Shown here: piece after piece, positions 1-64,000 of the stretch | Numbering within the stretch: the first letter of the stretch is position 1 | How the letters are laid out: the number at the start of each line of letters is the position of its first letter | DNA from: an uncultured Gemmatimonadales bacterium | GTDB taxonomy: Bacteria > Gemmatimonadota > Gemmatimonadetes > Gemmatimonadales > GWC2-71-9 | Assembly (NCBI GenBank): GCA_963779755.1 | Contig: CAVZZO010000001.1 | Location: 1 to 64,000 of the forward strand | Length of the DNA stretch: 64,000 nt | Reading direction: 5' to 3' | Program-made: the position numbers and the translations under genes | The notes under the pieces: model-generated | Told to the model about the DNA's origin: nothing | Database searches by the model: none | What the model saw: only the letters and a program-made list of their open reading frames with translations

Positions 1-825
1 TCGCCGCTTTTCGCTGGAGGCCAGCGATTAACAGCCGCGTCGAACCAATCCCCAGACAGCGAAGCGGCACACCGTTCTCGGCATGAAGCGCGATGGTCCC
101 ACCACTGAACGAGACGGAATGAACATCGAGCATGGCCCTAATGTTCTCGCCGACGGGAATGCCAAGTTCCTTCGCCGTCTCCGCCACGATGCCCAACGCC
201 CCCCCCAGTTGACCCTGCGCTTCCTGGCCGAACGCGGTCCGGGCATCGCGGGCGGCCTTGGCCAAGGCCGCCGACGCATCCGCACGTTCCTCCGAGACGC
301 GATTCAATACGGAGCCGCGGCGCCAGCCCAGATGATATTCGGCCATCACCCCAATACGTGTTGGAGCCAGCCGCAAGCGGTCACCCCAGTGCAGGTTGCG
401 CGTCAAGTCCTGCGCTTCCGCTCGCTCAGACGCCAGAGTCCATTCCGGCTCCAAGTCACTCGCGACGTTAAGTCTCACCGTCAGCACAGTTTCCAACGTC
501 TTCTCGGGTTCGTCCTCAAGCGCTCCGGTGTCGGGGTCAAAGCCCCTCACGTACATGCCGTAAGAATCGAGGTTCTTCAGTGCCTCGTCGAGCTCCCCGA
601 GCGTGACCTCGATGGATATTGGTTTTTCCACATCGAGCAAATGAAAGTCCGCATCAGTGAACTGGACGTTCCGGCGCGCTCCGAGACACAGGTCGATGGC
701 GTCAAGAATCGATGATTTACCGTTATCTCCTGGACCAAGCAGGCAGTTGATCCCAGAAGAGGGATACCATTCCAAGTGGCGAATTCCCCTGAAATGAGTG
801 ATCTCCACTTTGCGGATTCTTGGCA

Positions 826-826
<1 letters not shown>
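1..826 (-). CDS. OLD-family ATP-dependent endonuclease (ABC-ATPase N-terminus), runs off window
   Basis: Absent from the ORF track because it has no stop in the window. Manual translation from ATG at 826: MPRIRKVEITHFRGIRHLEW..NCLLGPGDNGKSSILDAIDLCLG.. (Walker A), open to base 1, ending ..LGIGSTRLLIAGLQRK (ABC signature-like). TGATG overlap with the hsdS stop. Confidence 0.8.
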
Positions 827-3739
<2,913 letters not shown>

Positions 3740-3859
3740 CTCCTGACAGATTCCACGCCGGAATATTCGCCACAGGGTTGAGCAGGTCTCTGATGGGCTT
3801 TCGGGGTATTCTGCAGCCGATTCTCAAACCCGCAAGGGGCTCGGGCTGGCCCGTCCCGT

Positions 3860-3990
3860 CCTACACCACTCTCCACCACGGCACGGCGAGAACATACAGC
3901 GCCAGCCACTCCAGCGTGGTTCCCGTGTGCAGCAGCAGGCGGGCCCGGGCGCGTGCCCGAAGGGATAGGTCGCCTGCCCGGTTTCACCGG
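3860..3990 (-). pseudogene. Decayed 3' end of a gene (..LLHTGTTLEWLALYVLAVPWWRVV*), resembling the C-terminus of AAA/DUF4143 ATPases; copy 1
   Basis: About 75-bp near-direct repeat with 6604-6680; family assignment is from recall only. Confidence 0.45.
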
Positions 3991-4138
3991 GATCTGCTGC
4001 CGCTAGCAGCCGTCGACGACTCGAGCCGACCTGGCAGTTCGTAGCGCGGGCTTTCAAGGAGGCTCTCCCCCCCGGGGGGAGGGTGGGGCGTTGCCACGGC
4101 CCTTCCGATCATCTGCCCCCCCTACTGAAGCACAAGGT

Positions 4139-4533
4139 TCACGACGGCGGTGTCACTGGTGCTGCCGTCGAATCAAAATGCACAGTCACCCCGATGACGC
4201 TGTCGGACGAGAGCGTCGAGCCGGGCCCTGGGATTGCTTTGACGTCTACGATTCCGTCAAAAGGAACCATGGCAACGGTGGGGGTTGGCGCATAGGTGCC
4301 GTTGGAATCAGTGATGTCCACGTCAGTACCGAGAAATATGCGACCGCCAGCGCGAGCATCATAGTGAGTTTCCCGAACAGTGGCCCCAGCAACTGGTGAT
4401 CCCGCACCATCTCTGACCGTCCCCTCAACCCTTACCCGCACTGATGTAAGGTCTATCGTAGTGCTCTGGCCACACGCACTCATTGGAATCATGCTGATGA
4501 GCAGGCAGACCAGCGAAATTCATCTATTCTCCA
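4139..4533 (-). CDS. Small putative lipoprotein with carboxypeptidase-regulatory-like beta fold; start likely frameshifted
   Basis: ISLVCLLISMIPMSAC lipobox-like segment; VEGTVRDGAGSPVAGATV..TDSNGTY motif. Confidence 0.5.
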
Positions 4534-4556
4534 TAGCCTGGGCCCCCCTTTGATGA

Positions 4557-6325
4557 TCATTGACCGTAAAGATCATTGAGCCACTGAGCCCGGATAAGCG
4601 ACTGGCTCCAAGTGCCGGGCTCTGCTGCACCTTCATAGAAGGACGATGGATCAGGGAAACGGGTCACGAAATAGATGCTGGAATTCTCGACTCCTGGTCT
4701 ATCTGGCGCTCGAAACAGTACACGAGGTGGTCAATTCCATTTGCTCTCACTGATCCGTCCACCTTACACGTCTTGACAATATCAGAGACATACTTCCCGG
4801 AATACTGGATCGCATCATCGTCACCATCGGCCTGATTCGAGGCGCCGTCTGGCTCGTTCGGACCGTCAACGAGATCGTAGAAGAAGGCAGCGACGGCACC
4901 CTCTATAATGGAACCATCAGAAGACTGGTTGACCGGCTGATGCTGGCTATTGTAGATCCAACCTGGATAATAGGAGTTGTGTTCAATGCTATAATCGGAG
5001 CCGAATGATGACGTTAAGATTGGCCCGGCGGTGTATGCGGCATGAAAATCCGCGAAGCCCTCTGAGTAAGCACACTTGAGATTGATGGCAGCATTCAGCG
5101 TGTGCCATGAGCAGGTACCAGACGCCGCGTTTCCCCCGAGTGCCTTTTCGTGTCCGGCGTGGCCATACTCGTGAGGCACAACGAATGTGCCATACGAGCC
5201 TGGGACATCTGAAGCACCCAAATAGATCCTGTCCTCACCAGATGTATAGTACGAGCCACTGCCACTTGGAATGTGCACGCCAATGGCCCCTCGACTGTAC
5301 TGCAGCAGTGCACGAGAACGGGACCGTATAGTTCAAAACATTGTAGACTTTGGCCGCCTTGTTGTTCACAAATATGTCGTAGTGAGATCCGTCAGATTCT
5401 CCGCCACCGAAGTAGCCGACGGCACTAGGATTCTGAATATTGACTACTGCATTTGCAAGTGACACAGTGCCGTAGTAGCCAAGGCCATATCCAGTACATA
5501 CGGCGAATTCGCCATTTGCGTCAGATGTTGTGTTAATGCTACCAACCACGTTCCCTGTCCAATCCTCTGTGATGTCACCCTGCACGACTGCCCCCGGGAT
5601 AATCCGAAAGACCGAGGTTGTGTCGAGATCTTGATACATTACTCGCCAGACGTCGCATTCCCCTGTAAGCACAGCTGAACTTGGAGACCCCTGTAGTCCA
5701 CGCCTAGGCTGCTGGCGCCCGAGAACTATTATGGAGGCGTCGTCGAATACCGCAGGATAAAATCAACCGATTCGTGCCCACCTCCCCTGTCTACCAGTAT
5801 CCAAAGATCCTGCCTAACAACACTCTGGATGGCATTTGGCTGGAAGCTGCTAGTTGATCGATCGACCTCCGGACTTGGACGTACCTCTGCAACAACATGG
5901 TAGTAGCCAGGGAATGAAAATCGTGTTTCCCCCGTCGCCGTGAAGACTTCGCCTGAATCCAGCTCAACCCTTTGAGAAAGGACTGGGGATATGACATTGC
6001 TGCCCACAGCAATGGGTCTCGTGCCCTTGGCGGTAGCCTCCCATTCCGGCATGTAAAGCAAGACGTCTGCCTCGGAATGGTCCAAATTGGCTATGACAGT
6101 AATGTCGAAGAAGATGTCTGAATCTGGTGAGTAAGGACCTCGGGTTCCAGTCTGGACCGAATAGCGTTGAATGGGATGAAGGTCAGGGTACTCCCCAAGC
6201 TGGTGTTCGGTAGCTCGTGGCGTCTTCTGACCCGTTGTTGGACCAACAGACGAGTCATGGTGGCAGCTCGTGGTGAGTAGGGCAGTAGCAGTCACGAGTG
6301 CAAGCACCGAAAGAAAATCTTTCAT
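4557..6325 (-). CDS. Lower-GC secreted lipoprotein with HExxH zinc-metalloprotease motif, split by frameshifts
   Basis: MKDFLSVLALVTATALLTTSC lipobox; PHEYGH followed by AYSEGFA (gluzincin-like). ORFs 5729-6460, 5235-5672 and 4664-5278 are collinear, and a further frame continues to a stop at 4557. Confidence 0.6.
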
Positions 6326-6603
6326 AAACCCTCCATCAGAGGAACAACGAGAGACCCTAAAATTGCCTGCTGACGGAGGCTGTACCGAGACCCTTCTTGC
6401 GACAGAGAGGCACTGAAATGCGACACGGTTTTGCCGATATTTCTGGTCGGCTTTGTCCAACCGCGACAGACAATCGAGAAGCGATTGTACGGGGCGGGCA
6501 TTCTACTGCACGCTAGTGTTTCAGTGAGGGCGGATATATGTAACAGGTGGCGGGGATGGTGGGAGAGTGGGCAAACCCAAGCTGAGAGGGATATCGGAAG
6601 CCG

Positions 6604-6745
6604 GCTACACCACTCTCCACCATGGCACGGCGAGCACATTCGGCGCCAGCCATTCGAGCATGGTTCCCATGTGCAGCAGTCCGCACCGGGGGGCGTGCCG
6701 TATTCCGCCCGGAACGACCGCGGCGAAGCGGAGGCGCTGCATTCC
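6604..6745 (-). pseudogene. Second decayed 3' end (..FRAEYG..LLHMGTMLEWLAPNVLAVPWWRVV*)
   Basis: Direct repeat of 3860-3935 encoding the same peptide end. Confidence 0.45.
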
Positions 6746-6747
6746 CC

Positions 6748-7350
6748 CTAGCACCTCAGCCGCCTCGATCCGATCACCCAGAGCCTGGACTGCTGAAGGA
6801 CGCGCTCCACGAATCCCCGGGTTCGCTGTCGCCGATTGAACTCCTTGACCCCGTAGATGGTCGGATTCACCGCCCGGCCGAGCGTCGTTTCGGCCGGCTG
6901 CAGCGCCTGGTAGAGCGCGGCATAGTCCAGGTCATCCCCGATGATCATCAGGTCCACGTCGCTACCGGCAGTCTCGCTGCCCCTGGCGACCGATCCATAC
7001 ACGAAGGCGCCGGTGATCCGGTCGGCGAACGGCGCCAGCGCGGCCTGGAGCGGCGCGGCCAGCCCCACCGTCTTGGCGATCAGCCCCCGCAATTCCGGGA
7101 AGATCGGCGACGAGGCATTGGCCCGATAGTGTTTCTGGTTACCAATCCGGGTGACGGTCACCAGACCCGCCGCCGCCAGCCGAGTCAGCACGCGATGCAC
7201 CGCGCCGGCTCCGGATCGCGCCATGCGGATCAACTCGGCGCTCTGGAAGCTTCGATCGGGCTGGCCGAACAGAAGCCCCAGGACACGAAGTTCCACGGTC
7301 GAGAACAGCGCCTCTGCGAGGGCGGAGCGGGCACCAGCCTCAATTCCCAT
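6748..7350 (-). CDS. Winged-HTH + minimal nucleotidyltransferase (MNT antitoxin-like)
   Basis: N-terminal HTH region; AFVYGSVARG..SDVDLMIIG (GS..DxD motif). Confidence 0.8.
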   Translation of the reverse strand: MGIEAGARSALAEALFSTVELRVLGLLFGQPDRSFQSAELIRMARSGAGAVHRVLTRLAAAGLVTVTRIGNQKHYRANASSPIFPELRGLIAKTVGLAAPLQAALAPFADRITGAFVYGSVARGSETAGSDVDLMIIGDDLDYAALYQALQPAETTLGRAVNPTIYGVKEFNRRQRTRGFVERVLQQSRLWVIGSRRLRC

Positions 7351-7380
7351 ATTGGGAATAATCATTCCCAAATTGGGAAT
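7343..7380. promoter_or_regulatory. Two tandem palindromes ATTCCCA-N3-TGGGAAT over the MNT start (probable autorepression operators)
   Basis: attcccatattgggaat at 7343-7359 and attcccaaattgggaat at 7364-7380. Confidence 0.65.
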
Positions 7381-7550
7381 GCGCAAGAGCCGCGGTAAGG
7401 CGGTAGCGGCGGTACGAGCGGGAACCCCGATCCATGCTATCGCCGGCCTGCAATACAGATCTCAGACGGCCCCATATTACAGCCAGGCTGAGACACGCCC
7501 CTCCCATCCTCCAATCCCCAATCCTGAATCCTGAATCTCACTCTCTGGCA

Positions 7551-7626
7551 TTGCCACCTCCCTTACTTCGGCATATATTCGGTTCCTGTGAAGCCGAATA
7601 CACACCGAAGCAAGGCAGGTGCCCAT
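7551..7626 (+). promoter_or_regulatory. Orphan copy A of the mutagenesis-operon promoter/operator
   Basis: TTGCCA-N17-TATATT; TTCGG-N6-TTCGG-N11-CCGAA-N6-CCGAA; ends GCAAGGCAGGTGCCCAT like copies B and C, but no gene follows. Confidence 0.6.
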
Positions 7627-7645
7627 ATTTTCCTGGGTCCTTCCG

Positions 7646-8855
7646 TTACCCCTTTCCGTCCTGCACCGGCTCCCCTGCCTCCAGCGCTTCCAGCAGTTCC
7701 AGCAAGCCACTCGCTTCCCAGGATTGATTCTTCTTCGAGGTCGCAAGCGGGATCAACACTCCGGCCGTCTGTAACTGATCCAGCGCCTGATATATCGGTA
7801 CCCTGGACCGTCCGGTCGCCGCCGCCGCGACCGGGGCCGTGATGACCGGGTGCGCCGGGAGCACGTCGATCACCGCCCACGCCGCGGCGTCCGCCCGCGG
7901 GGCGCACCGTCGCGAGCCGCGTCACGCCAGGACGCCAGCAGCGCTCTCGACTCGGCGAGGTACGCGCCGGCGAGGTGCGCCGAGCGCGCCGCCGCGGCCG
8001 CAAAGTGCTCCAGCCAGCCCGACCACGCCGCCTCCCCGGTAGCGCGTCAGCCCCGCGATGTACTCGATCCCGCGAGACGCCAGCACCACGCTGATCGGCG
8101 GCACGTACGCCGGTGCCAGGCCGCGCCGGCGCAGGACCACGTGGATGAGCGCCCGGCCGGTGCGGCCGTTGCCGTCGTCGAAGGGGTGGATCGTCTCGAA
8201 CTGCGCGTGAACCAGCGCCGCCGAGACCAGCGGCGGGAGACGACTCGCTCGACGACCGCCTGCACAGATCCGTCCAGGAGCCTCGGCCACGTCCTCCGGC
8301 GGGCGGCGGCACAAAGTCGGCCCCGCACGGATTGTAGTCGTTCCCGCCGATCCAGTTCTGGTCGGCACGGAAGCGGCCGGCAATTGCTTTTCTTGTATCC
8401 TGCTCCATAAGGCGGCGATGGATAGCGAGAACTTCCGGTTCACCGAAGTGGGGTACCGCGGCAGCCTCACTGATTGCGGTTTCCATGGCGGACATGTTGG
8501 CCAGGATTTCGGCCGCGGTCTGGCTCCTCCTCCCGCCTGTCTCCATTCGGGCCTCGGCCCGGGCAAGTTCCCGAACACCCATCTGCATGCCCTCGACCTT
8601 CGAGGACGCAATGGACTCCGTCCTGAGGAGGAGCCGTGCCAAAGGAACGAGAGCCGGCTGTGCCGTAGTATTGAGCGCCCTGATGGCAGCTTCCGCCTCC
8701 GAAACGAGACCGGCCGCCTCAGCGGGAAGGCTCACGTTGAGCAAGCGAAGCTCATCCGGTACGAATGCTTCGTACCGGCAGGCCCGTTTGTACCTCGCCG
8801 GAGCGTCAATCGTTGGGTTGTATTCCCACGTTCTCGGGACGAGGCGACCTGGCAT
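7646..8855 (-). CDS. Fic family protein with C-terminal HTH, frameshifted
   Basis: LLRTESIASSKVEG; HAQFETIHPFDDGNGRTGR Fic motif in a second frame; C-terminus in a third frame (7646-7873). Confidence 0.85.
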
Positions 8856-8879
8856 GTCGAACTCCGGACAGGCTGAAAA

Positions 8880-8943
8880 TATGGCTTAACCGCTAAACCA
8901 TACTTTGGCGATATTAGTAGTATGGTTTATTGTCTAAGCCATA
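8880..8943. promoter_or_regulatory. Two palindromic operators TATGGYTTA-N5-TAARCCATA upstream of fic
   Basis: tatggctta-accgc-taaaccata (8880-8902) and tatggttta-ttgtc-taagccata (8921-8943). Confidence 0.65.
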
Positions 8944-9024
8944 CTTTGACCGGCTTCATAGTAGGGCTTCCTGCCATCCATCGGAAGGGCCTTTTTCCCC
9001 AATCCTGAATCTTCCTCCCCCGCA

Positions 9025-9098
9025 TTGACGCCCGTCTCGTCTTCGGCATATATTCGGTTCCCGGAAGCCGAATATCCACCGAAGCAAGGCAGGTGCCC
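9025..9098 (+). promoter_or_regulatory. Copy B of the mutagenesis-operon promoter/operator
   Basis: TTGACG-N18-TATATT; TTCGG-N6-TTCGG-N10-CCGAA-N6-CCGAA. Confidence 0.65.
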
Positions 9099-9254
9099 AT
9101 GCCCCCCGCTCCCTCCCCCTCCCCCCGCCAGCCCGCTGAGAGCAATCCGCTAACCTACTACCGGATAAAGGTTTGTCCCGAGTGCTCCGGGCCGGTGGTG
9201 CGGAACTCCGGGTGCATGCACTGCCTGCAGTGCGGGTGGGGGAGATGCGAATGA
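9099..9254 (+). CDS. 51-aa Zn-ribbon protein (copy 1, no insertion)
   Basis: Manual translation: MPPAPSPSPRQPAESNPLTYYRIKVCPECSGPVVRNSGCMHCLQCGWGRCE; ATGA overlap with the next ORF; below the ORF-track size cutoff. Confidence 0.7.
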   Translation: MPPAPSPSPRQPAESNPLTYYRIKVCPECSGPVVRNSGCMHCLQCGWGRCE

Positions 9255-9685
9255 AGGCGGTACGGCGGTACGGCGGTACGGCGGTAGGGGAGCCGAAGGA
9301 AGACTCCCGGGTCGCGGTACGGCGGTACGGCGGTACGGCGGTAGGGGAGCCGAAGGAAGACTCCCGGGCCGCCAGCCAGCCGGACCTGGACCCGGAAAGC
9401 TCGATGGGGCGCTCCCGGAAGGCGGGAGGGTGGGAGGGCGGGAAGGCGGGAAGCGAGGCGCCAGTCGAGCGCCGAGGTCATCCTTCGCTCCGGGCCGCCA
9501 GCCAGCCTGAACCTACTCCGGGCCTCCGCGCAGGGCGCTCCCTGCCGGTCCTGGAAGATGGGAAAGGCGCGCTGGCGGTTCGGGGCGAAGCGCCTCCCGC
9601 CTTCCCGCCTTCCCGCCCTCCCGCCGCTGTTCCTACCGCCGTACCGCCCTACCGCCGTACCGCCGTTGTTCCTCCCGCCTTCCCG
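9251..9685 (+). pseudogene. Truncated duplicate of the radical SAM 5' repeat-rich leader
   Basis: Near-identical to 14485-14690 (AVRRYGGTAVGEPKEDSR x2, GRSLPVLEDGKGALAVR), with extra repeat tracts. Confidence 0.7.
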
Positions 9686-10269
9686 CGGGGTACGGTGCCG
9701 CGCGGCCCCCGGGTTGTGCCCACGGGCCCTAATCACGTCTGGGCCATGGACTTTGTGCACGATACCCTGGCCGACGGCCGCGCCATCCGGGTGCTCACGC
9801 TGATCGACAGCTGCACCCGAGAGTGCCTGACCCTCACTGTCGCCCCGCGGTTCACGGGGGCGGACGTCGCGCGGATCGTGGGGGCCGTCGGGGCGGCCTG
9901 CGGTCTGCCGCAGCGCATCGCGGTCGATAACGGGACGGAGTTTACGTCGAAGGCGTTCGACGCGTGGGCCTACTGGAACCACGTGCAGCTCGATTTCAGC
10001 CGCCCCGGCAAACCGGTGGACAACTGTCTGATCGAGGCGTTCAACGGATCCCTGCGGCGCGAGTGCCTCTCGCAACACTGGTTTGCGTCCCCGCACGAAG
10101 CCCAACAGATTCTCTCCCAGTGGCGGGAGGACTACAACAACGTTCGGCCGCACACGAGCTTTGCCCACCGCTCGCCGGCCATGCTGACCCAGGGTGGGCA
10201 CTACATCCCAGGCCCCAACCGCCTGCCGAACTGCGACTTCTAGTGGTCCTACTTTGGGGAGACCCGCCA
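9685..10269 (+). mobile_element. IS3-family remnant (OrfB integrase core and right end)
   Basis: PNHVWAMDFVHD..LIDSCTRECL..DNGTEF..PGKPVDNCLIEAFNGSLRRECL..YNNVRPH DDE core; IS3-like terminus ending ..CA at about 10269; OrfA/HTH missing. Confidence 0.85.
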
Positions 10270-10343
10270 TCCTGACGAGGAGTCCAACAATAACTGGAGC
10301 AGGTTTCGGGGGTCAGCTCAAGTTCGCGCGTGATCAACGAACC

Positions 10344-10760
10344 TTAGCTAGTATATGAACTCAAGAAGACGAAATTCTTGTCGAATACCACATTTATGCC
10401 CCATTCCCCTGCCAGCTCCAGTGGATCGCGCACTACGTATACAGTGTTAACTTTGATTACGTAGACATGACGCCCACCAGGTGGTGGCGCGGTGCCTACT
10501 GCTTGTTGGTAGGCAGCCGCGGCCTGGACACATACCGCCTCATCGGTCACGTAAGAGATCTTGTTGGCTTGGGTGGAGGGGATTCCATACCTCTGACGCC
10601 GCGCAACGTACTCGGAGTCCGAGCTCGTAGCCACCAGAGTGAGCCACGCGATATCATTAGCGCTCACGTCGTCCGCTGGGAGACAAGTCTGAGCATGTAG
10701 GGGGACCGCAAGTCCACTCAGCACGGCGCACATGATTACGCCGATGAGTCCTTTTGCCAT
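10344..10760 (-). CDS. Small secreted protein with two Cys in the mature part (possible immunity/partner)
   Basis: GGAGG RBS; signal peptide MAKGLIGVIMCAVLSGLAVPLHA-Q; starts 17 nt after the stop of the 491-aa gene. Confidence 0.65.
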   Translation of the reverse strand: MAKGLIGVIMCAVLSGLAVPLHAQTCLPADDVSANDIAWLTLVATSSDSEYVARRQRYGIPSTQANKISYVTDEAVCVQAAAAYQQAVGTAPPPGGRHVYVIKVNTVYVVRDPLELAGEWGINVVFDKNFVFLSSYTS

Positions 10761-10777
10761 ACCACCTCCAGAAGTAG

Positions 10778-12253
10778 TTACCACGTGCAGCTCGAAGTGG
10801 CGTGATCCCAGACGTTAGGGTTGGCAAGTTGCTCGCTGAGCGGGGTGCCGGGATCAAGCCGCCAAACGCGCGTTTTATCAAAGGTGTACATGGGGAAGAG
10901 CGGATTACCGAGAGCCCCCAGGTCGTTGTTCAAACGGCTCAAAGCGACCCAATCGTTCCCGCTCCCACCCCCATTCGGAAGGGGCTCAAAGTCTGTAGGA
11001 ATGATTGGCCTCGTGCCACACACCGTGATCGAATCACCATCGAAATACGGATGAGTATGGTACACAGCTATCAGGATCTCTCCAGGGTTACCGGCCGGCC
11101 GTAAGTATTCTCGACCGCAGTTATCGGCTGTAATCAGACCGCCGCTGGGATCAAACCGGATATTGCCGGTTACGGTATCTCGCCATACATTGCCACCCTG
11201 TTCGATGCGATTCCCGATGTTCGGATCACCTGGGTTAGAGTTTGCCATAGCCTGCTGTAAGAGGCTCCGGAAGGCGGGGTTGTCGAGGAGGGAGTCCCCT
11301 GTGATACAGTCAGATGTAACGCTCAAGTCATCGTAGGCAACGTAGTCATTGTCAGCGGGAACAAGTTGAATCCGGACGATTCCTACCCCACTCACTGTTA
11401 CCAAATCAGCCGTATTTACACCTGGTTTACGGTCATAGGGGACGTTCACCGATCCCACGACCGAGCCCGCCGCATTATAGGCAACAACCTGATTGCCTCT
11501 AAAATCAGAATCATAGACGGTGATCGTAACACTCCTCAGGGGAGCGGAAGACAGAATGTCAATCGGGTGCGACGGTCCGGTAAATGAGTCACTTTGAAAG
11601 CCGCCAAATGGTCCGCCGGTAACATAGGGAGAAATGTCGATCGTAATATTGCACCACGTTCCGGGCGCAGGAATAGCACAACTCCCGGGTTGCGCTGACG
11701 ACATCTGCACCCTTGGAGTCTTGATCCATGGGGTGTTGGCACTAACGATCTCGCCACCGAAAAGGTGTTGTGATAGCCGAAACGCACCGTCAGGTACGGT
11801 CGTCAGCGGCCGATTCATCTCATACCTTAGCGTAACTGATTCAGTGGTCGCGAATCGGAACACCGTCTCACCATTTAGCAATGAGCCAATGGAATATTCG
11901 TGCTCCCCAAGAGCGGAACTGACGTAGATGCGCAATGATGCGACCGCCTGCTGGAATGGCGGGTCAGCCTGCATTTGAAGAACAACGCTGTCCCCCCTCC
12001 TTCCGGCGATGGTAAACTCGGCTAGTGCCGTTAACGCAGTTGCCGAGTCCCCATTGATACCAACCCTGAATGGCCCACCGTCCTCAGCAATCAAACAGAC
12101 CATTGAACATGAGGGTCCCGCTGCCTCAGGCGAACCGGAGGTTGGTCCTGAGACAGTCTCGGTGTCTGAAAGGCACGCGGCCAGAGTAAGGGTCGTTAGC
12201 ATTGCCAATGAGGCTGTTGAAACACTCCATTGAGCCAAGGGGAATGCTTTCAT
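10778..12253 (-). CDS. Lower-GC lipoprotein with C-terminal JAB/MPN-like domain
   Basis: LTLAAC lipobox; C-terminal IEQGG..IAVYHTHP..SGND pattern. Confidence 0.6.
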   Translation of the reverse strand: MKAFPLAQWSVSTASLAMLTTLTLAACLSDTETVSGPTSGSPEAAGPSCSMVCLIAEDGGPFRVGINGDSATALTALAEFTIAGRRGDSVVLQMQADPPFQQAVASLRIYVSSALGEHEYSIGSLLNGETVFRFATTESVTLRYEMNRPLTTVPDGAFRLSQHLFGGEIVSANTPWIKTPRVQMSSAQPGSCAIPAPGTWCNITIDISPYVTGGPFGGFQSDSFTGPSHPIDILSSAPLRSVTITVYDSDFRGNQVVAYNAAGSVVGSVNVPYDRKPGVNTADLVTVSGVGIVRIQLVPADNDYVAYDDLSVTSDCITGDSLLDNPAFRSLLQQAMANSNPGDPNIGNRIEQGGNVWRDTVTGNIRFDPSGGLITADNCGREYLRPAGNPGEILIAVYHTHPYFDGDSITVCGTRPIIPTDFEPLPNGGGSGNDWVALSRLNNDLGALGNPLFPMYTFDKTRVWRLDPGTPLSEQLANPNVWDHATSSCTW

Positions 12254-12387
12254 TTGGCCTATCCCTATCCCTTGTCAAGAGACGTGCCATGTGCGAGGAA
12301 CAGCCACCAGGCAGTGGCGCGGCAGTGGCTGCTGCTACCTGTCCTTCATCGGATTACGAGGCGCGGAAGTCGCTGACCCAGACAGTC

Positions 12388-13466
12388 TGATATCAAGTTT
12401 GTAGTGCAACACTGAGCCTCATCGTGCATAGCATTCCTCCGGGGTGCGGTAGAGGAGGCGCTTCCGGGGTCGGCGGTTGAGTTTGCGGGCGAGGCGATCA
12501 CACGCGGCCTGGGTGAGGTGCGCCATAGAGTGGCCTTTCGGGAGGTACTGCCGCAGCAGGCCGTTGGTGTTCTCGTTGGTTCCGCGCTCCCAGCTGTGGT
12601 GCGGCGTGGCGAAGTAGAAGCGCGTGGCGGTCTCCCGTTCGATCGCCGCGTAGTCATGGAACTCGGTGCCGTTGTCCACGGTGATGGTGCGCACCGGGCG
12701 AGCTTCCCGATGAATCAGCTGCGTCGCCCGGCGCGTGACGGCGGTGGTCGTCCGCTGGTGGAGTTGGCCGAGCATCAGATAGCCGGTCTTCCGTTCCACC
12801 AGCGTCAGCACGCAGGGGCCGGCCTGTCCCGCGCCGAGGACGGTGTCGCCTTCCCAGTGACCGACCTGGCTGCGGCCTTCGATGATCGCAGGCCGCTCCG
12901 TGATCATCCGCTTCCCGGCCAGGCGGCCCCGGCTGTCGTAGCGCCCGTACCGTTTGCGGCGCTGCTTGCGGGCGCCGCGGAGGTGCTGGTAGAGCGTGCC
13001 GCCGTCCGCGCGGTCCGCCCAGACGTACCGATAGATCGTCTCGTGACTGATGGCGAGGTGTCCGTCCGCGGCGAGGCGGCCGGCGATCTGTTCGGGGCTC
13101 CAGTCCTCGCGCACCAGGCGTTCCACCTCCGCCCAATCCGTGGCGGTGAACCGGGTGTTGCGGCGCGAGTGGCTCCGCCGGCCCCGCGCGTACCAGTCGG
13201 CGAGCTGGGGGCGGTAGCCCCCGTCGTGGTGGGTGCGGTTGCGCCGGACCTCGCGGCCGATGGTGCTGCGGTGGCGACCGAGGAGGCGCGCGATGGCTGC
13301 CGCCGTCAGCCCCTGTCGGCGAAGCAGGCCGAGGGTGTACCGTTCAGCGGCGGTGATCTGGCGGTAGTTCATGGTCGGCTTCCTTGTCTTGGCGGACAGA
13401 GAAGTCTACTAGCTGTCAGATCACCGCTTTCGTCGCCTTCCGTTGTTGCACTTAGTATATGAATCC
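12388..13466 (-). mobile_element. IS30-family insertion sequence
   Basis: Imperfect terminal IRs sharing AGTGCAACA/TGTTGCACT flank the transposase. Confidence 0.85.
12419..13372 (-). CDS. IS30 transposase
   Basis: WSPEQI, ISHETIY, GHWEGDTV, TVDNGTEF, WERGTNENTNGLLRQY, LNRRPRK. Confidence 0.95.
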   Translation of the reverse strand: MNYRQITAAERYTLGLLRRQGLTAAAIARLLGRHRSTIGREVRRNRTHHDGGYRPQLADWYARGRRSHSRRNTRFTATDWAEVERLVREDWSPEQIAGRLAADGHLAISHETIYRYVWADRADGGTLYQHLRGARKQRRKRYGRYDSRGRLAGKRMITERPAIIEGRSQVGHWEGDTVLGAGQAGPCVLTLVERKTGYLMLGQLHQRTTTAVTRRATQLIHREARPVRTITVDNGTEFHDYAAIERETATRFYFATPHHSWERGTNENTNGLLRQYLPKGHSMAHLTQAACDRLARKLNRRPRKRLLYRTPEECYAR

Positions 13467-13857
13467 GCGCAGCCTAAGAAGGCAGGGGTTGGCACTCAAG
13501 GGCTGGTTTGCGACACCGAAGGACCGATTTGCGACATAATGAGAACCGGAGTTAATAATGCCGCAGAAAGCTCTCCTAGTGTCCGTGCCGCGACACATTA
13601 AGCGACCAACATGACTCAGTTGACTGTATTCGGAGGAGAACTGCGGATTCCGCCGTAAACCGTCCTCAAGAGAAAGGTCTCAATGTTCGGGGGACTAGTC
13701 ATGAGGTCGCAACCACAGAGAACTGTGGCTCCTCTGCTAAGCGAAGCCCGTCATTCATTACCCAGCTCGCCCACTGGGATTCGCCGAGGCGAGAGCGACC
13801 CTAGTCAAGACTCCAAGGGTACTTGATGGTGGCCGTCGGCCGGATTTCAAGATGCGG

Positions 13858-14165
13858 TCAATCTGCCGCCGGCTTACCGGCCGCTGCGGCTACCCGTACC
13901 GCCCCCAGCGCTCGCAGCGTCGGGAGTATCTCGATCTCCCACTCTCCTTGCCCCCGCTGTTCGTAGCGTTCTTGGACCTCATCCCACTCTGCCACGTCCT
14001 GCCGCTCCACGTCTTCCAACCGGTTGGCCTCTTTCCCGATGTGCTGAATCCACGAGGGGCTGACGTGACGACGGCCAAGGAGCCCAGTCGTCTTGGCGTC
14101 GCAGGGTCGTCCATTGGGGCCCAGGCTCTTGGACTCCGGGTGTCTGGCATACTCACGTACAACCT
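13858..14165 (-). pseudogene. Gene fragment truncated at promoter copy C
   Basis: ..EYARHPESKSLGPNGRPCDAKTTGLLGRRHV..HIGKEANRLE.. looks protein-like but has no own start; resembles the C-terminus of mobile-element PolB-like proteins (recall only). Confidence 0.4.
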
Positions 14166-14178
14166 CCCCTCCCCCGCA

Positions 14179-14251
14179 TTGACGCCCGTCTCTACTTCGG
14201 CATATATTCGGTTCTCGAAGCCGAATATCAACCGAAGCAAGGCAGGTGCCC
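14179..14251 (+). promoter_or_regulatory. Copy C: promoter/operator of the intact mutagenesis operon
   Basis: TTGACG-N18-TATATT; TTCGG-N6-TTCGG-N9-CCGAA-N6-CCGAA overlapping the -10 and start region. Confidence 0.7.
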
Positions 14252-14488
14252 ATGCCCCCCGCTCCCTCCCCCTCCCCCCGCCAGCCCGCTGACCGCCCGA
14301 GTGGGCGGAATGGGCAGAGTGGGCAGAATGGGCTGACGAAAGCCCACCAGATCCGTCACAGGTCGCCGGCGGAGACCAACCACCTAACCTACCACCTGAT
14401 AAGAGTTTGTCCCGAGTGCTCCGGGCCGGTGGTGCGGAACTCCGGCTGCATGCACTGCCTGCAGTGTGGATGGGGGAGATGCGAATGA
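14252..14488 (+). CDS. 78-aa Zn-ribbon protein (copy 2, with a 27-aa in-frame insertion)
   Basis: CPEC-x9-CMHCLQC-x4-C; ATGA coupling to the radical SAM start at 14485. Confidence 0.7.
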   Translation: MPPAPSPSPRQPADRPSGRNGQSGQNGLTKAHQIRHRSPAETNHLTYHLIRVCPECSGPVVRNSGCMHCLQCGWGRCE

Positions 14489-15894
14489 AGGCGGTACGGC
14501 GGTACGGCGGTACGGCGGTAGGGGAGCCGAAGGAAGACTCCCGGGTCGCGGTACGGCGGTACGGCGGTACGGCGGTAGGGGAGCCGAAGGAAGACTCCCG
14601 GGCCGCCAGCCAGCCTGAACCCGATCCGGGTCTCCGCGCAGGGCGCTCCCTGCCGGTCCTGGAAGACGGGAAAGGCGCGCTGGCGGTTCGGAGCGCTTCC
14701 TCGACCCTCTCGACCCCCTCGACCCCCTCGACCCGCCGAAGGGCACTGGGCGAGCAGCTCATGCTCCAACCCGAGTGGACCCCATCAGCCCGCGCCCCCT
14801 GGATCACCCTGGACACGCGCCAGAGAGGCACCCGCTTCCACCAGCTGCCGGTCAGGTCGGTGCTGAACCCGCCCTCCACTACCGGCATGGGCTTCTGGTC
14901 GCTCAATCCCTATGTGGGGTGTGAGTTCGGGTGCTCGTATTGCTATGCGCGGGATACGCATCGGTGGACTGTCGAACGGGCGCATGAGAAGATGCGGCCG
15001 GTCGCAACTGGGGTCGAGGGGGTCGAGGGGGTCGAGGGAGTCGAGCGGATTGCAGCCGAAGGCTCCGAAATGGTCGAGAAGCTCGAGGGGTGCTCGACCT
15101 CGACCCCCTTGACACCCTTGACCCCCTCGACCGAGCTCTTCGAGCACGAGATCCTCGTAAAGACAGGAGCCCCTGAAGCACTACGCCGCTCGCTCGACCC
15201 AGCGAAGCTGGGCGAGGCGAGCCTCGTCATCGGCACCGCCACCGATGCCTATCAGCCCGCCGAACGAAAGTTCCGCATCACTCGGCAAATTTTGGAGGCG
15301 CTGACGCATTACCGCGGGCTCTCCATCGGGCTCATCACCAAGTCGCCCCTGATCACGAGAGACCTGGATCTGCTGCAGCAGCTGTCGCAGATCCATGAGG
15401 TGAGCGTCAATATCTCGATCGCCACGCTGGACGCGAAGCTGGCCCGCCGTCTGGAGCGCCGCTCGCCGGTGCCGCGGGCCCGGCTCAAAGCACTCAAGAA
15501 GCTCACCGACGGCGGCATCCACGCCGGCGTCCTCATCGCGCCCATCCTCCCCGGCATCACCGACAGCACCCCCGCCCTGCGCGCCCTGATGCGCTCGGCG
15601 AAGGCGGCCGGCGCGTGCTACGTAGCGGGCTCGCCACTCCGGCTGGGGGAATCGATCCGGCAGATGTTCTTCCCCATGCTGGAACGGGAGTTCCCCCACC
15701 TGGTGGAGCGCTACCGGCGCCACTTCGCGGGGAGAGACTACGTGGCGAAGTCGTACCAGCAGGCGCTGATGGAAAGGCTGCGGGGGCTGCAGGAGGAACT
15801 GGGCTTCCCCGTGGCGGAGAGCCGACGCAGGCGGGAACAACTCGAGGGCCGCCGCCGGCGGGAAACCAGAGATCACCAACACAGCATGATCTAG
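14485..15894 (+). CDS. Radical SAM protein, SplB-like/Rv2578c-type (DNA-repair associated), with repeat-derived insertions
   Basis: SLNPYVGCEFGCSYCYAR (CxxxCxxC), IGTATDAYQPAE, ITKSPLITRDLD, APILPGITD. Confidence 0.9.
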   Translation: MKAVRRYGGTAVGEPKEDSRVAVRRYGGTAVGEPKEDSRAASQPEPDPGLRAGRSLPVLEDGKGALAVRSASSTLSTPSTPSTRRRALGEQLMLQPEWTPSARAPWITLDTRQRGTRFHQLPVRSVLNPPSTTGMGFWSLNPYVGCEFGCSYCYARDTHRWTVERAHEKMRPVATGVEGVEGVEGVERIAAEGSEMVEKLEGCSTSTPLTPLTPSTELFEHEILVKTGAPEALRRSLDPAKLGEASLVIGTATDAYQPAERKFRITRQILEALTHYRGLSIGLITKSPLITRDLDLLQQLSQIHEVSVNISIATLDAKLARRLERRSPVPRARLKALKKLTDGGIHAGVLIAPILPGITDSTPALRALMRSAKAAGACYVAGSPLRLGESIRQMFFPMLEREFPHLVERYRRHFAGRDYVAKSYQQALMERLRGLQEELGFPVAESRRRREQLEGRRRRETRDHQHSMI

Positions 15895-15896
15895 TC

Positions 15897-16397
15897 AACT
15901 GCAAACCGCGAAGACGCAAAGAACCGCAAAGAGCGCGAAGAAAGACTTTTTTTGAAAACAGCAAAAAGAAATCGCAGTTCTTCGCGTGCCTTCGCGTCTT
16001 CGCGGTTAGCAGTTCCGATCGCATAGAATGCTCCGATCTGTCCTTAACCGGGACTACGTAACACCGTCATATCAGCAGGCGCTGATGGAAAAGGCTGCGG
16101 GCGCTGCAGGAAGAACTGGGCTTCCCCGTGGCGGAGAGCCGACGCCGCCGGGAGCAGCTGGAAGGCCGCCGGCGACGAGAAACCAGAGATCACCAGACCT
16201 GTATGATTTAGTAACTGCTTAACCGCGAAGACGCGAAGGACGCTAAGGAACGCGAAGAAAGGCCTTTGTAAACTGCAAACCGCGAAGACGCGAAGGACGC
16301 AAAGAGCCGCGAAGAAAAAGCTTTGTGAAAAAAACACCAAAAAACAGCTGTTCTTTGCGACCTTCGCGCCCCTTCGCGTCTTCGCGGTTAGGCAGTT
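15897..16397. repeat. Two ACCGCGAAGACGCGAAG-type hairpins flanking a duplicated gene junction
   Basis: AACTGC-N-ACCGCGAAGACGC..A-rich loop..CTTCGCGTCTTCGCGGTT-N-GCAGTT at 15897-16014 and 16213-16397. Confidence 0.85.
16028..16211 (+). pseudogene. Chimeric remnant: imuB start (MLRSVL) fused to a diverged copy of the radical SAM 3' end
   Basis: 16052-16211 parallels 15736-15894; 16028-16045 parallels 16411-16428. Confidence 0.8.
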
Positions 16398-16410
16398 CCG
16401 ATCTTATTGA

Positions 16411-17709
16411 ATGCTCAGATCTGTTCTCTTTATCGACCCGCCCGCGTTCTGCACCACCGTCGAGGAACTGGTGGCGCCGGCGCTGCGCGCCCGGCCCATC
16501 GTGGTCGCGCCGCCGGGGGCCGACCGCGCCCTCGTCCTGGCGCTCTCCGCCGAGGCGGAACGGGCGGGGATCACGCGGGGGATGGCGCTCAGGCAGGCCC
16601 GGAAACGCTGCCCCGACCTGGTGATCCTCCCGCCCAATCCCCGCCTCTACGCCCGCGCGTCCCGCGCGCTGCACCAGGTGCTGGCCCGCTATGCGCCCAT
16701 CATCGAGCCGCGCTGGTACGGCCACGCCTTCCTCGACCTCACCGGCACCGGCCGGCTCTTCGGCCCGGCGGTGGATGTGGCGGAGAGGATCCGGAGGGAG
16801 GCGGGCGAGAAGCTGCGGCTGCCGCTTTATGTAGGAGTTGCCGGGAATAAGCTCGTCAGTGAAGCATCGGTACGGGCGGTACGGCGGTACGGCGGTATGG
16901 CGGTAGCCGAGCGAACCTCGAGCTCCGGTTCCCCCTTCCCAACAGGGAAGGGGGACAGGGGGTTAGGTCGAGGAGGACGGCAGGACGGCAAGACGGCAGG
17001 ACGGCAGGAGCTGTTTGCGGTACCGAGTGGCGACGAGGCGCAGTTCCTCGCGCCGCACCCGACGCCGGTGCTTCCCGACGTGCCGGAAAAGCTCCGCATC
17101 CGCCTGGAGGAATACCAGCTCGACCTGATCGGCGAGATCGCATCACTCACCGAGCCGCAGATCGGGTCGGTGCTGGGAACGCCCGGCATCCGGCTGCTCT
17201 ACCACGCGCGCGGCATCGACCCTCGGCCGGTGCTGCCGCCGGCGGTCAAAGCCGAATTCCAGATCCAGCACACCCTGGCGACGGACACCAACGACCTGGG
17301 ACACCTGCACACGCTGCTCCGCCGGATGACCGAGCGGCTGGGCCGCCGGCTGCGCCGGCGCGGGCTCTCCGCCGGCCGGCTCAGTGTCACCGTCACCTGG
17401 AGCGACTACAAGGACGCGAGCCGGGGGGTCCCGCTGGCGCCCGCGATGCTGGATGTGGAACTGTGGAACGCCGCGCGACGCGCGTTCACCCTGGCCTGCG
17501 TGCGGCCCGTGTCGGTGCGGATGCTGGGGGTGAGGGTGGATCGGCTGACGGAGTCTGATGTGCAACTCGACCTCTGGCGCGATCGGGAAGAGGTCGAGGG
17601 GGTCGAGAAGGTCGAGAGGGTCGAGGTCGAAAAAACCCGGAGCCTCCAGCGCGCGGTGGACCGGATCCACCGCCGCTGGGGCGAGCGGAGCCTCCTGAGC
17701 CGGGTTTAA
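16411..17709 (+). CDS. imuB: Catalytically inactive Y-family polymerase (ImuB-like)
   Basis: DinB-like fold, but motif I reads FIDPPAF and the SxDE catalytic motif is replaced by WYGHAFLD; clamp motif QLDLW; upstream of dnaE2. Confidence 0.85.
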   Translation: MLRSVLFIDPPAFCTTVEELVAPALRARPIVVAPPGADRALVLALSAEAERAGITRGMALRQARKRCPDLVILPPNPRLYARASRALHQVLARYAPIIEPRWYGHAFLDLTGTGRLFGPAVDVAERIRREAGEKLRLPLYVGVAGNKLVSEASVRAVRRYGGMAVAERTSSSGSPFPTGKGDRGLGRGGRQDGKTAGRQELFAVPSGDEAQFLAPHPTPVLPDVPEKLRIRLEEYQLDLIGEIASLTEPQIGSVLGTPGIRLLYHARGIDPRPVLPPAVKAEFQIQHTLATDTNDLGHLHTLLRRMTERLGRRLRRRGLSAGRLSVTVTWSDYKDASRGVPLAPAMLDVELWNAARRAFTLACVRPVSVRMLGVRVDRLTESDVQLDLWRDREEVEGVEKVERVEVEKTRSLQRAVDRIHRRWGERSLLSRV

Positions 17710-17714
17710 CTCCG

Positions 17715-17960
17715 AACTGCTAACCGCGAAGGCGCGAAGGGCGCCAAGAGCCGCGAAGAAAAAGCTTTGTGAAAAAACAAAAAACAGCTGTTCTTTGCGT
17801 ACTTCGCGCCCCTTCCGTCTTCGCGGTGAAGCTGTTGCCCGATAACCGCGAAAACCCGAAGAGTGCGAAGGACGCCAAGAAATACATTTGTGAAAAACAA
17901 CAAAACAGCAGTTCTTCGCGTATCTTTGCGTCCCTTGGCGCCTTCGCGGTTAGCTGTTGC
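17715..17960. repeat. Two ACCGCGAAG-type hairpins between convergent genes
   Basis: Arms AACCGCGAAG.. / ..CTTCGCGGT at 17722-17828 and 17844-17951. Confidence 0.8.
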
Positions 17961-17962
17961 AG

Positions 17963-18937
17963 TTACCAGACCAGGACGATCTTGCCGAACCCCTCGTTCT
18001 TCTCCATGGCCTCATGAGCTCTTCGCAACTCCGTCATCGGAAAGACCGACCCCACCACTGGATGCAGCTTCCCGGCGACGAACAACGGGATCATCTCGTC
18101 CGCGAAGGTGATGCACAGGGGAATCCGCTCCTCCAGCCCCCGCGAGCGCATGACGGTGCCGATGATCTCCAGCCGCTTCTGCAGCACGGGCGCCAGGTCC
18201 AGCCCGTCCGCCTTCGCCCCCTGGAGGAACCCCAGCAGCACCAGCCGGCCCCGGGGCGCCAGGACAGCGAGGTTGTCGGCCAGCGCGGGGCCGCCCAGGG
18301 CGTCCACGATGACATCGACCGGGTCGCCCACGGCCTCGCGGAAGCTGCCCCCGACCCGGCTGGTATCAATGCCCACGTCGAGCCCCAGTTCGCGGCAGCG
18401 CTCCAGCTTGGAGGCGGTGCGCGAGGTGCCCAGCACCGTGGCGCCCTGGTGCTTCGCGATCTGGATGGCGGCGGTGCCGACCCCGCCGGTCACCGCATGC
18501 CAGAGGAGCCGCTCGCCCGATTGCAGCCGGGCACGGGTGACCAGCGCGTCGTACGCGGTGAGAAAGGCCTCGGGGATGGCGGCGGCCTCGGTGGCGTCGA
18601 GGCTCCGGGGCACGACGATGGTTTCATCTTCGTGGACCACGACATATTCGGCGTGGCCCCCGCCGCCCACCAGGCCCATGACCCGCTCGCCCTTCCGGCG
18701 GCGGATGGCGCCCCGGCCCACGGCATCCACTACCCCGGCGTATTCCAGCCCGGGGACGTCGGCTGGCCAGCCGGGAGGCGCCGGGTAATGGCCCTTCCGC
18801 TGGAGGATATCGGCCCGGTTCAGGCCGGCGGCCTGCACCCGCACCCGGATCTGCCCCGGCCCGGGTTCGGGGGTGGGGACTTCCTTGATCTCGATGACCT
18901 CCGGCCCACCCGGAGCGGTATAGATCGCGGCACGCAT
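17963..18937 (-). CDS. NAD(P)H-quinone oxidoreductase (zeta-crystallin/MDR family)
   Basis: AAGLNRADILQRKGHYP, PGLEYAG, AAIPEAFLTAY, GGVGTAAIQ, GKIVL. Confidence 0.9.
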   Translation of the reverse strand: MRAAIYTAPGGPEVIEIKEVPTPEPGPGQIRVRVQAAGLNRADILQRKGHYPAPPGWPADVPGLEYAGVVDAVGRGAIRRRKGERVMGLVGGGGHAEYVVVHEDETIVVPRSLDATEAAAIPEAFLTAYDALVTRARLQSGERLLWHAVTGGVGTAAIQIAKHQGATVLGTSRTASKLERCRELGLDVGIDTSRVGGSFREAVGDPVDVIVDALGGPALADNLAVLAPRGRLVLLGFLQGAKADGLDLAPVLQKRLEIIGTVMRSRGLEERIPLCITFADEMIPLFVAGKLHPVVGSVFPMTELRRAHEAMEKNEGFGKIVLVW

Positions 18938-18942
18938 AAGGA

Positions 18943-19240
18943 ACAAGCTAACCGCGAAGACGCGAAGGGCGCCAAGGAACGCGAAGAAGAGAATCTTTCG
19001 TAACTGCGACCGCGAAGACGCGAAGAGCGCGAAGGAACGCGAAGAAGAGAATCTTTCGCAACTGCGACCGCGAAGGCGCGAAGGGCGCCAAGGAACGCGA
19101 AGAAGAGAATCTCATTGTAACTGCGACCGTGAAGACGCGAAGAGCGTGAAGATCGCGAAGAACAACTTTGTGAAAAACAAAAAGAAATAGCAGTTCTTTG
19201 CGTGTCTTCGCGTCCTTTGCGTCTTCGCGGTTGCTGTTAA
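18943..19240. repeat. Tandem array of about 58-bp ACCGCGAAG units closed by an inverted arm
   Basis: Units ACCGCGAAGACGCGAAG..GGAACGCGAAGAAGAGAATCT..AACTGCG repeated 3 times plus a partial fourth, then ..CTTCGCGGTT. Confidence 0.85.
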
Positions 19241-19256
19241 CTGACGAGCCTTAGCC

Positions 19257-19793
19257 ATGATGACATACTGTGCAATCGCGCCGGGGCATCCCTATCACGG
19301 CCCCTATCACGATACCGAGTACGGCTTCCCGCTCACCGGCGACGCGGAGCTGTTCGAGCGGCTCATGCTGGAGGTGAACCAGGCAGGGCTATCCTGGCTC
19401 ACCATTCTCAAGAAGCGCGACGCCTTCCGCCGCGCCTACAGGAAGTTCGACCCAGCGGCGGTGGCCCGCTTCGGCGCGAAGGACCGGCGCCGGCTGCTGA
19501 TGGATGCCGGGATCATCCGCAACCGGCTCAAGATCGACGCCGCGATCCACAACGCGCAGGTGATCCTCGACCTGCGCGAGATCCACGGGACCTTCAAGGG
19601 CTGGCTCGACGCGCACCACCCGCGGCCGAAGGAGGAGTGGGTGAAACTGTTCAAGAAGACCTTTCGCTTCACCGGCGGGGAGATCGTGGGGGAGTTCCTG
19701 CTCAGCACCGGCTATCTCCCCGGAGCGCACGAGGAGTCGTGCCCGGTGTACCGCCGCGTGCTGCGTTCGAGGCCGCCCTGGACTCGTAAGTGA
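19257..19793 (+). CDS. tag: DNA-3-methyladenine glycosylase I
   Basis: YHDTEYG, LFERLMLEVNQAGLSWLTILKKR, IIRNRLKIDA, FRFTG. Confidence 0.92.
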   Translation: MMTYCAIAPGHPYHGPYHDTEYGFPLTGDAELFERLMLEVNQAGLSWLTILKKRDAFRRAYRKFDPAAVARFGAKDRRRLLMDAGIIRNRLKIDAAIHNAQVILDLREIHGTFKGWLDAHHPRPKEEWVKLFKKTFRFTGGEIVGEFLLSTGYLPGAHEESCPVYRRVLRSRPPWTRK

Positions 19794-19961
19794 AACCGCG
19801 AAGACGCTAAAAGACGCTAAGAAAATCAAGAAGTCGTTTACCGCGAAGACGCGAAGGGGCGCGAAGGGGCGCGAAGGGGCGCGAAGAAATACTTTGTTGA
19901 AAACAAGAAAAGAAGAAGCAGTTCTTTGCGTATCTTCGCATCCTTCGCGTCTTCGCGGTTG
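19793..19961. repeat. ACCGCGAAG-type hairpin directly before dnaE2
   Basis: AACCGCGAAGACGC..CTTCGCGTCTTCGCGGTT, with an internal (GCGAAGGGGC)n expansion. Confidence 0.8.
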
Positions 19962-19971
19962 ATAGAGATCC

Positions 19972-22900
19972 ATGTTTGTACACCTGCATTGTCACTCCCA
20001 CTTCTCCTTCGGGGCAGGGACGTCCAGCCCCGAGGCGCTGGTGGCGGCCGCCGCCGAGCGCGGGTTCACCGCCCTCGCCTGCACCGACACCAACGGCGTC
20101 TACGGCGCGGTGGAGTTCCAGCAAGCCGCCCTGGAGGCGGGGGTACGGCCGATCCTGGGCGCGCACCTGGAGCATGAGGGGCAGGAGTGTGTGGTGCTCG
20201 CGCTCGACGAGATCGGATGGGGGGCGTTGTGTCGTGCCGTTACGGGGATCCAGTGGGCCCAGGCAGGACGGCAGGTGGAACAGCAGGATCGAACCTTGGC
20301 GTCCGGTCCCCCCTTCCCAATAGGGAAGGGGGACAGGGGGTTAGGTCGGCGGGAAGGCGGGAAGGCTGGCAGGCGGGAGGTGGAACAGCCGGCTCCCTTC
20401 GCTCTTTCGGCCCAGATGGCGACCGATCGCGCCGGCTTGGCCGTGCTGTCGAGAGATATCTCCTTCCTCGAGCGGGTGGTGAAACTCTCGGGTCCCGACG
20501 GCATTTACGCCGAGCTGGTGCCGGGCAAGGAGCGCCACGCCGTGCTCGCCGCCGCTCGGCGGCTGGGGATTCCGGTGGTCGCCACCAATGCCGTGATGAT
20601 GGCGCATCCGGAGGAGTGGTCGAGGCATCGCCTTCTCCGCGCCATCTCATCCAATACCGCCGTTACCGCCGTTACCGCCGCTACCGCCCCGCGCGACGCC
20701 TGGTTGAGGCCCGAGCCCGACCTTGCACGATTCTTTCCTGACGCACCGGAAGCGCTGACGAATGCCGCGCGGATCGCCGACCGCTGCCGCTACCGCATCC
20801 CCATCGGCCGGATCGTGCCGCCCAGGCTGGCGGCGGACCAGGACGCGCACGCCCAGTTGCGCTCGCTCACCTACGAGGGAGCCCTCCGGCGTTACGGCAC
20901 CGTCGCCCCGCTGGTGCGCGACCGGATCGAGCACGAGCTGCGCATCATCGGCATGAAAGGCTTCGCCGATTACTTCCTGGTGGTGCGCGACATCATCCAG
21001 CACGGCCCCACCCACTGCGGCCGCGGCTCGGTGGCCAATTCGGTGGTCAGCTACTGCCTGGGCATCACCCATGTGGAGCCGCTGGGAGCGGGGCTCCTGT
21101 TCGAGCGGTTTCTCAATCCGGAACGCAAAGATCCGCCCGATATCGACCTCGATTTTCCCTGGGACGAGCGCGACAAGGTGCTGGCCTACGTGTTCCAGCG
21201 CTACCCCCGTCCCCGCGCGGCCATGGTGGCGAACCACAACTGCTTCCGGCTACGCGGCGCGCTGCGCGAGGTGGCCAAGGTGCACGGCCGGCCTCCGGGC
21301 GAGATCCGCGAGGTGACCCGCCGCATCCCCTGGTACAGCGACGACGAGTCGCTGGGCGACCTGCTCATGAAGCATCCCAACTACCGGGGGCTGGATCTGC
21401 CCGAGGTCTGGCGCGATCTGGCCAGGATGGCCGAGCCTCTGGTGGGGATCCCCCGGCACCTCTCACTCCATCCCGGCGGGGTGGTGATCGTCCCCGGCAC
21501 GCTCACCGATTACGTGCCGCTGGAGCCGGCGGTGAAGACGCTGGACGGGTTTCCTGACGTGACCGTGCCGGTGATCCAGTTCGAGAAGGATGGGGCGGAA
21601 GACGCCGGGCTGGTGAAGATCGATCTCCTGGGGAACCGCTCGCTGGCGGTGATCCGTGACGCGATCGCCATGGTGAAGGAGAACACCGGCAAGGAGATCG
21701 ACTACACCCGGGGTGACGCGGGCGACGATCCCGCCACCCGGGCGCTGTTCCGTCAGGGGAAGACCATGGGGGTGTTCTACACCGAGTCGCCGGCCTCGCG
21801 CCTGCTCTGCCAGAAGAGCAAGGCGGAGACGTTCGACCTCCTGGTGCTCAACACCAGCATCATCCGGCCGGCGTCCAACCGGTTCATCCGGGTCTATCTC
21901 GAGCGGCTGCACGGCTCTCCCTGGGAGCCGCTGGATCTCTGCCTGCGCGACGTGCTGAGCGACACCTTCGGCGTCATGGTCTATCAGGAGGACGTGGTGA
22001 ACGTCTGCGCCGTTTTCGCCGGCATGCCGCTCGCCACCGGCGACGGGCTGCGCAAGGCGCTCAGCAAGAAACGGCCGGTGAAGCAGCTCGCCGCCTATGC
22101 CGGGGAGTTCTTCGCCGGAGCGGAGGCGCTGGGCCGGAACCCGGAAACGGCGGCGAAGGTGTGGGAGATGATCATGTCCTTCGCCGGTTACAGCTTCTGC
22201 AAGGGGCACTCCTGTTCCTATATCCAGGTGGCGCAGCAGTCGTGCTATCTCCGGGCCAACCATCCCGCCGAGTTCTTCGCCGCCGTGCTGTCGAACGGGG
22301 GCGGGTTCTATCACCCCTTTGCCTATATCGCCGAGGCAATGCGGGAAGGAATCACCATCCTGCCGCCGGATGTGAATGAGAGCCAGGAGCGGTGCACCGG
22401 GCGGGGGCGTGAATTGCGGGTAGGGCTCCAGTTCGTGAAGGGGCTCGGTGCGGAGGCGAGGGAGCGGATTGTCGGAGGACGGCAGGACGGCCCTAAAGGA
22501 CTTCCTCGCGGCCTCATTCGTGGGCCGCTCGGTCGCCAGACGGCAGGACGGCAGGTAGGACGGCAAGACGGCAGGACGGTAAGACGGCAGGAGGAGCATC
22601 CCTATGCATCGCTTGCGGATTTCCGATCACGCACCAGGATAGCGGACGATGATCTCCGGATTCTGATCAAGGTGGGAGCGCTGGATTCCATCGCGAATGG
22701 GCTTACCCGCCCGATGATGCTCTGGGCGGTGGATTCTATCGGTGCAAAGAGTGACCAGGATGGGCAACTGTCGCTCGGCTCCGACCACTTGCCGCCCTGC
22801 CGTCCTGCCGCCTTGCCGCCTTTGAAAGAGTACACGGAGCCCCGCAAGCGCCGGGAACAATACGAGCTCCTGGAATTCAATACAGATGTACACCCCATGT

Positions 22901-23223
22901 CCCTCCACTCCGACACTATCCGTCGGCTGCGGCTGGTGAAGAGCAGCGACCTCTGCCGGCATGTGGGAGAGAGTGTCCTGGTGGCGGGGATGCTCACCAC
23001 GTCCAAGCCGGTCCATACCGTCAAGGACGAGCCGATGGAGTTTGCTACCTTCGACGACGGCCACGGGCTCATCGAGACGGTGCTCTTTCCCGGTGTCTAT
23101 CGCGCCCGCGGCCACGTACTGTTCGACCAGGGTCCGTTTCTGCTGCGGGGGAAGGTGGAGGAGGAGTTCGGGGCGGTGACGCTCACCGTGACGCACCTGG
23201 AGCGGCTGGAGCGAGTTACCTAA
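19972..23223 (+). CDS. dnaE2: Error-prone DNA polymerase III alpha (DnaE2) with repeat insertions
   Basis: PHP HLHCHS, CGRGS, PDIDLD, KIDLLGNR, FCKGH, C-terminal OB fold; located in a cassette with ImuB. Confidence 0.92.
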   Translation: MFVHLHCHSHFSFGAGTSSPEALVAAAAERGFTALACTDTNGVYGAVEFQQAALEAGVRPILGAHLEHEGQECVVLALDEIGWGALCRAVTGIQWAQAGRQVEQQDRTLASGPPFPIGKGDRGLGRREGGKAGRREVEQPAPFALSAQMATDRAGLAVLSRDISFLERVVKLSGPDGIYAELVPGKERHAVLAAARRLGIPVVATNAVMMAHPEEWSRHRLLRAISSNTAVTAVTAATAPRDAWLRPEPDLARFFPDAPEALTNAARIADRCRYRIPIGRIVPPRLAADQDAHAQLRSLTYEGALRRYGTVAPLVRDRIEHELRIIGMKGFADYFLVVRDIIQHGPTHCGRGSVANSVVSYCLGITHVEPLGAGLLFERFLNPERKDPPDIDLDFPWDERDKVLAYVFQRYPRPRAAMVANHNCFRLRGALREVAKVHGRPPGEIREVTRRIPWYSDDESLGDLLMKHPNYRGLDLPEVWRDLARMAEPLVGIPRHLSLHPGGVVIVPGTLTDYVPLEPAVKTLDGFPDVTVPVIQFEKDGAEDAGLVKIDLLGNRSLAVIRDAIAMVKENTGKEIDYTRGDAGDDPATRALFRQGKTMGVFYTESPASRLLCQKSKAETFDLLVLNTSIIRPASNRFIRVYLERLHGSPWEPLDLCLRDVLSDTFGVMVYQEDVVNVCAVFAGMPLATGDGLRKALSKKRPVKQLAAYAGEFFAGAEALGRNPETAAKVWEMIMSFAGYSFCKGHSCSYIQVAQQSCYLRANHPAEFFAAVLSNGGGFYHPFAYIAEAMREGITILPPDVNESQERCTGRGRELRVGLQFVKGLGAEARERIVGGRQDGPKGLPRGLIRGPLGRQTAGRQVGRQDGRTVRRQEEHPYASLADFRSRTRIADDDLRILIKVGALDSIANGLTRPMMLWAVDSIGAKSDQDGQLSLGSDHLPPCRPAALPPLKEYTEPRKRREQYELLEFNTDVHPMSLHSDTIRRLRLVKSSDLCRHVGESVLVAGMLTTSKPVHTVKDEPMEFATFDDGHGLIETVLFPGVYRARGHVLFDQGPFLLRGKVEEEFGAVTLTVTHLERLERVT

Positions 23224-23386
23224 CCCCCTGTCCCCCTTCCCAATTGGGAAGGGGGAATCGAGACCCGAGCCTCACTCAAAACCGGCGGCAGCTACTCGCG
23301 TAAGATGCCACGATGACAGCCTGACACAGCAAAGCCGAACCCCCAGTGCCCCCTTCCCCTTGGGGGAAGGGGGACGGGGGTTAGGT
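23219..23386. repeat. Two opposed CCCCCTTCCC-N4-GGGAAGGGGG-ACAGGGGGTTAGG elements; the first supplies the dnaE2 stop codon
   Basis: Same element as at 16931-16967 (imuB) and 20308-20345 (dnaE2). Confidence 0.8.
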
Positions 23387-23428
23387 CCCCGATTCCCGAT
23401 TCCAGATTCCTTCACAAAGGAGGCACCG

Positions 23429-23929
23429 ATGCCGTCACCCAAGGAGCAGTTCCTCACCGCCTACGAGAAGGAACACGCCACCACCATGAAGGTCCTGCGG
23501 GCATATCCCACGGACAAGCTCGATCTGCAGCCGCACAAGATGTGCAAGACGGCGCGTGATCTGGCGTGGGTCTTCGTGATGGAGCGAAAGCTGGGAACCG
23601 CGGTATGGCAGGATGCCTTTGCCGCCGCGCCGCCCTCGGGCAGCCCGTCGCCGGTGCCGCAGAACTGGGACGAGCTGCTGGCAGCCCTGGAGCAGGCGCA
23701 CCAGGAATTCGCCGAGCTGGTGCGCTCCACCCCGGACGAGAAGCTGGATCAGACGGTGCGGTTCTTTACCGGAGCCAAGACCATGGGCGATATCCCGCGC
23801 ATCCAGTGGGCCTGGTTCCTGCTCTGCGACCAGATTCACCACCGGGGGCAGTTCTCGATCTATCTGCGAATGGCGGACGGCAAGGTGCCGTCCATCTACG
23901 GGCCGAGCGCGGACGAGCCGTGGAGGTAA
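23429..23929 (+). CDS. DinB/YfiT-family (DinB_2) metal-binding four-helix protein
   Basis: AAGGAGG RBS; DQIHHRGQFSIYLR..VPSIYGPSADE. Confidence 0.85.
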   Translation: MPSPKEQFLTAYEKEHATTMKVLRAYPTDKLDLQPHKMCKTARDLAWVFVMERKLGTAVWQDAFAAAPPSGSPSPVPQNWDELLAALEQAHQEFAELVRSTPDEKLDQTVRFFTGAKTMGDIPRIQWAWFLLCDQIHHRGQFSIYLRMADGKVPSIYGPSADEPWR

Positions 23930-24060
23930 AAACGGGGATCAGGGATCGGGAACCAGGGATCAGGATACTCGCGCCCTGATTCCAGATTCCTGATCCCTGA
24001 TCCTGATCCCATCGACTATCTTCCTGCTCTCCACCGCTCACGCCCGCACCGGAGCCCCAC

Positions 24061-24282
24061 ATGCGCATCCTGATCCTGATCGGAATCCTGCTGGCCGGCC
24101 TGGGGGCCTGGATTGTCTTTCGCGGCCTGAGCTACAGCAGCAGCCACAGCGAAGTGAAGGTGGGAACCTTCGAAGCCACCATCAAGGAAAAGCGGGACGT
24201 CCCCACCTGGGTGGGCGGCGTGGCCATCGTGGGAGGGCTGGTGTTGATCGCCGCCGGGGCCGGCGCGGCCCGCCGGAACTGA
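24061..24282 (+). CDS. Small two-TM membrane protein
   Basis: Two hydrophobic helices; P-x-W-x-GG motif. Confidence 0.7.
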   Translation: MRILILIGILLAGLGAWIVFRGLSYSSSHSEVKVGTFEATIKEKRDVPTWVGGVAIVGGLVLIAAGAGAARRN

Positions 24283-24309
24283 CGGGCTACACCGTCCACC
24301 GGAATAGCG

Positions 24310-24759
24310 CTAACTCTCTTCCCGCACCAGCGTGCCGTTGGCCACGTCGAACACCCGGACGTGAACGATGATGCCCGCGCGGCTGGGGTGCACTTCCCGC
24401 ACATATACAACCTTCTTGTCGCGGCCGGGGCGGTACAGCACCAGGCTGCCGGCGGGGGCCGAGCCGTCAATGTTGTGGCAGGACCGGGAGTGCGCCTGGT
24501 GGCCCGGCGGCACGCCCGGCAGCCAGATACGACACTGTCCCGGAGGCGGCAGATGCCCCGGAGGAATGCCCAGGGTTGCGGCGGTGGAGCGCCGGCCATG
24601 CTCGCGCTCGACAGGTCGAGCATGGTCGGTATGCTCGTCGTGGCCCGTTACCACCGTCCGCCGCGGCGGCGGGGAGGCTCCGGGATCGGAAGTGGTGATC
24701 GTGCAACCGATAGCACCTCCCAGAATCAGGGATAGCGCGATAATCTTGGCTGAACGCAT
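24310..24759 (-). CDS. Lipoprotein with GIPPGHLPPPGxCRIW motif
   Basis: Lipobox GGAIGC; conserved-looking Pro/His motif. Confidence 0.7.
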   Translation of the reverse strand: MRSAKIIALSLILGGAIGCTITTSDPGASPPPRRTVVTGHDEHTDHARPVEREHGRRSTAATLGIPPGHLPPPGQCRIWLPGVPPGHQAHSRSCHNIDGSAPAGSLVLYRPGRDKKVVYVREVHPSRAGIIVHVRVFDVANGTLVREES

Positions 24760-25241
24760 GGGGGCCTCCCGGCCGAAAGGGGGTTGGGAGGCAGGGTGGC
24801 AGATAGTGTGCCCCGGACCCCCCTTTCCCCGCCAGCCCGTGAATGGACTCGCCTGTTCCCGGGCCGCGCCGTCAAGGACGCAGAGCACCTCCTTCCGCCG
24901 GCCGGGGGGAAATCTTTGACACCGGGACCGGAGTGGACTCGTCTGTTTGGGGCGGTGAGGCGGTTGAGGGGAAAGGGGAAGGGGGAAGGGGGCGTAAGTC
25001 CATCGGGCGACACCGCCTTCGTGCTGGTGGACCCGCGTAACGGGGTGGTGCGCGGGCCCATGGGGGTGCTCAACGTCGCGCTGCCGGCAGGCATGAAGCT
25101 GATGCCACCGGCCCAGGGCTGGGCTCGATCGAAGCGAAAGACGTGTCCGGGCATCCCTTGCGTCCGGGCCGCCAACAGCACATCCTGACACCCTTGGGGT
25201 CGGCTCCCCGCCCACCCCTCCATGGCCGCTGGAGGGTCCCG

Positions 25242-26162
25242 ATGGCGCTTCCCGATCTGCGTACCGCCACCATACCCGCCGCTCCGGGTCCGCGGCCGCG
25301 CGACCATGAACTCGATCTCTTCGGGATCACGCATCGGGGCAAGGTCCGGCGCGAGAACCAGGACCACTTCCTGCTCAGCACCGTCCACCCTCACATGGTG
25401 GTGCACGCCACCAGCCTGCCGGAACCGGACAAGCTCCCCCTGCTGGGCGAGCGGCTGGCGACCGTCATGCTGGTGGCCGACGGCGTGGGCAGCGGCGCGG
25501 GGGGTGGGGAGGCCAGCAAGCTGGCCACCGAGGCGGTTACCCGTTACCTCGCCTCCACCATGCGCTGCTACCACACCGCGGGCGGCAAGGACGAACAGGA
25601 ATTCCAGGAAGAGTTGCGCACGGCGGCGCTGGAGGCGCACAACGCCGTCCGGGCACAGGCGATAGAGCGCGCGCGCGAAGAGGGCCGCAGCGATCCCCGG
25701 GGCATGGCCACCACGCTGACGGTGGCCATCGCCGTCTGGCCCTGGACCTACGTGGTGCAGGTGGGAGACAGCCGCTGCTATCACTACCAGGACGGCACCC
25801 TGCTCCAGATCACCAAGGACCAGACGCTGGCCCAGGACCTGGTCGACCGCGGGGTGCTGCCGCGGGAGCGGATGAGCGCTTCCCCCCTGAGCCACGTGCT
25901 GGCGAGCGCCATCGGGGGCGGCGAGGCGACGCCCATCGTGAGCCGGTTCGATATCAGCCGGCGCGGCTGCGTCCTGCTGCTCTGCAGCGACGGGCTCACC
26001 AAGCACGTGTCGGACGAAGAAATCGGCCAGCACCTGGCGGAGATGAGCTCCTCCGAGCAGGTGTGCCGGGAGCTGCTGGATCTGGCGCTGGAGCGGGGCG
26101 GGAGCGACAATATCACCATTATTGCGGGCCGCGCGCTGCCCGCACCACCATCCCCATCGTAG
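25242..26162 (+). CDS. PP2C-type protein phosphatase
   Basis: THRGKVRRENQD, VADGVG, GMATT, VGDSR, LCSDGL, GGSDNIT. Confidence 0.92.
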   Translation: MALPDLRTATIPAAPGPRPRDHELDLFGITHRGKVRRENQDHFLLSTVHPHMVVHATSLPEPDKLPLLGERLATVMLVADGVGSGAGGGEASKLATEAVTRYLASTMRCYHTAGGKDEQEFQEELRTAALEAHNAVRAQAIERAREEGRSDPRGMATTLTVAIAVWPWTYVVQVGDSRCYHYQDGTLLQITKDQTLAQDLVDRGVLPRERMSASPLSHVLASAIGGGEATPIVSRFDISRRGCVLLLCSDGLTKHVSDEEIGQHLAEMSSSEQVCRELLDLALERGGSDNITIIAGRALPAPPSPS

Positions 26163-26180
26163 CCTCTACCCGGAGACCCC

Positions 26181-26864
26181 ATGGCCCCGCACGACGTCCT
26201 TGCCGAGCTGGACCGCCGGATCAAGGCCCGTTCCATTCTGCGGCACCCGTTTTATACCGCCTGGCGGAATGGTACCCTGACCCGGGAACAGCTCTCGGCC
26301 TACGCCGCGGCGTACTATCCCCACGTGGCCGCCTTCCCTGAATACATCCGTACCGCCATCGCCCAGAGCGCCGACCCCGCGGTGACCGAAGAGCTGGCGC
26401 GGAACCTGGACGATGAGCTGACCAATCCCCGGCCTCACCCCGAGCTCTGGCTCGATTTCGCCGAAGGGCTGTCCCTCAGCCGGCGCGAGGTGACCGCCAC
26501 CCTGCCCCGGCCCGCGGCCGCCGGCATGATGGCCACTTTTACCCGGCTCTGCGGCCAGTCCAGCGCCGCCGCCCTGGCGGCGCTCTACGCTTATGAGTCG
26601 CAGCAGCCTGAGGTCTCGCGGGAGAAGATCGACGGCCTGCAGCAGCACTACGGGGTGGCCGACAGCCGCACGCTGGCCTACTTCGAGGTGCACGCCGAGG
26701 CCGACCTGGTACACCGCTCAGGCGAGCGGCGCATGCTGTCCCGCTGCCTCACCACCGGCGGCGCCAGCCCGGAAGAGGTCTTCGAGGCGGCCGACCAGGC
26801 ACTGGACGCCTACTGGGGACTGCTGGACGGCATCGCGCAGGACGCGGGCATCCCGATGAACTGA
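26181..26864 (+). CDS. CADD-family heme-oxygenase-like dimetal oxidase (putative pABA synthase)
   Basis: HPFY..W..G.LTREQL..YA..YY.HV.AFP, NL.DE..H.ELW, YESQ.P..SREK..GL, YF.VH..AD..H. Confidence 0.8.
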   Translation: MAPHDVLAELDRRIKARSILRHPFYTAWRNGTLTREQLSAYAAAYYPHVAAFPEYIRTAIAQSADPAVTEELARNLDDELTNPRPHPELWLDFAEGLSLSRREVTATLPRPAAAGMMATFTRLCGQSSAAALAALYAYESQQPEVSREKIDGLQQHYGVADSRTLAYFEVHAEADLVHRSGERRMLSRCLTTGGASPEEVFEAADQALDAYWGLLDGIAQDAGIPMN

Positions 26865-26872
26865 CGGGCATC

Positions 26873-27010
26873 AACTGCGACACGGAGACACGGAGGCACG
26901 GAGAAAACAGCTTTGTGGGTATGTACGCCGGCAGCGCCGCTGGGCGTAGGCATCGAGGTGCTGCTCGTCTGAGACCACAAGAGCAGTCTCCGTGCCTCCG
27001 TGTCGCAGTT
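26873..27010. repeat. Hairpin element with CACGGAG 9-mer arms between convergent genes
   Basis: AACTGCGACACGGAGACACGGAGGCACGGAGA ... TCTCCGTGCCTCCGTGTCGCAGTT. Confidence 0.85.
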
Positions 27011-27017
27011 TTCCGGC

Positions 27018-28115
27018 CTATCGAGTCTGGAACACCCAGAGATCAGCCCGGTGGTTCGTCGCCGTATAGTCCGACTGCGGCCCGGGGTGCACCGGCGCCC
27101 AGGGCTGGACTTCCACCACCAGGTATTGCCCGTCGGGTGAGATCTGCGGGTGGCGGAAGAGCACTGTGTCGCTCGCTTCGACGTGCAGCGCGCCCGTGGC
27201 CAGCGTCACGAGGTACAGGTCTCCTCCCTCATCCCGCTGCACCCATCCGTGACTGGGCTCGTTCTGCCACAGCACGCTCCCACCCACCACGGCCACCAGC
27301 ACCCCGTTCCGCACCTGGGCGTCGCGCACGATATTGCCGCTGCCGAAGTTGTACACCGGCACCACCCCACCTCCACCCATCGATCGGGCGTAGACCACCG
27401 AGTCCCCGCCCAGGGTGTAGTAGATGGTGTCGGGATCGGCCGCCACCGCCACCGAGGAGGCGTAGTCGGTGCCCGGGACCGGCGTCAGGACCGGGGTGGG
27501 GCCGGTCAGATCCGCATGCATCACATCCTCCCCGGTGAAGAAGGTGTCGGGGTAGAAGGTGGAGCCCTCATACCAGAGCATCTCCGCCAGGTAGACCAGG
27601 TGTCCCGGCGCGGTCCAGGCCGGCAGGCGGATGCTGGAATGGATCCGGCCATTGGACGCGGTGTAGGGCAGGCGCTGGATCAGCCGGGCATAGACCGGAT
27701 TGGCCGCGCTCCCCAGCATCAGCGCCGACTCTCCCAGCTTCTGCTGCCCGATCCAGGAGGTAACCAGGTGATAGAAGATCTGGCCGTCCGGAGCGACGGC
27801 GGGCGATTCCAGCAGATTGGTACTGTCGTCCTCGACCGGCGCGCTGGGGCAGTACTCGGCCAGCCTGGTCCCGCCGGAGGGCGCAATGACCGCCAGGCAG
27901 CGATCGTGGTCCCGCCGGTCTTCCCGCTCGGAGGAGTAGATGATGGCCGACCCGTCCGGCAGCCAGGAGGGCGTGCGGTCGTCACCCGGGTTATACGTGA
28001 GCCGGCGGGGAAAGCCGCTCTGGAAGGGCTGGTTGGTTCCGGTGTCGGCCGGAACCAGCGGCTGCTGATGGCAGGCGACCAGAAGCGCCGCCGCGAAAAC
28101 GGCGATACGTTTCAT
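27018..28115 (-). CDS. TolB-like (PD40) beta-propeller lipoprotein
   Basis: LLVAC lipobox; RRLTYNPGDDRTPSWLPDG; HPQISPDG. Confidence 0.75.
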   Translation of the reverse strand: MKRIAVFAAALLVACHQQPLVPADTGTNQPFQSGFPRRLTYNPGDDRTPSWLPDGSAIIYSSEREDRRDHDRCLAVIAPSGGTRLAEYCPSAPVEDDSTNLLESPAVAPDGQIFYHLVTSWIGQQKLGESALMLGSAANPVYARLIQRLPYTASNGRIHSSIRLPAWTAPGHLVYLAEMLWYEGSTFYPDTFFTGEDVMHADLTGPTPVLTPVPGTDYASSVAVAADPDTIYYTLGGDSVVYARSMGGGGVVPVYNFGSGNIVRDAQVRNGVLVAVVGGSVLWQNEPSHGWVQRDEGGDLYLVTLATGALHVEASDTVLFRHPQISPDGQYLVVEVQPWAPVHPGPQSDYTATNHRADLWVFQTR

Positions 28116-28164
28116 ACGATCTGAGAGACGGCCATCCGCAGGTTCAAGACACAAGGAGTCTCCC

Positions 28165-29256
28165 CTGCCCCCCCTGCCCCCCCTGTCCACTCTGCTGGCC
28201 GGCGCCCTGCTGCTCGCCCCGGCCGCCCTGCCCGCACAGCAGGTTCATGCTCCCCGGCAACTCGAGCGTCTCGCCGACTCCCTGCTGGCGCCGTTCGCGG
28301 CGCCCGGCGCTCCCGGCGCCAGCCTGCTCATCCTCAAGGGCGATTCGGTCCTGCTGCGCAAATCGTACGGCCTGGCCGACCTCGAGACGGGAGCGCAGGC
28401 CACGCCCGCCACCGACTATCGCCTGGCGTCGCTCACCAAGCAGTTCACCGCGGCCGCGGTGCTGCTCCTGGTGCAGGACGGCAAACTGGGCCTGGACGAC
28501 AGCATCCGCACCTGGTTCCCGGCCCTGCCGCCGGCCACCGGCTCCATTACGGTGCGCAACCTGCTGAACCACACCTCCGGGCTCCTGGATTATGAGGACC
28601 TGCTGCGGCCGGACCTCCAGATTCCGGTGCACGACCCCGATGTCTATGCCCTGGTAGCCGGCCGGGACTCGGTGCTCTTCCCCGCGGGCAGCCGGTTCCT
28701 CTACAGCAACACCGGCTACACCATGCTGGCCCTGCTGGTCGAGCGGGTTTCCGGCCGGCGGTTCCCCGACTTTCTGCGGGAACGCATCTTCCAGCCGCTG
28801 GGCATGGGCGGTACGGTTGCATACGAGAAGGGGATCTCCACGGTGCCACGCCGTGCCTACGGCTACTCCAGGGACTCCACCGGCCGCTGGACCCGCACCG
28901 ACGAGAGCCTCACCAGCGCCGTGCTGGGCGACGGCGGGATCTACACCTCCATCAACGACATGGAGCGCTGGTACCGGGGGTTGGACGCCGGCAAGGTGCT
29001 GCAACCCGCCATGCTGACGCAGGCCTACACCGCGCCCGGCATTTCCGGCGCCGACTCGGCCTACGGGTTCGGCTGGTTCCTGGATCCCTTCGACGGCCAT
29101 CCCTCCCATTATCACACCGGCACGACGGTCGGCTTCCGCAACGCGGTGCGCCGGCTTCCGGTGGAGGGGATCACCGTGGTGCTGCTGACCAACCGGAGCG
29201 AGGCGGTGCCGATCGGGATCGTGGACGAGATCGTGGCCTACCTGCTGAACCAGTGA
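28165..29256 (+). CDS. Serine hydrolase, beta-lactamase class C-like
   Basis: ASLTK (SxxK), LLNHTSG, YSN, HTG; frame is open upstream of 28459 to a CTG 6 nt after AAGGAG. Confidence 0.88.
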   Translation: MPPLPPLSTLLAGALLLAPAALPAQQVHAPRQLERLADSLLAPFAAPGAPGASLLILKGDSVLLRKSYGLADLETGAQATPATDYRLASLTKQFTAAAVLLLVQDGKLGLDDSIRTWFPALPPATGSITVRNLLNHTSGLLDYEDLLRPDLQIPVHDPDVYALVAGRDSVLFPAGSRFLYSNTGYTMLALLVERVSGRRFPDFLRERIFQPLGMGGTVAYEKGISTVPRRAYGYSRDSTGRWTRTDESLTSAVLGDGGIYTSINDMERWYRGLDAGKVLQPAMLTQAYTAPGISGADSAYGFGWFLDPFDGHPSHYHTGTTVGFRNAVRRLPVEGITVVLLTNRSEAVPIGIVDEIVAYLLNQ

Positions 29257-29378
29257 GGTAAGGGGTAAGACGTGAGGCGTGATCACAACACGCCTTACTC
29301 CTTACGCCTCACCTCCAGACGCACCCCGGGACCCGACTTCGACCCTCGACCTATGGCATTGGCCGTTGAACCGTTGAC

Positions 29379-31376
29379 CTACCGGCGATAACTCCGCTCC
29401 CCGCTCCGTGCCCCCTCGACTCCACCGGAAACCGTCGTGAGATAGTAGTAATACCGCAGGCCCTGCTTGGCGGTCCGATCGAGATAGCCCAGGTCGCCGG
29501 CCGGCACCTCGCCCAGGCGGGCGGTCTTTCCTCCACGCTGATAACGGTAGATCCGCACCCGCGCACTGGAATCGGCCAGGGGATCCCAGGCCAGCAGCAC
29601 GGCACCGCTGTCTTCCTGGATCCGGAACCCGGCGGGCGCCGGCGGCGGCGCGGGCGCCCGGCTCAGGGTGACGGGGATGGAGGGCTCGCTCCTGGACCCG
29701 GCGACATCCACCGACACCACGGCGTACTGCCAGGTACCACGTTCCGCGGTGGTATCCCGGTAGCGGTTTTCCTCCCGGCCCAGCGGATGAGCAGGAAGCG
29801 TATCCCAGGCGCCGCGCGCGCCGGTACGGCGCAGCACCAGGTACCCGCTGACCAGGGGATCGCTGCGGGTCATGTCGTCCCAGGACAGCACGATGCCGCC
29901 GGGGGCGGCATAGCCCGTGAGGCCCGCCGGCACCGGCGCCGGCTGCACCGCAAACCGCGCGGCCATTGCCGGATTGGAGTACTCGCTCATCCGGTTTCCC
30001 GCCCCGACTGCCCGCACCGCCCAGGTGTACTGCCGCCCGGAACCCAGCGCGGACGAGCTGTCCCTGAAGCTCGAGTCCTCCGCCGGCAGGAGCGGGCTCA
30101 CCAGCTGCATGGCGGTGGAATCGGTCAGCGAATCCAGCGGCGCATCGGTGCGGTAGACCCGGTACCCGGTCAGATGGGGGTCGTCGCCCGGCGTCCAGTG
30201 GATCCGGAAACCGCCGGCGGCCGTGTCGGCCTGGACAGCGAGCGGCGGCGAGGGGGGCAGGGCCGGCTCGAAGTAGCCGAAGACCGCCGCCGTCCGGGGC
30301 GATTCCGTCCCCCGCAGCCCGGTCATGCCCAGCCGGTAGTAGTACATCCGCATGGGCTCGACCTGGAGATCCACGAACGAGGTCTCGCTGGAGGGGACCT
30401 CGGCGATCTGGACATACTCGCCGTTCTGGGCAGTGGACCGGAACACCTGCAGCGTGCGGACGCCGGGCGGTCGGCGCAGGCGCCAGGTCAGGACGATCCC
30501 CAGCGTGTCCACTCCGCGCGCCCGGATCGAGTCCGGCAGCACCACCCCTGCCAGCGGGACGGTGTAGATGGTCACGGTATCGCCGGGGGCGCCGCGGTTG
30601 AAGAACAAGTCGCGCGGGACGGCGTAGTACTGGTACATGTGTCCCGGCTGCACCCGGCGGTCCTCGCTGCGCGCCAGCAACGAGTCGCCCGAACGGATGG
30701 AGACGGCCACGGAATCGATCAGGCCGAAGTCGCCGGTGCGGCCTTCCCGCCGCCAGATCTCCACCGCCTTGGCCCGCGTTCCCCGCTTCCCTACGTACCA
30801 CCAGGCAATGGCGATGGAATCGTCTCCCTCACTCCGCGCCACCGCGACCGAATCGAACTGGACGCCGGGCGGGAAGTGCAGCGAATTGGTCACCACCGCG
30901 TTGCCGACCTTCCCGGCGGTATCCACGTCGCTCACCCGGTATTGCCAGGTCTCGCCGTCCCGCGGTTCGGGGTCGAGCCCGTAGATGCCCAGCGCCAGGC
31001 GCACCTCGTCGTTGCCGATGATGCCGGCCAGGGAATCGGCGTAGGGGAAGCGGACGATGTGGTCCCAGGCCGCGGCCTCGCTCTTCGCACCCAGGGCGCG
31101 CACCACCGCCGCGCGGGTCAGGGAATCGAGCCGGCTGAAGAAGCTGGGCGCATCGGGCGCGGCGCTGACGTCCGCCACCGTCTCCCATTTGCCACCGGGA
31201 TGAGAGCGTTCCAGCCGGTGCGCCGCCACCCCGTTCACCGGGTGAGCCGGCGAAACGGCCGTGCCCTTCATCCAGACGTAGGCCCCGCGCGGGCTGGCAA
31301 AGGCGATGCTGTCGCGGGCCTGGGCGTGGAGCGCCGCAGGCGCGGCCGCCAGGGCGAGCAGAGGCAGGAGTTTCAT
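29379..31376 (-). CDS. Secreted fibronectin type III-like repeat protein
   Basis: Signal MKLLPLLALAAAPAALHA; repeated L.W..GY.VYR..F.D..Y.Y.V units. Confidence 0.8.
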   Translation of the reverse strand: MKLLPLLALAAAPAALHAQARDSIAFASPRGAYVWMKGTAVSPAHPVNGVAAHRLERSHPGGKWETVADVSAAPDAPSFFSRLDSLTRAAVVRALGAKSEAAAWDHIVRFPYADSLAGIIGNDEVRLALGIYGLDPEPRDGETWQYRVSDVDTAGKVGNAVVTNSLHFPPGVQFDSVAVARSEGDDSIAIAWWYVGKRGTRAKAVEIWRREGRTGDFGLIDSVAVSIRSGDSLLARSEDRRVQPGHMYQYYAVPRDLFFNRGAPGDTVTIYTVPLAGVVLPDSIRARGVDTLGIVLTWRLRRPPGVRTLQVFRSTAQNGEYVQIAEVPSSETSFVDLQVEPMRMYYYRLGMTGLRGTESPRTAAVFGYFEPALPPSPPLAVQADTAAGGFRIHWTPGDDPHLTGYRVYRTDAPLDSLTDSTAMQLVSPLLPAEDSSFRDSSSALGSGRQYTWAVRAVGAGNRMSEYSNPAMAARFAVQPAPVPAGLTGYAAPGGIVLSWDDMTRSDPLVSGYLVLRRTGARGAWDTLPAHPLGREENRYRDTTAERGTWQYAVVSVDVAGSRSEPSIPVTLSRAPAPPPAPAGFRIQEDSGAVLLAWDPLADSSARVRIYRYQRGGKTARLGEVPAGDLGYLDRTAKQGLRYYYYLTTVSGGVEGARSGERSYRR

Positions 31377-34300
31377 CGGTAGTAGACCTTCACATGCGGG
31401 CCGGTGTTGGTGCCCCAGTCGTAGCCGATCTGCGCTTCGGCGCCGAGCCCGATACGCACGCTCTTGGAATAGTCGAGACACACATCGTCCAGGCCGACGC
31501 CGTAGGAGGCGCTGCCGGTGACATCGAAGGTGGCGGTCCCGCGGGCGAACCAGGCGCCGTCGCTGCGATAGGCGCCGTCGCCTTCCAGCGATGCCTTGAC
31601 GCCGGCGGAAACGTGCACACAGAGCCCTATCCCCACCCCCGCCTTCACCCCGGCGTCGATGCCGGCGCCGACCCCGATGTAATAGGTGTTGGCCTGCTGG
31701 AAGTTCGCGCCGAACCGCATGTCGCCCCAGATGTTGCACCAGATCTCTACGTCGGCCACGCCGATGTCGAAGCTCCCATTGGGGCAGACCGGTACCGGGA
31801 TCGAGATCTCCCCCTCCATGAAGAAGCCGTTGATGACGTGGAACTGCGCCGGCACATCGCGCTTGCCGTAGCTCTTGAACCGGGCGAGCAGGTCGGCGTC
31901 CAGGGTGGCGTCGCCGATGAGCAGCGCCGCCGACCCGGAGACATGCGGCGTCTTGAGCGAGAACCCGGCGCCGGTGAAGAAGTACCAGTAGCGGTGGGAC
32001 GGGTTGCCGCTGATGATCATCTCGCTGGTGCCGCTCACGTGGGCGCCGGGCGCGATGTCCTTGTCGGTCTGAACCGACCCCTCCAGCCGCTGCTCCGGGA
32101 AATTCATGGTGATGGCCATGTTCCCGAACGGCGTGGGGATGTTCGTCACCGCCAGGCCGCCGGTGCCGGCGTTCACATTGGTGCCCTGCACACCGATGGA
32201 CAGGTCGCCCGATACCTGGCTGCTCACATCGAGGTGGCCCTGGTAGTTCGTGCCCCACTGCCCGCCGGCCACCTTCGCCCCGCCCTTGAGCTGGCTGATC
32301 CCGATCTGGCCCACGTCCAGCGTCGCCTTGGGCAGCGGGAGCGCCTCGATCTTCTCACCCGGCCCCATGGGCGTGCGCCGGAACGAAGAGGCGACGGAGA
32401 ATTTCTTCGGCACCGTCACGGCGCCGTCGCCGTGGAAACCGGTCTGGTCCAGCACACCCTGCTGCACCGACACCAGCGGCCCCCCGATATCGAAGGGCGC
32501 GATGTCGATGGGATTGAACTTGAAAATCGGCGGCTGGCTGGCCACCGGTCGGGTGTAGTCGATCACCACCGGCTGGGGCTGCAGCCCCGGCACGTGCAGA
32601 TCGAGCGCCCCCGCAAAGCTCACCGATGACTGGGTAATCCCCAGGTTGGAGACGGTCAGGTCGCCGGTATTGTAGAGCCGCACGCTGCTGCCGGACTCCA
32701 GCGAGAAAAGCTTGGAGCCGTTGGAGAGGAAGTTCCAGCTCTGGATTCTGATCTCATCGCCCGCCGCCATGCCGGGCAGGGCGGCAATCCGGCCCCCGTC
32801 GCCGAAGAGCTTCCAGGGGCCGGTCGGCGTATCGCGGCCGAAGGTGATCCCTCCCTCCACTTCCAGGGGCAGGAACCCGCCCAGCAGGATCGGCCCGCCG
32901 CCGAAGGTACCGCCCTCGAGGGTGGTGGGCGTCACCTGCAATCCGGTGAACGGGAAATGGATGGTGCTGGCGGGCTGGTTGGGCGCCATGGGGACGGTGA
33001 TCGCTCCCTGAACCAGATGCAGATGTCCCTGCTGCAGCGACCAGCTGGGCGCGTCCAGGGTCCAGCTGCCCAGCCCAAAGGAAAGCGCCTGATCGCCCTT
33101 GGCCGGCTGCAACCCGGCGCCCGCGCCGGTGCCCGGCTTCACCGTCAGATCGGGGACGGCGATCTTGAGATCGCCGACGCCGGGGATGGCGGTGTGCAGG
33201 GTGGCGGCCAGCGTCATGGCGCTCGCCGCCAGATGCGACGAATCCGCGGCCGCGCCGGCATCGAATCCGTACACGGTCAGCTTGAGATCGCCGCCCTGCT
33301 CGGTCCCCACGTCGTAGCCGCCGGCCGGAGCGGCCGAGGCGCCGCCCGCCTGGAGCGTGGCGATATGCATCCGCTGTGCTCCCGTGGCGCCGGGCAGCAG
33401 CAGGTGCAACGGCTGGCCGAAGGTCAGCTCCGCCGTATTGAGCGGGAAGGAGCCCGGCAACACCTCGACGGCGCCGGTCACCGCGCCCGTCCCGCCGCCC
33501 TGATCGGCCACCGTCAGCCCGCCGTCCTGGTGCTGCCGTACCAGGTACTTGCCATAGAGCGTGAGCGGCAGGTCGCTCTCCGCGACATGCACGGTGCCCC
33601 CCTGCGGTGCCGGCTGGGCGGCGCCGGTAACCGTCACGCTGTCGAACTGCAGCGTCTGCCCGCTGTTCCGGGGGGCAAAGGCCGGGTTCGACGGGACACC
33701 GGTAAAGCGGCCGCTCAGCAGCGCACCCTGTGCCGTCTTCTGGTAGCTCTGCACCTCGATGGTCAGCCCCAGCAGCTCGGTGGGCAGGTTATGGACGGAC
33801 GTGAGGTGAAAGTCCTGTGTCGCCGGCGAACCCGGCTGCGCCGCCACCTGGGCCGAGTCGCCCGTATAGTGGGATCCGGCCTTCCCCGCCCGGACCAGGT
33901 GCGTGCCCACCGGCGCGCCGTGCAGCGCATAATGCCCCGCCGCGTCGGTGGTGTCTTCCAGGTCGGTGCCGCCCACCCCCGCGCCGGCGATGAAGACGCG
34001 CGCGCCCGCCAGCGCCGAGTCGGTTCCACTGCCGCCGTACACGGTGCCCCGCACCGTGGCGCCCGCCGCCAGGCCCAGCACCGACATCACCGGTGTCCGG
34101 CTCTCCGGCACCGGCACCTGCGGTGAGGCGGTCAGGTAGTCGGAACCGGGCGGTGGGGTGATCTGTACCGTCACCTGCGCGATCGAATCCGGCGAGGTCG
34201 TCTTCCAGGAGAATTCCGCGAACCCGCCCGCGTCGGTGGTGGCGCTGGGCTGCCCGTTCTCCTGTGGCAGCGCCACCAACGCGCCCTTGATGGGCGGCGG

Positions 34301-37027
34301 CGACTGCCCGCCGGTCAGGCGCATCACCCGCGGCCGGCCGCGAACCCGCATCTGCCGGCCGGCCGGCGGCTGGTCCTTGAGCGCCACCACCTTCACCCGC
34401 AGCCGACGCATCCGGAGGTACACCACCGCCTTTCCCAGGTCCGACCTCCCCTGGGGAATTGTCATGGTGGTGTCGCTGGGGAAGTACTGGGGGCCGGCAT
34501 CCACGTGTATGGTCTGTCGGCCCGAATTGGCCGGCATGGTGACCTGCCAGGCGCGCACCTGCAGCTGGGTGGCGTTCACCCGCACCAGGCCGCCCGCCTG
34601 CTGCCGCTGCTGCCCCACCCGCAACTGGCGCTGCGCCCGCTGCTGATTGCCTCCCCCCGGCGGCTGGCTGCTCCAGGTGACCTGCCCCCCCATGGGCATC
34701 AGGTACTGGCCCTGCTGGTTTCCGTATACCGGCTGGGCGTCGTAGCCGCCCCCCTGCCCCACCCAGACCTTCCCCGGCACCGGCGTTCCCTGCTCGTCCA
34801 CCAGCGCCAGGGTGATGGTCGCGTCGGGCTGGAGGACGTGATCGTGGTGGGTGCGCACGCCGGAGTCGGGAATGAACGAAAAGGAATCGGGCCGGAACCC
34901 GGGCGCATGCACGTAGACCTTGTAGTTCTTCTTCACCTCGAACCCGCCGACCACGAACTTGCCGTTATCCGACGGTTTTACCGCATGCAGGATCAGCGTG
35001 CCGCCCACGCCCGGCTGCACCAGCACCATCAGGGCCTCGGGAATGGGCTTCTTGCCGCTGTCCGACCGCAGCACCATCCCGAAATATTCCGGCGGCTTCG
35101 CCACCACCGGGATCCGCGCCTGATAGGTACGGCCCGCATCGTACTGCTCGTTGAAGACCGCATCGTCCCAGCCCAGGGAATCGTCCAGCAGCATGGGATG
35201 GCTGACCGACAGCGAGGCGGCAAAGTACGACTTGTTGGGATTGTTGGGATCACTGGACACCCGCACCGAATAGCGATCCGACGCGCCCACATTCTTCACC
35301 AGATGGTAGAAGAGCACGTTACCCTTGTCGTCGGTGCTGCCCTCGCCGATGATCTCGAACAGCCCGTACTTCCCCCGGGGCGCCTTGGCCGTGCCTTCGT
35401 TGGCCGGGGCGCCGGGGGGACGGTACGGGCGCAGCAGCTGTACCCGCATGCCGGTGAGGCTCGCCTTGGTGCCGGCGCGCAACACCGTAACCCGGAGCCG
35501 GTAGGAACGGACCAGCGACACCAGCGTACCCACATCGCCGTTGCCCTTGCGCTCCAGTTCGTCCGCGGGGTTGGCGTAGTGGGGGTCTCCCACTTCCACG
35601 GTGTAGAACCGGGCCAGGTTGGCGCCGCTCTCGTGATAGGCGAACTCGCCGCTGCCGCTCGCGATATCGGCGTGCAGGGCGATGAGGCCGGTGGGCAGGT
35701 CGTCATGGAAGAGGAAGATGAACCGCCCGTCGCTGCCCGTGGCGGCGCTCGCCACCACCTTGCGGTTGTCGCTGTACTGCTTCGAGCCGGCGTAGAGCGT
35801 CTGGAAGGGAATCCACTGCTTGCCGGTGCGATAGTGCACGACCAGCCGGACGGTAACGCCGGCCAGCGGATCGGTCCGGGGAGCGTCGCTGAGGTGGACC
35901 GGACCGCCCGACGACGGCGGCGGAGGCGTGGTCTTCCCCCCTGCCGTGGAGTGCTGCCCCGGCTGCCCCTGCATTTCCATGGTCATGCCGCCGGGCGGCG
36001 GCCCCAGGTAGGTCGCCACCTGCCGCGGCTTGGGCACGGCATTGGGCTGGAAGGTGTACAGCAACCGTCCGCTCAGCGCCGCATTGTACAGCACGTTGGG
36101 CTGCGCGGGTTCCTGGACCCCCGGCTTCTGCTGCGCGGCCTGGGCCGCCCGGCTGAAGGTGTAGATCTCGCTCAGCCCCTGATTCAGTCCCAGCGGCCGG
36201 ACGCCGCCCGCTTCGCCCCTCGGCATCGCCAGCGATTGCACCTGCCAGGCATAGGTCTTCCCCGGCTGCAGCGGCGGCGCCGAGGCCGGCCAGGGGAAGG
36301 TGGTAAGACCGATCAGCTCGCGGTCCAGCAGCGGATGGCTTCCCGCCAGAGCCTGGCGCGGCGTCTGGCCCCGCAGCACCTCGGCCACGCGCAGCACATA
36401 AGCGGGCCGCGGGGTGGTCGCAGACACCACCGGGGTCCACTGGAAGGTGGGATAGGGCGTCTGCACCTGGGTATGGTTGGCCGGCGCGATCAGATGGGGT
36501 GGCGGGGGCTGGATCACCATCTTGCGCTGCACTACCACGGCCGGCTGTTGCGGTGCCGCCAGGCTGAAGCTGGCGCAGCGGTGGATGAGCATCAGCTTCA
36601 CGGCCATATCCGCGCTGGGAGGCGGCGGCTGAACATCCACACAGAGCTGATAGGACCCGGGTGGCAGTGTGCCGCTCTGGGCCACCTGGCTCCCCGCTCC
36701 GCTCCAGTTCATGCGGCTCCAGGCCGCCAGCTGAGGCGTGCGCAGAATCCGGGTGCCGGACGGCAGCTGGGAGAGGTTCCCGGGGACTTTGCCGATGAGC
36801 TGCCCGTCCTTCAGCAGCGTCATGGTGGAGGTGACCGCGACCGGCTGGGCCAGCGTGGTCTGGACCACCACCATGGCAATCCCCGGACTGCTGCTCCAGG
36901 CCTTCCAGTCCGACGAAGGCTGGGGCACGCTCACCGTCACGTTGACCACCGGCTGCTGGGCCTCGGCCCCACGCGCGCCCAGCGCGGCGATGGCCAGTGC
37001 GGCGGCGGAGAAGAGTTTCGCGCGCAT
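31373..37027 (-). CDS. 1884-aa secreted protein: TANFOR-like N-domain, carboxypeptidase-regulatory-like repeats, long beta-rich C-terminus
   Basis: Signal MRAKLFSAAALAIAALGARGAEA; ATGA overlap with the downstream gene, TGATG overlap with the upstream gene. Confidence 0.75.
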   Translation of the reverse strand: MRAKLFSAAALAIAALGARGAEAQQPVVNVTVSVPQPSSDWKAWSSSPGIAMVVVQTTLAQPVAVTSTMTLLKDGQLIGKVPGNLSQLPSGTRILRTPQLAAWSRMNWSGAGSQVAQSGTLPPGSYQLCVDVQPPPPSADMAVKLMLIHRCASFSLAAPQQPAVVVQRKMVIQPPPPHLIAPANHTQVQTPYPTFQWTPVVSATTPRPAYVLRVAEVLRGQTPRQALAGSHPLLDRELIGLTTFPWPASAPPLQPGKTYAWQVQSLAMPRGEAGGVRPLGLNQGLSEIYTFSRAAQAAQQKPGVQEPAQPNVLYNAALSGRLLYTFQPNAVPKPRQVATYLGPPPGGMTMEMQGQPGQHSTAGGKTTPPPPSSGGPVHLSDAPRTDPLAGVTVRLVVHYRTGKQWIPFQTLYAGSKQYSDNRKVVASAATGSDGRFIFLFHDDLPTGLIALHADIASGSGEFAYHESGANLARFYTVEVGDPHYANPADELERKGNGDVGTLVSLVRSYRLRVTVLRAGTKASLTGMRVQLLRPYRPPGAPANEGTAKAPRGKYGLFEIIGEGSTDDKGNVLFYHLVKNVGASDRYSVRVSSDPNNPNKSYFAASLSVSHPMLLDDSLGWDDAVFNEQYDAGRTYQARIPVVAKPPEYFGMVLRSDSGKKPIPEALMVLVQPGVGGTLILHAVKPSDNGKFVVGGFEVKKNYKVYVHAPGFRPDSFSFIPDSGVRTHHDHVLQPDATITLALVDEQGTPVPGKVWVGQGGGYDAQPVYGNQQGQYLMPMGGQVTWSSQPPGGGNQQRAQRQLRVGQQRQQAGGLVRVNATQLQVRAWQVTMPANSGRQTIHVDAGPQYFPSDTTMTIPQGRSDLGKAVVYLRMRRLRVKVVALKDQPPAGRQMRVRGRPRVMRLTGGQSPPPIKGALVALPQENGQPSATTDAGGFAEFSWKTTSPDSIAQVTVQITPPPGSDYLTASPQVPVPESRTPVMSVLGLAAGATVRGTVYGGSGTDSALAGARVFIAGAGVGGTDLEDTTDAAGHYALHGAPVGTHLVRAGKAGSHYTGDSAQVAAQPGSPATQDFHLTSVHNLPTELLGLTIEVQSYQKTAQGALLSGRFTGVPSNPAFAPRNSGQTLQFDSVTVTGAAQPAPQGGTVHVAESDLPLTLYGKYLVRQHQDGGLTVADQGGGTGAVTGAVEVLPGSFPLNTAELTFGQPLHLLLPGATGAQRMHIATLQAGGASAAPAGGYDVGTEQGGDLKLTVYGFDAGAAADSSHLAASAMTLAATLHTAIPGVGDLKIAVPDLTVKPGTGAGAGLQPAKGDQALSFGLGSWTLDAPSWSLQQGHLHLVQGAITVPMAPNQPASTIHFPFTGLQVTPTTLEGGTFGGGPILLGGFLPLEVEGGITFGRDTPTGPWKLFGDGGRIAALPGMAAGDEIRIQSWNFLSNGSKLFSLESGSSVRLYNTGDLTVSNLGITQSSVSFAGALDLHVPGLQPQPVVIDYTRPVASQPPIFKFNPIDIAPFDIGGPLVSVQQGVLDQTGFHGDGAVTVPKKFSVASSFRRTPMGPGEKIEALPLPKATLDVGQIGISQLKGGAKVAGGQWGTNYQGHLDVSSQVSGDLSIGVQGTNVNAGTGGLAVTNIPTPFGNMAITMNFPEQRLEGSVQTDKDIAPGAHVSGTSEMIISGNPSHRYWYFFTGAGFSLKTPHVSGSAALLIGDATLDADLLARFKSYGKRDVPAQFHVINGFFMEGEISIPVPVCPNGSFDIGVADVEIWCNIWGDMRFGANFQQANTYYIGVGAGIDAGVKAGVGIGLCVHVSAGVKASLEGDGAYRSDGAWFARGTATFDVTGSASYGVGLDDVCLDYSKSVRIGLGAEAQIGYDWGTNTGPHVKVYYR

Positions 37028-39558
37028 CAGAAGGAGTACCGGTATTCCAGGCTGCCCACCGTCTCGTTGAAGGCGCTGCCCGGCATGGCGGTGCCGTAGG
37101 CGTAATGCCGGTGTGTTACTACCAGCGTCACCTGCTGGCGCGGCGTCACCGCGAAACTGGCGTTGAGCTGCGGGTACAGCTCCGTGTCCAGGTCGGTGCC
37201 GGCGATACCGCTCCAGGTCCATTGCAGGCCCAGCATGGTGTTGAGCCGGCCCTGGAAGAAGGGCAGGGCCAGCGCCGGATACAGCGTGCTGAGATTGGTC
37301 TCCAGCGAGTCCACCTTCACCTGGGTGAAGGTGCCGGTCGTGGTGAGCGAAATGCCCGAAGGAAAGGCCAGGGTATAGGAAAACATGGCGCTCCCCGTGC
37401 GGGTATCCTGCAGCCCGGTAATGCCGGGAGAGGAATTATCGGCGGTCTGCCAGGTGCCCGATGCCGCCAGGACGTGCTGCTCGGCCCCGGTCTGCCAGGT
37501 CAGCCGGGGCGTCAGGGTATAGGACTGGTTCACGTTCCGCAGCGCCAGCATGGGATCGTTGCTTTCCACATTGTTTACGATGTTGCTCGCGCTGCCGTCC
37601 AGGCCGAACGCCGTCGTCGCCTGCCAGCTGGCGGTGAGGCTGTAGATCCCCCGCATGGTGGTGGTGCTCTGCAGCGTGTTATCCAGGTTGTTCTGCTGCA
37701 AACCCGCCTGCAGGCCCAGCGAAAGCGTCCCCCGGTGCAGCTGGCCCGTGGCTTCGTAGCGGATCTGGTCCGACTGCAGCTGCGTATTCCCCAATGCGTG
37801 ATAGTCGGGGCCGACATAGGTCACCCGGCCGCCGAGGGACCATGCCGGCGCCTGCCAGCTGAGTCCCACCGCCCCGGCGTAATCCCGCACCGCGTCGAAC
37901 GCCGCCCGTTTGTCCGCCTTGTAGCTGGAGCGGGTGCCTTCCAGCTCGAGCCAGAGCCGCCGGGCAGAGAAAGGCACCTTGCCGTGCAGGCCGAGCACCA
38001 GGTCCTGCTGGGGCGACGCGGCGGCGGTGGTGTCGCCGAACATGCCCAGCGATCCGGCATCGTCGCTGGCGCTCACCAGCGTCAGCTCCGCCAGCATGCC
38101 GCTGGGCGCTTCATAACCCAGCCGGCCAATGCCCATCCAGCGGGTGAATTCCGGCTGCACGAACTGCCCCATGGTCGGATGGATCGCGCGGCGCGCGCGG
38201 CCGTATCCGCCATCGAAGCGCCAGCGACCCGGGTGGCCCTCGATGCCGCCGCCCAGCAGCGTCGCGTCGGACAGGGTGAGGTCGGTAAAGCGGGGCGTGT
38301 AGTAGCCCGCATGCAGGACGTAATCGCGCCAGGTGGGGCTGACTCCCAGCTGGTTGATCTCCTGGCGGAAACTCACCTGGTCGGTGGAGATGATCGCCTG
38401 GACGGGCACCTGCACCAGCCCGTTGGCCATCGACAACGTGGTGTTTACCTGCAGGCGGCCGGTCTGGTCCGGCCGGGCGGCCGTGCCGGCGCTGCCGGAG
38501 AGATCATACAGCTCGCCGTAGGCGCTGATGCTGCCGCTGGCCGTCAGGGGGGGCGCCGGCGTGGGCGAGGACAGCAGTCCGTAGGCGCCGGCGGCGGGAA
38601 CCCCCAGGGCGATGCCCGCCCCAGCCGAGGAGTCGGCGGGAAGGGTATCGGGCAGCAGCGCGGTGCGGGGGGGCTGATAGCAGAAGGTGTAGATCTGGCT
38701 CCGGCCCTGGTTGGTGCCCACCGGCGCCAGCACCGGCTGGACGTCGCTGCCCTGCAGGGTCACCGACTGCACCTGCCAGGCGTAGCAGGAGCCCGCGCGC
38801 AGCGGGTAGGCTGCCGGCGGGTAGAGCAGCGCGGTGCGCTGGCTCAGGAAGGTCTCGAACACCGGCCGGTCGGCTTCCAGCGCCTCGCGCGAGGTCTGCC
38901 CGCCCAGCATCTCCACCAGCCGGAAGCGGTAGGTCACCCCCGGCACGCCGGTGACCGGCGTCCACTGAAAAACGGGATTCGGCAGCGTCACCGCCATCCG
39001 GTCCACCGGCAGCAGCAGCCGCGGCGCCTCGGGAAAGCGGATAATGAAGGTCGAGCAGGAAATGATGTCGGGATAGGATCGCTGCGTCTGCACACCGGTG
39101 ACACCAGTCAGGGTGACGCAGAGGGTCCAGTCGCCGTCGGGCAGCCGGCCGGTATCGTGCACCTGGCTGCCGGCGGAGCCGATGTAGGAGAAGAGGCTCC
39201 AGGGGGCAATACGCGGCGCCGGAATCATCGAGACCTGGGGCGTCGTGGTGCCGGGAATGGTCAGGAACGGCGGCGTAGCCGGCCCCAGCTGCGCCACCAG
39301 CACATCGCCCCCGTTGCGGCTCAGCGAGGCACTGACCTGGACCTGCAGGTCTTCTCCCGTGCTGTTGGTGAGCGTCAGGAAGGCCCAGCTCGGCCGGGTC
39401 TGCAGATCGGCGATGGATGCGGTCGGATTCGGGGTGACCAGAGTGCCGGTAACGGTCCCCTGTGCCCAGGCGGGCGTGGTCGCCAGTACGAGCAGGGCGC
39501 CGACTCGCAACGCACAACGCGAGAGCCACCCTGGCTTCTGCGGTGCACTTTCAGGCAT
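37027..39558 (-). CDS. Outer-membrane beta-barrel with the same N-terminal domain
   Basis: Signal peptide ..PAWA-Q; alternating amphipathic strands in the C-terminal half; terminal YRYSF. Confidence 0.7.
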   Translation of the reverse strand: MPESAPQKPGWLSRCALRVGALLVLATTPAWAQGTVTGTLVTPNPTASIADLQTRPSWAFLTLTNSTGEDLQVQVSASLSRNGGDVLVAQLGPATPPFLTIPGTTTPQVSMIPAPRIAPWSLFSYIGSAGSQVHDTGRLPDGDWTLCVTLTGVTGVQTQRSYPDIISCSTFIIRFPEAPRLLLPVDRMAVTLPNPVFQWTPVTGVPGVTYRFRLVEMLGGQTSREALEADRPVFETFLSQRTALLYPPAAYPLRAGSCYAWQVQSVTLQGSDVQPVLAPVGTNQGRSQIYTFCYQPPRTALLPDTLPADSSAGAGIALGVPAAGAYGLLSSPTPAPPLTASGSISAYGELYDLSGSAGTAARPDQTGRLQVNTTLSMANGLVQVPVQAIISTDQVSFRQEINQLGVSPTWRDYVLHAGYYTPRFTDLTLSDATLLGGGIEGHPGRWRFDGGYGRARRAIHPTMGQFVQPEFTRWMGIGRLGYEAPSGMLAELTLVSASDDAGSLGMFGDTTAAASPQQDLVLGLHGKVPFSARRLWLELEGTRSSYKADKRAAFDAVRDYAGAVGLSWQAPAWSLGGRVTYVGPDYHALGNTQLQSDQIRYEATGQLHRGTLSLGLQAGLQQNNLDNTLQSTTTMRGIYSLTASWQATTAFGLDGSASNIVNNVESNDPMLALRNVNQSYTLTPRLTWQTGAEQHVLAASGTWQTADNSSPGITGLQDTRTGSAMFSYTLAFPSGISLTTTGTFTQVKVDSLETNLSTLYPALALPFFQGRLNTMLGLQWTWSGIAGTDLDTELYPQLNASFAVTPRQQVTLVVTHRHYAYGTAMPGSAFNETVGSLEYRYSF

Positions 39559-39845
39559 GCACGGCCTCCGGAATGGTCCGAAACCAGGTCACCGGAGAGA
39601 CGCGAAGCGCCCACCCGGAAGACCATGCCGCTCTCGCAGATGCGCGTGAGAGCGGGAGTTACCCCTTGCAGGGCCTGCGGCAAACGATGGAACGATGCTG
39701 CGGACGGGCCGGAGACAGGAGCAGCGGTTCCGGACACCGGCCGCAGGCCAACGCAAGATTCACTCCGCCGCTGGCGCAACCGGCTGCAGGCTAGTACGGT
39801 TCGGTGCCGTTCCACCTCCGCCCATAACCGTCCTGGAGCTTCCCC

Positions 39846-40517
39846 ATGCCCCTCCCCCGCCGCTCGTTTCTCGGCTGGCTCGGCGCCGGCCTGCTGGTCC
39901 CTGCAAGCCACCGTGGTACCTGGGCCGGCAGCGCCGCCGGCCGGGAATACCCCGCCCCGGTGAGCCCGGAGTGGGACATGAGCTGGGTGGACCGGGTCAC
40001 CGGCGACTCCCGGGCCGCCTTCGACGCCCCCGCGGTGGACGAGGGCTCCGGCCTGTTCCGCGCCTGCATGTGGCGCGACCAGCACCAGGAGGTCTACGGC
40101 ACCGACAAGTCGAAGCTCACCGCGGTCCTGGTGATCCGGCACAAGGGCATTCCGCTTGTGATGGACGACTGGTACTGGGAGCACTTCAAGGTGGGCAAGG
40201 AGGAAAAGTTCAAGAGCCCGGACAACGGCAAGTGGTACACGGCCAATCCCATTCGCGTGGCGCCGCCCGACACGCCGCCGAAGTATGCGGACTACAGTCT
40301 GGAGCGGTTCATGGCCACCGGCGGCATCGTGCTCGGCTGTCACATGGCGTTTCAGCTGGTGGTCGCAAAATTCCGCAAGGAATACAAGCTGAAACCCGAC
40401 GAGGCGGAGCAGAAAGCGAAGGAGCACCTTGTTCCCGGCATCATCCTGCAGCCCAGCGGCATCTTTGCCATCCTCCGGGCACAGGAGGCGGGGTGCAATT
40501 ACGTGATGGCCACGTGA
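39846..40517 (+). CDS. Tat-exported DsrE-like protein
   Basis: RRSFL twin-arginine motif; GGIVLGCHMA; PSGIFA..AQEAGC.Y. Confidence 0.65.
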   Translation: MPLPRRSFLGWLGAGLLVPASHRGTWAGSAAGREYPAPVSPEWDMSWVDRVTGDSRAAFDAPAVDEGSGLFRACMWRDQHQEVYGTDKSKLTAVLVIRHKGIPLVMDDWYWEHFKVGKEEKFKSPDNGKWYTANPIRVAPPDTPPKYADYSLERFMATGGIVLGCHMAFQLVVAKFRKEYKLKPDEAEQKAKEHLVPGIILQPSGIFAILRAQEAGCNYVMAT

Positions 40518-40639
40518 CCGGCAGGGGAGGTCAGAAGCGAGGAGGTAAGAGGTAAGAGGTAAGGCGTGAGGCGTGAGGCGTCAGAGCCCGGGCAGTCCCA
40601 CGCCTTACCCCTTACGCCTTGCCTCATAGTTCTTGTTTC

Positions 40640-41218
40640 TTACCTGGGCCGTACCGTCCGCTCGATTCGTGTATCCGGCACCAGCCAGACGAGCGCCACC
40701 AGTACGTAGATCGCATCGGCAATCCACTGGTGCAGGAAGGCCAGTGGGATGGCCAGGGCGTACAGCAGGGGCGACAGCCTGCCTTTCTTGTCCGATCCTA
40801 CCGCCCGTTTCAGGATGGAATCCGGCCCCTGGCTCGCGATGATCCGGCTCTGCAGGATGTAATAGGCGATGGCGGCCGCCAGGAGGATGCAGCCGTAGAG
40901 CGCCGTGGGCACCGCTGCGAAGTGATTCTCCCCCATCCACGCGGTGGTGAACGGCACCAGGGACAGCCAGAACAGCAGGTGCAGATTGGCCCAGAGAATC
41001 CCGCCGGTCACCCGGTCCGTAAGGTAGAGCATGTGGTGATGATTGTTCCAGTAAATGCCGAGGTAGATGAAGCTCAGCAGATAGACCAGAAGAGAGGGCA
41101 GCACTTCGCGTAGCGAGCCCCAGTCGGTACCGTGCGGCACCCGCAGCTCCAGCACCATGATGGTGATCAGAATAGCGACGACACCGTCACTGAACGCTTC
41201 GAGTCGTCCGGTGGTCAT
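40640..41218 (-). CDS. TMEM175-family potassium channel
   Basis: RLEAFSDGVVAILITIMVLE; YWNNHHH; LVPFTT. Confidence 0.9.
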   Translation of the reverse strand: MTTGRLEAFSDGVVAILITIMVLELRVPHGTDWGSLREVLPSLLVYLLSFIYLGIYWNNHHHMLYLTDRVTGGILWANLHLLFWLSLVPFTTAWMGENHFAAVPTALYGCILLAAAIAYYILQSRIIASQGPDSILKRAVGSDKKGRLSPLLYALAIPLAFLHQWIADAIYVLVALVWLVPDTRIERTVRPR

Positions 41219-41268
41219 GGGGCTCTCAGACAGGTTAGCAGTGGTATGTTTTCCGGAGGACAAGATTG

Positions 41269-41901
41269 ATGACACGGCCATCCCGCGCAATTATCCGGCT
41301 CCCCGCCGTCGTCCTGGGGCTCACCGCCCTGTCGGCGCTCCCCCTCCGCGCTCCGGCTCGCCCGGTGGCCACGGCGATCTTCGCCGGGGGCTGCTACTGG
41401 GGCATGGAATCGGTCTTTCAGCACGTGCGCGGGGTGGACTCGGTGGTTTCAGGCTTCGCCACGCCGGCGGCCCCGGCCGACTCCGGAGTCACCCTGCCGC
41501 CGGGCCATCTGAGCTTCGCCGAAGCCGTGAAGATCACGTACGATCCCGCGGTGGTGAGCTACGACCAGTTGCTCGGGGTCCTCTTTACCGTGGCGCACGA
41601 TCCGACCCAGCTCGACCGCCAGGGGCCGGATGTCGGCACCCGGTACCGGTCGGCCATCTTCGTGCAGAACGAGGCCCAGCACCGGGCGGCCCACCGCTAC
41701 CTCGACCGGCTGAAGCACTCCGGCGCCTCCCAGCGCCCCATCGTGACGGAGCTGGTCACGCTCAAGCAGTTCCGCGCGGCCCCGCCCGACCAGCAGGACT
41801 TCGCCGAGAAGCATCCGGATCTTCCCTACATCCGGGTGAACGACGTTCCCAAGGTCAGAGCCCTGCACGAGCGGTTTCCGGATCTCTACCGTGAGCCCTG
41901 A
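41269..41901 (+). CDS. msrA: Exported peptide-methionine (S)-S-oxide reductase
   Basis: FAGGCYWG, HDPTQLDRQGPDVGTRYRSAIF; N-terminal signal peptide. Confidence 0.9.
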   Translation: MTRPSRAIIRLPAVVLGLTALSALPLRAPARPVATAIFAGGCYWGMESVFQHVRGVDSVVSGFATPAAPADSGVTLPPGHLSFAEAVKITYDPAVVSYDQLLGVLFTVAHDPTQLDRQGPDVGTRYRSAIFVQNEAQHRAAHRYLDRLKHSGASQRPIVTELVTLKQFRAAPPDQQDFAEKHPDLPYIRVNDVPKVRALHERFPDLYREP

Positions 41902-41925
41902 ACCTCGACCGGCGGGAGATGGGAA

Positions 41926-42030
41926 ATGCGCGGTTTCTTCGAGAGCTACTGGTGGGTGCTGGCGGTGGTGGCCATCCTGGTGATCATGCTCCTGCGCCGC
42001 TCCTGGCCCGGGGGCGGCCGGCCGGCCTGA
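41926..42030 (+). CDS. 34-aa single-TM small protein
   Basis: MRGFFESYWWVLAVVAILVIMLLRRSWPGGGRPA*; purine-rich RBS; fills the gap after msrA exactly. Confidence 0.5.
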   Translation: MRGFFESYWWVLAVVAILVIMLLRRSWPGGGRPA

Positions 42031-43497
42031 TCAGTCCGACCGGACTGCGGCCCGCGCCAGATCGAGCAATCCCCAGTACGGCACGGGATAGCCCCGCGCC
42101 CGCGCCAGGCTGTCGGCCTCGACGCCGACCCGCGCGGCCAGCCGGCGCTCCCGCTCCGAGAACGCGCTGTTCCTGAGTGCCGCGGTGGCGCTCATCCCCT
42201 CCGGTACCGGGCCGGTCCGGCCAAACCGCTCCCTGATCCAGCTGTACCCCTTCGCCAGCCGGGCCGGCGGCAGCTGGTACCACGGGTAGGCCAGTTGGTC
42301 TCCCCGTTCGGCACCTTCCAGCATGGCATCGATCACCGCATTGTCGATATGGTCCTGCCGCAGGGTGGCCGGATCGCGCCACTCCGCCACCACCACCAGC
42401 TGGGGATCGTACTCCAGATCGCTGGGTTCCTGGGTCTCGAAATGACGCACGCCGAAGGACGCCAGCCAGCGGCGGAGCCCCGGCCTGGAGATGGTGGAGA
42501 TGCCGGTCCACAGGGTAATGCCCAGCTCGCGATACGCCGCCGATGCCACCTCGGAGCAGAACAGCTTCGCGGGATCGGTGTAGTCCATGGCGAAGTCGTA
42601 GGGGATATGCTCCGCCCGGGCGCGCCGGATGGCCAGCGCCGCGGCACGGTGCGGTAACAGCGGGTCGCGCACCAGAGCCGGGAGATCGGCCCGGGGACGC
42701 AGCACCATGATGCGGAGCTTCTTGTCGGCCAGGTACTGGTCCGCGGTGGATACGGCGACCCCGCGCTCGATGTGCGCTTCGATCGTGAACGGCTGGAGGG
42801 TGGCGCTGTCCACATACACCAGCGCCACATGGGAAAAGTTGCCGGGATAGTCGTTGCCTCGCGCGATCAGTGCCGAGGTGGGATATCCCCCCCGGGAGAC
42901 CAGCATGTCGCCCGAATGAATCTCCACGCCAGCGATGGTGGCAGCCGGGGTGCGCGACGGTTCCGCCCGCCCCGCCAGCAGGACCGGCGCCTGCTCGGGA
43001 TGCTGCAGCATGGCCTCTTCCACCGCCGCACGGAATCCATACAGCGATCGATACAGCCGCTCCCGGACCGCCGGGGACTGCACATCCCACCGGCGCGACT
43101 GCCACTTGATGTCCTGCCGCAGCCGGCCGGAGAGCGCGACATATTGACGCAACCCATCGGGACAGGCCGCGGCGTACGGCCCCAGCTCGAAGAACTCCTG
43201 TTCGACCGAGTCGAGCACCGGTGCGCTCACCGCCACCGGCACGCTGTCGAGCCGGCTCGCCAGCCGATCCAGCATCGCGGCGAGTTGCCGGCCAGTGGTG
43301 TCGGGGCCGGCGCATCCGCGGGCGCGCAGCCGCGCGTAGGTCTGCTCCAGCGACCGCCAGTAGGCGTCGCGGTTCCACGCGAACCCCGTGGCTCCGGCCT
43401 CCGCCACCGGCAGGCGGGGCTCGCGGTCGGGCAGCGACAGGAGCGCCCCGGCGATCACAAGGCCGGAAAGAACACCGGCCACAATTCTGGCGGACAT
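42031..43497 (-). CDS. Permuted papain-like NlpC/P60 (YiiX/YebB) enzyme
   Basis: GDMLVSRG, FSHVAL, PYDF, LFCSE (His before Cys). Confidence 0.8.
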   Translation of the reverse strand: MSARIVAGVLSGLVIAGALLSLPDREPRLPVAEAGATGFAWNRDAYWRSLEQTYARLRARGCAGPDTTGRQLAAMLDRLASRLDSVPVAVSAPVLDSVEQEFFELGPYAAACPDGLRQYVALSGRLRQDIKWQSRRWDVQSPAVRERLYRSLYGFRAAVEEAMLQHPEQAPVLLAGRAEPSRTPAATIAGVEIHSGDMLVSRGGYPTSALIARGNDYPGNFSHVALVYVDSATLQPFTIEAHIERGVAVSTADQYLADKKLRIMVLRPRADLPALVRDPLLPHRAAALAIRRARAEHIPYDFAMDYTDPAKLFCSEVASAAYRELGITLWTGISTISRPGLRRWLASFGVRHFETQEPSDLEYDPQLVVVAEWRDPATLRQDHIDNAVIDAMLEGAERGDQLAYPWYQLPPARLAKGYSWIRERFGRTGPVPEGMSATAALRNSAFSERERRLAARVGVEADSLARARGYPVPYWGLLDLARAAVRSD

Positions 43498-43670
43498 CGG
43501 GAGGGAAATATACCGCGCGCCCGGCCGCCCGGCCCAATGGCTCGGCACCCTGCCGCCACCGCGGTAGTCCCGGCTCTGGCGTCGGGGTTCCGACCTCGCC
43601 ACCTTCCTGAAGGCAGGTTCCGGGAGGGGCACGGCCCCTCCTTCCTGATTCCTGATTCCCGATCCTCATC

Positions 43671-44399
43671 ATGAACGGCAAGTCTCTTATCGCGGCCGCG
43701 CTGGTCGGCGCCGGTGTCGCACTCGGCGGCTGGTTCATCGGCCACGGCTTTGTCAGCGCCCGCTCGGGCGACCGCTATGTCACGGTCAAGGGGGTCTCCG
43801 AACGGGAAGTGCAGGCCGATCTGGCCCTCTGGCCTCTGCGGGTGATCGCCACCGACGACGACCTCACCCGGGCGCAGTCCCGGGTGGCGCAGCAGATCGG
43901 CCAGATCCGGGACTTCCTGGTGCGCCAGGGGGTGGACACCTCGGGCACCGAGATGCAGAACCTCGAGGTGACCGACGTACGGGCCAATCCCTATCGTGAT
44001 GCGCCGGTTACCAGCCGCTACATCGTCGCCCAGACGCTGATGGTCCGCTCCAGCGATCCGGGCAAGGTGGCGGCGGCGAGCCAGCACGTGGGCGACCTGG
44101 TGCAGGCGGGCGTAGTGCTCTCCTCCGAGGGGGGCATGAACGCCAACGGCCCCACCTTCCTCTTTACCCGCCTCAACGACTTCAAGCCCGCCATGATCGC
44201 CGAGGCCACGGCCGCCGCCCGCGAGGCCGCGGCCAAGTTCGCCGCCGACTCGAAGAGCCGCCTGGGGGGTATTCGTCAGGCCAACCAGGGGGTGTTCGTG
44301 ATTCTGCCGCGGGACCAGGCCCCCGGCATCCAGGAGGAGAGTCAGCTGCACAAGATCGTGCGGGTGGTGTCCACGGTGGACTATTACCTGAGGGATTGA
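43671..44399 (+). CDS. SIMPL (DUF541) domain protein
   Basis: RYVTVKGVSEREVQAD, A..FAADS..LG.IR.ANQG, K.VRVV.TV.Y. Confidence 0.88.
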   Translation: MNGKSLIAAALVGAGVALGGWFIGHGFVSARSGDRYVTVKGVSEREVQADLALWPLRVIATDDDLTRAQSRVAQQIGQIRDFLVRQGVDTSGTEMQNLEVTDVRANPYRDAPVTSRYIVAQTLMVRSSDPGKVAAASQHVGDLVQAGVVLSSEGGMNANGPTFLFTRLNDFKPAMIAEATAAAREAAAKFAADSKSRLGGIRQANQGVFVILPRDQAPGIQEESQLHKIVRVVSTVDYYLRD

Positions 44400-44464
44400 G
44401 AGCGGAGAAATCAGGAATCAGGGGCCCCCTTCCCACCGGGCGTACCACGCTGCATACTCTCCGC

Positions 44465-45253
44465 ATGAGACCCCGGTTCTTACCGTTTCATCTGGTCCTG
44501 TCGGTCTGCCTGGCGTCCGCGGCGGCGGCGGCGCAGGACGCCGCGGAACTCGGCCCCCACAAGTATCTTGCACCGGACAGCGCGCAACTTGCCGCTTCCG
44601 CCACCCGTTCGTCGCTTTCCTTCTGGCATGTGAGCACCAACGGGAGCAGCGAGACCACCGTCTTTGTCCGGAACAACGCCGCCCGTCCCATCCGCATCCT
44701 CTGGTACGAGATCAGAGACTGCATCAACATCCCCCGTAAGGCCTGCGGCCGTCACGCTCCCGGTCCCCTGATCAAACCGGGGAAGACCGCGAAGCTGGTG
44801 GTGGTGCATCAGGAGCGGAATACGGAAGGATGGAGTTACACCTATCAGTTCCAGTCCGATTGGGCCGACAGGCCCGCCGCCCGGCCGTCACCCGGCGATC
44901 TCCCACTGCTGCTCGATGACCCCGCCTGCAACGGCCGTCCGGTGGACACGGCTACCATTTACGACCCCGGCGAGCTGGACGCCCCGCTGCGCCTGCTGAC
45001 GGTGAAAGAGGTGGATGCGCTCGCGGTCCCCGATCCTGGCCGGCAGGCGAGCGCCCTGCTGGTGTTTGTGGTCGGAAAGGACGGCAGGGTAGAACCGTGC
45101 TCCGTGCGGGTGCTGGACCAGACCTCACCCGCGTGGGGACAGGCCAGCGTCCGGGCGCTGGGCGGCGAGCAGTTCAGCATCCCCGAACGCAAGGGTCAGC
45201 CGGTGCGGACCCAGCGCTCGCAGCGGTTCAGTTATCGCCAGGCAAAACCGTGA
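44465..45253 (+). CDS. Secreted protein with TonB C-terminal-like domain
   Basis: Signal peptide; FVVGKDGRVE..F.P...GQPV. Confidence 0.6.
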   Translation: MRPRFLPFHLVLSVCLASAAAAAQDAAELGPHKYLAPDSAQLAASATRSSLSFWHVSTNGSSETTVFVRNNAARPIRILWYEIRDCINIPRKACGRHAPGPLIKPGKTAKLVVVHQERNTEGWSYTYQFQSDWADRPAARPSPGDLPLLLDDPACNGRPVDTATIYDPGELDAPLRLLTVKEVDALAVPDPGRQASALLVFVVGKDGRVEPCSVRVLDQTSPAWGQASVRALGGEQFSIPERKGQPVRTQRSQRFSYRQAKP

Positions 45254-45389
45254 GCCGTCCGGCTGTGTGATCTCCGTCATACTCGGCCGGCGCGGGAACC
45301 CGGACTTTTCGTTACACGCACAGTCGCGGGACCGGGCCCCGACGCGTTGGAGGCTGCTCCCGGTCAACCTCTTGCACTGAGGCAGAGAC

Positions 45390-45599
45390 ATGCCGGCGAA
45401 AAAGTCCAGCTCCGGGCGGAAGTACGGTAAGGCGGCAAAGAAGAGCGTCAAGCGCGCGATGACCAAGCGCAAGCACGGCACACTGCGGTCGGGGAAAGGC
45501 GGAAAGGGCGGAAAGGTAAAAAGCAGGAAGCAGGCGGTGGCGATCGGCCTGAGCGAGGCCCGCAAGAAGGGCGCAAAGGTCCCACGGAAGAAGAAGTAG
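45390..45599 (+). CDS. Small highly basic protein (DUF6496-like)
   Basis: GTLRSG..KVKSRKQAVAIGLSEARKKG. Confidence 0.8.
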   Translation: MPAKKSSSGRKYGKAAKKSVKRAMTKRKHGTLRSGKGGKGGKVKSRKQAVAIGLSEARKKGAKVPRKKK

Positions 45600-45601
45600 C
45601 C

Positions 45602-45985
45602 CTAGCGGTTCTTCTCGGCCGCGCGGCGCACCGCCAGCTCCAGATGGCTCATATCGGCGGGCTTGATGAGAAAATTCTCCGCCCCGCGCTGCATCGCCTT
45701 GAGCGCGGTTCCGAAATCGCCGTGAGCGGTCAGGATGATGACCACGGCAGAGCGCCGGCGCAGCTCCTCCAGGACTTCCATGCCCGTCATGCCCGGCAGC
45801 TGCATGTCCAGCACCACCACGTCCGGCTTGGTCTCGTCGTAACGGGTCAGCCCGTCCGTCCCCGATTCGGCCTGTCCGGTTTCGTAGCCCAGCACGCCGA
45901 AATGCGCGCTCATGAGCTTGAGCATGTCGGGATCATCATCGATGAACAGGACCCGGTAATCGACGGACTCGGAATCTGGCGCCAT
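45602..45985 (-). CDS. Stand-alone response regulator receiver
   Basis: VLFIDDD, VVLDMQLPG, LTAHG, FLIKP. Confidence 0.85.
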   Translation of the reverse strand: MAPDSESVDYRVLFIDDDPDMLKLMSAHFGVLGYETGQAESGTDGLTRYDETKPDVVVLDMQLPGMTGMEVLEELRRRSAVVIILTAHGDFGTALKAMQRGAENFLIKPADMSHLELAVRRAAEKNR

Positions 45986-46187
45986 GGCTCGGTTCAGGTC
46001 GGGGAACTCCCTAATATTGCCCGGAATGGCGGCCCTTGGCGAGGCCGGTGGGCTTTCTCGTTGGTCAGGGGGGTAGATTGCGAGGGTCCGCACCGCCTCC
46101 CTGCCGGCGGCGACCCGCAGACACCCGGGACGGTCGACTGCCGGGTGTTCATCTCGCCGTACATTCATGGTAGCCAGCACCGGACCT

Positions 46188-46652
46188 ATGAGTTCAACTC
46201 GCATCCGTCGTCATATCAAGGCCCCGCGTAGCACCGTATACGGAGCCCTCCTCGATCCCACCGCTGTGGCGCGGTGGAAGGTCCCCGACGGCATGACGGC
46301 CCGGATCCACGAATTCGACGCCCGCGAGGGTGGCAAAATCCGCATCTCGCTGACTTACGACGACAGGACGCGAACCGGCAAGACCGGCGCCCAGACGGAC
46401 ACTTACTACGGCCGCTTTGTCAGGCTCATCCCCAACCAGCAGGTGGTAGAGATAGATGAGTTCGAGACGGCGGAGCCGTCCTTGCGCGGTGAGATGCGCA
46501 TTACCATCAGCCTCTCCGACGCCGAAGGTGGCACCGATCTGGTCGCAGTCCACGAGGGTCTGCCCGACGGGGTATCGGGCGCGGATAACGAAACGGGTTG
46601 GAAGATGGCTTTGGCCAAACTGGCCACTCTGGTCGAAACGGGTGCCGCCTGA
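46188..46652 (+). CDS. SRPBCC/AHSA1 family protein
   Basis: IKAPRSTVY.ALLDP..W; NETGW..AL.KL. Confidence 0.85.
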   Translation: MSSTRIRRHIKAPRSTVYGALLDPTAVARWKVPDGMTARIHEFDAREGGKIRISLTYDDRTRTGKTGAQTDTYYGRFVRLIPNQQVVEIDEFETAEPSLRGEMRITISLSDAEGGTDLVAVHEGLPDGVSGADNETGWKMALAKLATLVETGAA

Positions 46653-46819
46653 CGCGCACTTTCGTCAGACCGCCTCCGGGACCGCAGGAGCGCACACGTA
46701 GCCGGCTGAGCCCGGATGACATGGACGCCATTGCGACGTTGGATACCGGGACCAGTAGCTTCTTTGACCATCGTGACACTGCCCTGACGGCACCGGCTTT
46801 CCCTCTATCCCGGACTCTC

Positions 46820-47587
46820 ATGCGCTGCGCCACCGCCCTGCTTGCCCTGTCTCTCAGCCTGGCTCCCGCCATGATGCATGCCCAGCAGCACCAGTGGCCG
46901 GTTCACTCCATGGACCGGCCCCGCCCCCCCGTGGTCGATCCCGGACCACCGCACCCTCCGGCACCCGCCCCCGGCGACGCCACTGTGCTGTTCAATGGTT
47001 CCGGTCTCTCGCGCTGGGAATCTGCCGACAGCAACGGCGGCCCGGCGCGCTGGACCGTCAGAGACGGGTACCTCGAGATCGCGCCCGGCACCGGAGCCAT
47101 CCGGACGAAACAGGCCTTTCGCGACGTGCAGCTCCACCTCGAGTGGGCCGCCCCGACGCCGCCCCGCGGAGAAAGTCAGGAACGGGGCAACAGCGGCGTC
47201 TTCCTCATGACCCACTATGAAGTCCAGGTGCTCGATTCCTGGCACAACGATACCTACCCCGATGGGCAGGCCGCGGCGATCTACGGCCAGTACCCGCCGC
47301 TGGTGAACGCCAGCCGCCCGCCCGGCGAATGGCAGACCTACGACATCATCTTTCACGCGCCGACCTTCGACGCATCCGGCAACGTCGTGGACTCCACCCG
47401 GATGACCGTGTTCCACAACGGGATCCTGGTGCAGGACAACCGGAGGCTGGAGGGCTGGACCGTGCACGGCCGCCGCGCGACCTACCAGCCCCACCCCGAC
47501 CGGCTGCCGCTGCTGCTGCAGGACCACGGGAACAAGGTGCGGTACCGGAATATCTGGATCAGAGAGCTGACAAGGAGTGAGGACTGA
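46820..47587 (+). CDS. DUF1080 (3-keto-disaccharide hydrolase family) protein
   Basis: LFNG..W, GNSGVF, YEVQVLDS, GEWQTYDI, LQDHG..YRNIWIR. Confidence 0.9.
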   Translation: MRCATALLALSLSLAPAMMHAQQHQWPVHSMDRPRPPVVDPGPPHPPAPAPGDATVLFNGSGLSRWESADSNGGPARWTVRDGYLEIAPGTGAIRTKQAFRDVQLHLEWAAPTPPRGESQERGNSGVFLMTHYEVQVLDSWHNDTYPDGQAAAIYGQYPPLVNASRPPGEWQTYDIIFHAPTFDASGNVVDSTRMTVFHNGILVQDNRRLEGWTVHGRRATYQPHPDRLPLLLQDHGNKVRYRNIWIRELTRSED

Positions 47588-47644
47588 GGACTGAGGACTG
47601 AGGACTGAGGACTGAGGACTGAGGACTGAGGACTGAGGACTGAG
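47578..47644 (+). repeat. (GAGGACT)n heptamer tract, about 9 units, containing the stop codon
   Basis: Directly visible tandem repeat. Confidence 0.95.
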
Positions 47645-47886
47645 CGGAAGCTACGCTACCCGCCGAAGCCGATGGGTCCCGCGGCGCGCGTCGGTGCCGA
47701 CGCAGCACGGGGGGCCCTCGATGCACAAGCACCGTCAGGGCGCGAAGGGACCCTCGGCCAGGGCGGCCGCCGTGAGAAGGAATGAGCAAAGCCGGTGCAG
47801 CCGCCCGGAGCGCGCCGCTGAGAGTACCTCGCCGCTACCTCCCCTGATTCCTCCAGGCGCCGTCCGGATGGATTAGTCTTCAGCCC

Positions 47887-48516
47887 ATGCGTGCGCTCGT
47901 CGCCGGAGGAACCGGACTGGTCGGCACCGAGCTGCTCCGGCAGCTGGCCGGACACGACCACTTCTCTCACATCACCGCACTGACCCGGAGACCCTTCGAC
48001 CCTCCGGTTGCAACGGAAAAGCTCCGGCGGGAGCTGGTGGACTTCGAGCGCCTGCGGGAGCACGCCGAGGCTTTCGAGACCGATTGTATCTACTGTGCCC
48101 TGGGCACCACTATCAAACAGGCCGGCTCCCAGGCAGCGTTCCGCCGGGTGGATCATGACTATCCGGTCATCCTGGCCACGATGGGAGCGGGGCACGGTGC
48201 CCGCCATTTCCTGCTGGTCTCCGCGCTGGGCGCAGATCCCCGCTCGCGCATCTTCTACAACCGCGTGAAGGGCGAGATCGAAGCCGCCATTGCGAAGCTC
48301 CCCTATCGCAGCATCTCCATCTTCCGGCCCTCCCTGCTTCTGGGAACGCGCCGGGAATTCCGCCTGGGTGAAGCCATCGCCACGCGACTGGGCTTCCTCA
48401 TGCCGGGCAGGTACCGGCCGATCCACGCACGGGATGTTGCCGCGGCGATGATCCGCGCCGCGGTCGAGGACCGGCCCGGGGTGCGGATCATCGACCGCGC
48501 CTCGATGCGGCCGTAA
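47887..48516 (+). CDS. NAD(P)-binding oxidoreductase (YraR/TIP30-like)
   Basis: GGTGLVG, CALGTT, YNRVKG, RPSLLLG. Confidence 0.88.
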   Translation: MRALVAGGTGLVGTELLRQLAGHDHFSHITALTRRPFDPPVATEKLRRELVDFERLREHAEAFETDCIYCALGTTIKQAGSQAAFRRVDHDYPVILATMGAGHGARHFLLVSALGADPRSRIFYNRVKGEIEAAIAKLPYRSISIFRPSLLLGTRREFRLGEAIATRLGFLMPGRYRPIHARDVAAAMIRAAVEDRPGVRIIDRASMRP

Positions 48517-48523
48517 ATTCCTG

Positions 48524-49369
48524 ATGCGCCCTCTCCTGTTCGTCCCGCTGATCGGGCTGGCCGCCTGCCATGGCTCCGAGCCGCCGCCGGCGGGCCTGGC
48601 ACGCTCGGCGCTCTCCCAGCCCGGCGTCAACTGGGAACATACCCGGCGGCCCGGCCTGCGCATCTACTGGCGGCACAGCTCCTGGGCGGCACGCCTCTCC
48701 GACAGCCTGGCGGTCCGTGCCCGCGAGGCCCGCAGCCACGACCTCGCGCTGCTGGGCGCCAAAGAGTACCACCCGCCCATCGATGTGTTCTACCTCGACA
48801 GCCGCGCCGAGCTGGAGGCGCTGGTGGGCATGCGGGCGACCGGTTTCAGCGACCGCGCCAACCGCACCGTGCTGCTGGTCGCCAACAACGGCTGGCGGCC
48901 GTTCGAGCGGCACGAGATCATGCACGTGCTCAGCTATCAGCTCTGGGGGCCGCCGGCCGACCCGCCGGACTGGATCTCCGAAGGGCTGGCCGTCTTCGCC
49001 GACGGCGATTGCGCCGGCCACCCCATCGATGCCCTGGTGAGCCAGTGGCGGCGTAAAGGAGAACTGTTCCCGCTCGACAGCCTGACCGGCGGGTTCCGCG
49101 CCCTGGGCGATCTCCGCGCCTATCTCCAGGCCGGAAGCTTCATCGGCTGGATCTACAATACCCGGGGGCGCGACGCCGTACGCCAGCTCTGGCAACGCGG
49201 CCCCGCCGTCGCTGCCGACTCGCTGGGGATCTCGCTCGACAGCCTGGACGCTGCCTGGCGACGCGATCTCGCCTCGGAAGGTGTCCAGCCAGGCATCCCA
49301 TCCGTCGAGCTGACGCGAATTCAGGAGCGCGGCTGCGGGATAGAAGCGAGAGGAAAGGAGCAAGGGTAA
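48524..49369 (+). CDS. Gluzincin (peptidase MA-like) lipoprotein
   Basis: LAAC lipobox; HEIMH..WISEGLA. Confidence 0.75.
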   Translation: MRPLLFVPLIGLAACHGSEPPPAGLARSALSQPGVNWEHTRRPGLRIYWRHSSWAARLSDSLAVRAREARSHDLALLGAKEYHPPIDVFYLDSRAELEALVGMRATGFSDRANRTVLLVANNGWRPFERHEIMHVLSYQLWGPPADPPDWISEGLAVFADGDCAGHPIDALVSQWRRKGELFPLDSLTGGFRALGDLRAYLQAGSFIGWIYNTRGRDAVRQLWQRGPAVAADSLGISLDSLDAAWRRDLASEGVQPGIPSVELTRIQERGCGIEARGKEQG

Positions 49370-49431
49370 GGGGTAAGGGGGAGGAAGCTACTCCCCGGAG
49401 CAGGCATCCGTGAGCAGAAGGAATCCGGAGT

Positions 49432-49609
49432 TGATCCGCAGATTACGCAGATTACGCAGACTGTTCCGTCACGCCATAGCGCTCCGAGCTCGACCCGGTC
49501 TCCCACAACACAAGAAGGAGAGGCCTTTCCTGGTGGGAGCCGGCAAACGCTCCATGGAGGGCCGCCCGCATCGGAGCGCTTCTGCGTAATCTGTGTAATC
49601 TGTGGATCA
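49432..49609. repeat. Hairpin with (CGCAGATTA)n arms between convergent genes
   Basis: TGATCCGCAGATTACGCAGATTACGCAGA ... TCTGCGTAATCTGTGTAATCTGTGGATCA; a single arm also occurs at about 53182-53202. Confidence 0.85.
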
Positions 49610-49716
49610 CATCAGCCGACCCGTAGTAACGCCCCCAGGTTCGCAACAGGATCCACGGCCCGCACGCGCGGGAGTCTCCGTGCCCAGAGGACTGAGGCCG
49701 CGACCCGGGAGTCCGC

Positions 49717-51501
49717 TCAAATCGGCGTGACCAGCTCCTGCCTTACTTCGTCTGCCCCGGCGATCTCCCGCTCGATCCGCTCGCCGATGGAACGCACCGC
49801 TTCGAGATCACGGGTGAGGTCGCCGGGAGAGGCCTGGCCGGCCTGCAGCCGCAGCAGGTCGATCCGGAGCGTCTCCAGCGCGGTAACCGCGGCGGCCTCG
49901 CGTTTCGGCTCGCCCCGGGCTCGCGCCTCCATCGCGTCGGCTTGCAGGCGCGCCAGCACCGGCGGCAGATCGAGCAGCTTGCGGCGATGTTCCTCGGGCA
50001 GTCGCTCGAACACCGTTTCCGCCGCCTCCCCGATGGCCAGCACCGTCGGCTCGCCGCCCGCACCGATGGCCAAGGGCCGGCCTATGCCGATCCCGGCCAC
50101 TCGGAAGACCCACCGGCCCAGCCGGCCGGCCACCATCCTGTTCCAGAAAGAGCGACCCCGGCGGAAGTGCATCCAGAGCCACCGGACCGTGGTGGTCGGG
50201 ATAATGACCGCTCCTACCGCGCCCGTGACCGCCAGCCAGCCGGGTACGTCGCTGGCCGCCAGCCAGAGGGCGGCAGCCGTCTTGGCCGCGCCCAGTCCGG
50301 CGCCCACGAGCAGTTCGCGCCGCTCCACGCGGCGGGCGGCCGGATCGGGGCTGGCTTCTTCCTCCTGCTGGCGGGCGTCGCGGAGCAGAGCCGGCCGTAC
50401 GCTGCGATACCCGAACCCCTCGCGCCGCAGTTCCCGGGCCTTGAGCATCATCTGCCCGAAGCGCACCACGCCCAGAGCCGTCATGCACCCGGCGGCGGTA
50501 ACGAAGACATAGCTGGCGATGAAGTCGTTGAACCCGAAGGCCACCCCCCAGACGCCGATGGAGCTCGCCGCCGCGGTCAGGGCCGTGGCGATTTCGTTGC
50601 CCGCGCCGTCGGCCTCTCGAACGAAAGCGCGCACCGGCGCGGGCAACTGGGCCGCGCCACCCTGCGCGGCGCGGATCTCTTCGGCCAGCGCGTCGGCTGA
50701 GGCATACCGGGCGGCCGGGTCCTTGGCCAGGCAGCGGTCAATCGCCCGGGCAAAACGCGGGGGGAGCCGCGGGCTCTGCTCCCCCAGCGGCGGGGCCGGT
50801 TGTACCATGTGCCGCGCCAGCATCCCCCCGACGCTGTCGGAATGGAGGGGAAGTCGTCCGGTGGCGGCATAGAAGGCCGTCACACCCAGCGAGTAGAGAT
50901 CGCTGCGCCCGTCCAGCGGCTCGCCCGCCGCCTGTTCGGGACTCATGTACTGGGGGGTACCCATGACCCGCCCGGTAGGGGCGCCGCCGGCCACCTCCTG
51001 CCAGGCAATGCCAAAGTCGGTCACCATGGCGCGGCCGGTCGCGCTGTCGAGCAGGATGTTGTCGGGCTTCACATCGCGGTGCACCACGCCGCTGGCGTGG
51101 GCATGGCCCAGCGCCCAGGCGGTCTCCTGCACGATCCGCATCAGGTCGCCCGCCGGGAGCGGGCCACCCCGGCGCACCCGCTGTCCCAGCGTCTCGCCGT
51201 CCACCAGCCCCATGACGAAAAAAACCAGCTCTCCCTGCTCCTCCACCGCGTGGATCGGCACGATGTTGGGGTGGGAGAGCCGCGCCGCCGTCCGGGCCTC
51301 GCGCAGGAACCGCTGTCGCAGCTCGGCCTGCTCCGCCAGCACCGGCGGGAGCAGTTTGATCGCCACCAGGCGGTCGAGCGCCACATCCCGGGCCAGGAAG
51401 ACTATGCCCATCCCTCCGCGCCCCAGCTCGCGCTCCAGCGAGTAGCGGCCGGCCACGGCCCGTTGCAAGGCCAGGAATTCGGGCGTCAGCGGTGCGTGCA
51501 T
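49717..51501 (-). CDS. Hanks-type Ser/Thr protein kinase with C-terminal TM helices
   Basis: LGRGGMG, VAIK, HRDVKPDN, DFG, GTPQYMSPE. Confidence 0.95.
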   Translation of the reverse strand: MHAPLTPEFLALQRAVAGRYSLERELGRGGMGIVFLARDVALDRLVAIKLLPPVLAEQAELRQRFLREARTAARLSHPNIVPIHAVEEQGELVFFVMGLVDGETLGQRVRRGGPLPAGDLMRIVQETAWALGHAHASGVVHRDVKPDNILLDSATGRAMVTDFGIAWQEVAGGAPTGRVMGTPQYMSPEQAAGEPLDGRSDLYSLGVTAFYAATGRLPLHSDSVGGMLARHMVQPAPPLGEQSPRLPPRFARAIDRCLAKDPAARYASADALAEEIRAAQGGAAQLPAPVRAFVREADGAGNEIATALTAAASSIGVWGVAFGFNDFIASYVFVTAAGCMTALGVVRFGQMMLKARELRREGFGYRSVRPALLRDARQQEEEASPDPAARRVERRELLVGAGLGAAKTAAALWLAASDVPGWLAVTGAVGAVIIPTTTVRWLWMHFRRGRSFWNRMVAGRLGRWVFRVAGIGIGRPLAIGAGGEPTVLAIGEAAETVFERLPEEHRRKLLDLPPVLARLQADAMEARARGEPKREAAAVTALETLRIDLLRLQAGQASPGDLTRDLEAVRSIGERIEREIAGADEVRQELVTPI

Positions 51502-51775
51502 GGCTCTACATTGAAGACTAGGCCCGCCGGGGACAAGTCGCCGCCCGCGGGCCGGCTGGTGCAGCCTACGCATCCAGACGATCAGCGGTTTCCCTTTGTT
51601 CCGCTCTCGCAGGTTTGGAAGGAGCGGCCCCCAGCCGGCCCGCACCGCGGCCGGGGCAACCGGGCTGGCGCTGGGCGCGCGGGTGGAGATCGAGTGCGTA
51701 GCAGCACGGTGAGCGAGAAGCGGGTACCCGTCTGTCCCGCTTACTGCTCACCGCTCACCGCTTACCGCTCACCGC

Positions 51776-53155
51776 TCACCGCGGCAGCACCTCCGGCATG
51801 TCCGCCACCACATACGCTATCACCGCCATGGTGGCGACACAGCGCGCTACGTCCTGGGGATCGAGTTTGTCCATCGTATCGCCCTGGCTGTGGTGGAACC
51901 AGAAGTAGCGTGTGCCGTCCACCCGCAGTCCCAGCCCGGGGACGCCTTGCTCCATGAGTGGCCCGATATCGGCCTCGCCGCCGCCCCGGGCGATGGAGTC
52001 GGAACCCACCGGCCGGAGCAGGGTGGCGATGCTGCGCAGGATAGCCAGGGTGGAGTCGTTGCCGCCGCCCAGCCCGAAGCCGATCGGGCGGAACACCCCA
52101 CCGTCGGATTCCATGGCCAGCACGTGCTGCTCGGAGGCATGGGCGTCGCGGTAGGCCTCGCCGCCGCGGCCGCCGTTCTCTTCGTTCACCCAGCCGACCA
52201 CCCGGATGGTGCGCCGCGGCCGGAGGCCCAGGGCTTTCATGATCCGCACCGCCTCCCAGGCCGCAACGACCCCGCCGCCGTCATCCATGGCGCCCTGGCC
52301 CACGTCCCACGAATCGATATGGCCGCCCAGGACCACCACCTGCTCCGGATGCTCACTCCCGGTGATCTCGGCCAGCACGTTCCGGGAATGGGCATCCGGG
52401 AGCTGGTGCGCCTGCATCCGGAGCCGCACCACCACCGGCTGCCCCCGGTCCTGCATCCGGTGCAGCATCATGGCATCTTCTACCGACAGCGCGGCCGCGG
52501 GGATCCTGGGGGCGCTGTCGTCGTAGTCCAGGGTGCCGGTGTGCGGGCTGCGGATCGAGTAGGAGGCGATCGAACGGATCAGGCAACCGACCGCCCCCGC
52601 CTTGGCGGCGGCGCTGGGCCCGCGGACCCGATACTGCACCGTCCGTCCGTAGGTCACGAAGGGCGCGTCGAAGAGGACGATCTTTCCCTTCGCCTCCGCC
52701 GCACGCCGGTTCAATTCGGCAAAGTCCGAGACCACCAGCACCGGCGCCGTGATTCCGCTGTCGGGCGTGCCCACGCTCATGCCCAGGCCGAGCATGGGCA
52801 GGTTCATGCGGCGCGGCTGGATCAGCTCGGCCGACTCCTCCCCGCGGACCCAGTGCGGAACCATGACCGGCTCGCCCCGGACACGCTCCAGGCCGTCCTG
52901 CTTCATCTGCCCCAGCATCCAGTCGATCGCCTGCTCCAGGCTGGGCGACCCGCTGAGCCGGTGGCCGTACGTATCCACCATCAGGGCCAGCCGCTGCCAC
53001 GCCGCGCTGTCCCGGGTAGCCGAGGCGATGATCCGCTCGGCCACCGGCCGGTAGCGGGCGATCAGCGCCGAATCGGTCCGGGATTGGGCGCTCAGAGATC
53101 CAGCGGCCAGAGAGGCACAAACGGCGTAACTCGCAACACGGAGCACTCGGTGCAT
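51776..53155 (-). CDS. M28 family peptidase (carboxypeptidase Q-like)
   Basis: GGHIDSWD, GAMDDGGG, NEENG, ESDGG, HH...D. Confidence 0.9.
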   Translation of the reverse strand: MHRVLRVASYAVCASLAAGSLSAQSRTDSALIARYRPVAERIIASATRDSAAWQRLALMVDTYGHRLSGSPSLEQAIDWMLGQMKQDGLERVRGEPVMVPHWVRGEESAELIQPRRMNLPMLGLGMSVGTPDSGITAPVLVVSDFAELNRRAAEAKGKIVLFDAPFVTYGRTVQYRVRGPSAAAKAGAVGCLIRSIASYSIRSPHTGTLDYDDSAPRIPAAALSVEDAMMLHRMQDRGQPVVVRLRMQAHQLPDAHSRNVLAEITGSEHPEQVVVLGGHIDSWDVGQGAMDDGGGVVAAWEAVRIMKALGLRPRRTIRVVGWVNEENGGRGGEAYRDAHASEQHVLAMESDGGVFRPIGFGLGGGNDSTLAILRSIATLLRPVGSDSIARGGGEADIGPLMEQGVPGLGLRVDGTRYFWFHHSQGDTMDKLDPQDVARCVATMAVIAYVVADMPEVLPR

Positions 53156-53316
53156 GGCGCCTATCGCTCGTCAGGGGAATAATCCGCAGATTACGCAGAT
53201 TCTGGCCGATTAGCGCTGCAATGTATGTTTGTTCTGACAGGATAGGAATGTGTCCGGGGCGTAACCGTCCGGATCTCGATCATACTGCGGATCACCTCCT
53301 CCGTCCCTCTGTGAGC

Positions 53317-54468
53317 ATGAAACGCCACTTCTTCCCTGTCGCAATACTGGTATCGCTGACCGGGTGCGGCGGCCAGTCCGCGCCCGAGCCTCCTCCCGGC
53401 GACAACAGCGTGACGCTGGCTCCCGTGGTATCCGGCGTCGCGTTTCCGGTCGATCTCACCAGCCCGCCCGGCGACACGGCCCGTCTCTTTGTGGTGCAGA
53501 AGGATGGCCGGATACGCATTGTGCGCCACGACAGCCTGCTGCCCCGGCCGTTTCTGGATCTCGGGGACAGGGTGTCGTCGGGCAGTGAACAGGGGTTGCT
53601 GGGGCTCGCCTTCCACCCCGAATACGCCACCAACGGCCGCTTCTTCGTGGACTATACCGACCGGGACGGGAACACCCATGTCGCCGAGTTCCATGCCGGT
53701 CCTGCGTCCGACGTAGCGGATTCGGCGAGCGAGGCCACCATTCTCACAGTGACCCAGCCCTACAGCAACCACAACGGCGGCCAGATCCGTTTCGGGCCCG
53801 ACGGCTATCTCTACATCGGGCTGGGCGACGGCGGCTCCGGCGGCGATCCTGAGGGCCACGGGCAGGACCGCAGCGAGCTGCTCGCCTCGATGCTCCGGCT
53901 CGACGTGGACCACGGCGCGCCCTACACTATTCCGGCGGACAATCCCTGGCCCTCCACCGTCGGGATCCGTCCCGAGTTGTGGAATTACGGGCTGCGTAAT
54001 CCCTGGCGCTTCAGCTGGGACCGTCAGACCGGCGATCTCTACATCGCCGATGTCGGCCAGAACGCTCACGAGGAAGTGGACGTGGCGCCCCACGGCAGCG
54101 GCAGTGCACAGAATTACGGCTGGAACATCATGGAGGGTCTCTCCTGCTACGGCCAGTCGTCCTGCGACCCGACCGGCCTTACGCTGCCCGTGCTGGATTA
54201 CGGCCACGACGCGGGCTGCTCCATCACCGGCGGATACGTCTATCGCGGACAGGATCTGCCGGCCCTGCAGGGTACCTACTTCTATGCCGACTACTGCGAG
54301 GGCTGGATCCGCAGCTTCGTCTACCGGGGAGGCAAGGCCCAGGATCAGCGCTCGTGGCCCGGGCTCCAGGCCTCGGGCCAGATCACCAGCTTCGGAGAGG
54401 ACGCCGGGGGGGAGCTCTATGTGCTGGTGGCGGGTGGCCAGGTCTATCGACTCTCCCCCTCGCCCTGA
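53317..54468 (+). CDS. PQQ-dependent sugar dehydrogenase (GSDH) lipoprotein
   Basis: EQGLLGLAFHP, NHNGG, GLRNPWR, DVGQ. Confidence 0.9.
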   Translation: MKRHFFPVAILVSLTGCGGQSAPEPPPGDNSVTLAPVVSGVAFPVDLTSPPGDTARLFVVQKDGRIRIVRHDSLLPRPFLDLGDRVSSGSEQGLLGLAFHPEYATNGRFFVDYTDRDGNTHVAEFHAGPASDVADSASEATILTVTQPYSNHNGGQIRFGPDGYLYIGLGDGGSGGDPEGHGQDRSELLASMLRLDVDHGAPYTIPADNPWPSTVGIRPELWNYGLRNPWRFSWDRQTGDLYIADVGQNAHEEVDVAPHGSGSAQNYGWNIMEGLSCYGQSSCDPTGLTLPVLDYGHDAGCSITGGYVYRGQDLPALQGTYFYADYCEGWIRSFVYRGGKAQDQRSWPGLQASGQITSFGEDAGGELYVLVAGGQVYRLSPSP

Positions 54469-54927
54469 TCAACCCGTCCTGTGCGAGAGCGAATAGACAT
54501 ACGCGGCCACCGCCCGGATCTGCAGCGGGGACAGCACCGCCCCGCCCATGGGCGGCATCGGCGCCGGGTACTTCTTGGGCGGCGCCACCCCGGTGCGGAC
54601 GGTATTCATGATGAACGTATAGCTGCCGTCGCCGTGCAGCCATTCGCCGTCCGTCAGGTTGGGGCAGGTCTGGGTACCCTTCGCGTCGGGGCCATGGCAG
54701 GTGAAGCAGGTGCCGCCCGCCACCTGGCCGTGAAAGACGCTGTCGCCCAGGGCGATCAGCGCCGGGGTGATGGTCGTATCCATGGTGGCGCTGGGCGGCT
54801 CTTCCGGCGGCTGGGTTTCCGCCTGGGTCGCTTCGCCGGCCGCGGGTTTCTTCTCGCTGCCGCAGCCGGCCGCCAGCGCCGCCAGGGCCAGGGTGGCCGT
54901 CAGCCTCCAGTACAACGCGCGTGTCAT
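54469..54927 (-). CDS. Monoheme cytochrome c lipoprotein
   Basis: LAAGC lipobox; CFTCH; MPPMGG. Confidence 0.88.
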   Translation of the reverse strand: MTRALYWRLTATLALAALAAGCGSEKKPAAGEATQAETQPPEEPPSATMDTTITPALIALGDSVFHGQVAGGTCFTCHGPDAKGTQTCPNLTDGEWLHGDGSYTFIMNTVRTGVAPPKKYPAPMPPMGGAVLSPLQIRAVAAYVYSLSHRTG

Positions 54928-54981
54928 CTCACCTCCGGGTGGTTGTCCCCAGAGCCAGTATAGGATTCAAGCCGGCTTCCC

Positions 54982-55938
54982 ATGAGTGAGAACCATCACA
55001 CCTGTCCCTCCGACACGCTGACCGCCGAACGCGCCGCCCGGCTGGCTCTAGCGGTGCCGCCTCTGGTGCGCTTCGGGACATCCTCCTGGAACTACCCCGG
55101 CTGGGCCGGCCTGGTCTACCACCGGAAGTATCCCAGATCGGGCGCCGCCGGCCGGATGCTCGAGGAATACGCCCGGTTTCCCCTCTTCCGGACCGTGGGC
55201 ATGGACTCGAGCTTCTATGCGCCGCCCGATCCGAAGCAGCTCACCCGCTATAACGACGCCCTGCCACCCGGCTTCCCCTGCGTCAGCAAGGTGTGGGAAC
55301 GGATCACCGTGCACACCCATTCCGGCCGGCGCGGCACCGGGCCCGCGGGCCAGCCCAACCCCGACTTCCTGAACGCCGGGCTCTTTCTCGATGAGGTGGC
55401 CACTCCCTGGCAGAAGTACTTCAGCAGCCATCAGGGGCCGTTCGTCTTCGAATTCCAGACTATCGCGAAACGCGCGGGGCTCTCGCCACAGGAGTTCGCC
55501 GACCGGCTCGACGGGTTCTTCTCCGCCCTCCCGCGGGAGCTGCCCTACGCGGTCGAGGTGCGGAACGAGGAGTTCCTGGCGCCGCCGTACTTTGCCGTGC
55601 TGCGCGAGCACGGGGTGGCGCACGTCTTCAACAGCTGGACCCGGATGCCGCCGATCGGCGACCAGCTGGCCATTCCCGAATCGATCACCGGAACCGCGAT
55701 CGTGGTGCGCGCCCTGCTGCGCCCCGGCCGTACCTATCAGCAGGCGGTGGACCGGCTCGCGCCCTACGACCGGATCCGCGAGCCGAATCAATATCTGCGC
55801 AGTGACCTGGTGCGGGTAGTGCGGCGGGCGCAGGCGCTCAGAATCCCGGCTTATGTGCTGGTGAACAACCGCACGGAGGGTTCGGCGCCGCATACCATCG
55901 CGGCCGTGGCGGAGATGCTGGAAAGCGGTGAGCAGTGA
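54982..55938 (+). CDS. DUF72 family protein
   Basis: GTSSWNYPGW, DSSFY..P, AVEVRN, NN..EGSAP. Confidence 0.88.
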   Translation: MSENHHTCPSDTLTAERAARLALAVPPLVRFGTSSWNYPGWAGLVYHRKYPRSGAAGRMLEEYARFPLFRTVGMDSSFYAPPDPKQLTRYNDALPPGFPCVSKVWERITVHTHSGRRGTGPAGQPNPDFLNAGLFLDEVATPWQKYFSSHQGPFVFEFQTIAKRAGLSPQEFADRLDGFFSALPRELPYAVEVRNEEFLAPPYFAVLREHGVAHVFNSWTRMPPIGDQLAIPESITGTAIVVRALLRPGRTYQQAVDRLAPYDRIREPNQYLRSDLVRVVRRAQALRIPAYVLVNNRTEGSAPHTIAAVAEMLESGEQ

Positions 55939-56024
55939 GCGGAATGCCGCTCCCCGCTCACCGCTCACCGCTCACCGCTTACCGCTTACCGCTTACCGCT
56001 TACCGCTTACCGCTTACCGCTTAC
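55925..56024. repeat. GCGGTRA / (CCGCTYA)n heptamer inverted tracts holding both convergent stop codons
   Basis: About 10 CCGCT(C/T)A units; the same family occurs at 51737-51781. Confidence 0.9.
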
Positions 56025-57231
56025 CCACCAGTGTCTCGAGTTCGCCCCCCACTCCGGCAACCTCGCAGATCCGGGCGATCGTCTCACCGATCTTGTTGTT
56101 CGGCGTGGAGGCGCCGGCGGTGATCCCGATCGTCCGCACGCCCTCCAGCCAGCCGCTCGCATCGGTCTGCTCGCGCGACCCGACCGGCTGGTGCCGGGCG
56201 GTACCGGTGGCCGGATCGATACTGTGGGAATCTTCGATGTGCAGCGTCCGCACTCCGCGGGCGGAGGCCAGGGCGGCCAGGTGGCAGGTATTGCTCGAGT
56301 TATAGCCGCCGACCACCACCATCAGATCGGGCGGCTCACGCAGCAGCTCCTCCACGGCATCCTGCCGTTCCTGCGTGGCGGAGCAGATGGTATCGAAGCT
56401 GCGGAAATGCTGCTCCAGCGCCGCGTCGCCGTAGCGCGCCGCCATGGTGCGGCGGAATTCCTCGGCGATCGCCAGCGATTCGCTGGACAGCATGGTGGTC
56501 TGGTTGGCGAGCCCCACCCGCTGCAGGTCGCGCGCGAAGTCGAACCCCGGCGATACGGCATGGGCAAACCGGGACTGCAGCCCCGCGGGATCGCCACCCT
56601 GTTCGATAAACTCGCAGACCAGCCGGGCCTCGGCCATGTTGCGCACCACCAGATACCCGCCGCCGGGATATTTGGTCACCTGGCTCGCGGTGGCCTTGGT
56701 CTCCTCGTGGAAATACTTGCCGTGGATGATGGCGGTGAAACCCTCGCGGGCGTACCGCTCCACCCGCTTCCAGACGTTGAGCACCGACCCGCAGGTGGTG
56801 TCCACCATCACGCATCCCAGCTCACGCAACCGCGCGAAATCCTCCACCGTGATGCCGAAGGCCGGGAGGATTACTACATCGCCGGAGGTGATGCCGGAGA
56901 AATCGAACACTCCGGCATCGTCCCGCCACAGGAACTCCACGCCCATCTCCTGCAGCCGCCGGTTGACATGCGGATTGTGAATGATCTCGCCCACCAGGAA
57001 GAGCCGCTTGCCGGGGAACTTGGTCCGGGTCTCGTAGGCGTATTCGACTGCCCGGTCAACCCCGTAGCAGAAGCCGAACTCCTTGGCCAGGCGGAAGCCG
57101 AGCGGCCCCACCGCCAGCCGGTGCCCACCGGCCCGCAGCAGCTCCACCAGGCCACTGAAATAATCGGCCTGGAGCTGCCCCTTGATCTCGTCCTTGAGGC
57201 CGAATCCCTTGCGAAAGTAGGTCGCTTCCAT
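56014..57231 (-). CDS. ispH: 4-hydroxy-3-methylbut-2-enyl diphosphate reductase
   Basis: FGFCYGV, IIHNP, DTTC, HEET, NQTT, TICSATQERQ, SSN, AGASTP. Confidence 0.95.
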   Translation of the reverse strand: MEATYFRKGFGLKDEIKGQLQADYFSGLVELLRAGGHRLAVGPLGFRLAKEFGFCYGVDRAVEYAYETRTKFPGKRLFLVGEIIHNPHVNRRLQEMGVEFLWRDDAGVFDFSGITSGDVVILPAFGITVEDFARLRELGCVMVDTTCGSVLNVWKRVERYAREGFTAIIHGKYFHEETKATASQVTKYPGGGYLVVRNMAEARLVCEFIEQGGDPAGLQSRFAHAVSPGFDFARDLQRVGLANQTTMLSSESLAIAEEFRRTMAARYGDAALEQHFRSFDTICSATQERQDAVEELLREPPDLMVVVGGYNSSNTCHLAALASARGVRTLHIEDSHSIDPATGTARHQPVGSREQTDASGWLEGVRTIGITAGASTPNNKIGETIARICEVAGVGGELETLVGKR

Positions 57232-57235
57232 GTCC

Positions 57236-57781
57236 TCAACGTAATGACGTGTCGGGAGAAGCGGGGGCCGGGGCCGGACCCGGCACCGCCCCGGGGGGGC
57301 AGCCCGCGGAGTCCGCTGTCACGGCCAGGCGCCGGAACTCACCCTCCAGCTCGATCGTCCCGCCGGAAAGCTCCTGGAGCCGCGCCTCCAGATTGCCGGA
57401 GACGACGCCGTCCGCCTCCCGGATCCGGACAGACCCCGAGGTGCCGTAATAGCCATGGATCAGGTTGAGGCCGAGCAACCGGAGCGCGAGCGTGGCGCGG
57501 GGCCGCGTCAGCGAGTCCAGCGGCGGGCGAACGGGATACTCGCCGGCGGAGAGTTTCCCCTGCGGGTAGATCGCGATCGCCACGCCGGTATCGTTGCCCA
57601 GCGCGATCACTTCCATCATCCCGGGGCCCTCGCACCAGTGCGCCAGGCCGCGAGCGAGCAGCCGGGCGCGCTGGCCACTGTCGCTTCCGCGGCTCCAATG
57701 CACCAGCAGATCGCCCTCGCCGCCGCCGCGCTGGCATCCGCCCAGGGCCAGCAGTCCCAGCCCCAGCAGCCAGAGTCTCAT
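57236..57781 (-). CDS. Hypothetical lipoprotein
   Basis: LALGGC lipobox; ATGA overlap with the thioesterase. Confidence 0.65.
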   Translation of the reverse strand: MRLWLLGLGLLALGGCQRGGGEGDLLVHWSRGSDSGQRARLLARGLAHWCEGPGMMEVIALGNDTGVAIAIYPQGKLSAGEYPVRPPLDSLTRPRATLALRLLGLNLIHGYYGTSGSVRIREADGVVSGNLEARLQELSGGTIELEGEFRRLAVTADSAGCPPGAVPGPAPAPASPDTSLR

Positions 57782-58233
57782 GGCGCCACCCCGAGCTGCC
57801 GCCGGGCCTCGTCCCTTCCCAGCGCCCAGGGTTGCAGTCGCTCCACCAGCTCCGCCGGTAGCGGACGCGACCGCAGCGCGCTGCGGTCGGTGCACACCAG
57901 CACCAGGTGCCCCTCGGCGCCCAGCTTACCCGTGGGCTGGTGCAACACGTCGAAACTGATGGTGATCGACTTGGTCCCGATCCGGCTCACGTATGCGGCC
58001 ACCAGCAGCCGGTCGTCCAGCCTGACGGGATGGTGGAACTCGGTGTGTACCTGCACCCGCGGGAGGTAGATGTCATAGCGGTCGAATAAAGTTCCAAAGG
58101 GCATGCCCGCCTCGCGGAACAGCTCCATCTCGGCCAGCTCGAAGAGCCGGACATAGGAGCCATAGAAGATGATACCGGCGGCATCCACGTCCGACCAGCG
58201 AACGCGCTCTTCGACCACGAAGGGAGTGGGCAT
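57778..58233 (-). CDS. Acyl-CoA thioesterase (hotdog fold, YbgC-like)
   Basis: RVRWSDVDAAGIIFYGSY. Confidence 0.88.
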   Translation of the reverse strand: MPTPFVVEERVRWSDVDAAGIIFYGSYVRLFELAEMELFREAGMPFGTLFDRYDIYLPRVQVHTEFHHPVRLDDRLLVAAYVSRIGTKSITISFDVLHQPTGKLGAEGHLVLVCTDRSALRSRPLPAELVERLQPWALGRDEARRQLGVAP

Positions 58234-58295
58234 GCCCAAAGATAGGCGAATGGCAGAAAAGGACTGGGAGAAAAGGACTGAGGAGTGAGTGGGGT

Positions 58296-60527
58296 CTAGC
58301 GCGGCGCCAGAAACACCAGGTCGAACCTGAGCCCCTGGCCCGGCCCCACCAGCGGGAAGCTGAAATCGAGACGCGAGAGGCCCCGGAGGAACGACAGCCC
58401 GATGCCGCCACCCACCAGGGGATCGCTCTTGAAGAGCTTCGAAGGCTGCGCCGCCTGGCCCGCATCGGCAAAGAAGACCGGGCGCACCCCCCAGCTCTTC
58501 CACGGGGTATAGTCGGCCTGTACCGCCCAGAACGCCTGGCCCGCCCGGGTGCCGTAATCAAACCCCCGGACGCTGCGGAGCCCGCCGGCGCGGAAGGCGC
58601 GCTGCGGCAGCACGGGACTGGTGGCGATACCGGCGCGGAGGCCGAGGGAAAGGCCCCGGTCGCCGCCGACGGCCTGGCGCCACTGACCCTCCACCCGGCC
58701 CATGGTGCGGCCCGCCCCCGTTAGGACATCGGTCATGAGCGTCCAACGGGCCCGCCGCAACTCGCCATCCAGACGGAGCCCGCCGCCCAGAAAATCGCCG
58801 GTGACGATGGGCGGGTTGGGCGGGAACCACCCGTCGCCACCCAGCAGATCGTTCAGGCCCGACCGGGCTTCGGCCCGGACGCTCGACTGGTGCTCGGCCA
58901 GGGCGGAGAGCGTCAGCTCCAGGCCGCGCCGCGGCGAGGTCTGATACTCCAGCGAGCCGCCCTGTGCCAGGTAGTAATCGGCGTTGTCATGGGCCACGAA
59001 GAGCGCGTTCATGGTGTTGCCCACGGCGGACCCGGCGAAGAGCGCATCCACCGGATTCCCCGGTGCCAGCCCGTGCCGCACATCCTCCACCTCGGCCAGG
59101 TCGCGGTATCCGCTCAGGATCCAGCGCCCCCCGGGCGCTTCCCGGATCGCGGAGAGCCGCCCCAGAATCCGGCTGTCGCTCAGGCCGTAGCGGAGCGTGC
59201 CGCGGAGGGTAGTGAAGTCGATGCCGGGAACCGCCCACTGATACCCCAGTCCGAAGGACAGCCCCTGCACCCGGTTGTAGCGGAAGACATCGGCCAGCCG
59301 CCGGTAGCTGAGGCCAAACCGCCGTCGACCCGTGAGCTCGTCGGGCAACGACTCCGACAGATCCGCCAACTGGGTCACCATCTCCCGGATGCCCCGATCC
59401 TCCGCCGGCGAGAGTTCCAGCGCCAGTGAATCGTCCCAGCGGCTGAAGGAAGCGAGCGAATCCTTCGGCGCGGTGTGAATCTCATAGCGGCCGCCATGCC
59501 AGCTGCCGGCCACATCCCGGGCCCCGGCGCTATCCCGGCCGGGCCGCCGGCTCCGCCGCCCACTCTGCCCACTCTGCCCACTCTGCCCACTCTGCTCACT
59601 CTGCCCACTCTGCCCACTCTGCCCACTCTGCCCACTCAGACTATCCTGCGGCAACCGGAATGCCACCGGCTTGCCGGTATTCACCCGATAGTCGTCGAAG
59701 GTGGTCATGATCCGGAAGGGCACCACGGCATTCACGACCGGCACCTGGACTTCTCCCGCCAGGACCTGGCGCCATGGCATCCAGTAGCGGCCGTCCTGCA
59801 GCGAATACTCGAGATCGGCATCGACCTGCAGAATGCGGTTGACCAGCGAGTTCATCCGGCGGGCGCTGGTCGAATCCTGGCCGTCATCCGGCACCACCCA
59901 GAGCTGCGTTCCGACATAGCGGAAGGTGAACCGGACGACCTCGGCCGTTTCGGCATCGAGCCCGATCCGGCCCGCCACCAGCGACGGCCCGACCCGCCTG
60001 GGCGTCACGGCCACCGAGTAGATCTTGACCGGCCCGTGGTCCGGATCGTACACCGTCACACTGTCGGTCAGGTCGTAGTGGTACCAGTCGGGCCCGTCGG
60101 CCGCCAGCGGGTGCAACGCCGCGCGGGTGGGGAAGTCGCTGCCGAAGATCCGGACCGAATCGCCCAGCCCCCGCGGAATGAACCAGGGGCGGTCGAACAT
60201 GCTGGAGAGGTTGAAGTCGTCCGACCGCGCCTTGGCCCGGCGGCCTTCGATCTCGACCCGGATGTCATTGGGTTCCTGCCACTGGACCCGCCCCCGCTGC
60301 TCCTCCACCGCCATGGTGGGCAGGCGGGCCCACTGCCGCTTGCCCATGGAAAAGGACAGCCGGTAGGTCAGCCGGGCCTGATAGTCATGGACCAGCGTAT
60401 CCTGGCTCCGGTGGCGCGCCATGGCGCGCTCGACCAGAGCCCGGGTCGCCGGAGTCTGAAAGGGTGGGACAGTATCGGGAGCCTGCGTGCCGAGGAGAAC
60501 CGCCAGCGTCAGGCAGAGTGGGCCCAT
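58296..60527 (-). CDS. Outer-membrane protein with Omp85/TamA-like C-terminal barrel
   Basis: RYNRVQG, GGLRSVRGF, FADAG, GIGLS..RLDF; in-frame (GQS)8 tract. Confidence 0.7.
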   Translation of the reverse strand: MGPLCLTLAVLLGTQAPDTVPPFQTPATRALVERAMARHRSQDTLVHDYQARLTYRLSFSMGKRQWARLPTMAVEEQRGRVQWQEPNDIRVEIEGRRAKARSDDFNLSSMFDRPWFIPRGLGDSVRIFGSDFPTRAALHPLAADGPDWYHYDLTDSVTVYDPDHGPVKIYSVAVTPRRVGPSLVAGRIGLDAETAEVVRFTFRYVGTQLWVVPDDGQDSTSARRMNSLVNRILQVDADLEYSLQDGRYWMPWRQVLAGEVQVPVVNAVVPFRIMTTFDDYRVNTGKPVAFRLPQDSLSGQSGQSGQSGQSEQSGQSGQSGQSGRRSRRPGRDSAGARDVAGSWHGGRYEIHTAPKDSLASFSRWDDSLALELSPAEDRGIREMVTQLADLSESLPDELTGRRRFGLSYRRLADVFRYNRVQGLSFGLGYQWAVPGIDFTTLRGTLRYGLSDSRILGRLSAIREAPGGRWILSGYRDLAEVEDVRHGLAPGNPVDALFAGSAVGNTMNALFVAHDNADYYLAQGGSLEYQTSPRRGLELTLSALAEHQSSVRAEARSGLNDLLGGDGWFPPNPPIVTGDFLGGGLRLDGELRRARWTLMTDVLTGAGRTMGRVEGQWRQAVGGDRGLSLGLRAGIATSPVLPQRAFRAGGLRSVRGFDYGTRAGQAFWAVQADYTPWKSWGVRPVFFADAGQAAQPSKLFKSDPLVGGGIGLSFLRGLSRLDFSFPLVGPGQGLRFDLVFLAPR

Positions 60528-60976
60528 CGGCTGCGACCGTCGCGGTGAAGGCCATAGGCCTTGAGCCGCCGCCACAGGGTGGTGCGGCTGATCCCCAGGT
60601 GCCGGGCGGTCTCCGCCAGCTTCCAGTTATTGGCGTCGAGCGTGCGGACGATGGTTTCCTTCTCCCGCTCCGCCAGCGTGGTGGGACCCGCCGTCCCCGG
60701 CAGGAACATGGCCTCGCCCAGCTCCAGCGAGCCGACCCGCAGCGGCCGGAGCCTGCCACCCATGGCGGCGAGGCGCGGCAGCAGATCGCGCGAAGGTTCG
60801 CTCAGGTCTACCGTATCGCCCAGTGCTTCCCGGGCGGGCTGATTGGCATAGATCACCCGGCCTTCCCGGTCGAAGACCAGGACACCCTCGCTGAACCCGT
60901 CCAGCAGGGACTTGGCAAGCGGCGAAAAGACCGACGGCATCGGCGTGGTACCGCTCGAACTCGAGAGGTCTGGCAT
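60509..60976 (-). CDS. PAS + Fis-type HTH protein
   Basis: EGVLVFDREGRVIYAN; TARHLGISRTTLWRRLK. Confidence 0.8.
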   Translation of the reverse strand: MPDLSSSSGTTPMPSVFSPLAKSLLDGFSEGVLVFDREGRVIYANQPAREALGDTVDLSEPSRDLLPRLAAMGGRLRPLRVGSLELGEAMFLPGTAGPTTLAEREKETIVRTLDANNWKLAETARHLGISRTTLWRRLKAYGLHRDGRSRWAHSA

Positions 60977-61158
60977 AGGCTCTCCTACGAATGGCCCGGC
61001 AGCGAGGTTTCAGGTCGAGACACGCCTAAAGTTCAGGTGCCGATCCGGTTTGTCAACCTAATACGTTGAAAAGTAACAGCTTATGCATCTGAAAAGCCAT
61101 GAGGGTCCCTCCCGGGCCGTCCAGATGGTCTCATATCCAGTAGGACGTCCGGACCGCC

Positions 61159-62073
61159 TCATTCCCCCACCAGGCTGGCGGCCGGCAGCTCCCGGCGCTG
61201 GCTCCGCTCCCCCATGATGACCAGCGCCAGCCCGGCGAAGATGGTGAGGCCGGCCAGCACGGCCCGCCCGGTCAGCCGTTCCCCGCTCAGGACCATGGGC
61301 GCGATCACAGCGGCCACCAGCGGCTGGAGATAGAGATAGGCAGCGACGAGGTTGGAGGAGGCCCGCTTGAGGGTCCAGATGGTCAGGAAGTATGCCAGAA
61401 TGGTGGGGCCGAGGATGATATATCCCAGCCATGCCCAGGTGGCGGGCGAGACCCGTCCCAGGGAGACACTCCCCGCGGCGTGGAGGCCCCAGGGCAACAC
61501 ACCGAGAAAGCCGCAGGTCATCACCCAGGTGATGACCGTGATGGGGTGATAGCGCTGCAGGAGGGGTTTGGAATAGACCAGGTAGGCTGCGTAGGCCACC
61601 ATGCCGATGACGATCAGGGCATTGCCCAGGGCAAGGTCGGGCGCCAGGGAGATGCGGTCAGGGCCGATCAGGTAGACGGCACCCACCGCGGCCAGCGCGA
61701 TACCGCCGAACTTGAACCCGGAGGAGGGCTCCTGCCGGGTAAGCACCGCCAGCAGCACGGCGAAGACCGGCGCCGTGGTCACCAGGATGGTAGCGTTGAT
61801 GGCCGTCGAGTGGCTCAGCCCGGTGAGATACAGCGTCTGGTTGGCGGTGATGCCCAGCAGCCCCAGAACGGCAAGCCGCAGGCGATCGCGCGGCAGCACC
61901 CGCTCCCGCGGGCCCAGCGCCCGGAGAAGCGATAACCCCAGCGTGGCGCCGCCCACCCGAAAGAGCACCACCACGGGCGGCGGCAACTCGCGGAACACCA
62001 CCTTGCCGGCGATCGACAGACTCGCCAGCAGCACCTGAACCAGGACGAGGACCACATGGACCACCAGGGACAC
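61159..62073 (-). CDS. EamA/DMT transporter
   Basis: About 10 hydrophobic segments with two EamA-type repeats. Confidence 0.88.
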   Translation of the reverse strand: MSLVVHVVLVLVQVLLASLSIAGKVVFRELPPPVVVLFRVGGATLGLSLLRALGPRERVLPRDRLRLAVLGLLGITANQTLYLTGLSHSTAINATILVTTAPVFAVLLAVLTRQEPSSGFKFGGIALAAVGAVYLIGPDRISLAPDLALGNALIVIGMVAYAAYLVYSKPLLQRYHPITVITWVMTCGFLGVLPWGLHAAGSVSLGRVSPATWAWLGYIILGPTILAYFLTIWTLKRASSNLVAAYLYLQPLVAAVIAPMVLSGERLTGRAVLAGLTIFAGLALVIMGERSQRRELPAASLVGE

Positions 62074-62126
62074 GCCGGCTCCGGGGCTTGGGTACAGGGC
62101 CCGACCAGTGTTAGGAATTAGAAGGC

Positions 62127-62675
62127 ATGATAACGAACGCTGAGCGCCCCACCCCCGGCGCCATGAAGAGCGCCATCCTCGCGGCCGCCCGGACCGTCCT
62201 GATCCGGGAAGGCTACGACGCCTGGACCATCGAAGCCGTGGCCCGGGAAGCCGGCTGCGCCAAGGGCCTGGTGAATTATCACTTCCGCAGCAAGACTCTG
62301 CTGCTGGCGGAAGTCGCCCGGGTGCTGCGGGAAGACCGGCAGCAGACGCGGCTCGCGCCCCTGCACCAGCGCGGCACCGAGGCGCTGGATGCGCTGTGGC
62401 TGGCGATCGACGAGGAAGTCGGCAGCGGCGTCTTTGGCGCCTGGCTGGCCCTGCTGCCCAGGCGGGAACCGGAAATCGCCGCCGCCCTGCGGCTGCCGGA
62501 GGACGAAGAAGCGGCGCTGGGCCGGGCGGCTACCACCGCGCTGGAATCTCCTCAGCCGGTTAGCGGCGCCCTGCTCGAGTCCATTCTCTCGGGCTTCCAG
62601 CTGGGGCTCTACCGGGGGCAGGAATCCGCGGTGCTACGCGAGGCGTATCACCGCTTCTGGATCAGCCTGCTCTGA
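62127..62675 (+). CDS. TetR-family regulator
   Basis: ILAAA..GY...TIEAVAREAG.AKGLVNYHF.SK. Confidence 0.88.
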   Translation: MITNAERPTPGAMKSAILAAARTVLIREGYDAWTIEAVAREAGCAKGLVNYHFRSKTLLLAEVARVLREDRQQTRLAPLHQRGTEALDALWLAIDEEVGSGVFGAWLALLPRREPEIAAALRLPEDEEAALGRAATTALESPQPVSGALLESILSGFQLGLYRGQESAVLREAYHRFWISLL

Positions 62676-62681
62676 GCAAAG

Positions 62682-64000
62682 TCAGTCGCGGCGGCGGCGC
62701 GATGGCCCCTTCCGGCCGCGGCGCCGGGGGCCGCCCGAGCGCTCCGCCGGCGCCCGCCGCAGCAGCGCCTTGAGCTCGGGCAGGGTATCCGCCCGCAGCG
62801 CCGCCTTGCGGCCCCGCACCACGGTAAACCGTACCGGCCGGTCCAGCTCGGGGATGTCACGGGGCTGCATTCGCTGCGCCTGGCCTTCTTTCATGCGCAA
62901 GCGCACCACGCCGGCACCGTTCTCCACCTCATAATCCAGCGCCACGGCGTCGCCGTGCAGCCGCACCATGGAGGGCAGCTGCTGCAGCGCCTCCCGCACA
63001 TCCTCCTGGGCCAGCACCGCCGGGTCGAGCCGGAGCCGGGTGTCCAGAAAGTGCTCCCAGCTGGTGACGCCCGCCAGCTGGTCTCGCAGGAAGTCCCGCA
63101 GCGCGGGGGCGCTGAGGGCGGTAAGGCTGCCGCCGGAGCGCCGCCAGAGCTCGCCCAGCTCCTCCAGGGCGCGACGGATACGTCCCTGGTCGGGGTGGAC
63201 GGTCTCGCCGGCCATGAGCGCGTCCACCAGGGCGTCCCGCGCCTGCTCCAGGAGGTCCGGCGGAATGGCTCCCCGCAGCTCTTCCGTCTCGGTTTCGAGA
63301 TCAAATCCGAAATACGTGCGGGTCCGGCGCAGCAGCAGCACCTGATGCCGCCGCCGGGGTGAGAGCCCCACCTGCGGACGGCTCCAGGCGGCATAGCGGC
63401 CGACGAGATCATAGGGCAGGGTGGTGCCTTCGATCACGGCCCGGGGAATGCCCATGCGGTCGGCGAAGTACCGCAGCGTTCCGGCCACCGCACCCCAGCT
63501 TCCGGCCACCGAGGTCCTGGAAACCCGCGCTTCCTGGCCGTCGGCAGTGTGCTCATCGATGACCAGGTCGAAGGGCATGATGCGCGCGAGGAGATCGCGG
63601 AACCGCCGGGCCAGATCTCGGCTGGCCCACGGGAGGCGCCGCGGCAGCTCCAGATCGAGCGAGCGGTACACCGAGGCGGTCCCCAGTGCCGCGTCCTCGA
63701 TAGCCTTGACCAGCACCCCGCGCCGCTCGGCCCACTCGGCCAGCTCCTCTTCAAAGACATGCCGGGGCAGCCCGTATACCTGGCCCATGTTGCCGTGATG
63801 TTCCAGCGCCTCGCAGTAGAGGTTGTAGGCGGTCAGGTGGTCGCTGCCGCTCACGGTGACCCCGTGAAGGTCCCGCTCATCGCGGGTCATCCGGTGCAGC
63901 GAGTCGATGCTCGAGGCCACGGCAACCAGCGGCACCAGGTCGGGCTCGGCGTGCACCAGCAACTCCGCCCAGGGCCGCTCGACCGGCAAGGCTTCCACCT
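62682..64000 (-). CDS. C-terminal part of a probable HrpA/HrpB-like DEAH helicase (start outside window)
   Basis: M..LPVE, SDHLT.YNLY (HA2-like), and an HrpB-like C-terminal tail; helicase core motifs are not in the window. Confidence 0.5.
   Translation of the reverse strand, partial: VEALPVERPWAELLVHAEPDLVPLVAVASSIDSLHRMTRDERDLHGVTVSGSDHLTAYNLYCEALEHHGNMGQVYGLPRHVFEEELAEWAERRGVLVKAIEDAALGTASVYRSLDLELPRRLPWASRDLARRFRDLLARIMPFDLVIDEHTADGQEARVSRTSVAGSWGAVAGTLRYFADRMGIPRAVIEGTTLPYDLVGRYAAWSRPQVGLSPRRRHQVLLLRRTRTYFGFDLETETEELRGAIPPDLLEQARDALVDALMAGETVHPDQGRIRRALEELGELWRRSGGSLTALSAPALRDFLRDQLAGVTSWEHFLDTRLRLDPAVLAQEDVREALQQLPSMVRLHGDAVALDYEVENGAGVVRLRMKEGQAQRMQPRDIPELDRPVRFTVVRGRKAALRADTLPELKALLRRAPAERSGGPRRRGRKGPSRRRRD

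Follow-up and report, generated by a model that had tools for sequence, protein, structure and literature searches.

An apparently derived in-frame repeat insertion in one of two paralogous copies of a small Zn-ribbon gene of a Gemmatimonadales bacterium

Introduction

The window, a stretch of 64,000 nt from an uncultured Gemmatimonadales bacterium, a soil organism, contains two versions of a small open reading frame, one of them 27 codons longer than the other. A sequence-only reading took them for an empty/filled allele pair and saw, in the different repeats found downstream, reuse of an insertion hotspot. The locus therefore raises three questions: what the two versions are to each other, which of them is derived, and how the additional codons were gained.

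The host operon and its small gene

Copy 2 heads the intact version of a conserved Gemmatimonadales DNA-damage operon, in which a dedicated operator is followed by an unannotated small Zn-ribbon gene, a SplB-like radical-SAM gene, a Y-family polymerase gene and then Tag and DnaE2 (Table 1). A radical-SAM homologue was matched in 85 of 91 related loci and, in nearly all of the 45 loci listed, the match is on the strand of the small ORF and starts level with it or further downstream. In the orthologue alignment, the conserved sequence of this protein runs from approximately position 14755 (QLMLQPEW); an ATG at 14485 overlaps the stop codon of the small ORF (ATGA), with overlapping starts also in relatives L006 and L009, and is in frame with that conserved sequence across a 270-nt repeat spacer.

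The small gene is a real gene, given its invariant columns (C, P, C, C, C, C, G, W and C in 88 aligned sequences), the fact that the two Zn-ribbon parts differ at three nucleotides, all synonymous, and its wide distribution: 27 of 41 relatives, the unpublished genome G014 among them, have a match, and there are 209 confirmed stretches across the searched genome contigs. Both products read as first described, PRQPA being followed by ESNPLTYYRIKVCPEC in copy 1 and by DRPSGRNGQSGQNGLTKAHQIRHRSPA and then ETNHLTYHLIRVCPEC in copy 2, which has NHLT where the orthologues conserve NPLT. In copy 1, a TTGAC −35-like hexamer is located at ~9024, just upstream of the operator-like palindrome. Across the 4.23-Mb genome searched, the full four-site motif was found at 7567, 9042 and 14196 and nowhere else, and the operators of the two copies differ by a 1-nt indel. 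This indel, a 126-nt indel in the spacer and the third promoter copy are absent from the sequence-only reading.

Table 1. Positions of the features described in the text, numbered from the first letter of the window.
Feature	Position	Strand	Basis
Third, partial promoter/operator copy, ending at start-codon position	7539–7626	+	aligns to 9014–9100 and 14168–14253
Copy 1: operon 5' end (promoter, operator, small ORF, repeat-built spacer)	9014–9587	+	pairwise alignment; direct repeats D1, D3, D6, D7
Operator-like palindrome TTCGG-N6-TTCGG..CCGAA-N6-CCGAA, copy 1	9042–9083	.	motif conserved upstream of small ORF in relatives
Small Zn-ribbon ORF, copy 1, 53 aa, "empty" ancestral-like form	9093/9099–9254	+	ORF list, orthologue alignment
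Two 57-nt modules, each GGCGGTAC array x3.8–3.9 + tail	9256–9371 (copy 2: 14490–14605)	+	TRF, alignment
Copy-1-only 126-nt segment with both flanking repeats	9364–9507	+	alignment, TRF
Copy-1-only junction arrays CGCCTTCC (9591–9625), TACCGCCG (9632–9666), CCTCCCGCCTTCCCGC (9671–9686)	9591–9686	+	TRF, inverted repeats
IS3-type transposase fragment, 5'-truncated	9722–10243	+	Pfam rve E 5.6e-19, rve_3 E 5.6e-22
Two genes without family match, low-GC block	10344–12253	-	family search; GC 53–58% vs genome 68.5%
IS30-type transposase	12419–13372	-	HTH_38 E 9.5e-13, rve E 2.6e-8
Copy 2: runs on into intact radical-SAM gene	14168–14695	+	pairwise alignment, direct repeats
Small Zn-ribbon ORF, copy 2, 80 aa, "filled" form	14246/14252–14488	+	ORF list, orthologue alignment
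81-nt (27-codon) in-frame insertion, copy 2	14289–14369, equally 14291–14371	+	MAFFT alignment, one gap
Insertion core, four units of G-rich 9-mer [AG][AG]TGGGC[AGT]G	14299–14335	+	TRF period 9 x3.6, period 18 x1.9
Substitution cluster, 8 mismatches, directly 3' of insertion	14376–14404	+	copy alignment
SplB-like radical-SAM gene (Rv2578c/PA0069-like)	14485–15894	+	PF04055 E 2.1e-13; NF038135 222.9 bits, under cut-off 430
CCTCGACCC 9-mer array x4.0, right past end of homology with copy 1	14699–14734	+	TRF
In-frame hairpin insertion, variable loop of radical-SAM protein	15010–15132	+	orthologue alignment, TRF
AGTGGGCAG array, long and in frame, encoding SGQ repeats, within DUF5686 / weakly Omp85-like gene	59556–59636	-	

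Two paralogous copies on one contig

The duplicated segment forms a pair of direct repeats, each with its small ORF, located ~5.2 kb apart on one contig and identical in 429 of the 450 ungapped columns of the pairwise alignment, which exceeds chance. Between them lie the IS3 fragment, which a single open frame joins to the copy-1 spacer (ORF 9173–10243), the two low-GC genes, which are probably acquired DNA, and the IS30 transposase. Since the two forms occupy two loci of one contig they are not alleles, and the notion of an empty/filled allele pair is not supported: they are paralogous duplicates on one chromosome, and copy 1 is truncated and fused to the IS3 fragment. The arrangement of copy 2 is the ancestral one, according to the radical-SAM linkage in the relatives and the left-flank gene in relative L014, where the orthologue of gene 6748–7386(-) flanks the small gene (66.5% identity over 230 aa). 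This gene adjoins the partial promoter copy, which is likely to mark the ancestral left junction.

A repeat-rich region at the start of a contig is where two strain variants of one locus might be chained together during assembly, but such an artefact is very improbable here: 5 kb of unique sequence lie between the copies, the right junction of copy 1 into the IS3 fragment is distinct and so are its mirror arrays, the genome is assembled in 4 contigs (two of them >1.8 Mb), and 10352–10583, 11534–11684 and 13900–14050 are each matched without difference by a short contig of run X1.

The insertion and its polarity

Alignment of the two copies with MAFFT, the check proposed together with the original claim, gives one 81-nt gap whose junction slides by 2 nt ("GA"). 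The start-to-start spacing of the direct repeats shifts by the same amount, from 5153/5154 nt to 5234 nt past the insertion site (and then to 5108 nt), and the 81-nt in-frame insertion is thus confirmed. Its direction is also borne out. The 27 residues are present in none of the 12 aligned orthologues, and the distance from the operator to the first Cys codon, which ranges from 57 to 178 nt over 87 distinct sequences, is a typical 90 nt in copy 1 and 171 nt, the third longest of the 87, in copy 2. With copy 1 typical and copy 2 extreme, it is extremely improbable that the 27 codons are ancestral and were lost from copy 1, a proposal that has in its favour the symmetry of any indel and nothing more. 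Judging from these comparisons, the 81 nt appear to be derived and specific to copy 2, where they lie in the N-terminal linker of the small protein, a proline-rich stretch of variable length. Other repeats occur in this linker in other lineages (a hexamer in L006/L016, a 21-mer x2.6 in L045 and an 8-mer x2.8 in L076), and the tolerance of a disordered linker explains them as well as targeting does.

The array within the insertion consists of 3.6 units of TGGGCAGAA/GAGTGGGCA (TRF score 46/61). This 35-nt core (nt 11–45 of the insertion) is the sole part that recurs in the genome, the full 81 nt being unique: the 9-mer family has 16 other arrays, none of which shares flanks with the insertion, and those closest to the core are identical to it at 33 of 35 positions. 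Approximately 46 of the 81 nt lie outside the array in otherwise unique sequence, and the head and tail have genome matches no longer than 14–19 nt. The predicted fold is ordinary (z −1.04; 30 of 200 shuffles fold equally well). With no second copy, no defined ends, no shared flanks and such a fold, the insertion is not a discrete mobile element; it is a real yet fairly ordinary repeat insertion in a flexible part of a protein. The recurrence of the 9-mer in an Omp85-like gene was only partly upheld: the array is there, in frame and encoding SGQSGQ..., but gene 58296–60575(-) is weakly Omp85-like (PF01103 E 8.8e-5, 22.6 bits, under the cut-off of 24) and DUF5686 matches it better.

It is unlikely that the array grew in place, by slippage during replication at a seed present by chance, with nothing imported. 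Slippage does expand tandem arrays, small local repeats are found in the linker of many orthologues, and a 9/12 imperfect direct repeat (CCCGCTGAGA.. / CCGGCGGAGA..) lies at the flanks; however, the copy-1 site has no 9-mer-like seed, 46 of the 81 nt are non-repeat, and the alternation of AGT and AAT units matches arrays at other loci (for example 1022125 and 286668).

Directly 3' of the insertion, the substitution cluster produces five amino-acid changes in the linker; a cluster of at least 8 of the 21 mismatches in any 29-nt window has a permutation p of 0.0011.

Short tandem arrays across the genome

The insertion core belongs to a genome-wide class of 7–9-nt tandem arrays, often mirror-paired. 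At a TRF score of at least 40, there are 298, 183 and 209 arrays of period 7, 8 and 9, compared with 1, 5 and 10 in a 3rd-order Markov control (690 against 16 in total). An inverted partner of the same family is found within 500 nt for 274 of 1792 arrays (median gap 48 nt), a set that includes noise since at a TRF score of 30 (3350 real arrays, 1304 Markov) roughly a third are expected by chance. The 7- and 8-mer arrays have a mode of 3.5–4 units, with a sharp drop past 4.5. Those of 7-mers fall within the ORF mask in 25% of cases, against a mask coverage of 77%, and 61% of the 9-mers lie within genes. Of the well-matched arrays (at least 85% matches), roughly one in three contains a GGG run (172/492, 122/351 and 196/511). 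The genome has three Y1-transposase genes, two of which are identical copies, each bordered by short sequences that form hairpins, in the manner of IS200-type elements. No array of period 7 or 8 lies beside any of the three; just one weak 9-mer array (score 34) was found, ~650 nt from one copy.

The spacer and the end of the duplication

The two 57-nt modules that follow the small ORF bear on the origin of copy 1. It is possible, although not probable, that this copy is xenologous and arrived from another strain together with the low-GC island, through homology-facilitated illegitimate recombination, in which case the differences would represent strain divergence. Copy 1 does abut IS fragments and the low-GC block, divergence is patchy (locally 0 to ~28%), and a wetland metagenome contig (170 nt, 8 differences) spans 9032–9200 in the empty form. 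The modules, on the other hand, are 100% identical between the copies; identity in such fast-evolving repeats favours recent common descent, or conversion within one genome. Transfer would leave the direction of the 81-nt event unchanged.

Further along the spacer, the 126-nt segment can be placed at 9364–9489 or, equivalently, at 9382–9507. It is flanked by an 18-nt direct repeat, CCGGGCCGCCAGCCAGCC, at 9364–9381 and 9490–9507, and contains a GGAAGGCG array (9417–9453); the difference could be a deletion from copy 2 between the 18-nt repeats instead of an insertion in copy 1, this spacer being absent from the outgroups.

Past ..GGCGGTTCGG(G/A)GCG, the point at which the encoded sequence reads GALAVR, the repeats do differ as had been noticed, with 8-mers in copy 1 (9591–9666) and 9-mers in copy 2. 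To call this hotspot reuse was an overstatement, since the duplicated segment stops here, and in copy 1 derived junction sequence follows and runs into the IS3 fragment. The copy-1 junction arrays mirror, in mirrored order, arrays located 150–350 nt upstream within copy 1, to which inverted repeats I1–I7 link them (86–100% complementary), and the RNA fold of 9250–9700 has a z of −12.97, with 0 of 100 shuffles folding equally well. In copy 2, the array past this point is 94% complementary to 15011–15045 inside the radical-SAM gene, in a hairpin made of inverted 9-mer arrays that encodes VEGVEGVEGVE...STPLTPLTPST. The arrays in both copies look locally templated, unlike independent strikes on one target.

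These observations make it improbable that the two copies are an empty/filled pair at a hotspot hit time after time by small insertable repeats of different families. In favour of such a hotspot are the derived insertion carrying a multi-locus repeat, the variety of short repeats that this linker carries in other lineages and the different arrays past one point in the two copies. Nevertheless, the forms stand at two loci of one contig, the 81-nt unit lacks a second copy and defined ends, the GALAVR point is a duplication end with copy-1 arrays mirroring their own upstream arrays, and the surroundings of the Y1-transposase genes offer nothing beyond the weak 9-mer array.

Proposed history

Taken together, the evidence makes a joint reading probable, in which the two segments are paralogous copies of an operon 5' end, the copy-2 insertion is derived and arose by a template switch, and the GALAVR point is a breakpoint. 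Foreign low-GC DNA and IS elements would have entered the promoter region, leaving duplicates behind. In copy 2, a one-off template switch during repair or replication may then have brought in a short array, with another member of the family as template, along with some filler. Against this mechanism, the 46 nt outside the array have no matching source, and the closest other arrays agree with the core at 33 of 35 positions. The product would have been kept because the added length is divisible by three and insertions are tolerated in the linker. The patch of eight substitutions in the next 29 nt may stem from the same event or from a subsequent loosening of constraint once the copy had become redundant; it could equally be old divergence spared by gene conversion next to heterology or, if copy 1 came by transfer, between-strain divergence. 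Copy 1, at the duplication breakpoint, would have gained its arrays when those upstream in the same copy were copied in inverted orientation, which would have built the long hairpin where it meets the IS3 fragment.

Comparison with known systems

The heptamers known as STRR in cyanobacteria are short tandem repeat families spread over many loci and of obscure origin; the arrays described here resemble them as dispersed short-repeat families, in a different phylum and in a GC-rich genome. Rickettsia palindromic elements and intragenic REPs place repeat DNA in frame inside genes, at permissive sites where it adds loops or linkers, and they are discrete elements with a conserved full-length sequence and a hairpin structure. 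The insertion in copy 2 is likewise an in-frame repeat at a permissive protein site, but of its 81 nt just the 35-nt array recurs, and its fold is ordinary. REPINs, associated with RAYT transposases, are reportedly inverted pairs of short repeats that form hairpins in intergenic DNA. Inverted, hairpin-forming pairs are also present here, although there is no fixed repeat sequence and the Y1-transposase genes are not flanked by period 7 or 8 arrays.

Analogues of such short arrays have already been published for Xanthomonas and Geobacter. Xanthomonas and Nostoc have G-rich GGGNATC heptamer repeats, genome-wide, with a preference for four units and under-representation in coding regions (Rehm et al., 2015; PMC4692102). 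Compared with these repeats, the present arrays are similar in their G-rich dispersed units, their modal unit number for 7- and 8-mers and the scarcity of 7-mers in ORFs, and differ in that many units have no GGG run and 9-mers are often within genes. In Geobacter metallireducens, hepta- and octanucleotides form multicopy four-unit arrays, between and within genes, with a single word recurring at dozens of loci (GGGACCG at 49) and several array classes paired on opposite strands; Aklujkar et al. (2009; PMC2700814) took them for regulator sites or RNA elements. Both genomes have arrays of roughly four tandem units, located between as well as within genes, with one word at many loci and with pairs on opposite strands. 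In contrast to the 7–8-nt words of Geobacter, the family considered here is a 9-mer with 17 loci in a Gemmatimonadales host, and a paralogue pair displays the states before and after one insertion.

The duplicated segment and its surroundings

The genome comprises 4.23 Mb on four contigs, with 68.5% GC, and the titles of related records indicate the order Gemmatimonadales. The window covers the first 64 kb of contig C1, and near its start a segment carrying an operator and a small Zn-ribbon ORF is present twice in direct orientation, 5.2 kb apart on the one contig and with differing right flanks (Table). The sequence-only reading had taken the two for an empty and a filled allele of one site; having two places and different right flanks, they are paralogues. 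Its description of the sequences themselves was accurate throughout: the first 15 residues of the two ORFs are identical, copy 2 then has 27 residues that copy 1 lacks, and both ORFs end in the same C-terminal Zn-ribbon, VCPECSGPVVRNSGCMHCLQCGWGRCE. Pairwise alignment follows the homology from 9014/14168 to 9587/14695 with three indels, outside which 429 of 450 columns are identical, and the start-to-start spacing of the repeat blocks (5153/5154, then 5234, then 5108) gives the steps for +81 and -126.

Features of the duplicated locus and its neighborhood, with positions in the window
Feature	Position	Remarks
Gene left of the third promoter copy	6748-7386 (-)	
Third promoter copy	7539-7626	shorter; ends at the start-codon position
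Operator copies	7567-7609, 9042-9083, 14196-14236	four-site palindrome, overlaps the promoter
Fic-family gene	7646-8855 (-)	broken over at least 3 frames: Fic_N 7563-8855, Fic core 7922-8611, C-terminal piece 7646-7873
Copy 1	9014-9587	
Copy 2	14168-14695	
Small ORF of copy 1	9093-9254	53 aa
Small ORF of copy 2	14246-14488	80 aa
Indel 1	14289-14369	81-nt gap, slides by the dinucleotide GA
Indel 2	upstream palindrome	1 nt
Indel 3		126-nt segment, copy 1 only; 18-nt direct repeat on both flanks
Between copies: IS3-type transposase fragment	ORF 9173-10243	5'-truncated, in frame with the copy-1 spacer
Between copies: two genes without family hits		53-58% GC block
Between copies: IS30-type transposase		
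Array past the end of copy 1	9591-9625	pairs with 9417-9453, within the 126-nt segment
Array past the end of copy 1	9632-9666	pairs with 9256-9288 and 9314-9346
Array past the end of copy 2	14699-14734	94% complementary to 15011-15045
Hairpin insertion in the radical-SAM gene	15011-15045 and 15098-15132	in frame, variable loop of the protein, z -6.1
Tandem duplication	15736-15950 / 16052-16267	81-83% identity, spacing 316-317 nt
Genes downstream of the small ORF, in order		SplB-like radical-SAM, Y-family polymerase, quinone oxidoreductase (opposite strand), Tag, error-prone DnaE2-type polymerase
Y-family polymerase gene	16411-17709	in-frame 8-mer and 9-mer arrays at 16868-17009 and 17592-17625
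DinB-family gene	23360-23929	
Inverted AGGGATC heptamer arrays	23935-24010	4.3 and 5.4 units, 10 nt apart

The radical-SAM gene into which copy 2 continues is intact. Homologues of it were matched in 85 of 91 related loci and, among the 45 rows listed, nearly all of these matches start at the small ORF or downstream from it, on the same strand; the intact continuation and the gene order of the relatives therefore identify copy 2 as the working operon head. The third promoter copy adjoins a gene whose orthologue (66.5% identity, 230 aa) is the upstream neighbor of the small gene in the related locus L014, and this boundary probably represents the left junction in its ancestral state. The promoter stub and copy 1 are duplicates, probably left when foreign DNA and IS elements entered. 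They may have arisen by a tandem duplication followed by insertions, or a fragment of another strain may have been integrated with the help of homology. The best two public runs contain 0.06 and 0.05 of the sampled words and yield only short contigs, none of them across both copies, and a search of metagenome contigs for close relatives returned 0 hits with an exact 26-mer and 0 with a degenerate coding pattern.

Blocks of 53-58% GC at 5000-6500 and 10000-12500 have broken genes, IS fragments and an hsdM fragment beside them. The start of the contig has the look of an island of acquired, decaying DNA. The split Fic-family gene is either a pseudogene or the product of sequencing errors. Further downstream, the 3' end of the radical-SAM gene and the repeat region that follows it are tandemly duplicated, another sign of the tendency of this locus to duplicate locally.

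The small Zn-ribbon gene, its operator and its operon

The small ORF is a genuine gene, conserved but hardly ever annotated. Of 41 relatives, 27 have a match (among them the unpublished genome G014), and in genome_contigs 209 stretches were confirmed, whose titles nearly all name Gemmatimonadales or Gemmatimonadota. A word-indexed search of 5.8 billion protein sequences gave one match, of 51 aa, under the source name reductase alpha chain. The invariant columns of 88 aligned sequences are C, P, C, C, C, C, G, W and C. Between the two copies, the Zn-ribbon part has 3 differences, all synonymous, and the linker has five replacements.

Residues 20-52 of the small protein align with positions 726-758 of the 759 in model NF006417 (E 4.3e-6; 25.3 bits, cut-off 961). 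Identity with NrdJ was rejected, since a free-standing ORF of 53 or 80 aa stands against a reductase of roughly 750-950 aa with a CxxC..CxxC..C tail; the small protein resembles the tail (the last 33 residues) of a B12-dependent ribonucleotide reductase and is not itself a reductase. Loderer et al. (2017) reportedly described the tail of the class II reductase as a Zn finger with a role in the turnover of the enzyme. When the PDB was searched by sequence with the profile of the 88 sequences, no match came below E 0.05, and the only resemblance, a weak one, was IBR/RING-like. A predicted complex of the small protein with the radical-SAM protein scored zero, the fold of the partner being uncertain, and this score speaks neither for nor against binding.

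A conserved TTGAC and the palindrome TTCGG-N6-TTCGG..CCGAA-N6-CCGAA lie upstream of the small ORF, also in relatives. The full four-site operator occurs in this genome at the three promoter copies only, and it therefore looks like the putative site of a dedicated regulator and not like a global SOS box; a LexA-box reading is likewise unsupported. The half-site pair occurs 37 times per pattern, both strands summed, against about 25 expected from our base-composition estimate. Rfam at the gathering threshold gave 0 matches in the whole window, so the conserved palindrome is not a known RNA, and reading it as an RNA hairpin fails because the TTCGG/CCGAA spacers lack co-variation and several relatives retain the right pair alone.

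The radical-SAM gene that follows is Rv2578c/PA0069-like, below curated cut-offs; its match to NF038135 (222.9 bits, cut-off 430) falls into two stretches split by a repeat insertion, and its C-x3-C-x2-C motif is present and invariant. Its start overlaps the small-ORF stop in the related loci L006 and L009 (GTGA and ATGA, respectively). Copy 2 retains the ATGA overlap (ATG at 14485), and the frame from there is open across 270 nt of repeat modules to a conserved QLxLxPEW at about 14755, a stretch that may be translated as a radical-SAM leader. An earlier study places SplB-like radical-SAM genes in SOS-type neighborhoods (PMC3765255).

Across the Gemmatimonadales (loci L002-L092), the first gene of an SplB-like radical-SAM operon is a Zn-ribbon gene of about 50 aa, which gene callers almost never report. 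The analysis brings to light a conserved small gene that has an operator to itself and leads a DNA-damage operon of this order. In the related locus L026 (4109-5000), a DinB-superfamily gene lies between the small Zn-ribbon and radical-SAM genes, with GGAATGGCG-type arrays on both sides; the repeat class and the plasticity of the spacer are therefore order-wide.

Polarity and nature of the 81-nt insertion

The 27 extra residues occur in 0 of 12 aligned orthologues, so that no outgroup was found to carry them. In 87 distinct sequences, 57 to 178 nt separate the operator from the first Cys codon; the 90 nt of copy 1 are ordinary, and the 171 nt of copy 2 are the third longest. Copy 2 also reads NHLT where the family has NPLT. 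On these comparisons the 81 nt are shown to be a derived, in-frame insertion in copy 2, in agreement with the sequence-only reading. A low-depth contig of 170 nt from a wetland metagenome, with 8 differences, crosses the site in the empty form, which is a weak hint in the same direction.

The 81-nt unit has one full copy in the 4.23 Mb, all other matches covering nt 10-45 alone. Its core consists of four units of [AG][AG]TGGGC[AGT]G, detected by TRF at 14302-14333 with period 9 (3.6 copies, 86% matches, score 46) and with period 18 (1.9 copies, score 61). A pattern search found 17 arrays of this 9-mer family in the genome, 16 of them at other loci, where the flanks are unrelated; these include the SGQ-coding array in the gene 58296-60575, where the 9-mer had already been noticed, in the same reading frame. 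The head and the 46-nt tail of the insert have no genome match longer than 19 nt. The stretch around the core, 14299-14335, has four GGG tracts with 6-nt loops and is, by sequence, a quadruplex candidate.

A miniature mobile element (MITE, REPIN or RPE-like) would be expected to recur as a full unit with defined ends, to have terminal inverted repeats or a stable hairpin, and to have a cognate transposase associated with the arrays; none of these was found. The fold of the 81-nt DNA is plain (z -1.04; 30 of 200 shuffles as good; just 5-6-bp local stems), and the three PF01797 (Y1-transposase) genes in the genome have no period-7 or period-8 arrays on their flanks, but only a weak 9-mer array (score 34) about 650 nt from one copy. 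With a unique unit, a plain fold and no array-linked transposase, the insert thus fails the tests for a mobile element. The pairwise alignment that had been proposed for finding junctions and a target duplication located the junction to within 2 nt ('GA', which is exactly ambiguous); besides this, the borders show only an imperfect direct repeat, matching at 9 of 12 positions.

The mismatches between the copies are clustered: 8 of the 21 fall in the 29 nt directly 3' of the insertion (permutation p = 0.0011), and four more in 10 nt just past the 126-nt indel.

Mirrored arrays at the end of the duplicated segment

The duplicated segment ends after GGCGGTTCGG(G/A)GCG, at the GALAVR point that precedes the conserved part of the radical-SAM protein. 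In copy 1 the next 100 nt are complementary to arrays of the same copy 150-350 nt upstream, in mirrored order, and the stretch 9250-9700 folds as one nested hairpin (z -12.97; 0 of 100 shuffles as good). The two families concerned have about 25 and about 15 arrays genome-wide, and the chance that both would be found inverted and mirrored is, by our rough estimate, ~1e-4. Copy 2 has its own complementary pair, one partner of which belongs to the hairpin insertion in the radical-SAM gene (Table). The variant unit GGCGGTAGG was set aside as proof of local copying, being carried by 10 of the 26 arrays of its family.

The different repeats past this point had been presented as evidence of a reused hotspot. 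The notion is right in the broader sense that the linker has unrelated short repeats in other lineages; it is not supported at the GALAVR point, which is the end of the duplication and where the arrays mirror local ones. For the arrays at this point, the best reading is mirror copying from local templates at a junction, not independent hotspot hits, and a permissive low-complexity linker explains the repeats of other lineages without targeting.

A genome-wide class of short arrays

At a TRF score of at least 40, the genome has 298 arrays of period 7, 183 of period 8 and 209 of period 9, against 1, 5 and 10 in a 3rd-order Markov genome. The core of the 81-nt insert has the features of this dispersed class, namely a head-to-tail word, many unlinked loci, an excess over composition and about four units. 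Arrays of 7- and 8-mers have their mode at 3.5-4.0 units and 9-mers are bimodal at 2.5 and 3.5, those of the duplicated locus having 3.6-4.6 units; a strict four-unit rule was not seen in arrays with a score of at least 30 and at least 85% matches. The 7-mers are under-represented in the ORF mask (25% inside, against 77% coverage), and 61% of the 9-mers are inside. An inverted partner of the same family lies within 500 nt of 274 of 1792 arrays (median gap 48 nt), a set that was taken at a score of at least 30 and includes some chance arrays.

Several further arrays were observed. Those of the Y-family polymerase gene include the GGCGGTAC family, also found after the small ORF, and a GGTCGAGAG array lies close to the 3' end of that gene. 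The two inverted heptamer arrays directly past the stop of the DinB-family gene form a terminator-like hairpin built of repeats. Outside the window, at C1:709211-710053, AATCTGCGT/AATCTGTGT 9-mer arrays alternate in orientation with gaps of 108-123 nt and one of 233 nt, which suggests a larger repeated unit ending in 9-mer arrays.

How the arrays may have arisen

The paralogy of the copies, the derived state of the 81 nt, the family membership of their core, the lack of mobile-element hallmarks and the mirror relation at the junction are established by the present analysis. Exactly three changes that carry arrays distinguish the copies, namely the 81-nt insert, the 126-nt segment and the junction arrays. 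Two of the three mirror each other, which suggests that they were copied from a template. In copy 1, the arrays B, B' and A', which copy 2 lacks, lie exactly at the truncation junction, in mirrored order, with a hairpin stem of about 200 bp.

It is conceivable, though rather unlikely in our estimation, that the paralogue pair is a before-and-after snapshot of array birth, in which arrays arise by template switching at the repair of breaks or rearrangement junctions and not by the spread of an element. The template would sometimes be a distant array of the family, giving the 81-nt insert and the mutated patch of 29 nt, and sometimes the same molecule folded back, giving B, B' and A'.

For the insertion taken by itself, the main reading is that part of a family array was probably copied in one template-switch event during repair or replication; alternating AGT/AAT units are common to the insert and to the arrays at C1:1022125 and C1:286668. 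Its retention is probably due to a length divisible by three and to the tolerance of the linker. The substitution patch may have arisen in the same template-switch event, under relaxed constraint on a copy that had become redundant, or where conversion failed beside a heterology.

If the pair is indeed a before-and-after snapshot of array birth, the hundreds of mirror-paired arrays of Gemmatimonadales would be scars of a particular repair pathway, and intragenic arrays its tolerated by-products. The pair documents one birth of a dispersed short array in a coding linker, with outgroup polarity, and this birth was not a hop of a defined element; on its own the case is modest.

Comparison with known systems

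To our knowledge, no explanation has been given of how dispersed 7-9-nt arrays originate in Geobacter, Xanthomonas and cyanobacteria, or in the present genome, and a limited literature search found nothing relevant on such arrays in Gemmatimonadota. The closest likenesses come from other bacteria: in Geobacter metallireducens, arrays of four hepta- or octanucleotide units occupy dozens of loci, both intra- and intergenic and often in opposite-strand pairs (PMC2700814), and Xanthomonas and Nostoc have G-rich heptamers that prefer four units (PMC4692102). What the present locus adds to these systems is a matched paralogue pair, which fixes the polarity of the change and shows mirror copying at a junction.

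What the first reader, a model, noticed from the sequence alone, without database searches (positions are those of the whole stretch)
14252..23223. Composite repeat/hairpin elements inserted in-frame into all four core genes of the mutagenesis operon
Seen: the Zn-ribbon, radical SAM, imuB and dnaE2 genes each carry low-complexity in-frame blocks built from a small toolkit: (GGCGGTAC)n = AVRRYGGTAV, (GGACGGCA)n = RQDGKTAG, (GGCGGGAA)n, (GGTCGAGGG)n = VEG/STP, (GGGCAGAGT)n = GQS, and the hairpin CCCCCTTCCC-N4-GGGAAGGGGG = PFPxGKGDRGLG. Different families stack at one site: imuB about 16870-17010 has three in a row; dnaE2 about 20260-20390 and 22475-22595 are similar. No frame is broken. Outside this operon and its duplicate only one clear case was seen (59561-59637). 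Inference: a non-autonomous insertion system, analogous to Rickettsia palindromic elements but with several interchangeable short-period repeat families sharing hotspots, that writes new peptide into protein loops.
Basis: partly seen in the sequence, partly recalled or inferred. Interest (0 to 1): 0.85.

Follow-up and report, generated by a model that had tools for sequence, protein, structure and literature searches.

The report
Repeat hairpins translated inside mutagenesis genes
A soil bacterium's error-prone DNA-repair genes carry in-frame pieces of the short tandem-repeat and hairpin DNA that otherwise fills the gaps between its genes; related bacteria carry different repeats at the same spots, so these tolerant protein loops are hit again and again by a repeat-spreading process that is still not understood.

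Summary
Radical SAM, imuB and dnaE2 of this Gemmatimonadales genome hold in-frame blocks of 8-9-nt tandem arrays, plus a conserved ~45-70-nt hairpin module. Orthologues in five other genera lack these blocks or hold other repeat families at the same sites.

The blocks are intragenic members of a genome-wide population. My crude gene call places 680 arrays of 41 dispersed families: 441 outside genes, 114 on gene edges, 125 inside. Only 41 are truly interior, in 31 genes, and 8 of those 41 lie in this operon. The hairpin module has 69 copies. Its only two interior copies are in imuB and dnaE2.

The "Zn-ribbon" block and the radical SAM 5' blocks may not be translated. No transposase-type ends were found. 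Two clean indels are flanked by 12- and 18-nt direct repeats, which fits template switching better than transposition.

Mutasome presence does not track array density in relatives. The paralogues dnaE1 and dinB are array-free, so relaxed constraint best explains the pile-up.

This scan has seen the same class before on other DNA (MeaB, rlmN, ispG, comEC). Printed precedents are Rickettsia palindromic elements and the dispersed heptamer/octamer repeats of Geobacter, Xanthomonas and Nostoc. Verdict: new variant of a known kind, mechanism open.

The parts
14246..14488 (+). Small ORF ending in a Zn-ribbon (CPECSG...CMHCLQCG). Its 5' part holds an 81-nt block, 14278-14358: a (GGGCAGART)n array plus a small hairpin.
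   Evidence: ORF. The block is absent from the paralogous copy (alignment A1). Translation of the 5' part is not shown.
14490..14606 (+). Two 57-nt units. Each is (GGCGGTAC)3.9 followed by the hairpin GGGGAGCCGAAGGAAGACTCCCGGG.
   Evidence: TRF; fold -66.2 kcal/mol, z -4.1. The units lie between the Zn-ribbon stop and the conserved radical SAM core. The same units are in the duplicate at 9256-9372.
14699..14734 (+). (CCTCGACCC)4 array. It is the inverted partner of 15010-15045, across the CxxxCxxC-coding segment.
   Evidence: TRF; sequence.
14755..15894 (+). Conserved core of an Rv2578c/PA0069-family radical SAM gene. The longest ORF starts at 14407.
   Evidence: Pfam PF04055; NCBIfam NF038135 and NF033668, both below cut-off and in two stretches; orthologue alignment.
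15010..15132 (+). In-frame 123-nt hairpin inside radical SAM: (GGGGTCGAG)4, a 52-nt spacer, then (CCTCGACCC)3.9. It reads VEGVEGVEG...STSTPLTPLTPST.
   Evidence: TRF; RNA fold -85.1 kcal/mol, z -6.6, 0 of 200 shuffles as good. The site is short in G016 and G017 and holds other repeat hairpins in G015 and G002.
16411..17709 (+). imuB-type Y-family polymerase gene, with the catalytic Asp-Glu replaced by Gly-His.
   Evidence: Pfam IMS and IMS_C; alignment to Pol IV chains.
16868..17009 (+). Composite in-frame insert in imuB: (GGCGGTAC)4.6, the hairpin module (16932-16968), then (GGACGGCA)4.5.
   Evidence: The orthologues have about 28 fewer residues here. The site maps between Pol IV residues 151 and 163.
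17592..17625 (+). (GGTCGAGAG)3.8 array in the variable C-terminal part of imuB (EEVEGVEKVERVEVE).
   Evidence: TRF; alignment.
19972..23223 (+). dnaE2, the error-prone Pol III alpha paralogue.
   Evidence: Pfam; NCBIfam NF004225, one stretch over residues 2-1080, below cut-off.
20273..20389 (+). Composite in-frame insert in the PHP domain of dnaE2: the hairpin module (20310-20346) plus (GGCGGGAA)3.9. It is bounded by the 12-nt direct repeat AGGTGGAACAGC at 20273 and 20378, 105 nt apart.
   Evidence: Orthologues have 3-10 residues here.
20655..20688 (+). (TACCGCCGT)3.8 array in dnaE2 (NTAVTAVTAATA).
   Evidence: TRF. A short-read contig of run X1 covers 20613-20763 with 0 differences. G007 has an unrelated hairpin at this site.
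22476..22592 (+). (GGACGGCA)n arrays splitting the HhH domain of dnaE2.
   Evidence: The block is absent in G007, G015 and G017. G002 has a degenerate GGACGGCA array and G016 a different hairpin at the same site.
22788..22822 (+). (CTTGCCGC)4.4, the inverted complement of the 22476-22592 arrays, about 195 nt downstream, in frame (LPPCRPAALPPL).
   Evidence: An X1 contig covers 22687-22879 with 1 difference.
23218..23254 (-). Third exact copy of the hairpin module, overlapping the dnaE2 stop. The TAA lies in the module's ACCTAAC. A variant copy sits near 23350.
9173..9700 (+). Truncated duplicate of the Zn-ribbon/radical SAM 5' end. It carries nested inverted arrays (GGCGGTAC, GGAAGGCG, then their complements) and runs into an IS3-type transposase frame.

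Best explanation
The blocks are intragenic members of a genome-wide population of small non-coding repeats typical of Gemmatimonadales. The population has two parts: tandem arrays of 7-9-nt units (about 4 copies each, often paired with an inverted array to form a long hairpin), and a conserved ~45-70-nt hairpin module.

**Proposed course of events.**
1. The repeats are copied to new places. (Inferred.)
2. Copying goes mostly by replication or repair template switching rather than by a transposase. (Inferred.)
3. Most copies settle between genes or at gene ends. (Shown.)
4. Inside genes only copies that keep the frame, carry no stop codon and fall in length-tolerant surface loops survive. (Shown in part.)

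**Why this operon.** The Zn-ribbon / radical SAM / imuB / dnaE2 operon is non-essential and evolves faster than its housekeeping paralogues. Its loops therefore accumulate such copies, and they do so repeatedly in several genera. The inserts are most likely read through as disordered linker peptide. One of them, in radical SAM, also puts a very stable hairpin into the mRNA.
For: **Insertion.**
- Orthologue alignments show the blocks are extra.
- The two paralogous copies in the window differ by clean 81-nt and 126-nt indels that each carry a whole array.

**Part of a dispersed population.**
- 680 arrays in 41 families: 441 outside genes, 114 on edges, 125 inside.
- 69 hairpin modules: 63 outside, 3 edge, 3 inside.
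- 197 of 680 arrays have an inverted partner within 500 nt, against 62 with a direct partner.

**Selection filter.**
- 7/8-mer families with no stop on either strand are in genes in 153 of 377 arrays. This drops to 23 of 233 with a stop on one strand and 1 of 20 with stops on both.
- Hosts of interior arrays include ffh, carB, uvrA, thiC, argG, dnaX, lhr and acrB-type genes.

**Recent, lineage-private amplification.** (GGACGGCA)3 was found in 1 of 121 Gemmatimonadales genomes searched, G000 only.

**Recurrent sink.**
- 8 of 41 interior arrays lie in 3 genes, against 0.07 expected (Poisson P 1.5e-14; arrays are not independent).
- dnaE2, imuB and radical SAM of G015, G016, G007 and G002 carry their own arrays. 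dnaE1 of 3 of 3 relatives has none, G000 dinB has none, and G000 dnaE1 has only 2 short arrays of GC-rich units (GCTGGG, GCCCGGCG) that are not dispersed families.
- dnaE1 is about 79% identical to relatives, dnaE2 65-70%.

**Against a transposase.**
- Flanking direct repeats are 12 nt (dnaE2) and 18 nt (the 126-nt indel), so their length varies.
- No RVT_1 gene was found.
- The 3 Y1_Tnp genes have no dispersed-type 7-9-nt arrays within 800 nt.
Against: - The copying step has not been observed. No filled/empty polymorphism could be retrieved.
- Most insert borders show no flanking direct repeat, so the template-switch idea rests on two junctions.
- My gene call is crude: 3061 genes, 82% coverage, longest-ORF starts. 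The inside/outside counts are therefore approximate.
- Translation of the inserts is inferred from open frames only.
- The no-stop class includes GC-only units that are ordinary coding low complexity, which inflates the 41%.
- Relaxed constraint does not obviously explain why both interior copies of the hairpin module in the whole genome sit in this one operon. Local spread is assumed.
Confidence: 0.6

Rival explanations
1. A dedicated mobiliser moves the repeats. One candidate is the small four-helix-bundle protein of the 23S-rRNA-IVS family (PF05635), encoded inside repeat-armed hairpins. Another is a REP-type Y1 transposase. On this reading the operon blocks are true transposition products.
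For: All 8 of 8 PF05635 genes over the family cut-off in this genome have 7-11-nt tandem arrays within 500 nt, 7 of them on both sides, and in several cases the two sides are complementary. The genome holds 3 Y1_Tnp genes. The hairpin module is conserved exactly over 37 nt in several Gemmatimonadales genomes, as expected of a mobile unit.
Against: PF05635 proteins have no known nuclease or recombinase activity (my knowledge, not tested here). The Y1_Tnp genes have no dispersed-type 7-9-nt arrays within 800 nt. There are no fixed element ends and no constant target duplication. Array copy number varies freely.
Confidence: 0.15
2. The blocks arose in place. Slippage expanded local short sequences in already variable loops, and the likeness between loci reflects a shared mutational bias rather than copying.
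For: The insert sites are variable-length linkers in all orthologues. The sequence just right of the imuB insert again contains GCGGTAC, which resembles the adjacent array unit. G002 has a degenerate GGACGGCA array at the dnaE2 site, so that array may be old.
Against: The same 8-mer occurs in 98 TRF rows across both large contigs. A 37-nt hairpin recurs exactly. Whole array-plus-hairpin blocks are gained or lost as units between the two paralogous copies. Different families replace one another at one site.
Confidence: 0.12
3. The inserts are kept because they do something for the SOS mutagenesis operon. They could be mRNA hairpins that act as RNase III or attenuation sites and keep the mutasome low, or flexible linkers needed by the proteins.
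For: The radical SAM hairpin is very stable (-85.1 kcal/mol, z -6.6). The same sites are occupied in 4-5 genera. The module sits exactly on the dnaE2 stop codon.
Against: Neither sequence nor peptide is conserved between genera. G017 has almost no inserts. Single arrays do not fold better than shuffles.
Confidence: 0.08
4. The error-prone polymerase complex itself makes the repeats, and marks its own genes in passing.
For: Only the concentration of inserts in this operon, and the presence of other repair and replication genes (uvrA, lhr, dnaX) among the hosts.
Against: In 80-kb samples, relatives without an imuB orthologue have arrays: G019 3.7, G020 7.5, G028 5.0 and G023 3.7 per 100 kb. Two relatives with the operon have almost none: G016 1.2, G017 0. 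The samples are small.
Confidence: 0.03
5. The tracts are assembly artefacts.
For: No read set bridging the composite inserts could be laid.
Against: At least nine blocks all keep long frames open. Short contigs of run X1 match two arrays exactly or with 1 difference; that run may be the source sample, so it is not independent. Analogous inserts occur in five other assemblies.
Confidence: 0.02

Closest known systems
Rickettsia palindromic elements (RPE). Seen here as passages of the MITE review PMC10969869; Ogata et al. 2000 is recalled, not read.
   Same: Small palindromic repeat families sit in frame inside unrelated, functional genes and add peptide to tolerant parts of proteins.
   Different: RPEs are about 150-bp units with a conserved peptide, in AT-rich obligate intracellular bacteria. 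Here the material is tandem 7-9-mers of free copy number plus a ~45-70-nt hairpin, in a 68.5% GC soil bacterium. It is mostly intergenic, with genome-private unit families. No sequence relation was tested.
Dispersed tandem heptamer/octamer elements of Geobacter metallireducens. Aklujkar et al. 2009, PMC2700814; passages and supplement legends read.
   Same: [quoted passage not shown] Octamer arrays also occur as pairs on opposite strands.
   Different: There they were read as regulator binding sites or regulatory RNAs. No orthologue-based evidence for insertion, no stacking of families and no focus on one operon was described in the passages I saw.
G-rich heptamer repeats of Xanthomonas and Nostoc / STRR. 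Rehm et al. 2015, PMC4692102; passages read.
   Same: Dispersed tandem heptamers with about 4 units, mainly intergenic (89-93% and 68%), close to gene ends, and fast-changing between relatives.
   Different: They were interpreted as G-quadruplex formers. Inverted pairing and in-frame coding copies were not the subject.
REP/REPIN with RAYT transposases, and MITEs. Search listings and abstracts only: PMC3116915, PMC3733652.
   Same: Short hairpin-forming, non-autonomous, clustered intergenic repeats.
   Different: No RAYT is associated, no GTAG/CGTC-tagged unit was defined, and there are no terminal inverted repeats with constant target duplication.
imuA'-imuB-dnaE2 mutagenesis cassette (general knowledge; not read here).
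   Same: A catalytically dead Y-family imuB next to dnaE2.
   Different: No RecA-like imuA' was seen. A Zn-ribbon ORF and an Rv2578c-family radical SAM gene stand upstream instead. A quinone oxidoreductase gene and tag sit between imuB and dnaE2.

Membership tests
Rickettsia palindromic elements | Repeat family copies inserted in frame in functional ORFs | tested here: met
   Open frames and orthologue alignments.
Rickettsia palindromic elements | Unit of about 100-150 bp with a conserved sequence and peptide, homologous to RPE-1 to RPE-10 | not tested
   No RPE sequence was compared. The architecture differs: tandem 7-9-mers of variable copy number.
MITE | Defined terminal inverted repeats and a constant-length target site duplication | tested here: not met
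   Flanking direct repeats are 12 nt and 18 nt at two junctions, with none obvious elsewhere.
MITE | Related autonomous IS sharing the ends | not tested
   The IS3- and IS30-like ORFs in the window were not compared with the repeat ends.
REP/REPIN-RAYT | Y1 (RAYT) transposase gene flanked by the repeats | tested here: not met
   3 Y1_Tnp genes; none has a dispersed-type 7-9-nt array within 800 nt.
Dispersed long-unit simple sequence repeats (STRR / G-rich heptamers / Geobacter H4 elements) | Tandem 7-9-nt units, about 4 copies, the same unit at many loci, mostly intergenic | tested here: met
   41 families, 680 arrays, 555 outside or on the edge of predicted genes.
Integron attC sites | One site at each cassette border next to intI, with R''/R' core sites | tested here: not met
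   There are two intI genes. The module contains GTTAGGT, but copies form clusters and do not mark cassette borders in C1:640-693 kb.
Intein or intron (removed insert) | Splicing domains or a ribozyme structure | tested here: not met
   No Rfam family reaches threshold in the window. The inserts are 11-45 low-complexity residues, and no Pfam domain lies in them.
imuB (inactive Y-family polymerase) | Y-family fold with the catalytic carboxylates lost | tested here: met
   Pfam IMS and IMS_C. Pol IV 'SLDEAYLD' aligns to 'WYGHAFLD'.
dnaE2 | Full-length match to the error-prone polymerase model | tested here: inconclusive
   NF004225 matches over residues 2-1080 but scores 588 bits against a cut-off of 939. 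It stands next to imuB, and a separate dnaE1 exists at C3:940504-943980.

The most novel reading that the evidence does not exclude
The repeats are written by a dedicated, still unknown hairpin-directed system of Gemmatimonadales and several other phyla. It may be tied to the four-helix-bundle (23S-IVS-family) genes, all of which sit beside tandem arrays here (7 of 8 between two arrays). On this reading the SOS mutagenesis operon is a preferred target rather than merely a tolerant one, so the system would remodel the loops of error-prone polymerases in a directed way.
Probability: 0.1. Interest if true: 0.85.

Novelty: new variant of a known kind. Interest (0 to 1): 0.55.

Why it matters
The finding shows how short non-coding repeats become protein sequence in a GC-rich free-living bacterium. 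That process is known in detail mainly from Rickettsia.

This locus offers an unusually rich natural experiment:
- one operon hit at about ten places;
- different families at the same sites in other genera;
- a paralogous copy that records recent gains and losses.

It also warns annotators that low-complexity peptides such as RQDGKTAG, VEGVEG and PFPxGKGDRGLG in these lineages are repeat DNA read through, not conserved motifs.

The mechanism of spread is an open question that cultured Gemmatimonas strains could answer.

Tried and rejected
- **Rfam at gathering threshold on the window:** 0 matches.
- **AlphaFold2 of ImuB from a 6-sequence alignment:** mean pLDDT 47.1, pTM 0.29. This is too poor to place the insert on a structure. 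I used sequence alignment to Pol IV chains instead.
- **Sequencing runs:** 8 were listed, all with small shares (0.18 or less), and no RNA holder was listed.
- **Laid contigs of 4 runs:** none bridges the composite inserts at 16868-17009 or 20273-20389. Only short exact pieces of X1 were useful.
- **Metagenome scan with a 26-nt left flank of the imuB insert:** 0 matches.
- **Two hits of the module in another Gemmatimonadales genome at similar contig coordinates (L032, L033):** I tested them as possible syntenic imuB/dnaE2 copies. They are unrelated loci.
- **Integron attC reading of the module:** rejected.
- **Reverse-transcriptase (telomerase-like) writing of tandem units:** no RVT_1 match in a 97%-complete genome.
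- **Mutasome as maker of the repeats:** no support from sampled relatives.
- **Strict flank-coding filter:** it kept 20 arrays in 15 genes but dropped the stacked imuB and dnaE2 blocks, because neighbouring repeats depress the flank score. I replaced it with the distance filter.
- **Literature searches:** searches found no paper on such repeats in Gemmatimonadota.
- **Supplements:** the supplementary files of PMC2700814 were not opened.
Full report
**What is there.** The window is the first 64 kb of contig C1 of a 4.23-Mb, 68.5% GC genome. Its close relatives, by exact matches of one repeat, are Gemmatimonadales.

The region 14.2-23.3 kb holds these genes:
- a small ORF ending in a Zn-ribbon (14246-14488);
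- an Rv2578c/PA0069-family radical SAM gene (longest ORF 14407-15894);
- an imuB-type Y-family polymerase gene (16411-17709);
- a quinone oxidoreductase gene on the other strand;
- tag;
- dnaE2 (19972-23223).

The Y-family protein has lost the catalytic Asp-Glu: Pol IV 'SLDEAYLD' aligns to 'WYGHAFLD'. A truncated copy of the Zn-ribbon/radical SAM 5' end lies at 9173 and runs into an IS3-type transposase frame.

**Check of the observation.** The arrays are far beyond chance. The 16-mer of two GGACGGCA units with up to 2 mismatches occurs 11 times against 0.14 expected. The 37-nt hairpin pattern occurs 3 times against 0.00 expected. All three large frames are intact.

**Are they insertions?** I compared five genera of the same family (G002, G007, G015, G016, G017).
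- imuB orthologues match residues 1 to about 160 and about 195 to 428 of the query, with only 2-16 residues between. In the alignment G000 has about 28 extra residues in a linker that varies in all.
- dnaE2 orthologues have 3-10 residues where G000 has about 44 (residues 100-143). G007, G015 and G017 have nothing where G000 has about 30 (residues 848-877).
- In radical SAM, the stretch after the CxxxCxxC motif is shortest in G016 and G017.

The same sites in other genera hold other repeats:
- Radical SAM site: (GGTGTCA)n/(TGACACC)n in G015 and (GGGCGGGA)n/(TCCCGCC)n in G002.
- dnaE2 HhH site: a degenerate GGACGGCA array in G002 and a different hairpin in G016.
- dnaE2 site at residue about 230: a hairpin in G007.

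So the blocks are insertions, and the sites turn over.

Two caveats apply. The blocks at 14490-14740 lie between the Zn-ribbon stop and the conserved radical SAM core. In G017 these two abut. These blocks may therefore be untranslated. The 81-nt block before the Zn-ribbon motif is missing from the paralogous copy, and it lies in an ORF extension of unproven translation.

**What population do they belong to?** TRF on the whole genome gives 5020 rows, with strong excess at periods 7, 8 and 9. I made a crude gene call from codon usage: 3061 genes covering 82% of the genome.

| Class | Number of arrays |
|---|---|
| All arrays in the 41 dispersed families (unit of 7-9 nt, at least 5 arrays, at least 2 A/T, at least 3 arrays outside genes) | 680 |
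| Outside predicted genes | 441 |
| On a gene edge | 114 |
| Inside predicted genes | 125 |
| Inside, under 50 codons from the predicted start (probably over-extended ORFs) | 63 |
| Inside, under 30 codons from the stop | 21 |
| Inside, interior | 41 (in 31 genes) |

- Interior hosts include ffh, carB, uvrA, thiC, argG, dnaX, lhr, PBP1A and two acrB-type genes.
- 197 arrays have an inverted partner within 500 nt, against 62 with a direct partner.
- The hairpin module has 69 copies. 43 of them are packed into C3:1.40-1.45 Mb. 63 lie outside genes.
- Different families lie within 40 nt of each other 25 times, against 13.3 +/- 3.5 under random placement. Site sharing is therefore real but modest.

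**Selection filter.** For 7- and 8-mers every frame is read, so a unit with a stop trinucleotide cannot be coding on that strand.
- Families without a stop on either strand are inside genes in 153 of 377 arrays. This class includes GC-only units.
- Families with a stop on one strand are inside genes in 23 of 233 arrays.
- Families with stops on both strands are inside genes in 1 of 20 arrays.

This fits insertion everywhere followed by purging.

**The operon as a sink.** 8 of the 41 interior arrays lie in the three genes, against 0.07 expected (Poisson P 1.5e-14; the arrays are not independent events). The only two truly interior copies of the hairpin module in the genome are those in imuB and dnaE2. 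A third exact copy overlaps the dnaE2 stop codon.

The pile-up repeats in other genera. dnaE2, imuB and radical SAM of G015, G016, G007 and G002 carry their own arrays, while G017 has almost none. The controls look different:
- dnaE1 of 3 of 3 relatives has no arrays.
- dinB of G000 has none.
- dnaE1 of G000 has only two short arrays of GC-rich units that are not dispersed families.

dnaE1 is about 79% identical between these genera, against 65-70% for dnaE2. Relaxed constraint is the simplest reading.

I tested the alternative that the mutasome makes the repeats, using 80-kb samples:

| Genome | imuB orthologue | Arrays per 100 kb |
|---|---|---|
| G000 | yes | 10-16 |
| G016 | yes | 1.2 |
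| G017 | yes | 0 |
| G019 | no | 3.7 |
| G020 | no | 7.5 |
| G028 | no | 5.0 |
| G023 | no | 3.7 |
| G021 | no | 0 |
| G013 | no | 0 |
| G012 | no | 0 |

No link is visible, though the samples are small.

**How they spread.** The unit families are private. (GGACGGCA)3 occurs in G000 only among 121 Gemmatimonadales genomes searched. The amplification is therefore younger than the genus. The hairpin module, by contrast, recurs exactly in several Gemmatimonadales assemblies. It also appears once each in assemblies labelled as three other phyla, where mis-binning cannot be excluded.

The paralogous copies at about 9.1 and 14.3 kb differ by two clean indels:
- an 81-nt block (array plus small hairpin);
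- a 126-nt block (a GGAAGGCG array) bounded by the 18-nt direct repeat CCGGGCCGCCAGCCAGCC.

The first dnaE2 insert is bounded by the 12-nt repeat AGGTGGAACAGC, 105 nt apart. Long flanking repeats of variable length fit template switching or slippage better than a transposase.

Arrays also occur as inverted pairs around conserved coding segments: 14699 with 15010, and 22476-22592 with 22788. This suggests local copying onto the other strand.

Candidate enzymes:
- No reverse transcriptase gene was found.
- Three Y1 transposase genes exist, but none has a dispersed-type 7-9-nt array within 800 nt.
- All 8 of 8 PF05635 four-helix-bundle genes over the family cut-off have tandem arrays beside them, 7 of them on both sides. 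This makes that family the only gene class tied to the repeats. What it does is unknown.

**Consequences.**
- The radical SAM insert is a 133-nt hairpin of -85.1 kcal/mol (z -6.6).
- The imuB composite folds around the module (-69.9 kcal/mol, z -4.0).
- Single arrays do not fold better than shuffles.
- The imuB insert lies where Pol IV has 11 residues, between residues 151 and 163.
- The dnaE2 inserts split the PHP and HhH Pfam matches.
- A structure model of ImuB was too poor to use.

**Assembly.** Short contigs of run X1 match 20613-20763 exactly and 22687-22879 with one difference. That run may be the source sample. Nothing bridged the composite inserts. Nine or more frame-keeping blocks, together with parallel cases in five other assemblies, make an artefact very unlikely.

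**Comparison with what is known.**
- In-frame palindromic repeats are known from Rickettsia (review passages).
- Geobacter metallireducens has 49 elements of four tandem heptamers 'within genes ... as well as between genes', and paired octamer arrays on opposite strands.
- Xanthomonas and Nostoc have dispersed G-rich heptamers, mostly intergenic.
- My searches found nothing in print on Gemmatimonadota.

Earlier notes of this scan describe the intergenic hairpins of this same genome, and in-frame octamer hairpins in MeaB, rlmN, ispG and comEC of other genomes. The class is therefore not new to the scan. New here are four things:
- the load on one operon;
- its recurrence in other genera set against clean paralogues;
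- the private nature of the unit families;
- the indel junctions.

No claim in this report rests on the unpublished genome G014.

Noticed in passing
window 15904-16326, 17725-17931, 18951-19213, 19801-19957: All four spacers of the operon are filled with a further repeat type built on CGCGAAGA/TCTTCGCG, with 57-58-nt higher-order units. These spacers bracket the quinone oxidoreductase and tag genes that separate imuB from dnaE2.
   Followed up: no
G000 C3:1.40-1.465 Mb: This region is a repeat 'nursery'. 43 of the 69 hairpin modules lie in one 50-kb bin, in 80-nt and about 90-120-nt tandem arrangements with other modules (gtcaccctgagcg..., ctcgcaatgacag...).
   Followed up: partly
G000 C1:1383396, 1925512, 2133233; C3:485106, 1257663, 1559752, 1584211, 1585128: All eight 23S-rRNA-IVS-family (PF05635) genes have tandem 7-11-nt arrays within 500 nt. 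Seven have arrays on both sides, and in several of these the two arrays are complementary.
   Followed up: partly
window 59558-59637, minus-strand gene 58296-60575: A (GCCCACTCT)8.9 array is read as (SGQ)n inside a 760-residue protein with a weak DUF5686 match. Both flanks have good coding scores.
   Followed up: partly
window 47573-47644, 51737-51782, 55947-56025: Long heptamer arrays: (AGGACTG)10.3, (CCGCTCA)6.6 and (CCGCTCA)11.3. Genome-wide, these stop-bearing heptamer families often sit on gene edges (20 of 56 and 12 of 37 arrays), so some may supply stop codons.
   Followed up: no
window 14755-15891: The radical SAM protein matches both the plain and the intein-containing Rv2578c-family models. 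The intein model has 258 more positions upstream of the point where the second matched stretch begins, so this protein family also hosts inteins N-terminal of that point.
   Followed up: no
G000 C1:690828-691766 and C3:405150-406091: Two full-length integron integrase genes score above the TIGR02249 cut-off.
   Followed up: partly
L014 (G017) and L015 (G016): The dnaE2 orthologues of G017 and G016 are each split into two frames. G017 breaks near residue 840-890 of the query and G016 near residue 330. G002 and G015 have contig breaks inside dnaE2, near the sites where G000 has inserts.
   Followed up: no

Follow-up and report, generated by a model that had tools for sequence, protein, structure and literature searches.

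A conserved six-Cys Zn-ribbon microprotein, probably a partner of a SplB-like radical SAM enzyme, at the head of a Gemmatimonadales cluster with translesion genes

We examined a gene cluster at positions 14252-23929 of a 64-kb window, that is, of the whole stretch of DNA that was analysed (64,000 nucleotides). The initial annotation, made from the sequence alone, had listed here a Zn-ribbon protein, a radical SAM enzyme, a Y-family protein with a QLDLW motif, an opposite-strand oxidoreductase, tag, dnaE2 and DinB_2, and ORF and family scans found every one of these genes where it had placed them. The features of the locus and the evidence used to assign them are as follows.

14179-14251, plus strand: predicted promoter and operator (letters and box positions; layout kept in 76/76 related loci)
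14252-14488, plus strand: six-Cys Zn-ribbon microprotein, 78 aa (ORF, profile, alignment, AF2, pN/pS)
14485-15894, plus strand: SplB-like radical SAM enzyme of the COG1533 type, related to Rv2578c/PA0069 (Pfam Radical_SAM, NCBIfam)
15897-16410, plus strand: spacer with hairpin repeats and a recombination scar (DNA repeat comparison)
16411-17709, plus strand: catalytically dead Y-family polymerase, iPolY (IMS, IMS_C, residue comparison)
17963-18946, minus strand: PIG3-family NAD(P)H quinone oxidoreductase (TIGR02824, 331 bits, above cut-off)
19257-19793, plus strand: DNA-3-methyladenine glycosylase I (Tag)-like protein, tag (family models)
19972-23223, plus strand: DnaE2-like error-prone C-family polymerase (NF004225, full length, 588 bits against a cut-off of 939)
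23360-23929, plus strand: DinB/DinB_2 superfamily protein (family match)
9014-9590, plus strand: partial second copy of the promoter, ribbon and radical SAM 5' end (DNA duplication, ORF scan)
7539-7625, plus strand: third copy, promoter only (DNA repeat comparison, box positions)

The first gene of the cluster ends in the sequence VCPECSGPVVRNSGCMHCLQCGWGRCE, and its TGA stop codon overlaps the ATG of the radical SAM gene at 14485 (ATGA coupling). The 51-aa peptide that had been assigned to it belongs in fact to the second copy (9099-9254). The N-terminal 50 aa of the microprotein are Pro-rich, repeat-coded and predicted to be disordered, while the C-terminal 28 aa make up the ribbon, modeled by AF2 as three strands with a pLDDT of ~83. 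Across relatives the N-terminal half is variable and of low complexity, and the conserved part is C-terminal. The gene had been called easily missed, and loss of the ORF beside homologous cassettes had been named as the result that would speak against it; we looked for such loss among 80 homologous loci (77 of them labelled Gemmatimonad) and found a ribbon ORF on the same strand, 5' of the radical SAM gene, in 76/76 testable loci, the other four being untestable where a contig end falls at the radical SAM start. No locus has more than one ribbon ORF. Its stop overlaps the radical SAM start in 54 of the 76 loci (49 by an NTGA overlap in the radical SAM frame, five by 1 nt), a short spacer separates the two genes in 13, and DinB_2 and other genes intervene in nine. 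An alignment of 61 sequences has nine invariant columns, all six Cys among them. The ribbon frame has a pooled pN/pS of 0.30, the overlapping radical SAM frame one of 1.56. An exhaustive ribbon search returned 52 matches, 45 of which are proteins of 43-144 aa with the ribbon at the extreme C-terminus. A profile search returned 188 clusters of 23-142 aa; the best 120 of these 188 (44-125 aa) are all called either "hypothetical protein" or, by mistaken name transfer, an RNR. Every family member that has a name is from Gemmatimonadales. We conclude that the microprotein is a genuine, conserved and easily missed gene at the head of the cassette.

Retention of the six Cys in two diverged copies had been put forward as a sign of conservation. 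The Cys are indeed shared, but segments 9014-9590 and 14168-14695 are a DNA duplication with 93-99% identity, and the shared Cys alone say little: the 27 ribbon codons differ by three synonymous and no non-synonymous changes. The real evidence for ribbon conservation comes from other genomes. The second copy carries boxes at 9042-9057 and 9068-9083, the 51-aa ORF, and a repeat-coded radical SAM 5' end whose reading frame continues through a fragment of an IS3-family OrfB (to 10243). The third copy retains boxes at 7567-7582 and 7594-7609, has ATA where ATG stood, and overlaps a Fic_N gene of the minus strand at that gene's 3' end. In ORF 16028-16222, six codons from the start of the dead polymerase gene are fused to a copy of the radical SAM 3' end.

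Upstream of the microprotein we predict a -35 element, TTGACG (14179-14184), and a -10 element, TATATT (14203-14208); the latter lies inside box 1, TTCGGCATATATTCGG (14196-14211), which is followed by box 2, CCGAATATCAACCGAA (14221-14236), and an SD-like AGGCAGGTG at 14240-14248. The boxes conform to a conserved TTCGG-N6-TTCGG pattern, of which at least one exact copy is found within 330 nt upstream of the microprotein in 76/76 loci (exact box 1 in 46, exact box 2 in 63). A further 28 exact boxes occur in 1.1 Mb, and at least 22 of them lie 2-40 nt before the start codon of iPolY, tag, dnaE2 or a displaced radical SAM gene. Since the same box precedes the ribbon and also polymerase, tag and dnaE2 genes that stand apart from it, these genes are predicted to form a shared regulon in which the Zn-ribbon gene is co-regulated with translesion genes through a common operator. 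The box architecture and the target genes suggest that the repressor is most likely LexA; no lexA or recA was seen next to a box. SplB-type radical SAM genes are described as SOS-regulated in several phyla (PMC8565304), and a LexA ChIP site is reported at Rv2578c/Rv2579 in M. tuberculosis (PMC3381160).

The resemblance to the C-terminal ribbon of class II ribonucleotide reductases (RNRs), which the initial annotation gave from recall, is borne out. The microprotein matches positions 712-758 of 759, the last 47, of NF006417 (B12-dependent RNR; E 1.6e-6), RNR tails P0157 and P0172 are 49-59% identical to the ribbon over 27-39 aa, and the spacing C-x2-C-x9-C-x2-C-x2-C-x4-C is common to both. The microprotein reproduces the six-Cys array with which class II RNRs end. 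Work on NrdJd reports that tail-mediated turnover requires all six Cys, and its authors' model has four of them bind Zn and two form the terminal pair; the cysteine-rich domain (CRD), when expressed separately, failed to bring back TCEP-driven activity in trans. A naturally split NrdJa+b exists with the CRD on a separate gene (PMC5704485).

The enzyme encoded next matches Pfam Radical_SAM and the NCBIfam Rv2578c and PA0069 families at 222 and 213 bits, in each case below the curated cut-off, as it is for every named family. Its CX3CX2C motif occupies residues 146-153, and two insertions, one of the first ~95 aa and one at residues ~183-210, are encoded by repeats. In an alignment of 120 sequences no Cys other than C146, C150 and C153 is invariant or nearly so. 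The fold matches spore photoproduct lyase (TM 0.46, E 2.3e-4) no better than lipoyl synthase. In three of 43 loci (L043, L059, L077) the ribbon stays with the radical SAM gene, with no dead polymerase within 9.5 kb. In L050, 4.3 kb separate the two genes, which have a box each. No ribbon ORF is present in any of the iPolY (11), tag (5) or dnaE2 (6) units that carry a box of their own. No clean ribbon-radical SAM fusion was found; four ORF calls that look like fusions result from frameshifts or read-through. Since the ribbon is absent from the separately boxed polymerase units, we read the microprotein as a partner of the radical SAM enzyme, which it most likely serves rather than the adjacent error-prone polymerases, probably as a redox shuttle and not as a mutasome subunit. 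The radical SAM family, with 4639 matches, is far broader than the ribbon family; should homologs in other phyla lack the ribbon, this type of enzyme can work ribbon-free, which would count against the partner reading.

The Y-family protein contains IMS and IMS_C domains, but DMD is replaced by DPP and the catalytic D-E by YGHAFLD. Its designation as an inactive ImuB holds insofar as the catalytic residues are lost and the clamp motif QLDLW is present, but it is not a canonical ImuB: the ImuB-C domain is absent, and only ~43 aa follow the clamp motif. The protein carries a C-terminal RecA-NT-like LQRAVDRIHRRWG and an in-frame repeat insertion at 16868-17009. The distance from the radical SAM stop to the iPolY start is at most 150 nt in 27 of 60 loci, and therefore ribbon, radical SAM enzyme and iPolY may share one transcript. 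As had been noted, no imuA is recognizable: none of the 58 window ORFs scanned belongs to the ImuA, RecA or LexA families. Systems without ImuA, in which DnaE2 is combined with a Y-family polymerase that is inactive and bears a RecA-NT motif, have, however, been described (PMC6511836, PMC12926913), and the ImuA-less part is not a new variant. The DnaE2-like gene carries in-frame repeat insertions, and family models match only the N-terminal ~110 aa of the Tag-like protein. In related loci the quinone oxidoreductase keeps its position and orientation, and DinB_2 genes occupy other positions in the cluster. The DinB/DinB_2 protein at 23360-23929 is distinct from the polymerase DinB.

Several other roles for the microprotein were considered. 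It is unlikely, though the best of the alternatives, that the ribbon is purely structural and serves as a nucleic-acid-binding or lesion-recognition module, or as a small damage-response regulator. Binding of DNA or RNA is common among Zn ribbons, the ribbon is always the first gene after the operator, and the closest fold matches, all non-significant at E > 0.4, are to generic Zn ribbons (NudC, TFS4, PriA, ribosomal proteins). The specific homology, however, is to the RNR redox tail, the ribbon has six invariant Cys rather than four, and the conserved 28 residues include few basic positions.

Quite unlikely is the role proposed in the initial annotation, an accessory subunit or regulator of translesion synthesis, which would bind iPolY or DnaE2 and replace ImuA or ImuB-C. 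The common box regulon and the possible single transcript fit this proposal, and the absence of both ImuA and ImuB-C leaves room for another small subunit. Nevertheless, the proposal is unsupported: the single ribbon of each locus tracks the radical SAM gene, even where iPolY is not nearby, and never accompanies iPolY or dnaE2 units with their own boxes; the ribbon is unlike ImuA or ImuB-C; and the published ImuA-less iPolY-DnaE2 systems are explained there through RecA, with no need of such a subunit.

A damage-induced tail acting in trans on the cell's class II RNR, raising dNTP supply during repair, is decidedly improbable. The NrdJ homology and the natural split of NrdJa+b speak for it, but the microprotein corresponds to no more than the final ~28 aa of a CRD that measures 150-220 aa, translation is coupled to the radical SAM gene in most loci, and family profiles find no RNR gene among the window ORFs scanned. 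It is more improbable still that the microprotein is a Cys-rich RiPP-like precursor modified by the adjacent enzyme. RiPP loci usually have this layout, with a small Cys-rich ORF immediately ahead of the radical SAM gene, and the maturases SkfB, SuiB and ChlB are among the many radical SAM fold matches. However, a Pfam scan finds the Radical_SAM domain alone, with no SPASM or peptide-recognition domain, related loci have no conserved protease or exporter, the cluster is a DNA-repair regulon, and a conserved C-terminal "core" behind a variable N-terminal "leader" is the opposite of most RiPPs. Least probable of all is a functionless peptide whose frame only sets radical SAM translation, as the stop-start overlap and the variable, low-complexity N-terminal half might suggest, given the strong purifying selection on the peptide and its homology to a functional protein module.

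Our best explanation of the whole, which we hold tentatively and with slightly less than even confidence, is a Gemmatimonadales SOS-like cluster in which the ribbon would act as redox partner of the radical SAM enzyme beside an ImuA-less mutasome. A repressor, most likely LexA, would occupy the two boxes, one over the -10 element and one just downstream, and upon its departure the first transcript would yield the microprotein. The overlapping stop and start codons would then allow the radical SAM enzyme to be made in fixed proportion, and in many genomes the dead polymerase would come next on the same transcript. By analogy with RNR, Cys 1, 2, 4 and 5 would bind zinc, and Cys 3 and 6 would be the reactive pair. 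In spore photoproduct lyase, Cys140 is the hydrogen donor. The microprotein may dock on the radical SAM enzyme, which has no conserved Cys beyond its three Fe-S ligands, and supply it with a hydrogen atom or reducing equivalents, by which a radical reversal of DNA lesions would be finished or reset. Unreversed lesions would be bypassed by the co-regulated dead-PolY/DnaE2 mutasome, presumably RecA-assisted and of the published ImuA-less type.

Among known systems, the CRD of the class II RNR NrdJd (Loderer et al. 2017, PMC5704485) likewise has six Cys at the extreme C-terminus, whereas the microprotein is free-standing, 43-81 aa long and devoid of an RNR catalytic domain, lacks the other 120-190 aa of the CRD, and is encoded with a radical SAM enzyme rather than an RNR. 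SOS-regulated SplB-like "DNA repair photolyases" (COG1533; Aravind et al. 2013, PMC3765255; Sanchez-Osuna et al. 2021, PMC8565304) belong to the same broad radical SAM family and, as here, are tied to SOS and mutagenic polymerase modules; these reports tie the enzyme to stand-alone ImuB-C or LexA boxes, and searches of their main texts found no Zn-ribbon partner encoded upstream of it. Spore photoproduct lyase (PDB 4FHC) has the same CX3CX2C core and is among the best fold matches, but our enzyme scores 15 bits on TIGR04070 (cut-off 400) and has no conserved Cys outside the Fe-S triad, whereas the lyase has Cys140, a residue studied according to structure entry titles. Canonical imuA-imuB-dnaE2 cassettes also pair a damage-regulated dead Y-family protein with DnaE2; here, in contrast, there is no ImuA or ImuB-C, and the genes are interrupted by the opposite-strand oxidoreductase and tag. 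Closest to the polymerase part are the ImuA-less iPolY-DnaE2-RecA systems of the S. coelicolor DinB2 type (Timinskas and Venclovas 2019, PMC6511836; 2026, PMC12926913), which share the near-core dead PolY, the clamp motif, the RecA-NT-like motif, the lack of ImuB-C, a nearby DnaE2 and no visible imuA. The term "radical SAM" is absent from the main texts of both papers, whereas the polymerase described here follows a Zn-ribbon/radical SAM pair and shares its operator.

The genes listed by the initial annotation were all recovered, each at the position assigned to it, by translation and family scans. They form a cluster in the following order.

14252-14488, forward strand: microprotein ORF, 78 aa, a six-cysteine Zn ribbon with the C-terminal end VCPECSGPVVRNSGCMHCLQCGWGRCE; the stop codon TGA shares bases with the ATG at 14485
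14485-15894, forward strand: SplB-like radical SAM gene, Pfam Radical_SAM above cut-off
16411-17709: Y-family polymerase gene, catalytically dead, with IMS and IMS_C domains
17963-18946, opposite strand: PIG3-type quinone oxidoreductase gene
19257-19793: Tag-like gene, from the family scan
19972-23223: DnaE2-like gene, matched from end to end by the error-prone DNA polymerase model NF004225, with 588 bits falling short of the 939 cut-off
23360-23929: DinB/DinB_2 gene, from the family scan

The absence of a recognisable imuA, also claimed in that annotation, is borne out by a Pfam and NCBIfam scan of 58 window ORFs, which contain no ImuA, RecA or LexA family. A gene of ~270 aa located between tag and dnaE2 in some related loci was considered as an ImuA candidate and rejected, as its sequence motifs are those of an alpha/beta hydrolase. 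GC content is high across the window, about 0.54-0.71 when counted in 2-kb steps, and 8-9-nt tandem repeats are abundant, part of them within genes. Positions 1-14000 are island-like, with lower GC in parts, and encode an AAA_23/RecF-like ATPase, a nucleotidyltransferase, a Fic_N protein, IS3 and IS30 transposases and several family-less ORFs.

The microprotein ORF is a gene. An exhaustive phmmer search with its 51-aa form returned 52 matches at E <= 1e-3, 45 of which are proteins of 43-144 aa carrying the ribbon at the extreme C-terminus, and the motif NPLT-x3-IRVCPEC is frequently kept ahead of it. A profile search retrieved 188 clusters, ranging from 23 to 142 aa. Of these, the best 120 measure 44-125 aa, display Gemmatimonadales organism names, bear only the names "hypothetical protein" or the mis-transferred "ribonucleoside-diphosphate reductase alpha chain", and contain no Pfam domain except for one borderline DUF7815 match. 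These 188 clusters define a hitherto unannotated microprotein family. In an alignment of 61 microproteins, residues C53, P54, C56, C66, C69, C72, G73, W74 and C77 are invariant, and across 78 ribbons the pN/pS ratio, obtained from pooled Nei-Gojobori proportions, is 0.30 in the ribbon frame vs 1.56 in the overlapping radical SAM frame. The AlphaFold2 model places the last 28 residues in three strands (pLDDT about 83) and gives no confident model for the N-terminal part. By sequence, the ribbon has no significant match among solved structures (the best are YfgJ, E 0.023, and CUL9 Rcat, E 0.086). With E allowed up to 10, Pfam matches IBR_2 and IBR_1 weakly and below cut-off (E 0.0026-0.03) and assigns DUF7815 to a single relative, which we regard as hints only. 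The protein atlas contains unnamed 43-53 aa clusters only.

None of the apparent fusions of the ribbon to a longer protein counts as natural; each long match is a ribonucleotide reductase (RNR), a low-complexity protein, a read-through or a frameshifted call. The long matches of the exhaustive search are RNRs only (four, plus one fragment) and three low-complexity proteins. Of eight matches in a profile search of longer proteins, two are RNRs, one is a PLD-like ORF from upstream whose frame continues across the operator (it has FGLYSG), one (P0291) is a read-through of similar kind, and four are frameshifted or read-through calls spanning the ribbon, the radical SAM gene and the dead polymerase.

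The ribbon pattern is present twice in the window (regular-expression scan, six frames), the second copy being a 51-aa ORF at 9099-9254. It belongs to a duplication, 93-99% identical between 9014-9590 and 14168-14695, which takes in the promoter, the ribbon ORF and the 5', repeat-coded part of the radical SAM frame and is joined in frame to a fragment of an IS3-family OrfB (copy region 9014-10243). A third copy, at 7539-7625, consists of the promoter only and overlaps the end of the Fic_N gene. The two ribbon copies have three differences within the 27 ribbon codons, all of them synonymous. It is true, as had been pointed out from the sequence, that both copies keep all six cysteines, but the copies are recent duplicates and therefore their common cysteines prove little about conservation. 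The extra operator and promoter copies may titrate a repressor or drive stray transcription.

Conservation is established by other genomes. A scan based on the radical SAM alignment, with one genome per species, yielded 80 loci, kept from 586 confirmed relatives of the enzyme; 77 carry the label Gemmatimonadales, Gemmatimonadota or a similar one, the exceptions being L025, L034 and L035. The initial annotation's expectation that the ribbon accompanies homologous cassettes held in 76 of the 80 loci, where a same-strand ORF just upstream of the radical SAM gene matches the ribbon HMM; in the four others (L029, L045, L062 and L079) the contig end cuts at the radical SAM start. The junction between the two genes is a 4-nt NTGA overlap, in the radical SAM frame, in 49 of the 76 loci, a 1-nt overlap in 5 and a short spacer in 13. 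In the last 9 the radical SAM gene is >300 nt distant, and DinB_2 or other genes intervene. In one locus, L050, the two genes are separated by 4.3 kb and each has an operator box of its own.

The recurrent order is ribbon, radical SAM, dead polymerase, oxidoreductase on the opposite strand, tag and dnaE2. Downstream of the radical SAM gene the sequence extends for 3 kb or more in 50 loci, and 44 of these have the dead polymerase within that distance. It extends for 9.5 kb or more in 43 loci, of which 40 contain the dead polymerase and 23 of those 40 dnaE2 as well; 17 of the 43 have the polymerase with no dnaE2 in reach, and three (L043, L059 and L077) retain the ribbon-radical SAM pair with neither gene. 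The distance from the radical SAM stop to the polymerase start, measured in 60 loci, is up to 10 nt in 15, 11-150 nt in 12, 151-600 nt in 17 and more than 600 nt in 16. In the window it is 516 nt, occupied by hairpin repeats and a scar ORF (16028-16222) in which codons 1-6 of the dead polymerase gene (MLRSVL) are fused to a copy of the radical SAM 3' end (81-83% identity between 15736-15950 and 16052-16267). Since the two genes abut in relatives, the spacer of the window is secondary.

DinB_2/mycothiol-S-transferase-like genes are also part of the cluster and occupy, depending on the genome, one of three alternative places: between ribbon and radical SAM gene, between radical SAM and polymerase genes, or 3' of dnaE2 (seen in loci L013, L016, L023, L049, L050, L029, L048, L057, L007 and L041 and in the window at 23360-23929). 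The PIG3-family NADPH quinone oxidoreductase keeps its position between the dead polymerase and tag, and its opposite orientation, across the order, and is a candidate for supplying electrons to the thiol/redox proteins of the cluster. Family models match only the first ~110 of the 178 residues of the Tag-like protein, which is conserved along its length across related loci (284-318 bits), and its C-terminal half looks lineage-specific.

The radical SAM protein matches PF04055 with 51.6 bits (cut-off 29.5) and has the CX3CX2C motif; CEFGCSYC is invariant in an alignment of 120 sequences. Judged by its sequence, it is a subfamily related to Rv2578c and PA0069 and not an equivalog of either, scoring 222 bits vs 430 for NF038135 and 213 vs 360 for NF033668, below both cut-offs, and each match falls in two stretches divided by a repeat-coded insertion. 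Against the spore photoproduct lyase model TIGR04070 it scores 15.1 bits (cut-off 400), and in the 120 sequences C146, C150 and C153 are the sole invariant or near-invariant cysteines, so that the conserved hydrogen-donor cysteine that the lyase has beyond its Fe-S triad is absent. The structural model is a radical SAM barrel; spore photoproduct lyase (TM 0.46) is among its best matches by fold, but so, equally, are lipoyl synthase and others; no relative was found by sequence among solved structures. At the N-terminus, about 30-45 aa ahead of the core, 68 of 120 relatives (P0005-P0124) have a Q[LIF]xLL motif (QLDLL in 29), which looks like a beta-clamp-binding motif. The window protein has a weaker EQLMLQ at residues ~87-92 (14740-14760). 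A complex prediction that combined radical SAM residues 85-468 and a 4Fe-4S cluster with Zn and residues 40-78 of the microprotein (alignments A3 and A2) scored 0.19 vs a mark of 0.32, without controls, and counts neither for nor against binding.

The upstream layout is uniform at every ribbon ORF: a TTGAC -35 element, box 1, box 2, a Shine-Dalgarno sequence and the start codon. Box 1, TTCGGnnTATATTCGG, includes the -10 element, and box 2, CCGAAyAaAnnCCGAA, is box 1 inverted, about 10 nt further on. At least one exact TTCGG-N6-TTCGG is found within 330 nt of the ribbon in all 76 loci; 46 loci have box 1 and 63 have box 2, including 33 that have both. Beyond the ribbon promoters, the 1.1 Mb of loci contain 28 further exact boxes, at least 22 of them 2-40 nt ahead of a start codon; boxes stand ahead of the dead polymerase (11), dnaE2 (6), tag (5) and the displaced radical SAM gene of L050 (1). 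A DUF5131 gene in locus L048 (4685-5470) has an exact box 21 nt ahead and may also belong to the regulon. Within the window, exact boxes are confined to the three promoter copies; no box with up to 2 mismatches stands at a sensible place before its own dead polymerase, tag or dnaE2, and these spacers contain a different hairpin repeat. The window copy of the operator folds at -19.6 kcal/mol. We rejected an RNA hairpin all the same, and a DNA operator fits better, because box 1 is missing from 30 of the 76 loci and box 2 alone precedes the dead polymerase, tag and dnaE2.

A common operator ahead of several DNA-damage genes, as found here, is one feature of a LexA (SOS) regulon. Being a direct repeat whose period is 11 bp, the box resembles the alphaproteobacterial LexA motif GTTC-N7-GTTC given in the accessible text of PMC8565304, which also counts SplB-type radical SAM genes among SOS members in several phyla; that of PMC3381160 places a Mycobacterium tuberculosis LexA ChIP site at Rv2578c/Rv2579. 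We infer an SOS-like regulon, probably controlled by LexA. Neither lexA nor recA occurs in the window or adjoining any box in the 80 loci, and divergent ORFs beside the polymerase boxes, considered as LexA candidates, belong to no Pfam family. The literature on Gemmatimonadetes LexA and SOS, as judged from a listing and from passages, defines no box. TTCGG-N6-TTCGG is a candidate SOS box for Gemmatimonadales.

Where related loci have TTCGG boxes, the window has a hairpin repeat of ~110-130 nt (arms AACCGCGAAGRCGCGAAGG / CCTTCGCGTCTTCGCGGTT; MFE -68 kcal/mol, z -9.3), which occupies each intergenic spacer of the cassette across 15897-19960. Its 16-nt core has 16 matches in the window vs 0.28 expected, all within 15906-19958. 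Hairpin and octamer repeats are also inserted in frame in the radical SAM, dead polymerase and dnaE2 genes, whose reading frames are intact; repeat elements lie at 15010-15132, 16868-17009, 20287-20378 and 23327-23388, and a 62-nt core that these elements have in common also stands ahead of the DinB_2 gene. The repeat-coded peptides are similar in relatives from other MAGs, and the in-frame insertions are reminiscent of the palindromic elements inside Rickettsia genes.

In the Y-family protein, DPP replaces DMD and YGHAFLD replaces the catalytic Asp-Glu, and both replacements are kept in 54 of 54 aligned homologues. QL[DE]LW is the usual form at the clamp-motif position of these homologues, followed in most by a variable linker, an LQxAxDRIxxR[YW]G block and the protein end; the window protein has QLDLW, only about 43 residues from its end, and stops 9 aa beyond the block. 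By eye, the block seems to resemble the RecA N-terminus. No ImuB-C domain follows it in the window polymerase. The DnaE1 model NF004226 scores the DnaE2-like protein exactly as NF004225 does, and its best stretch covers residues 188-840 only. The description of the polymerase as an inactive ImuB is therefore apt as to the lost catalytic residues and the clamp motif, but the protein is not a canonical ImuB: the cluster shares with ImuA-ImuB-DnaE2 a Y-family fold without catalytic acidic residues, and lacks both ImuA and ImuB-C. It appears to match instead the ImuA-less systems of PMC6511836 and PMC12926913, which, in the accessible text, combine an inactive PolY, a beta-clamp motif, a RecA-NT motif and an associated DnaE2 with no ImuB-C, and in which RecA is proposed to substitute for ImuA. 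The ImuA-less character noted in the initial annotation is thus already published. The term "radical SAM" does not occur in the main texts of these two papers. The present loci are evidence that such a system shares a regulon with genes for direct reversal and base excision.

The likeness of the ribbon to a class II RNR C-terminus, noted in the initial annotation, was confirmed by an NCBIfam match to the last 47 positions of the B12-dependent RNR model. Two of the four RNR matches align with the microprotein over 27-39 residues with 49-59% identity and identical cysteine spacing. The microprotein has the array of the NrdJ cysteine-rich domain (CRD), six cysteines as C-x2-C-x9-C-x2-C-x2-C-x4/5-C at the extreme C-terminus (the spacing in NrdJd of S. 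nassauensis was derived from residue numbers in the accessible text of PMC5704485). In NrdJ, however, the array belongs to a CRD of 150-220 aa attached to or beside the RNR, whereas the microproteins stand alone, measure 43-81 aa and neighbor a radical SAM enzyme. According to the same text, NrdJd turnover via the tail requires all six cysteines, cysteines 1, 2, 4 and 5 being modelled on zinc, with a terminal redox pair made of cysteines 3 and 6, and the natural reductant of the tail is not known.

The most economical reading is that the microprotein is a partner of the radical SAM enzyme, because the ribbon, though co-regulated with the mutasome, goes with that gene and is never found beside separately boxed polymerase units. 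The initial annotation had favored an accessory subunit or regulator of translesion synthesis. A mutasome subunit would account for co-regulation with the mutasome, and is at odds with the absence of the ribbon beside those polymerase units. As a DNA-binding module or regulator, the microprotein would have a compatible fold, and a fold search with the ribbon model returned generic Zn ribbons only (E > 0.4). A trans-acting RNR tail would explain the cysteine array, and the NrdJd CRD expressed separately gave no complementation in trans (PMC5704485, accessible text). A RiPP precursor could likewise be encoded beside a radical SAM gene, but a Pfam scan of this enzyme finds PF04055 only, and no SPASM, twitch or peptide-recognition domain. 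A mere upstream ORF is at odds with the low pN/pS of the ribbon frame.

It is very probable, then, that the microprotein is a functional gene tied to the radical SAM enzyme within a damage regulon. That it serves specifically as a redox shuttle is a tentative suggestion, made by analogy with RNR tails: given such an ancestry, a zinc-held dithiol would supply or recycle reducing equivalents. Rather unlikely, in our estimate, is the fuller scheme of a radical SAM DNA-lesion lyase whose reactive cysteines are outsourced to a detachable, RNR-derived six-cysteine zinc microprotein, and which, tethered to the clamp by an N-terminal QLDLL-type motif, would join the dead PolY and DnaE2 at stalled forks in one damage-induced module that either reverses a lesion or bypasses it. 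If true, it would be the first protein-radical redox shuttle common to ribonucleotide reduction and DNA repair. SplB-like (COG1533) radical SAM enzymes sit in SOS regulons of many phyla, and a coupled partner resembling an RNR tail offers a concrete, testable hypothesis for their substrate and reductant.

Full-text searches of the literature on SplB-like and radical SAM proteins, zinc ribbons, SOS and ImuB-DnaE2 turned up no such microprotein. An SOS-regulated SplB-like radical SAM enzyme, an ImuA-less system of dead PolY and DnaE2, and the six-cysteine array of NrdJ are all of kinds already known. What is new is a free-standing ribbon family that is obligatorily paired with the radical SAM enzyme, together with the candidate operator.
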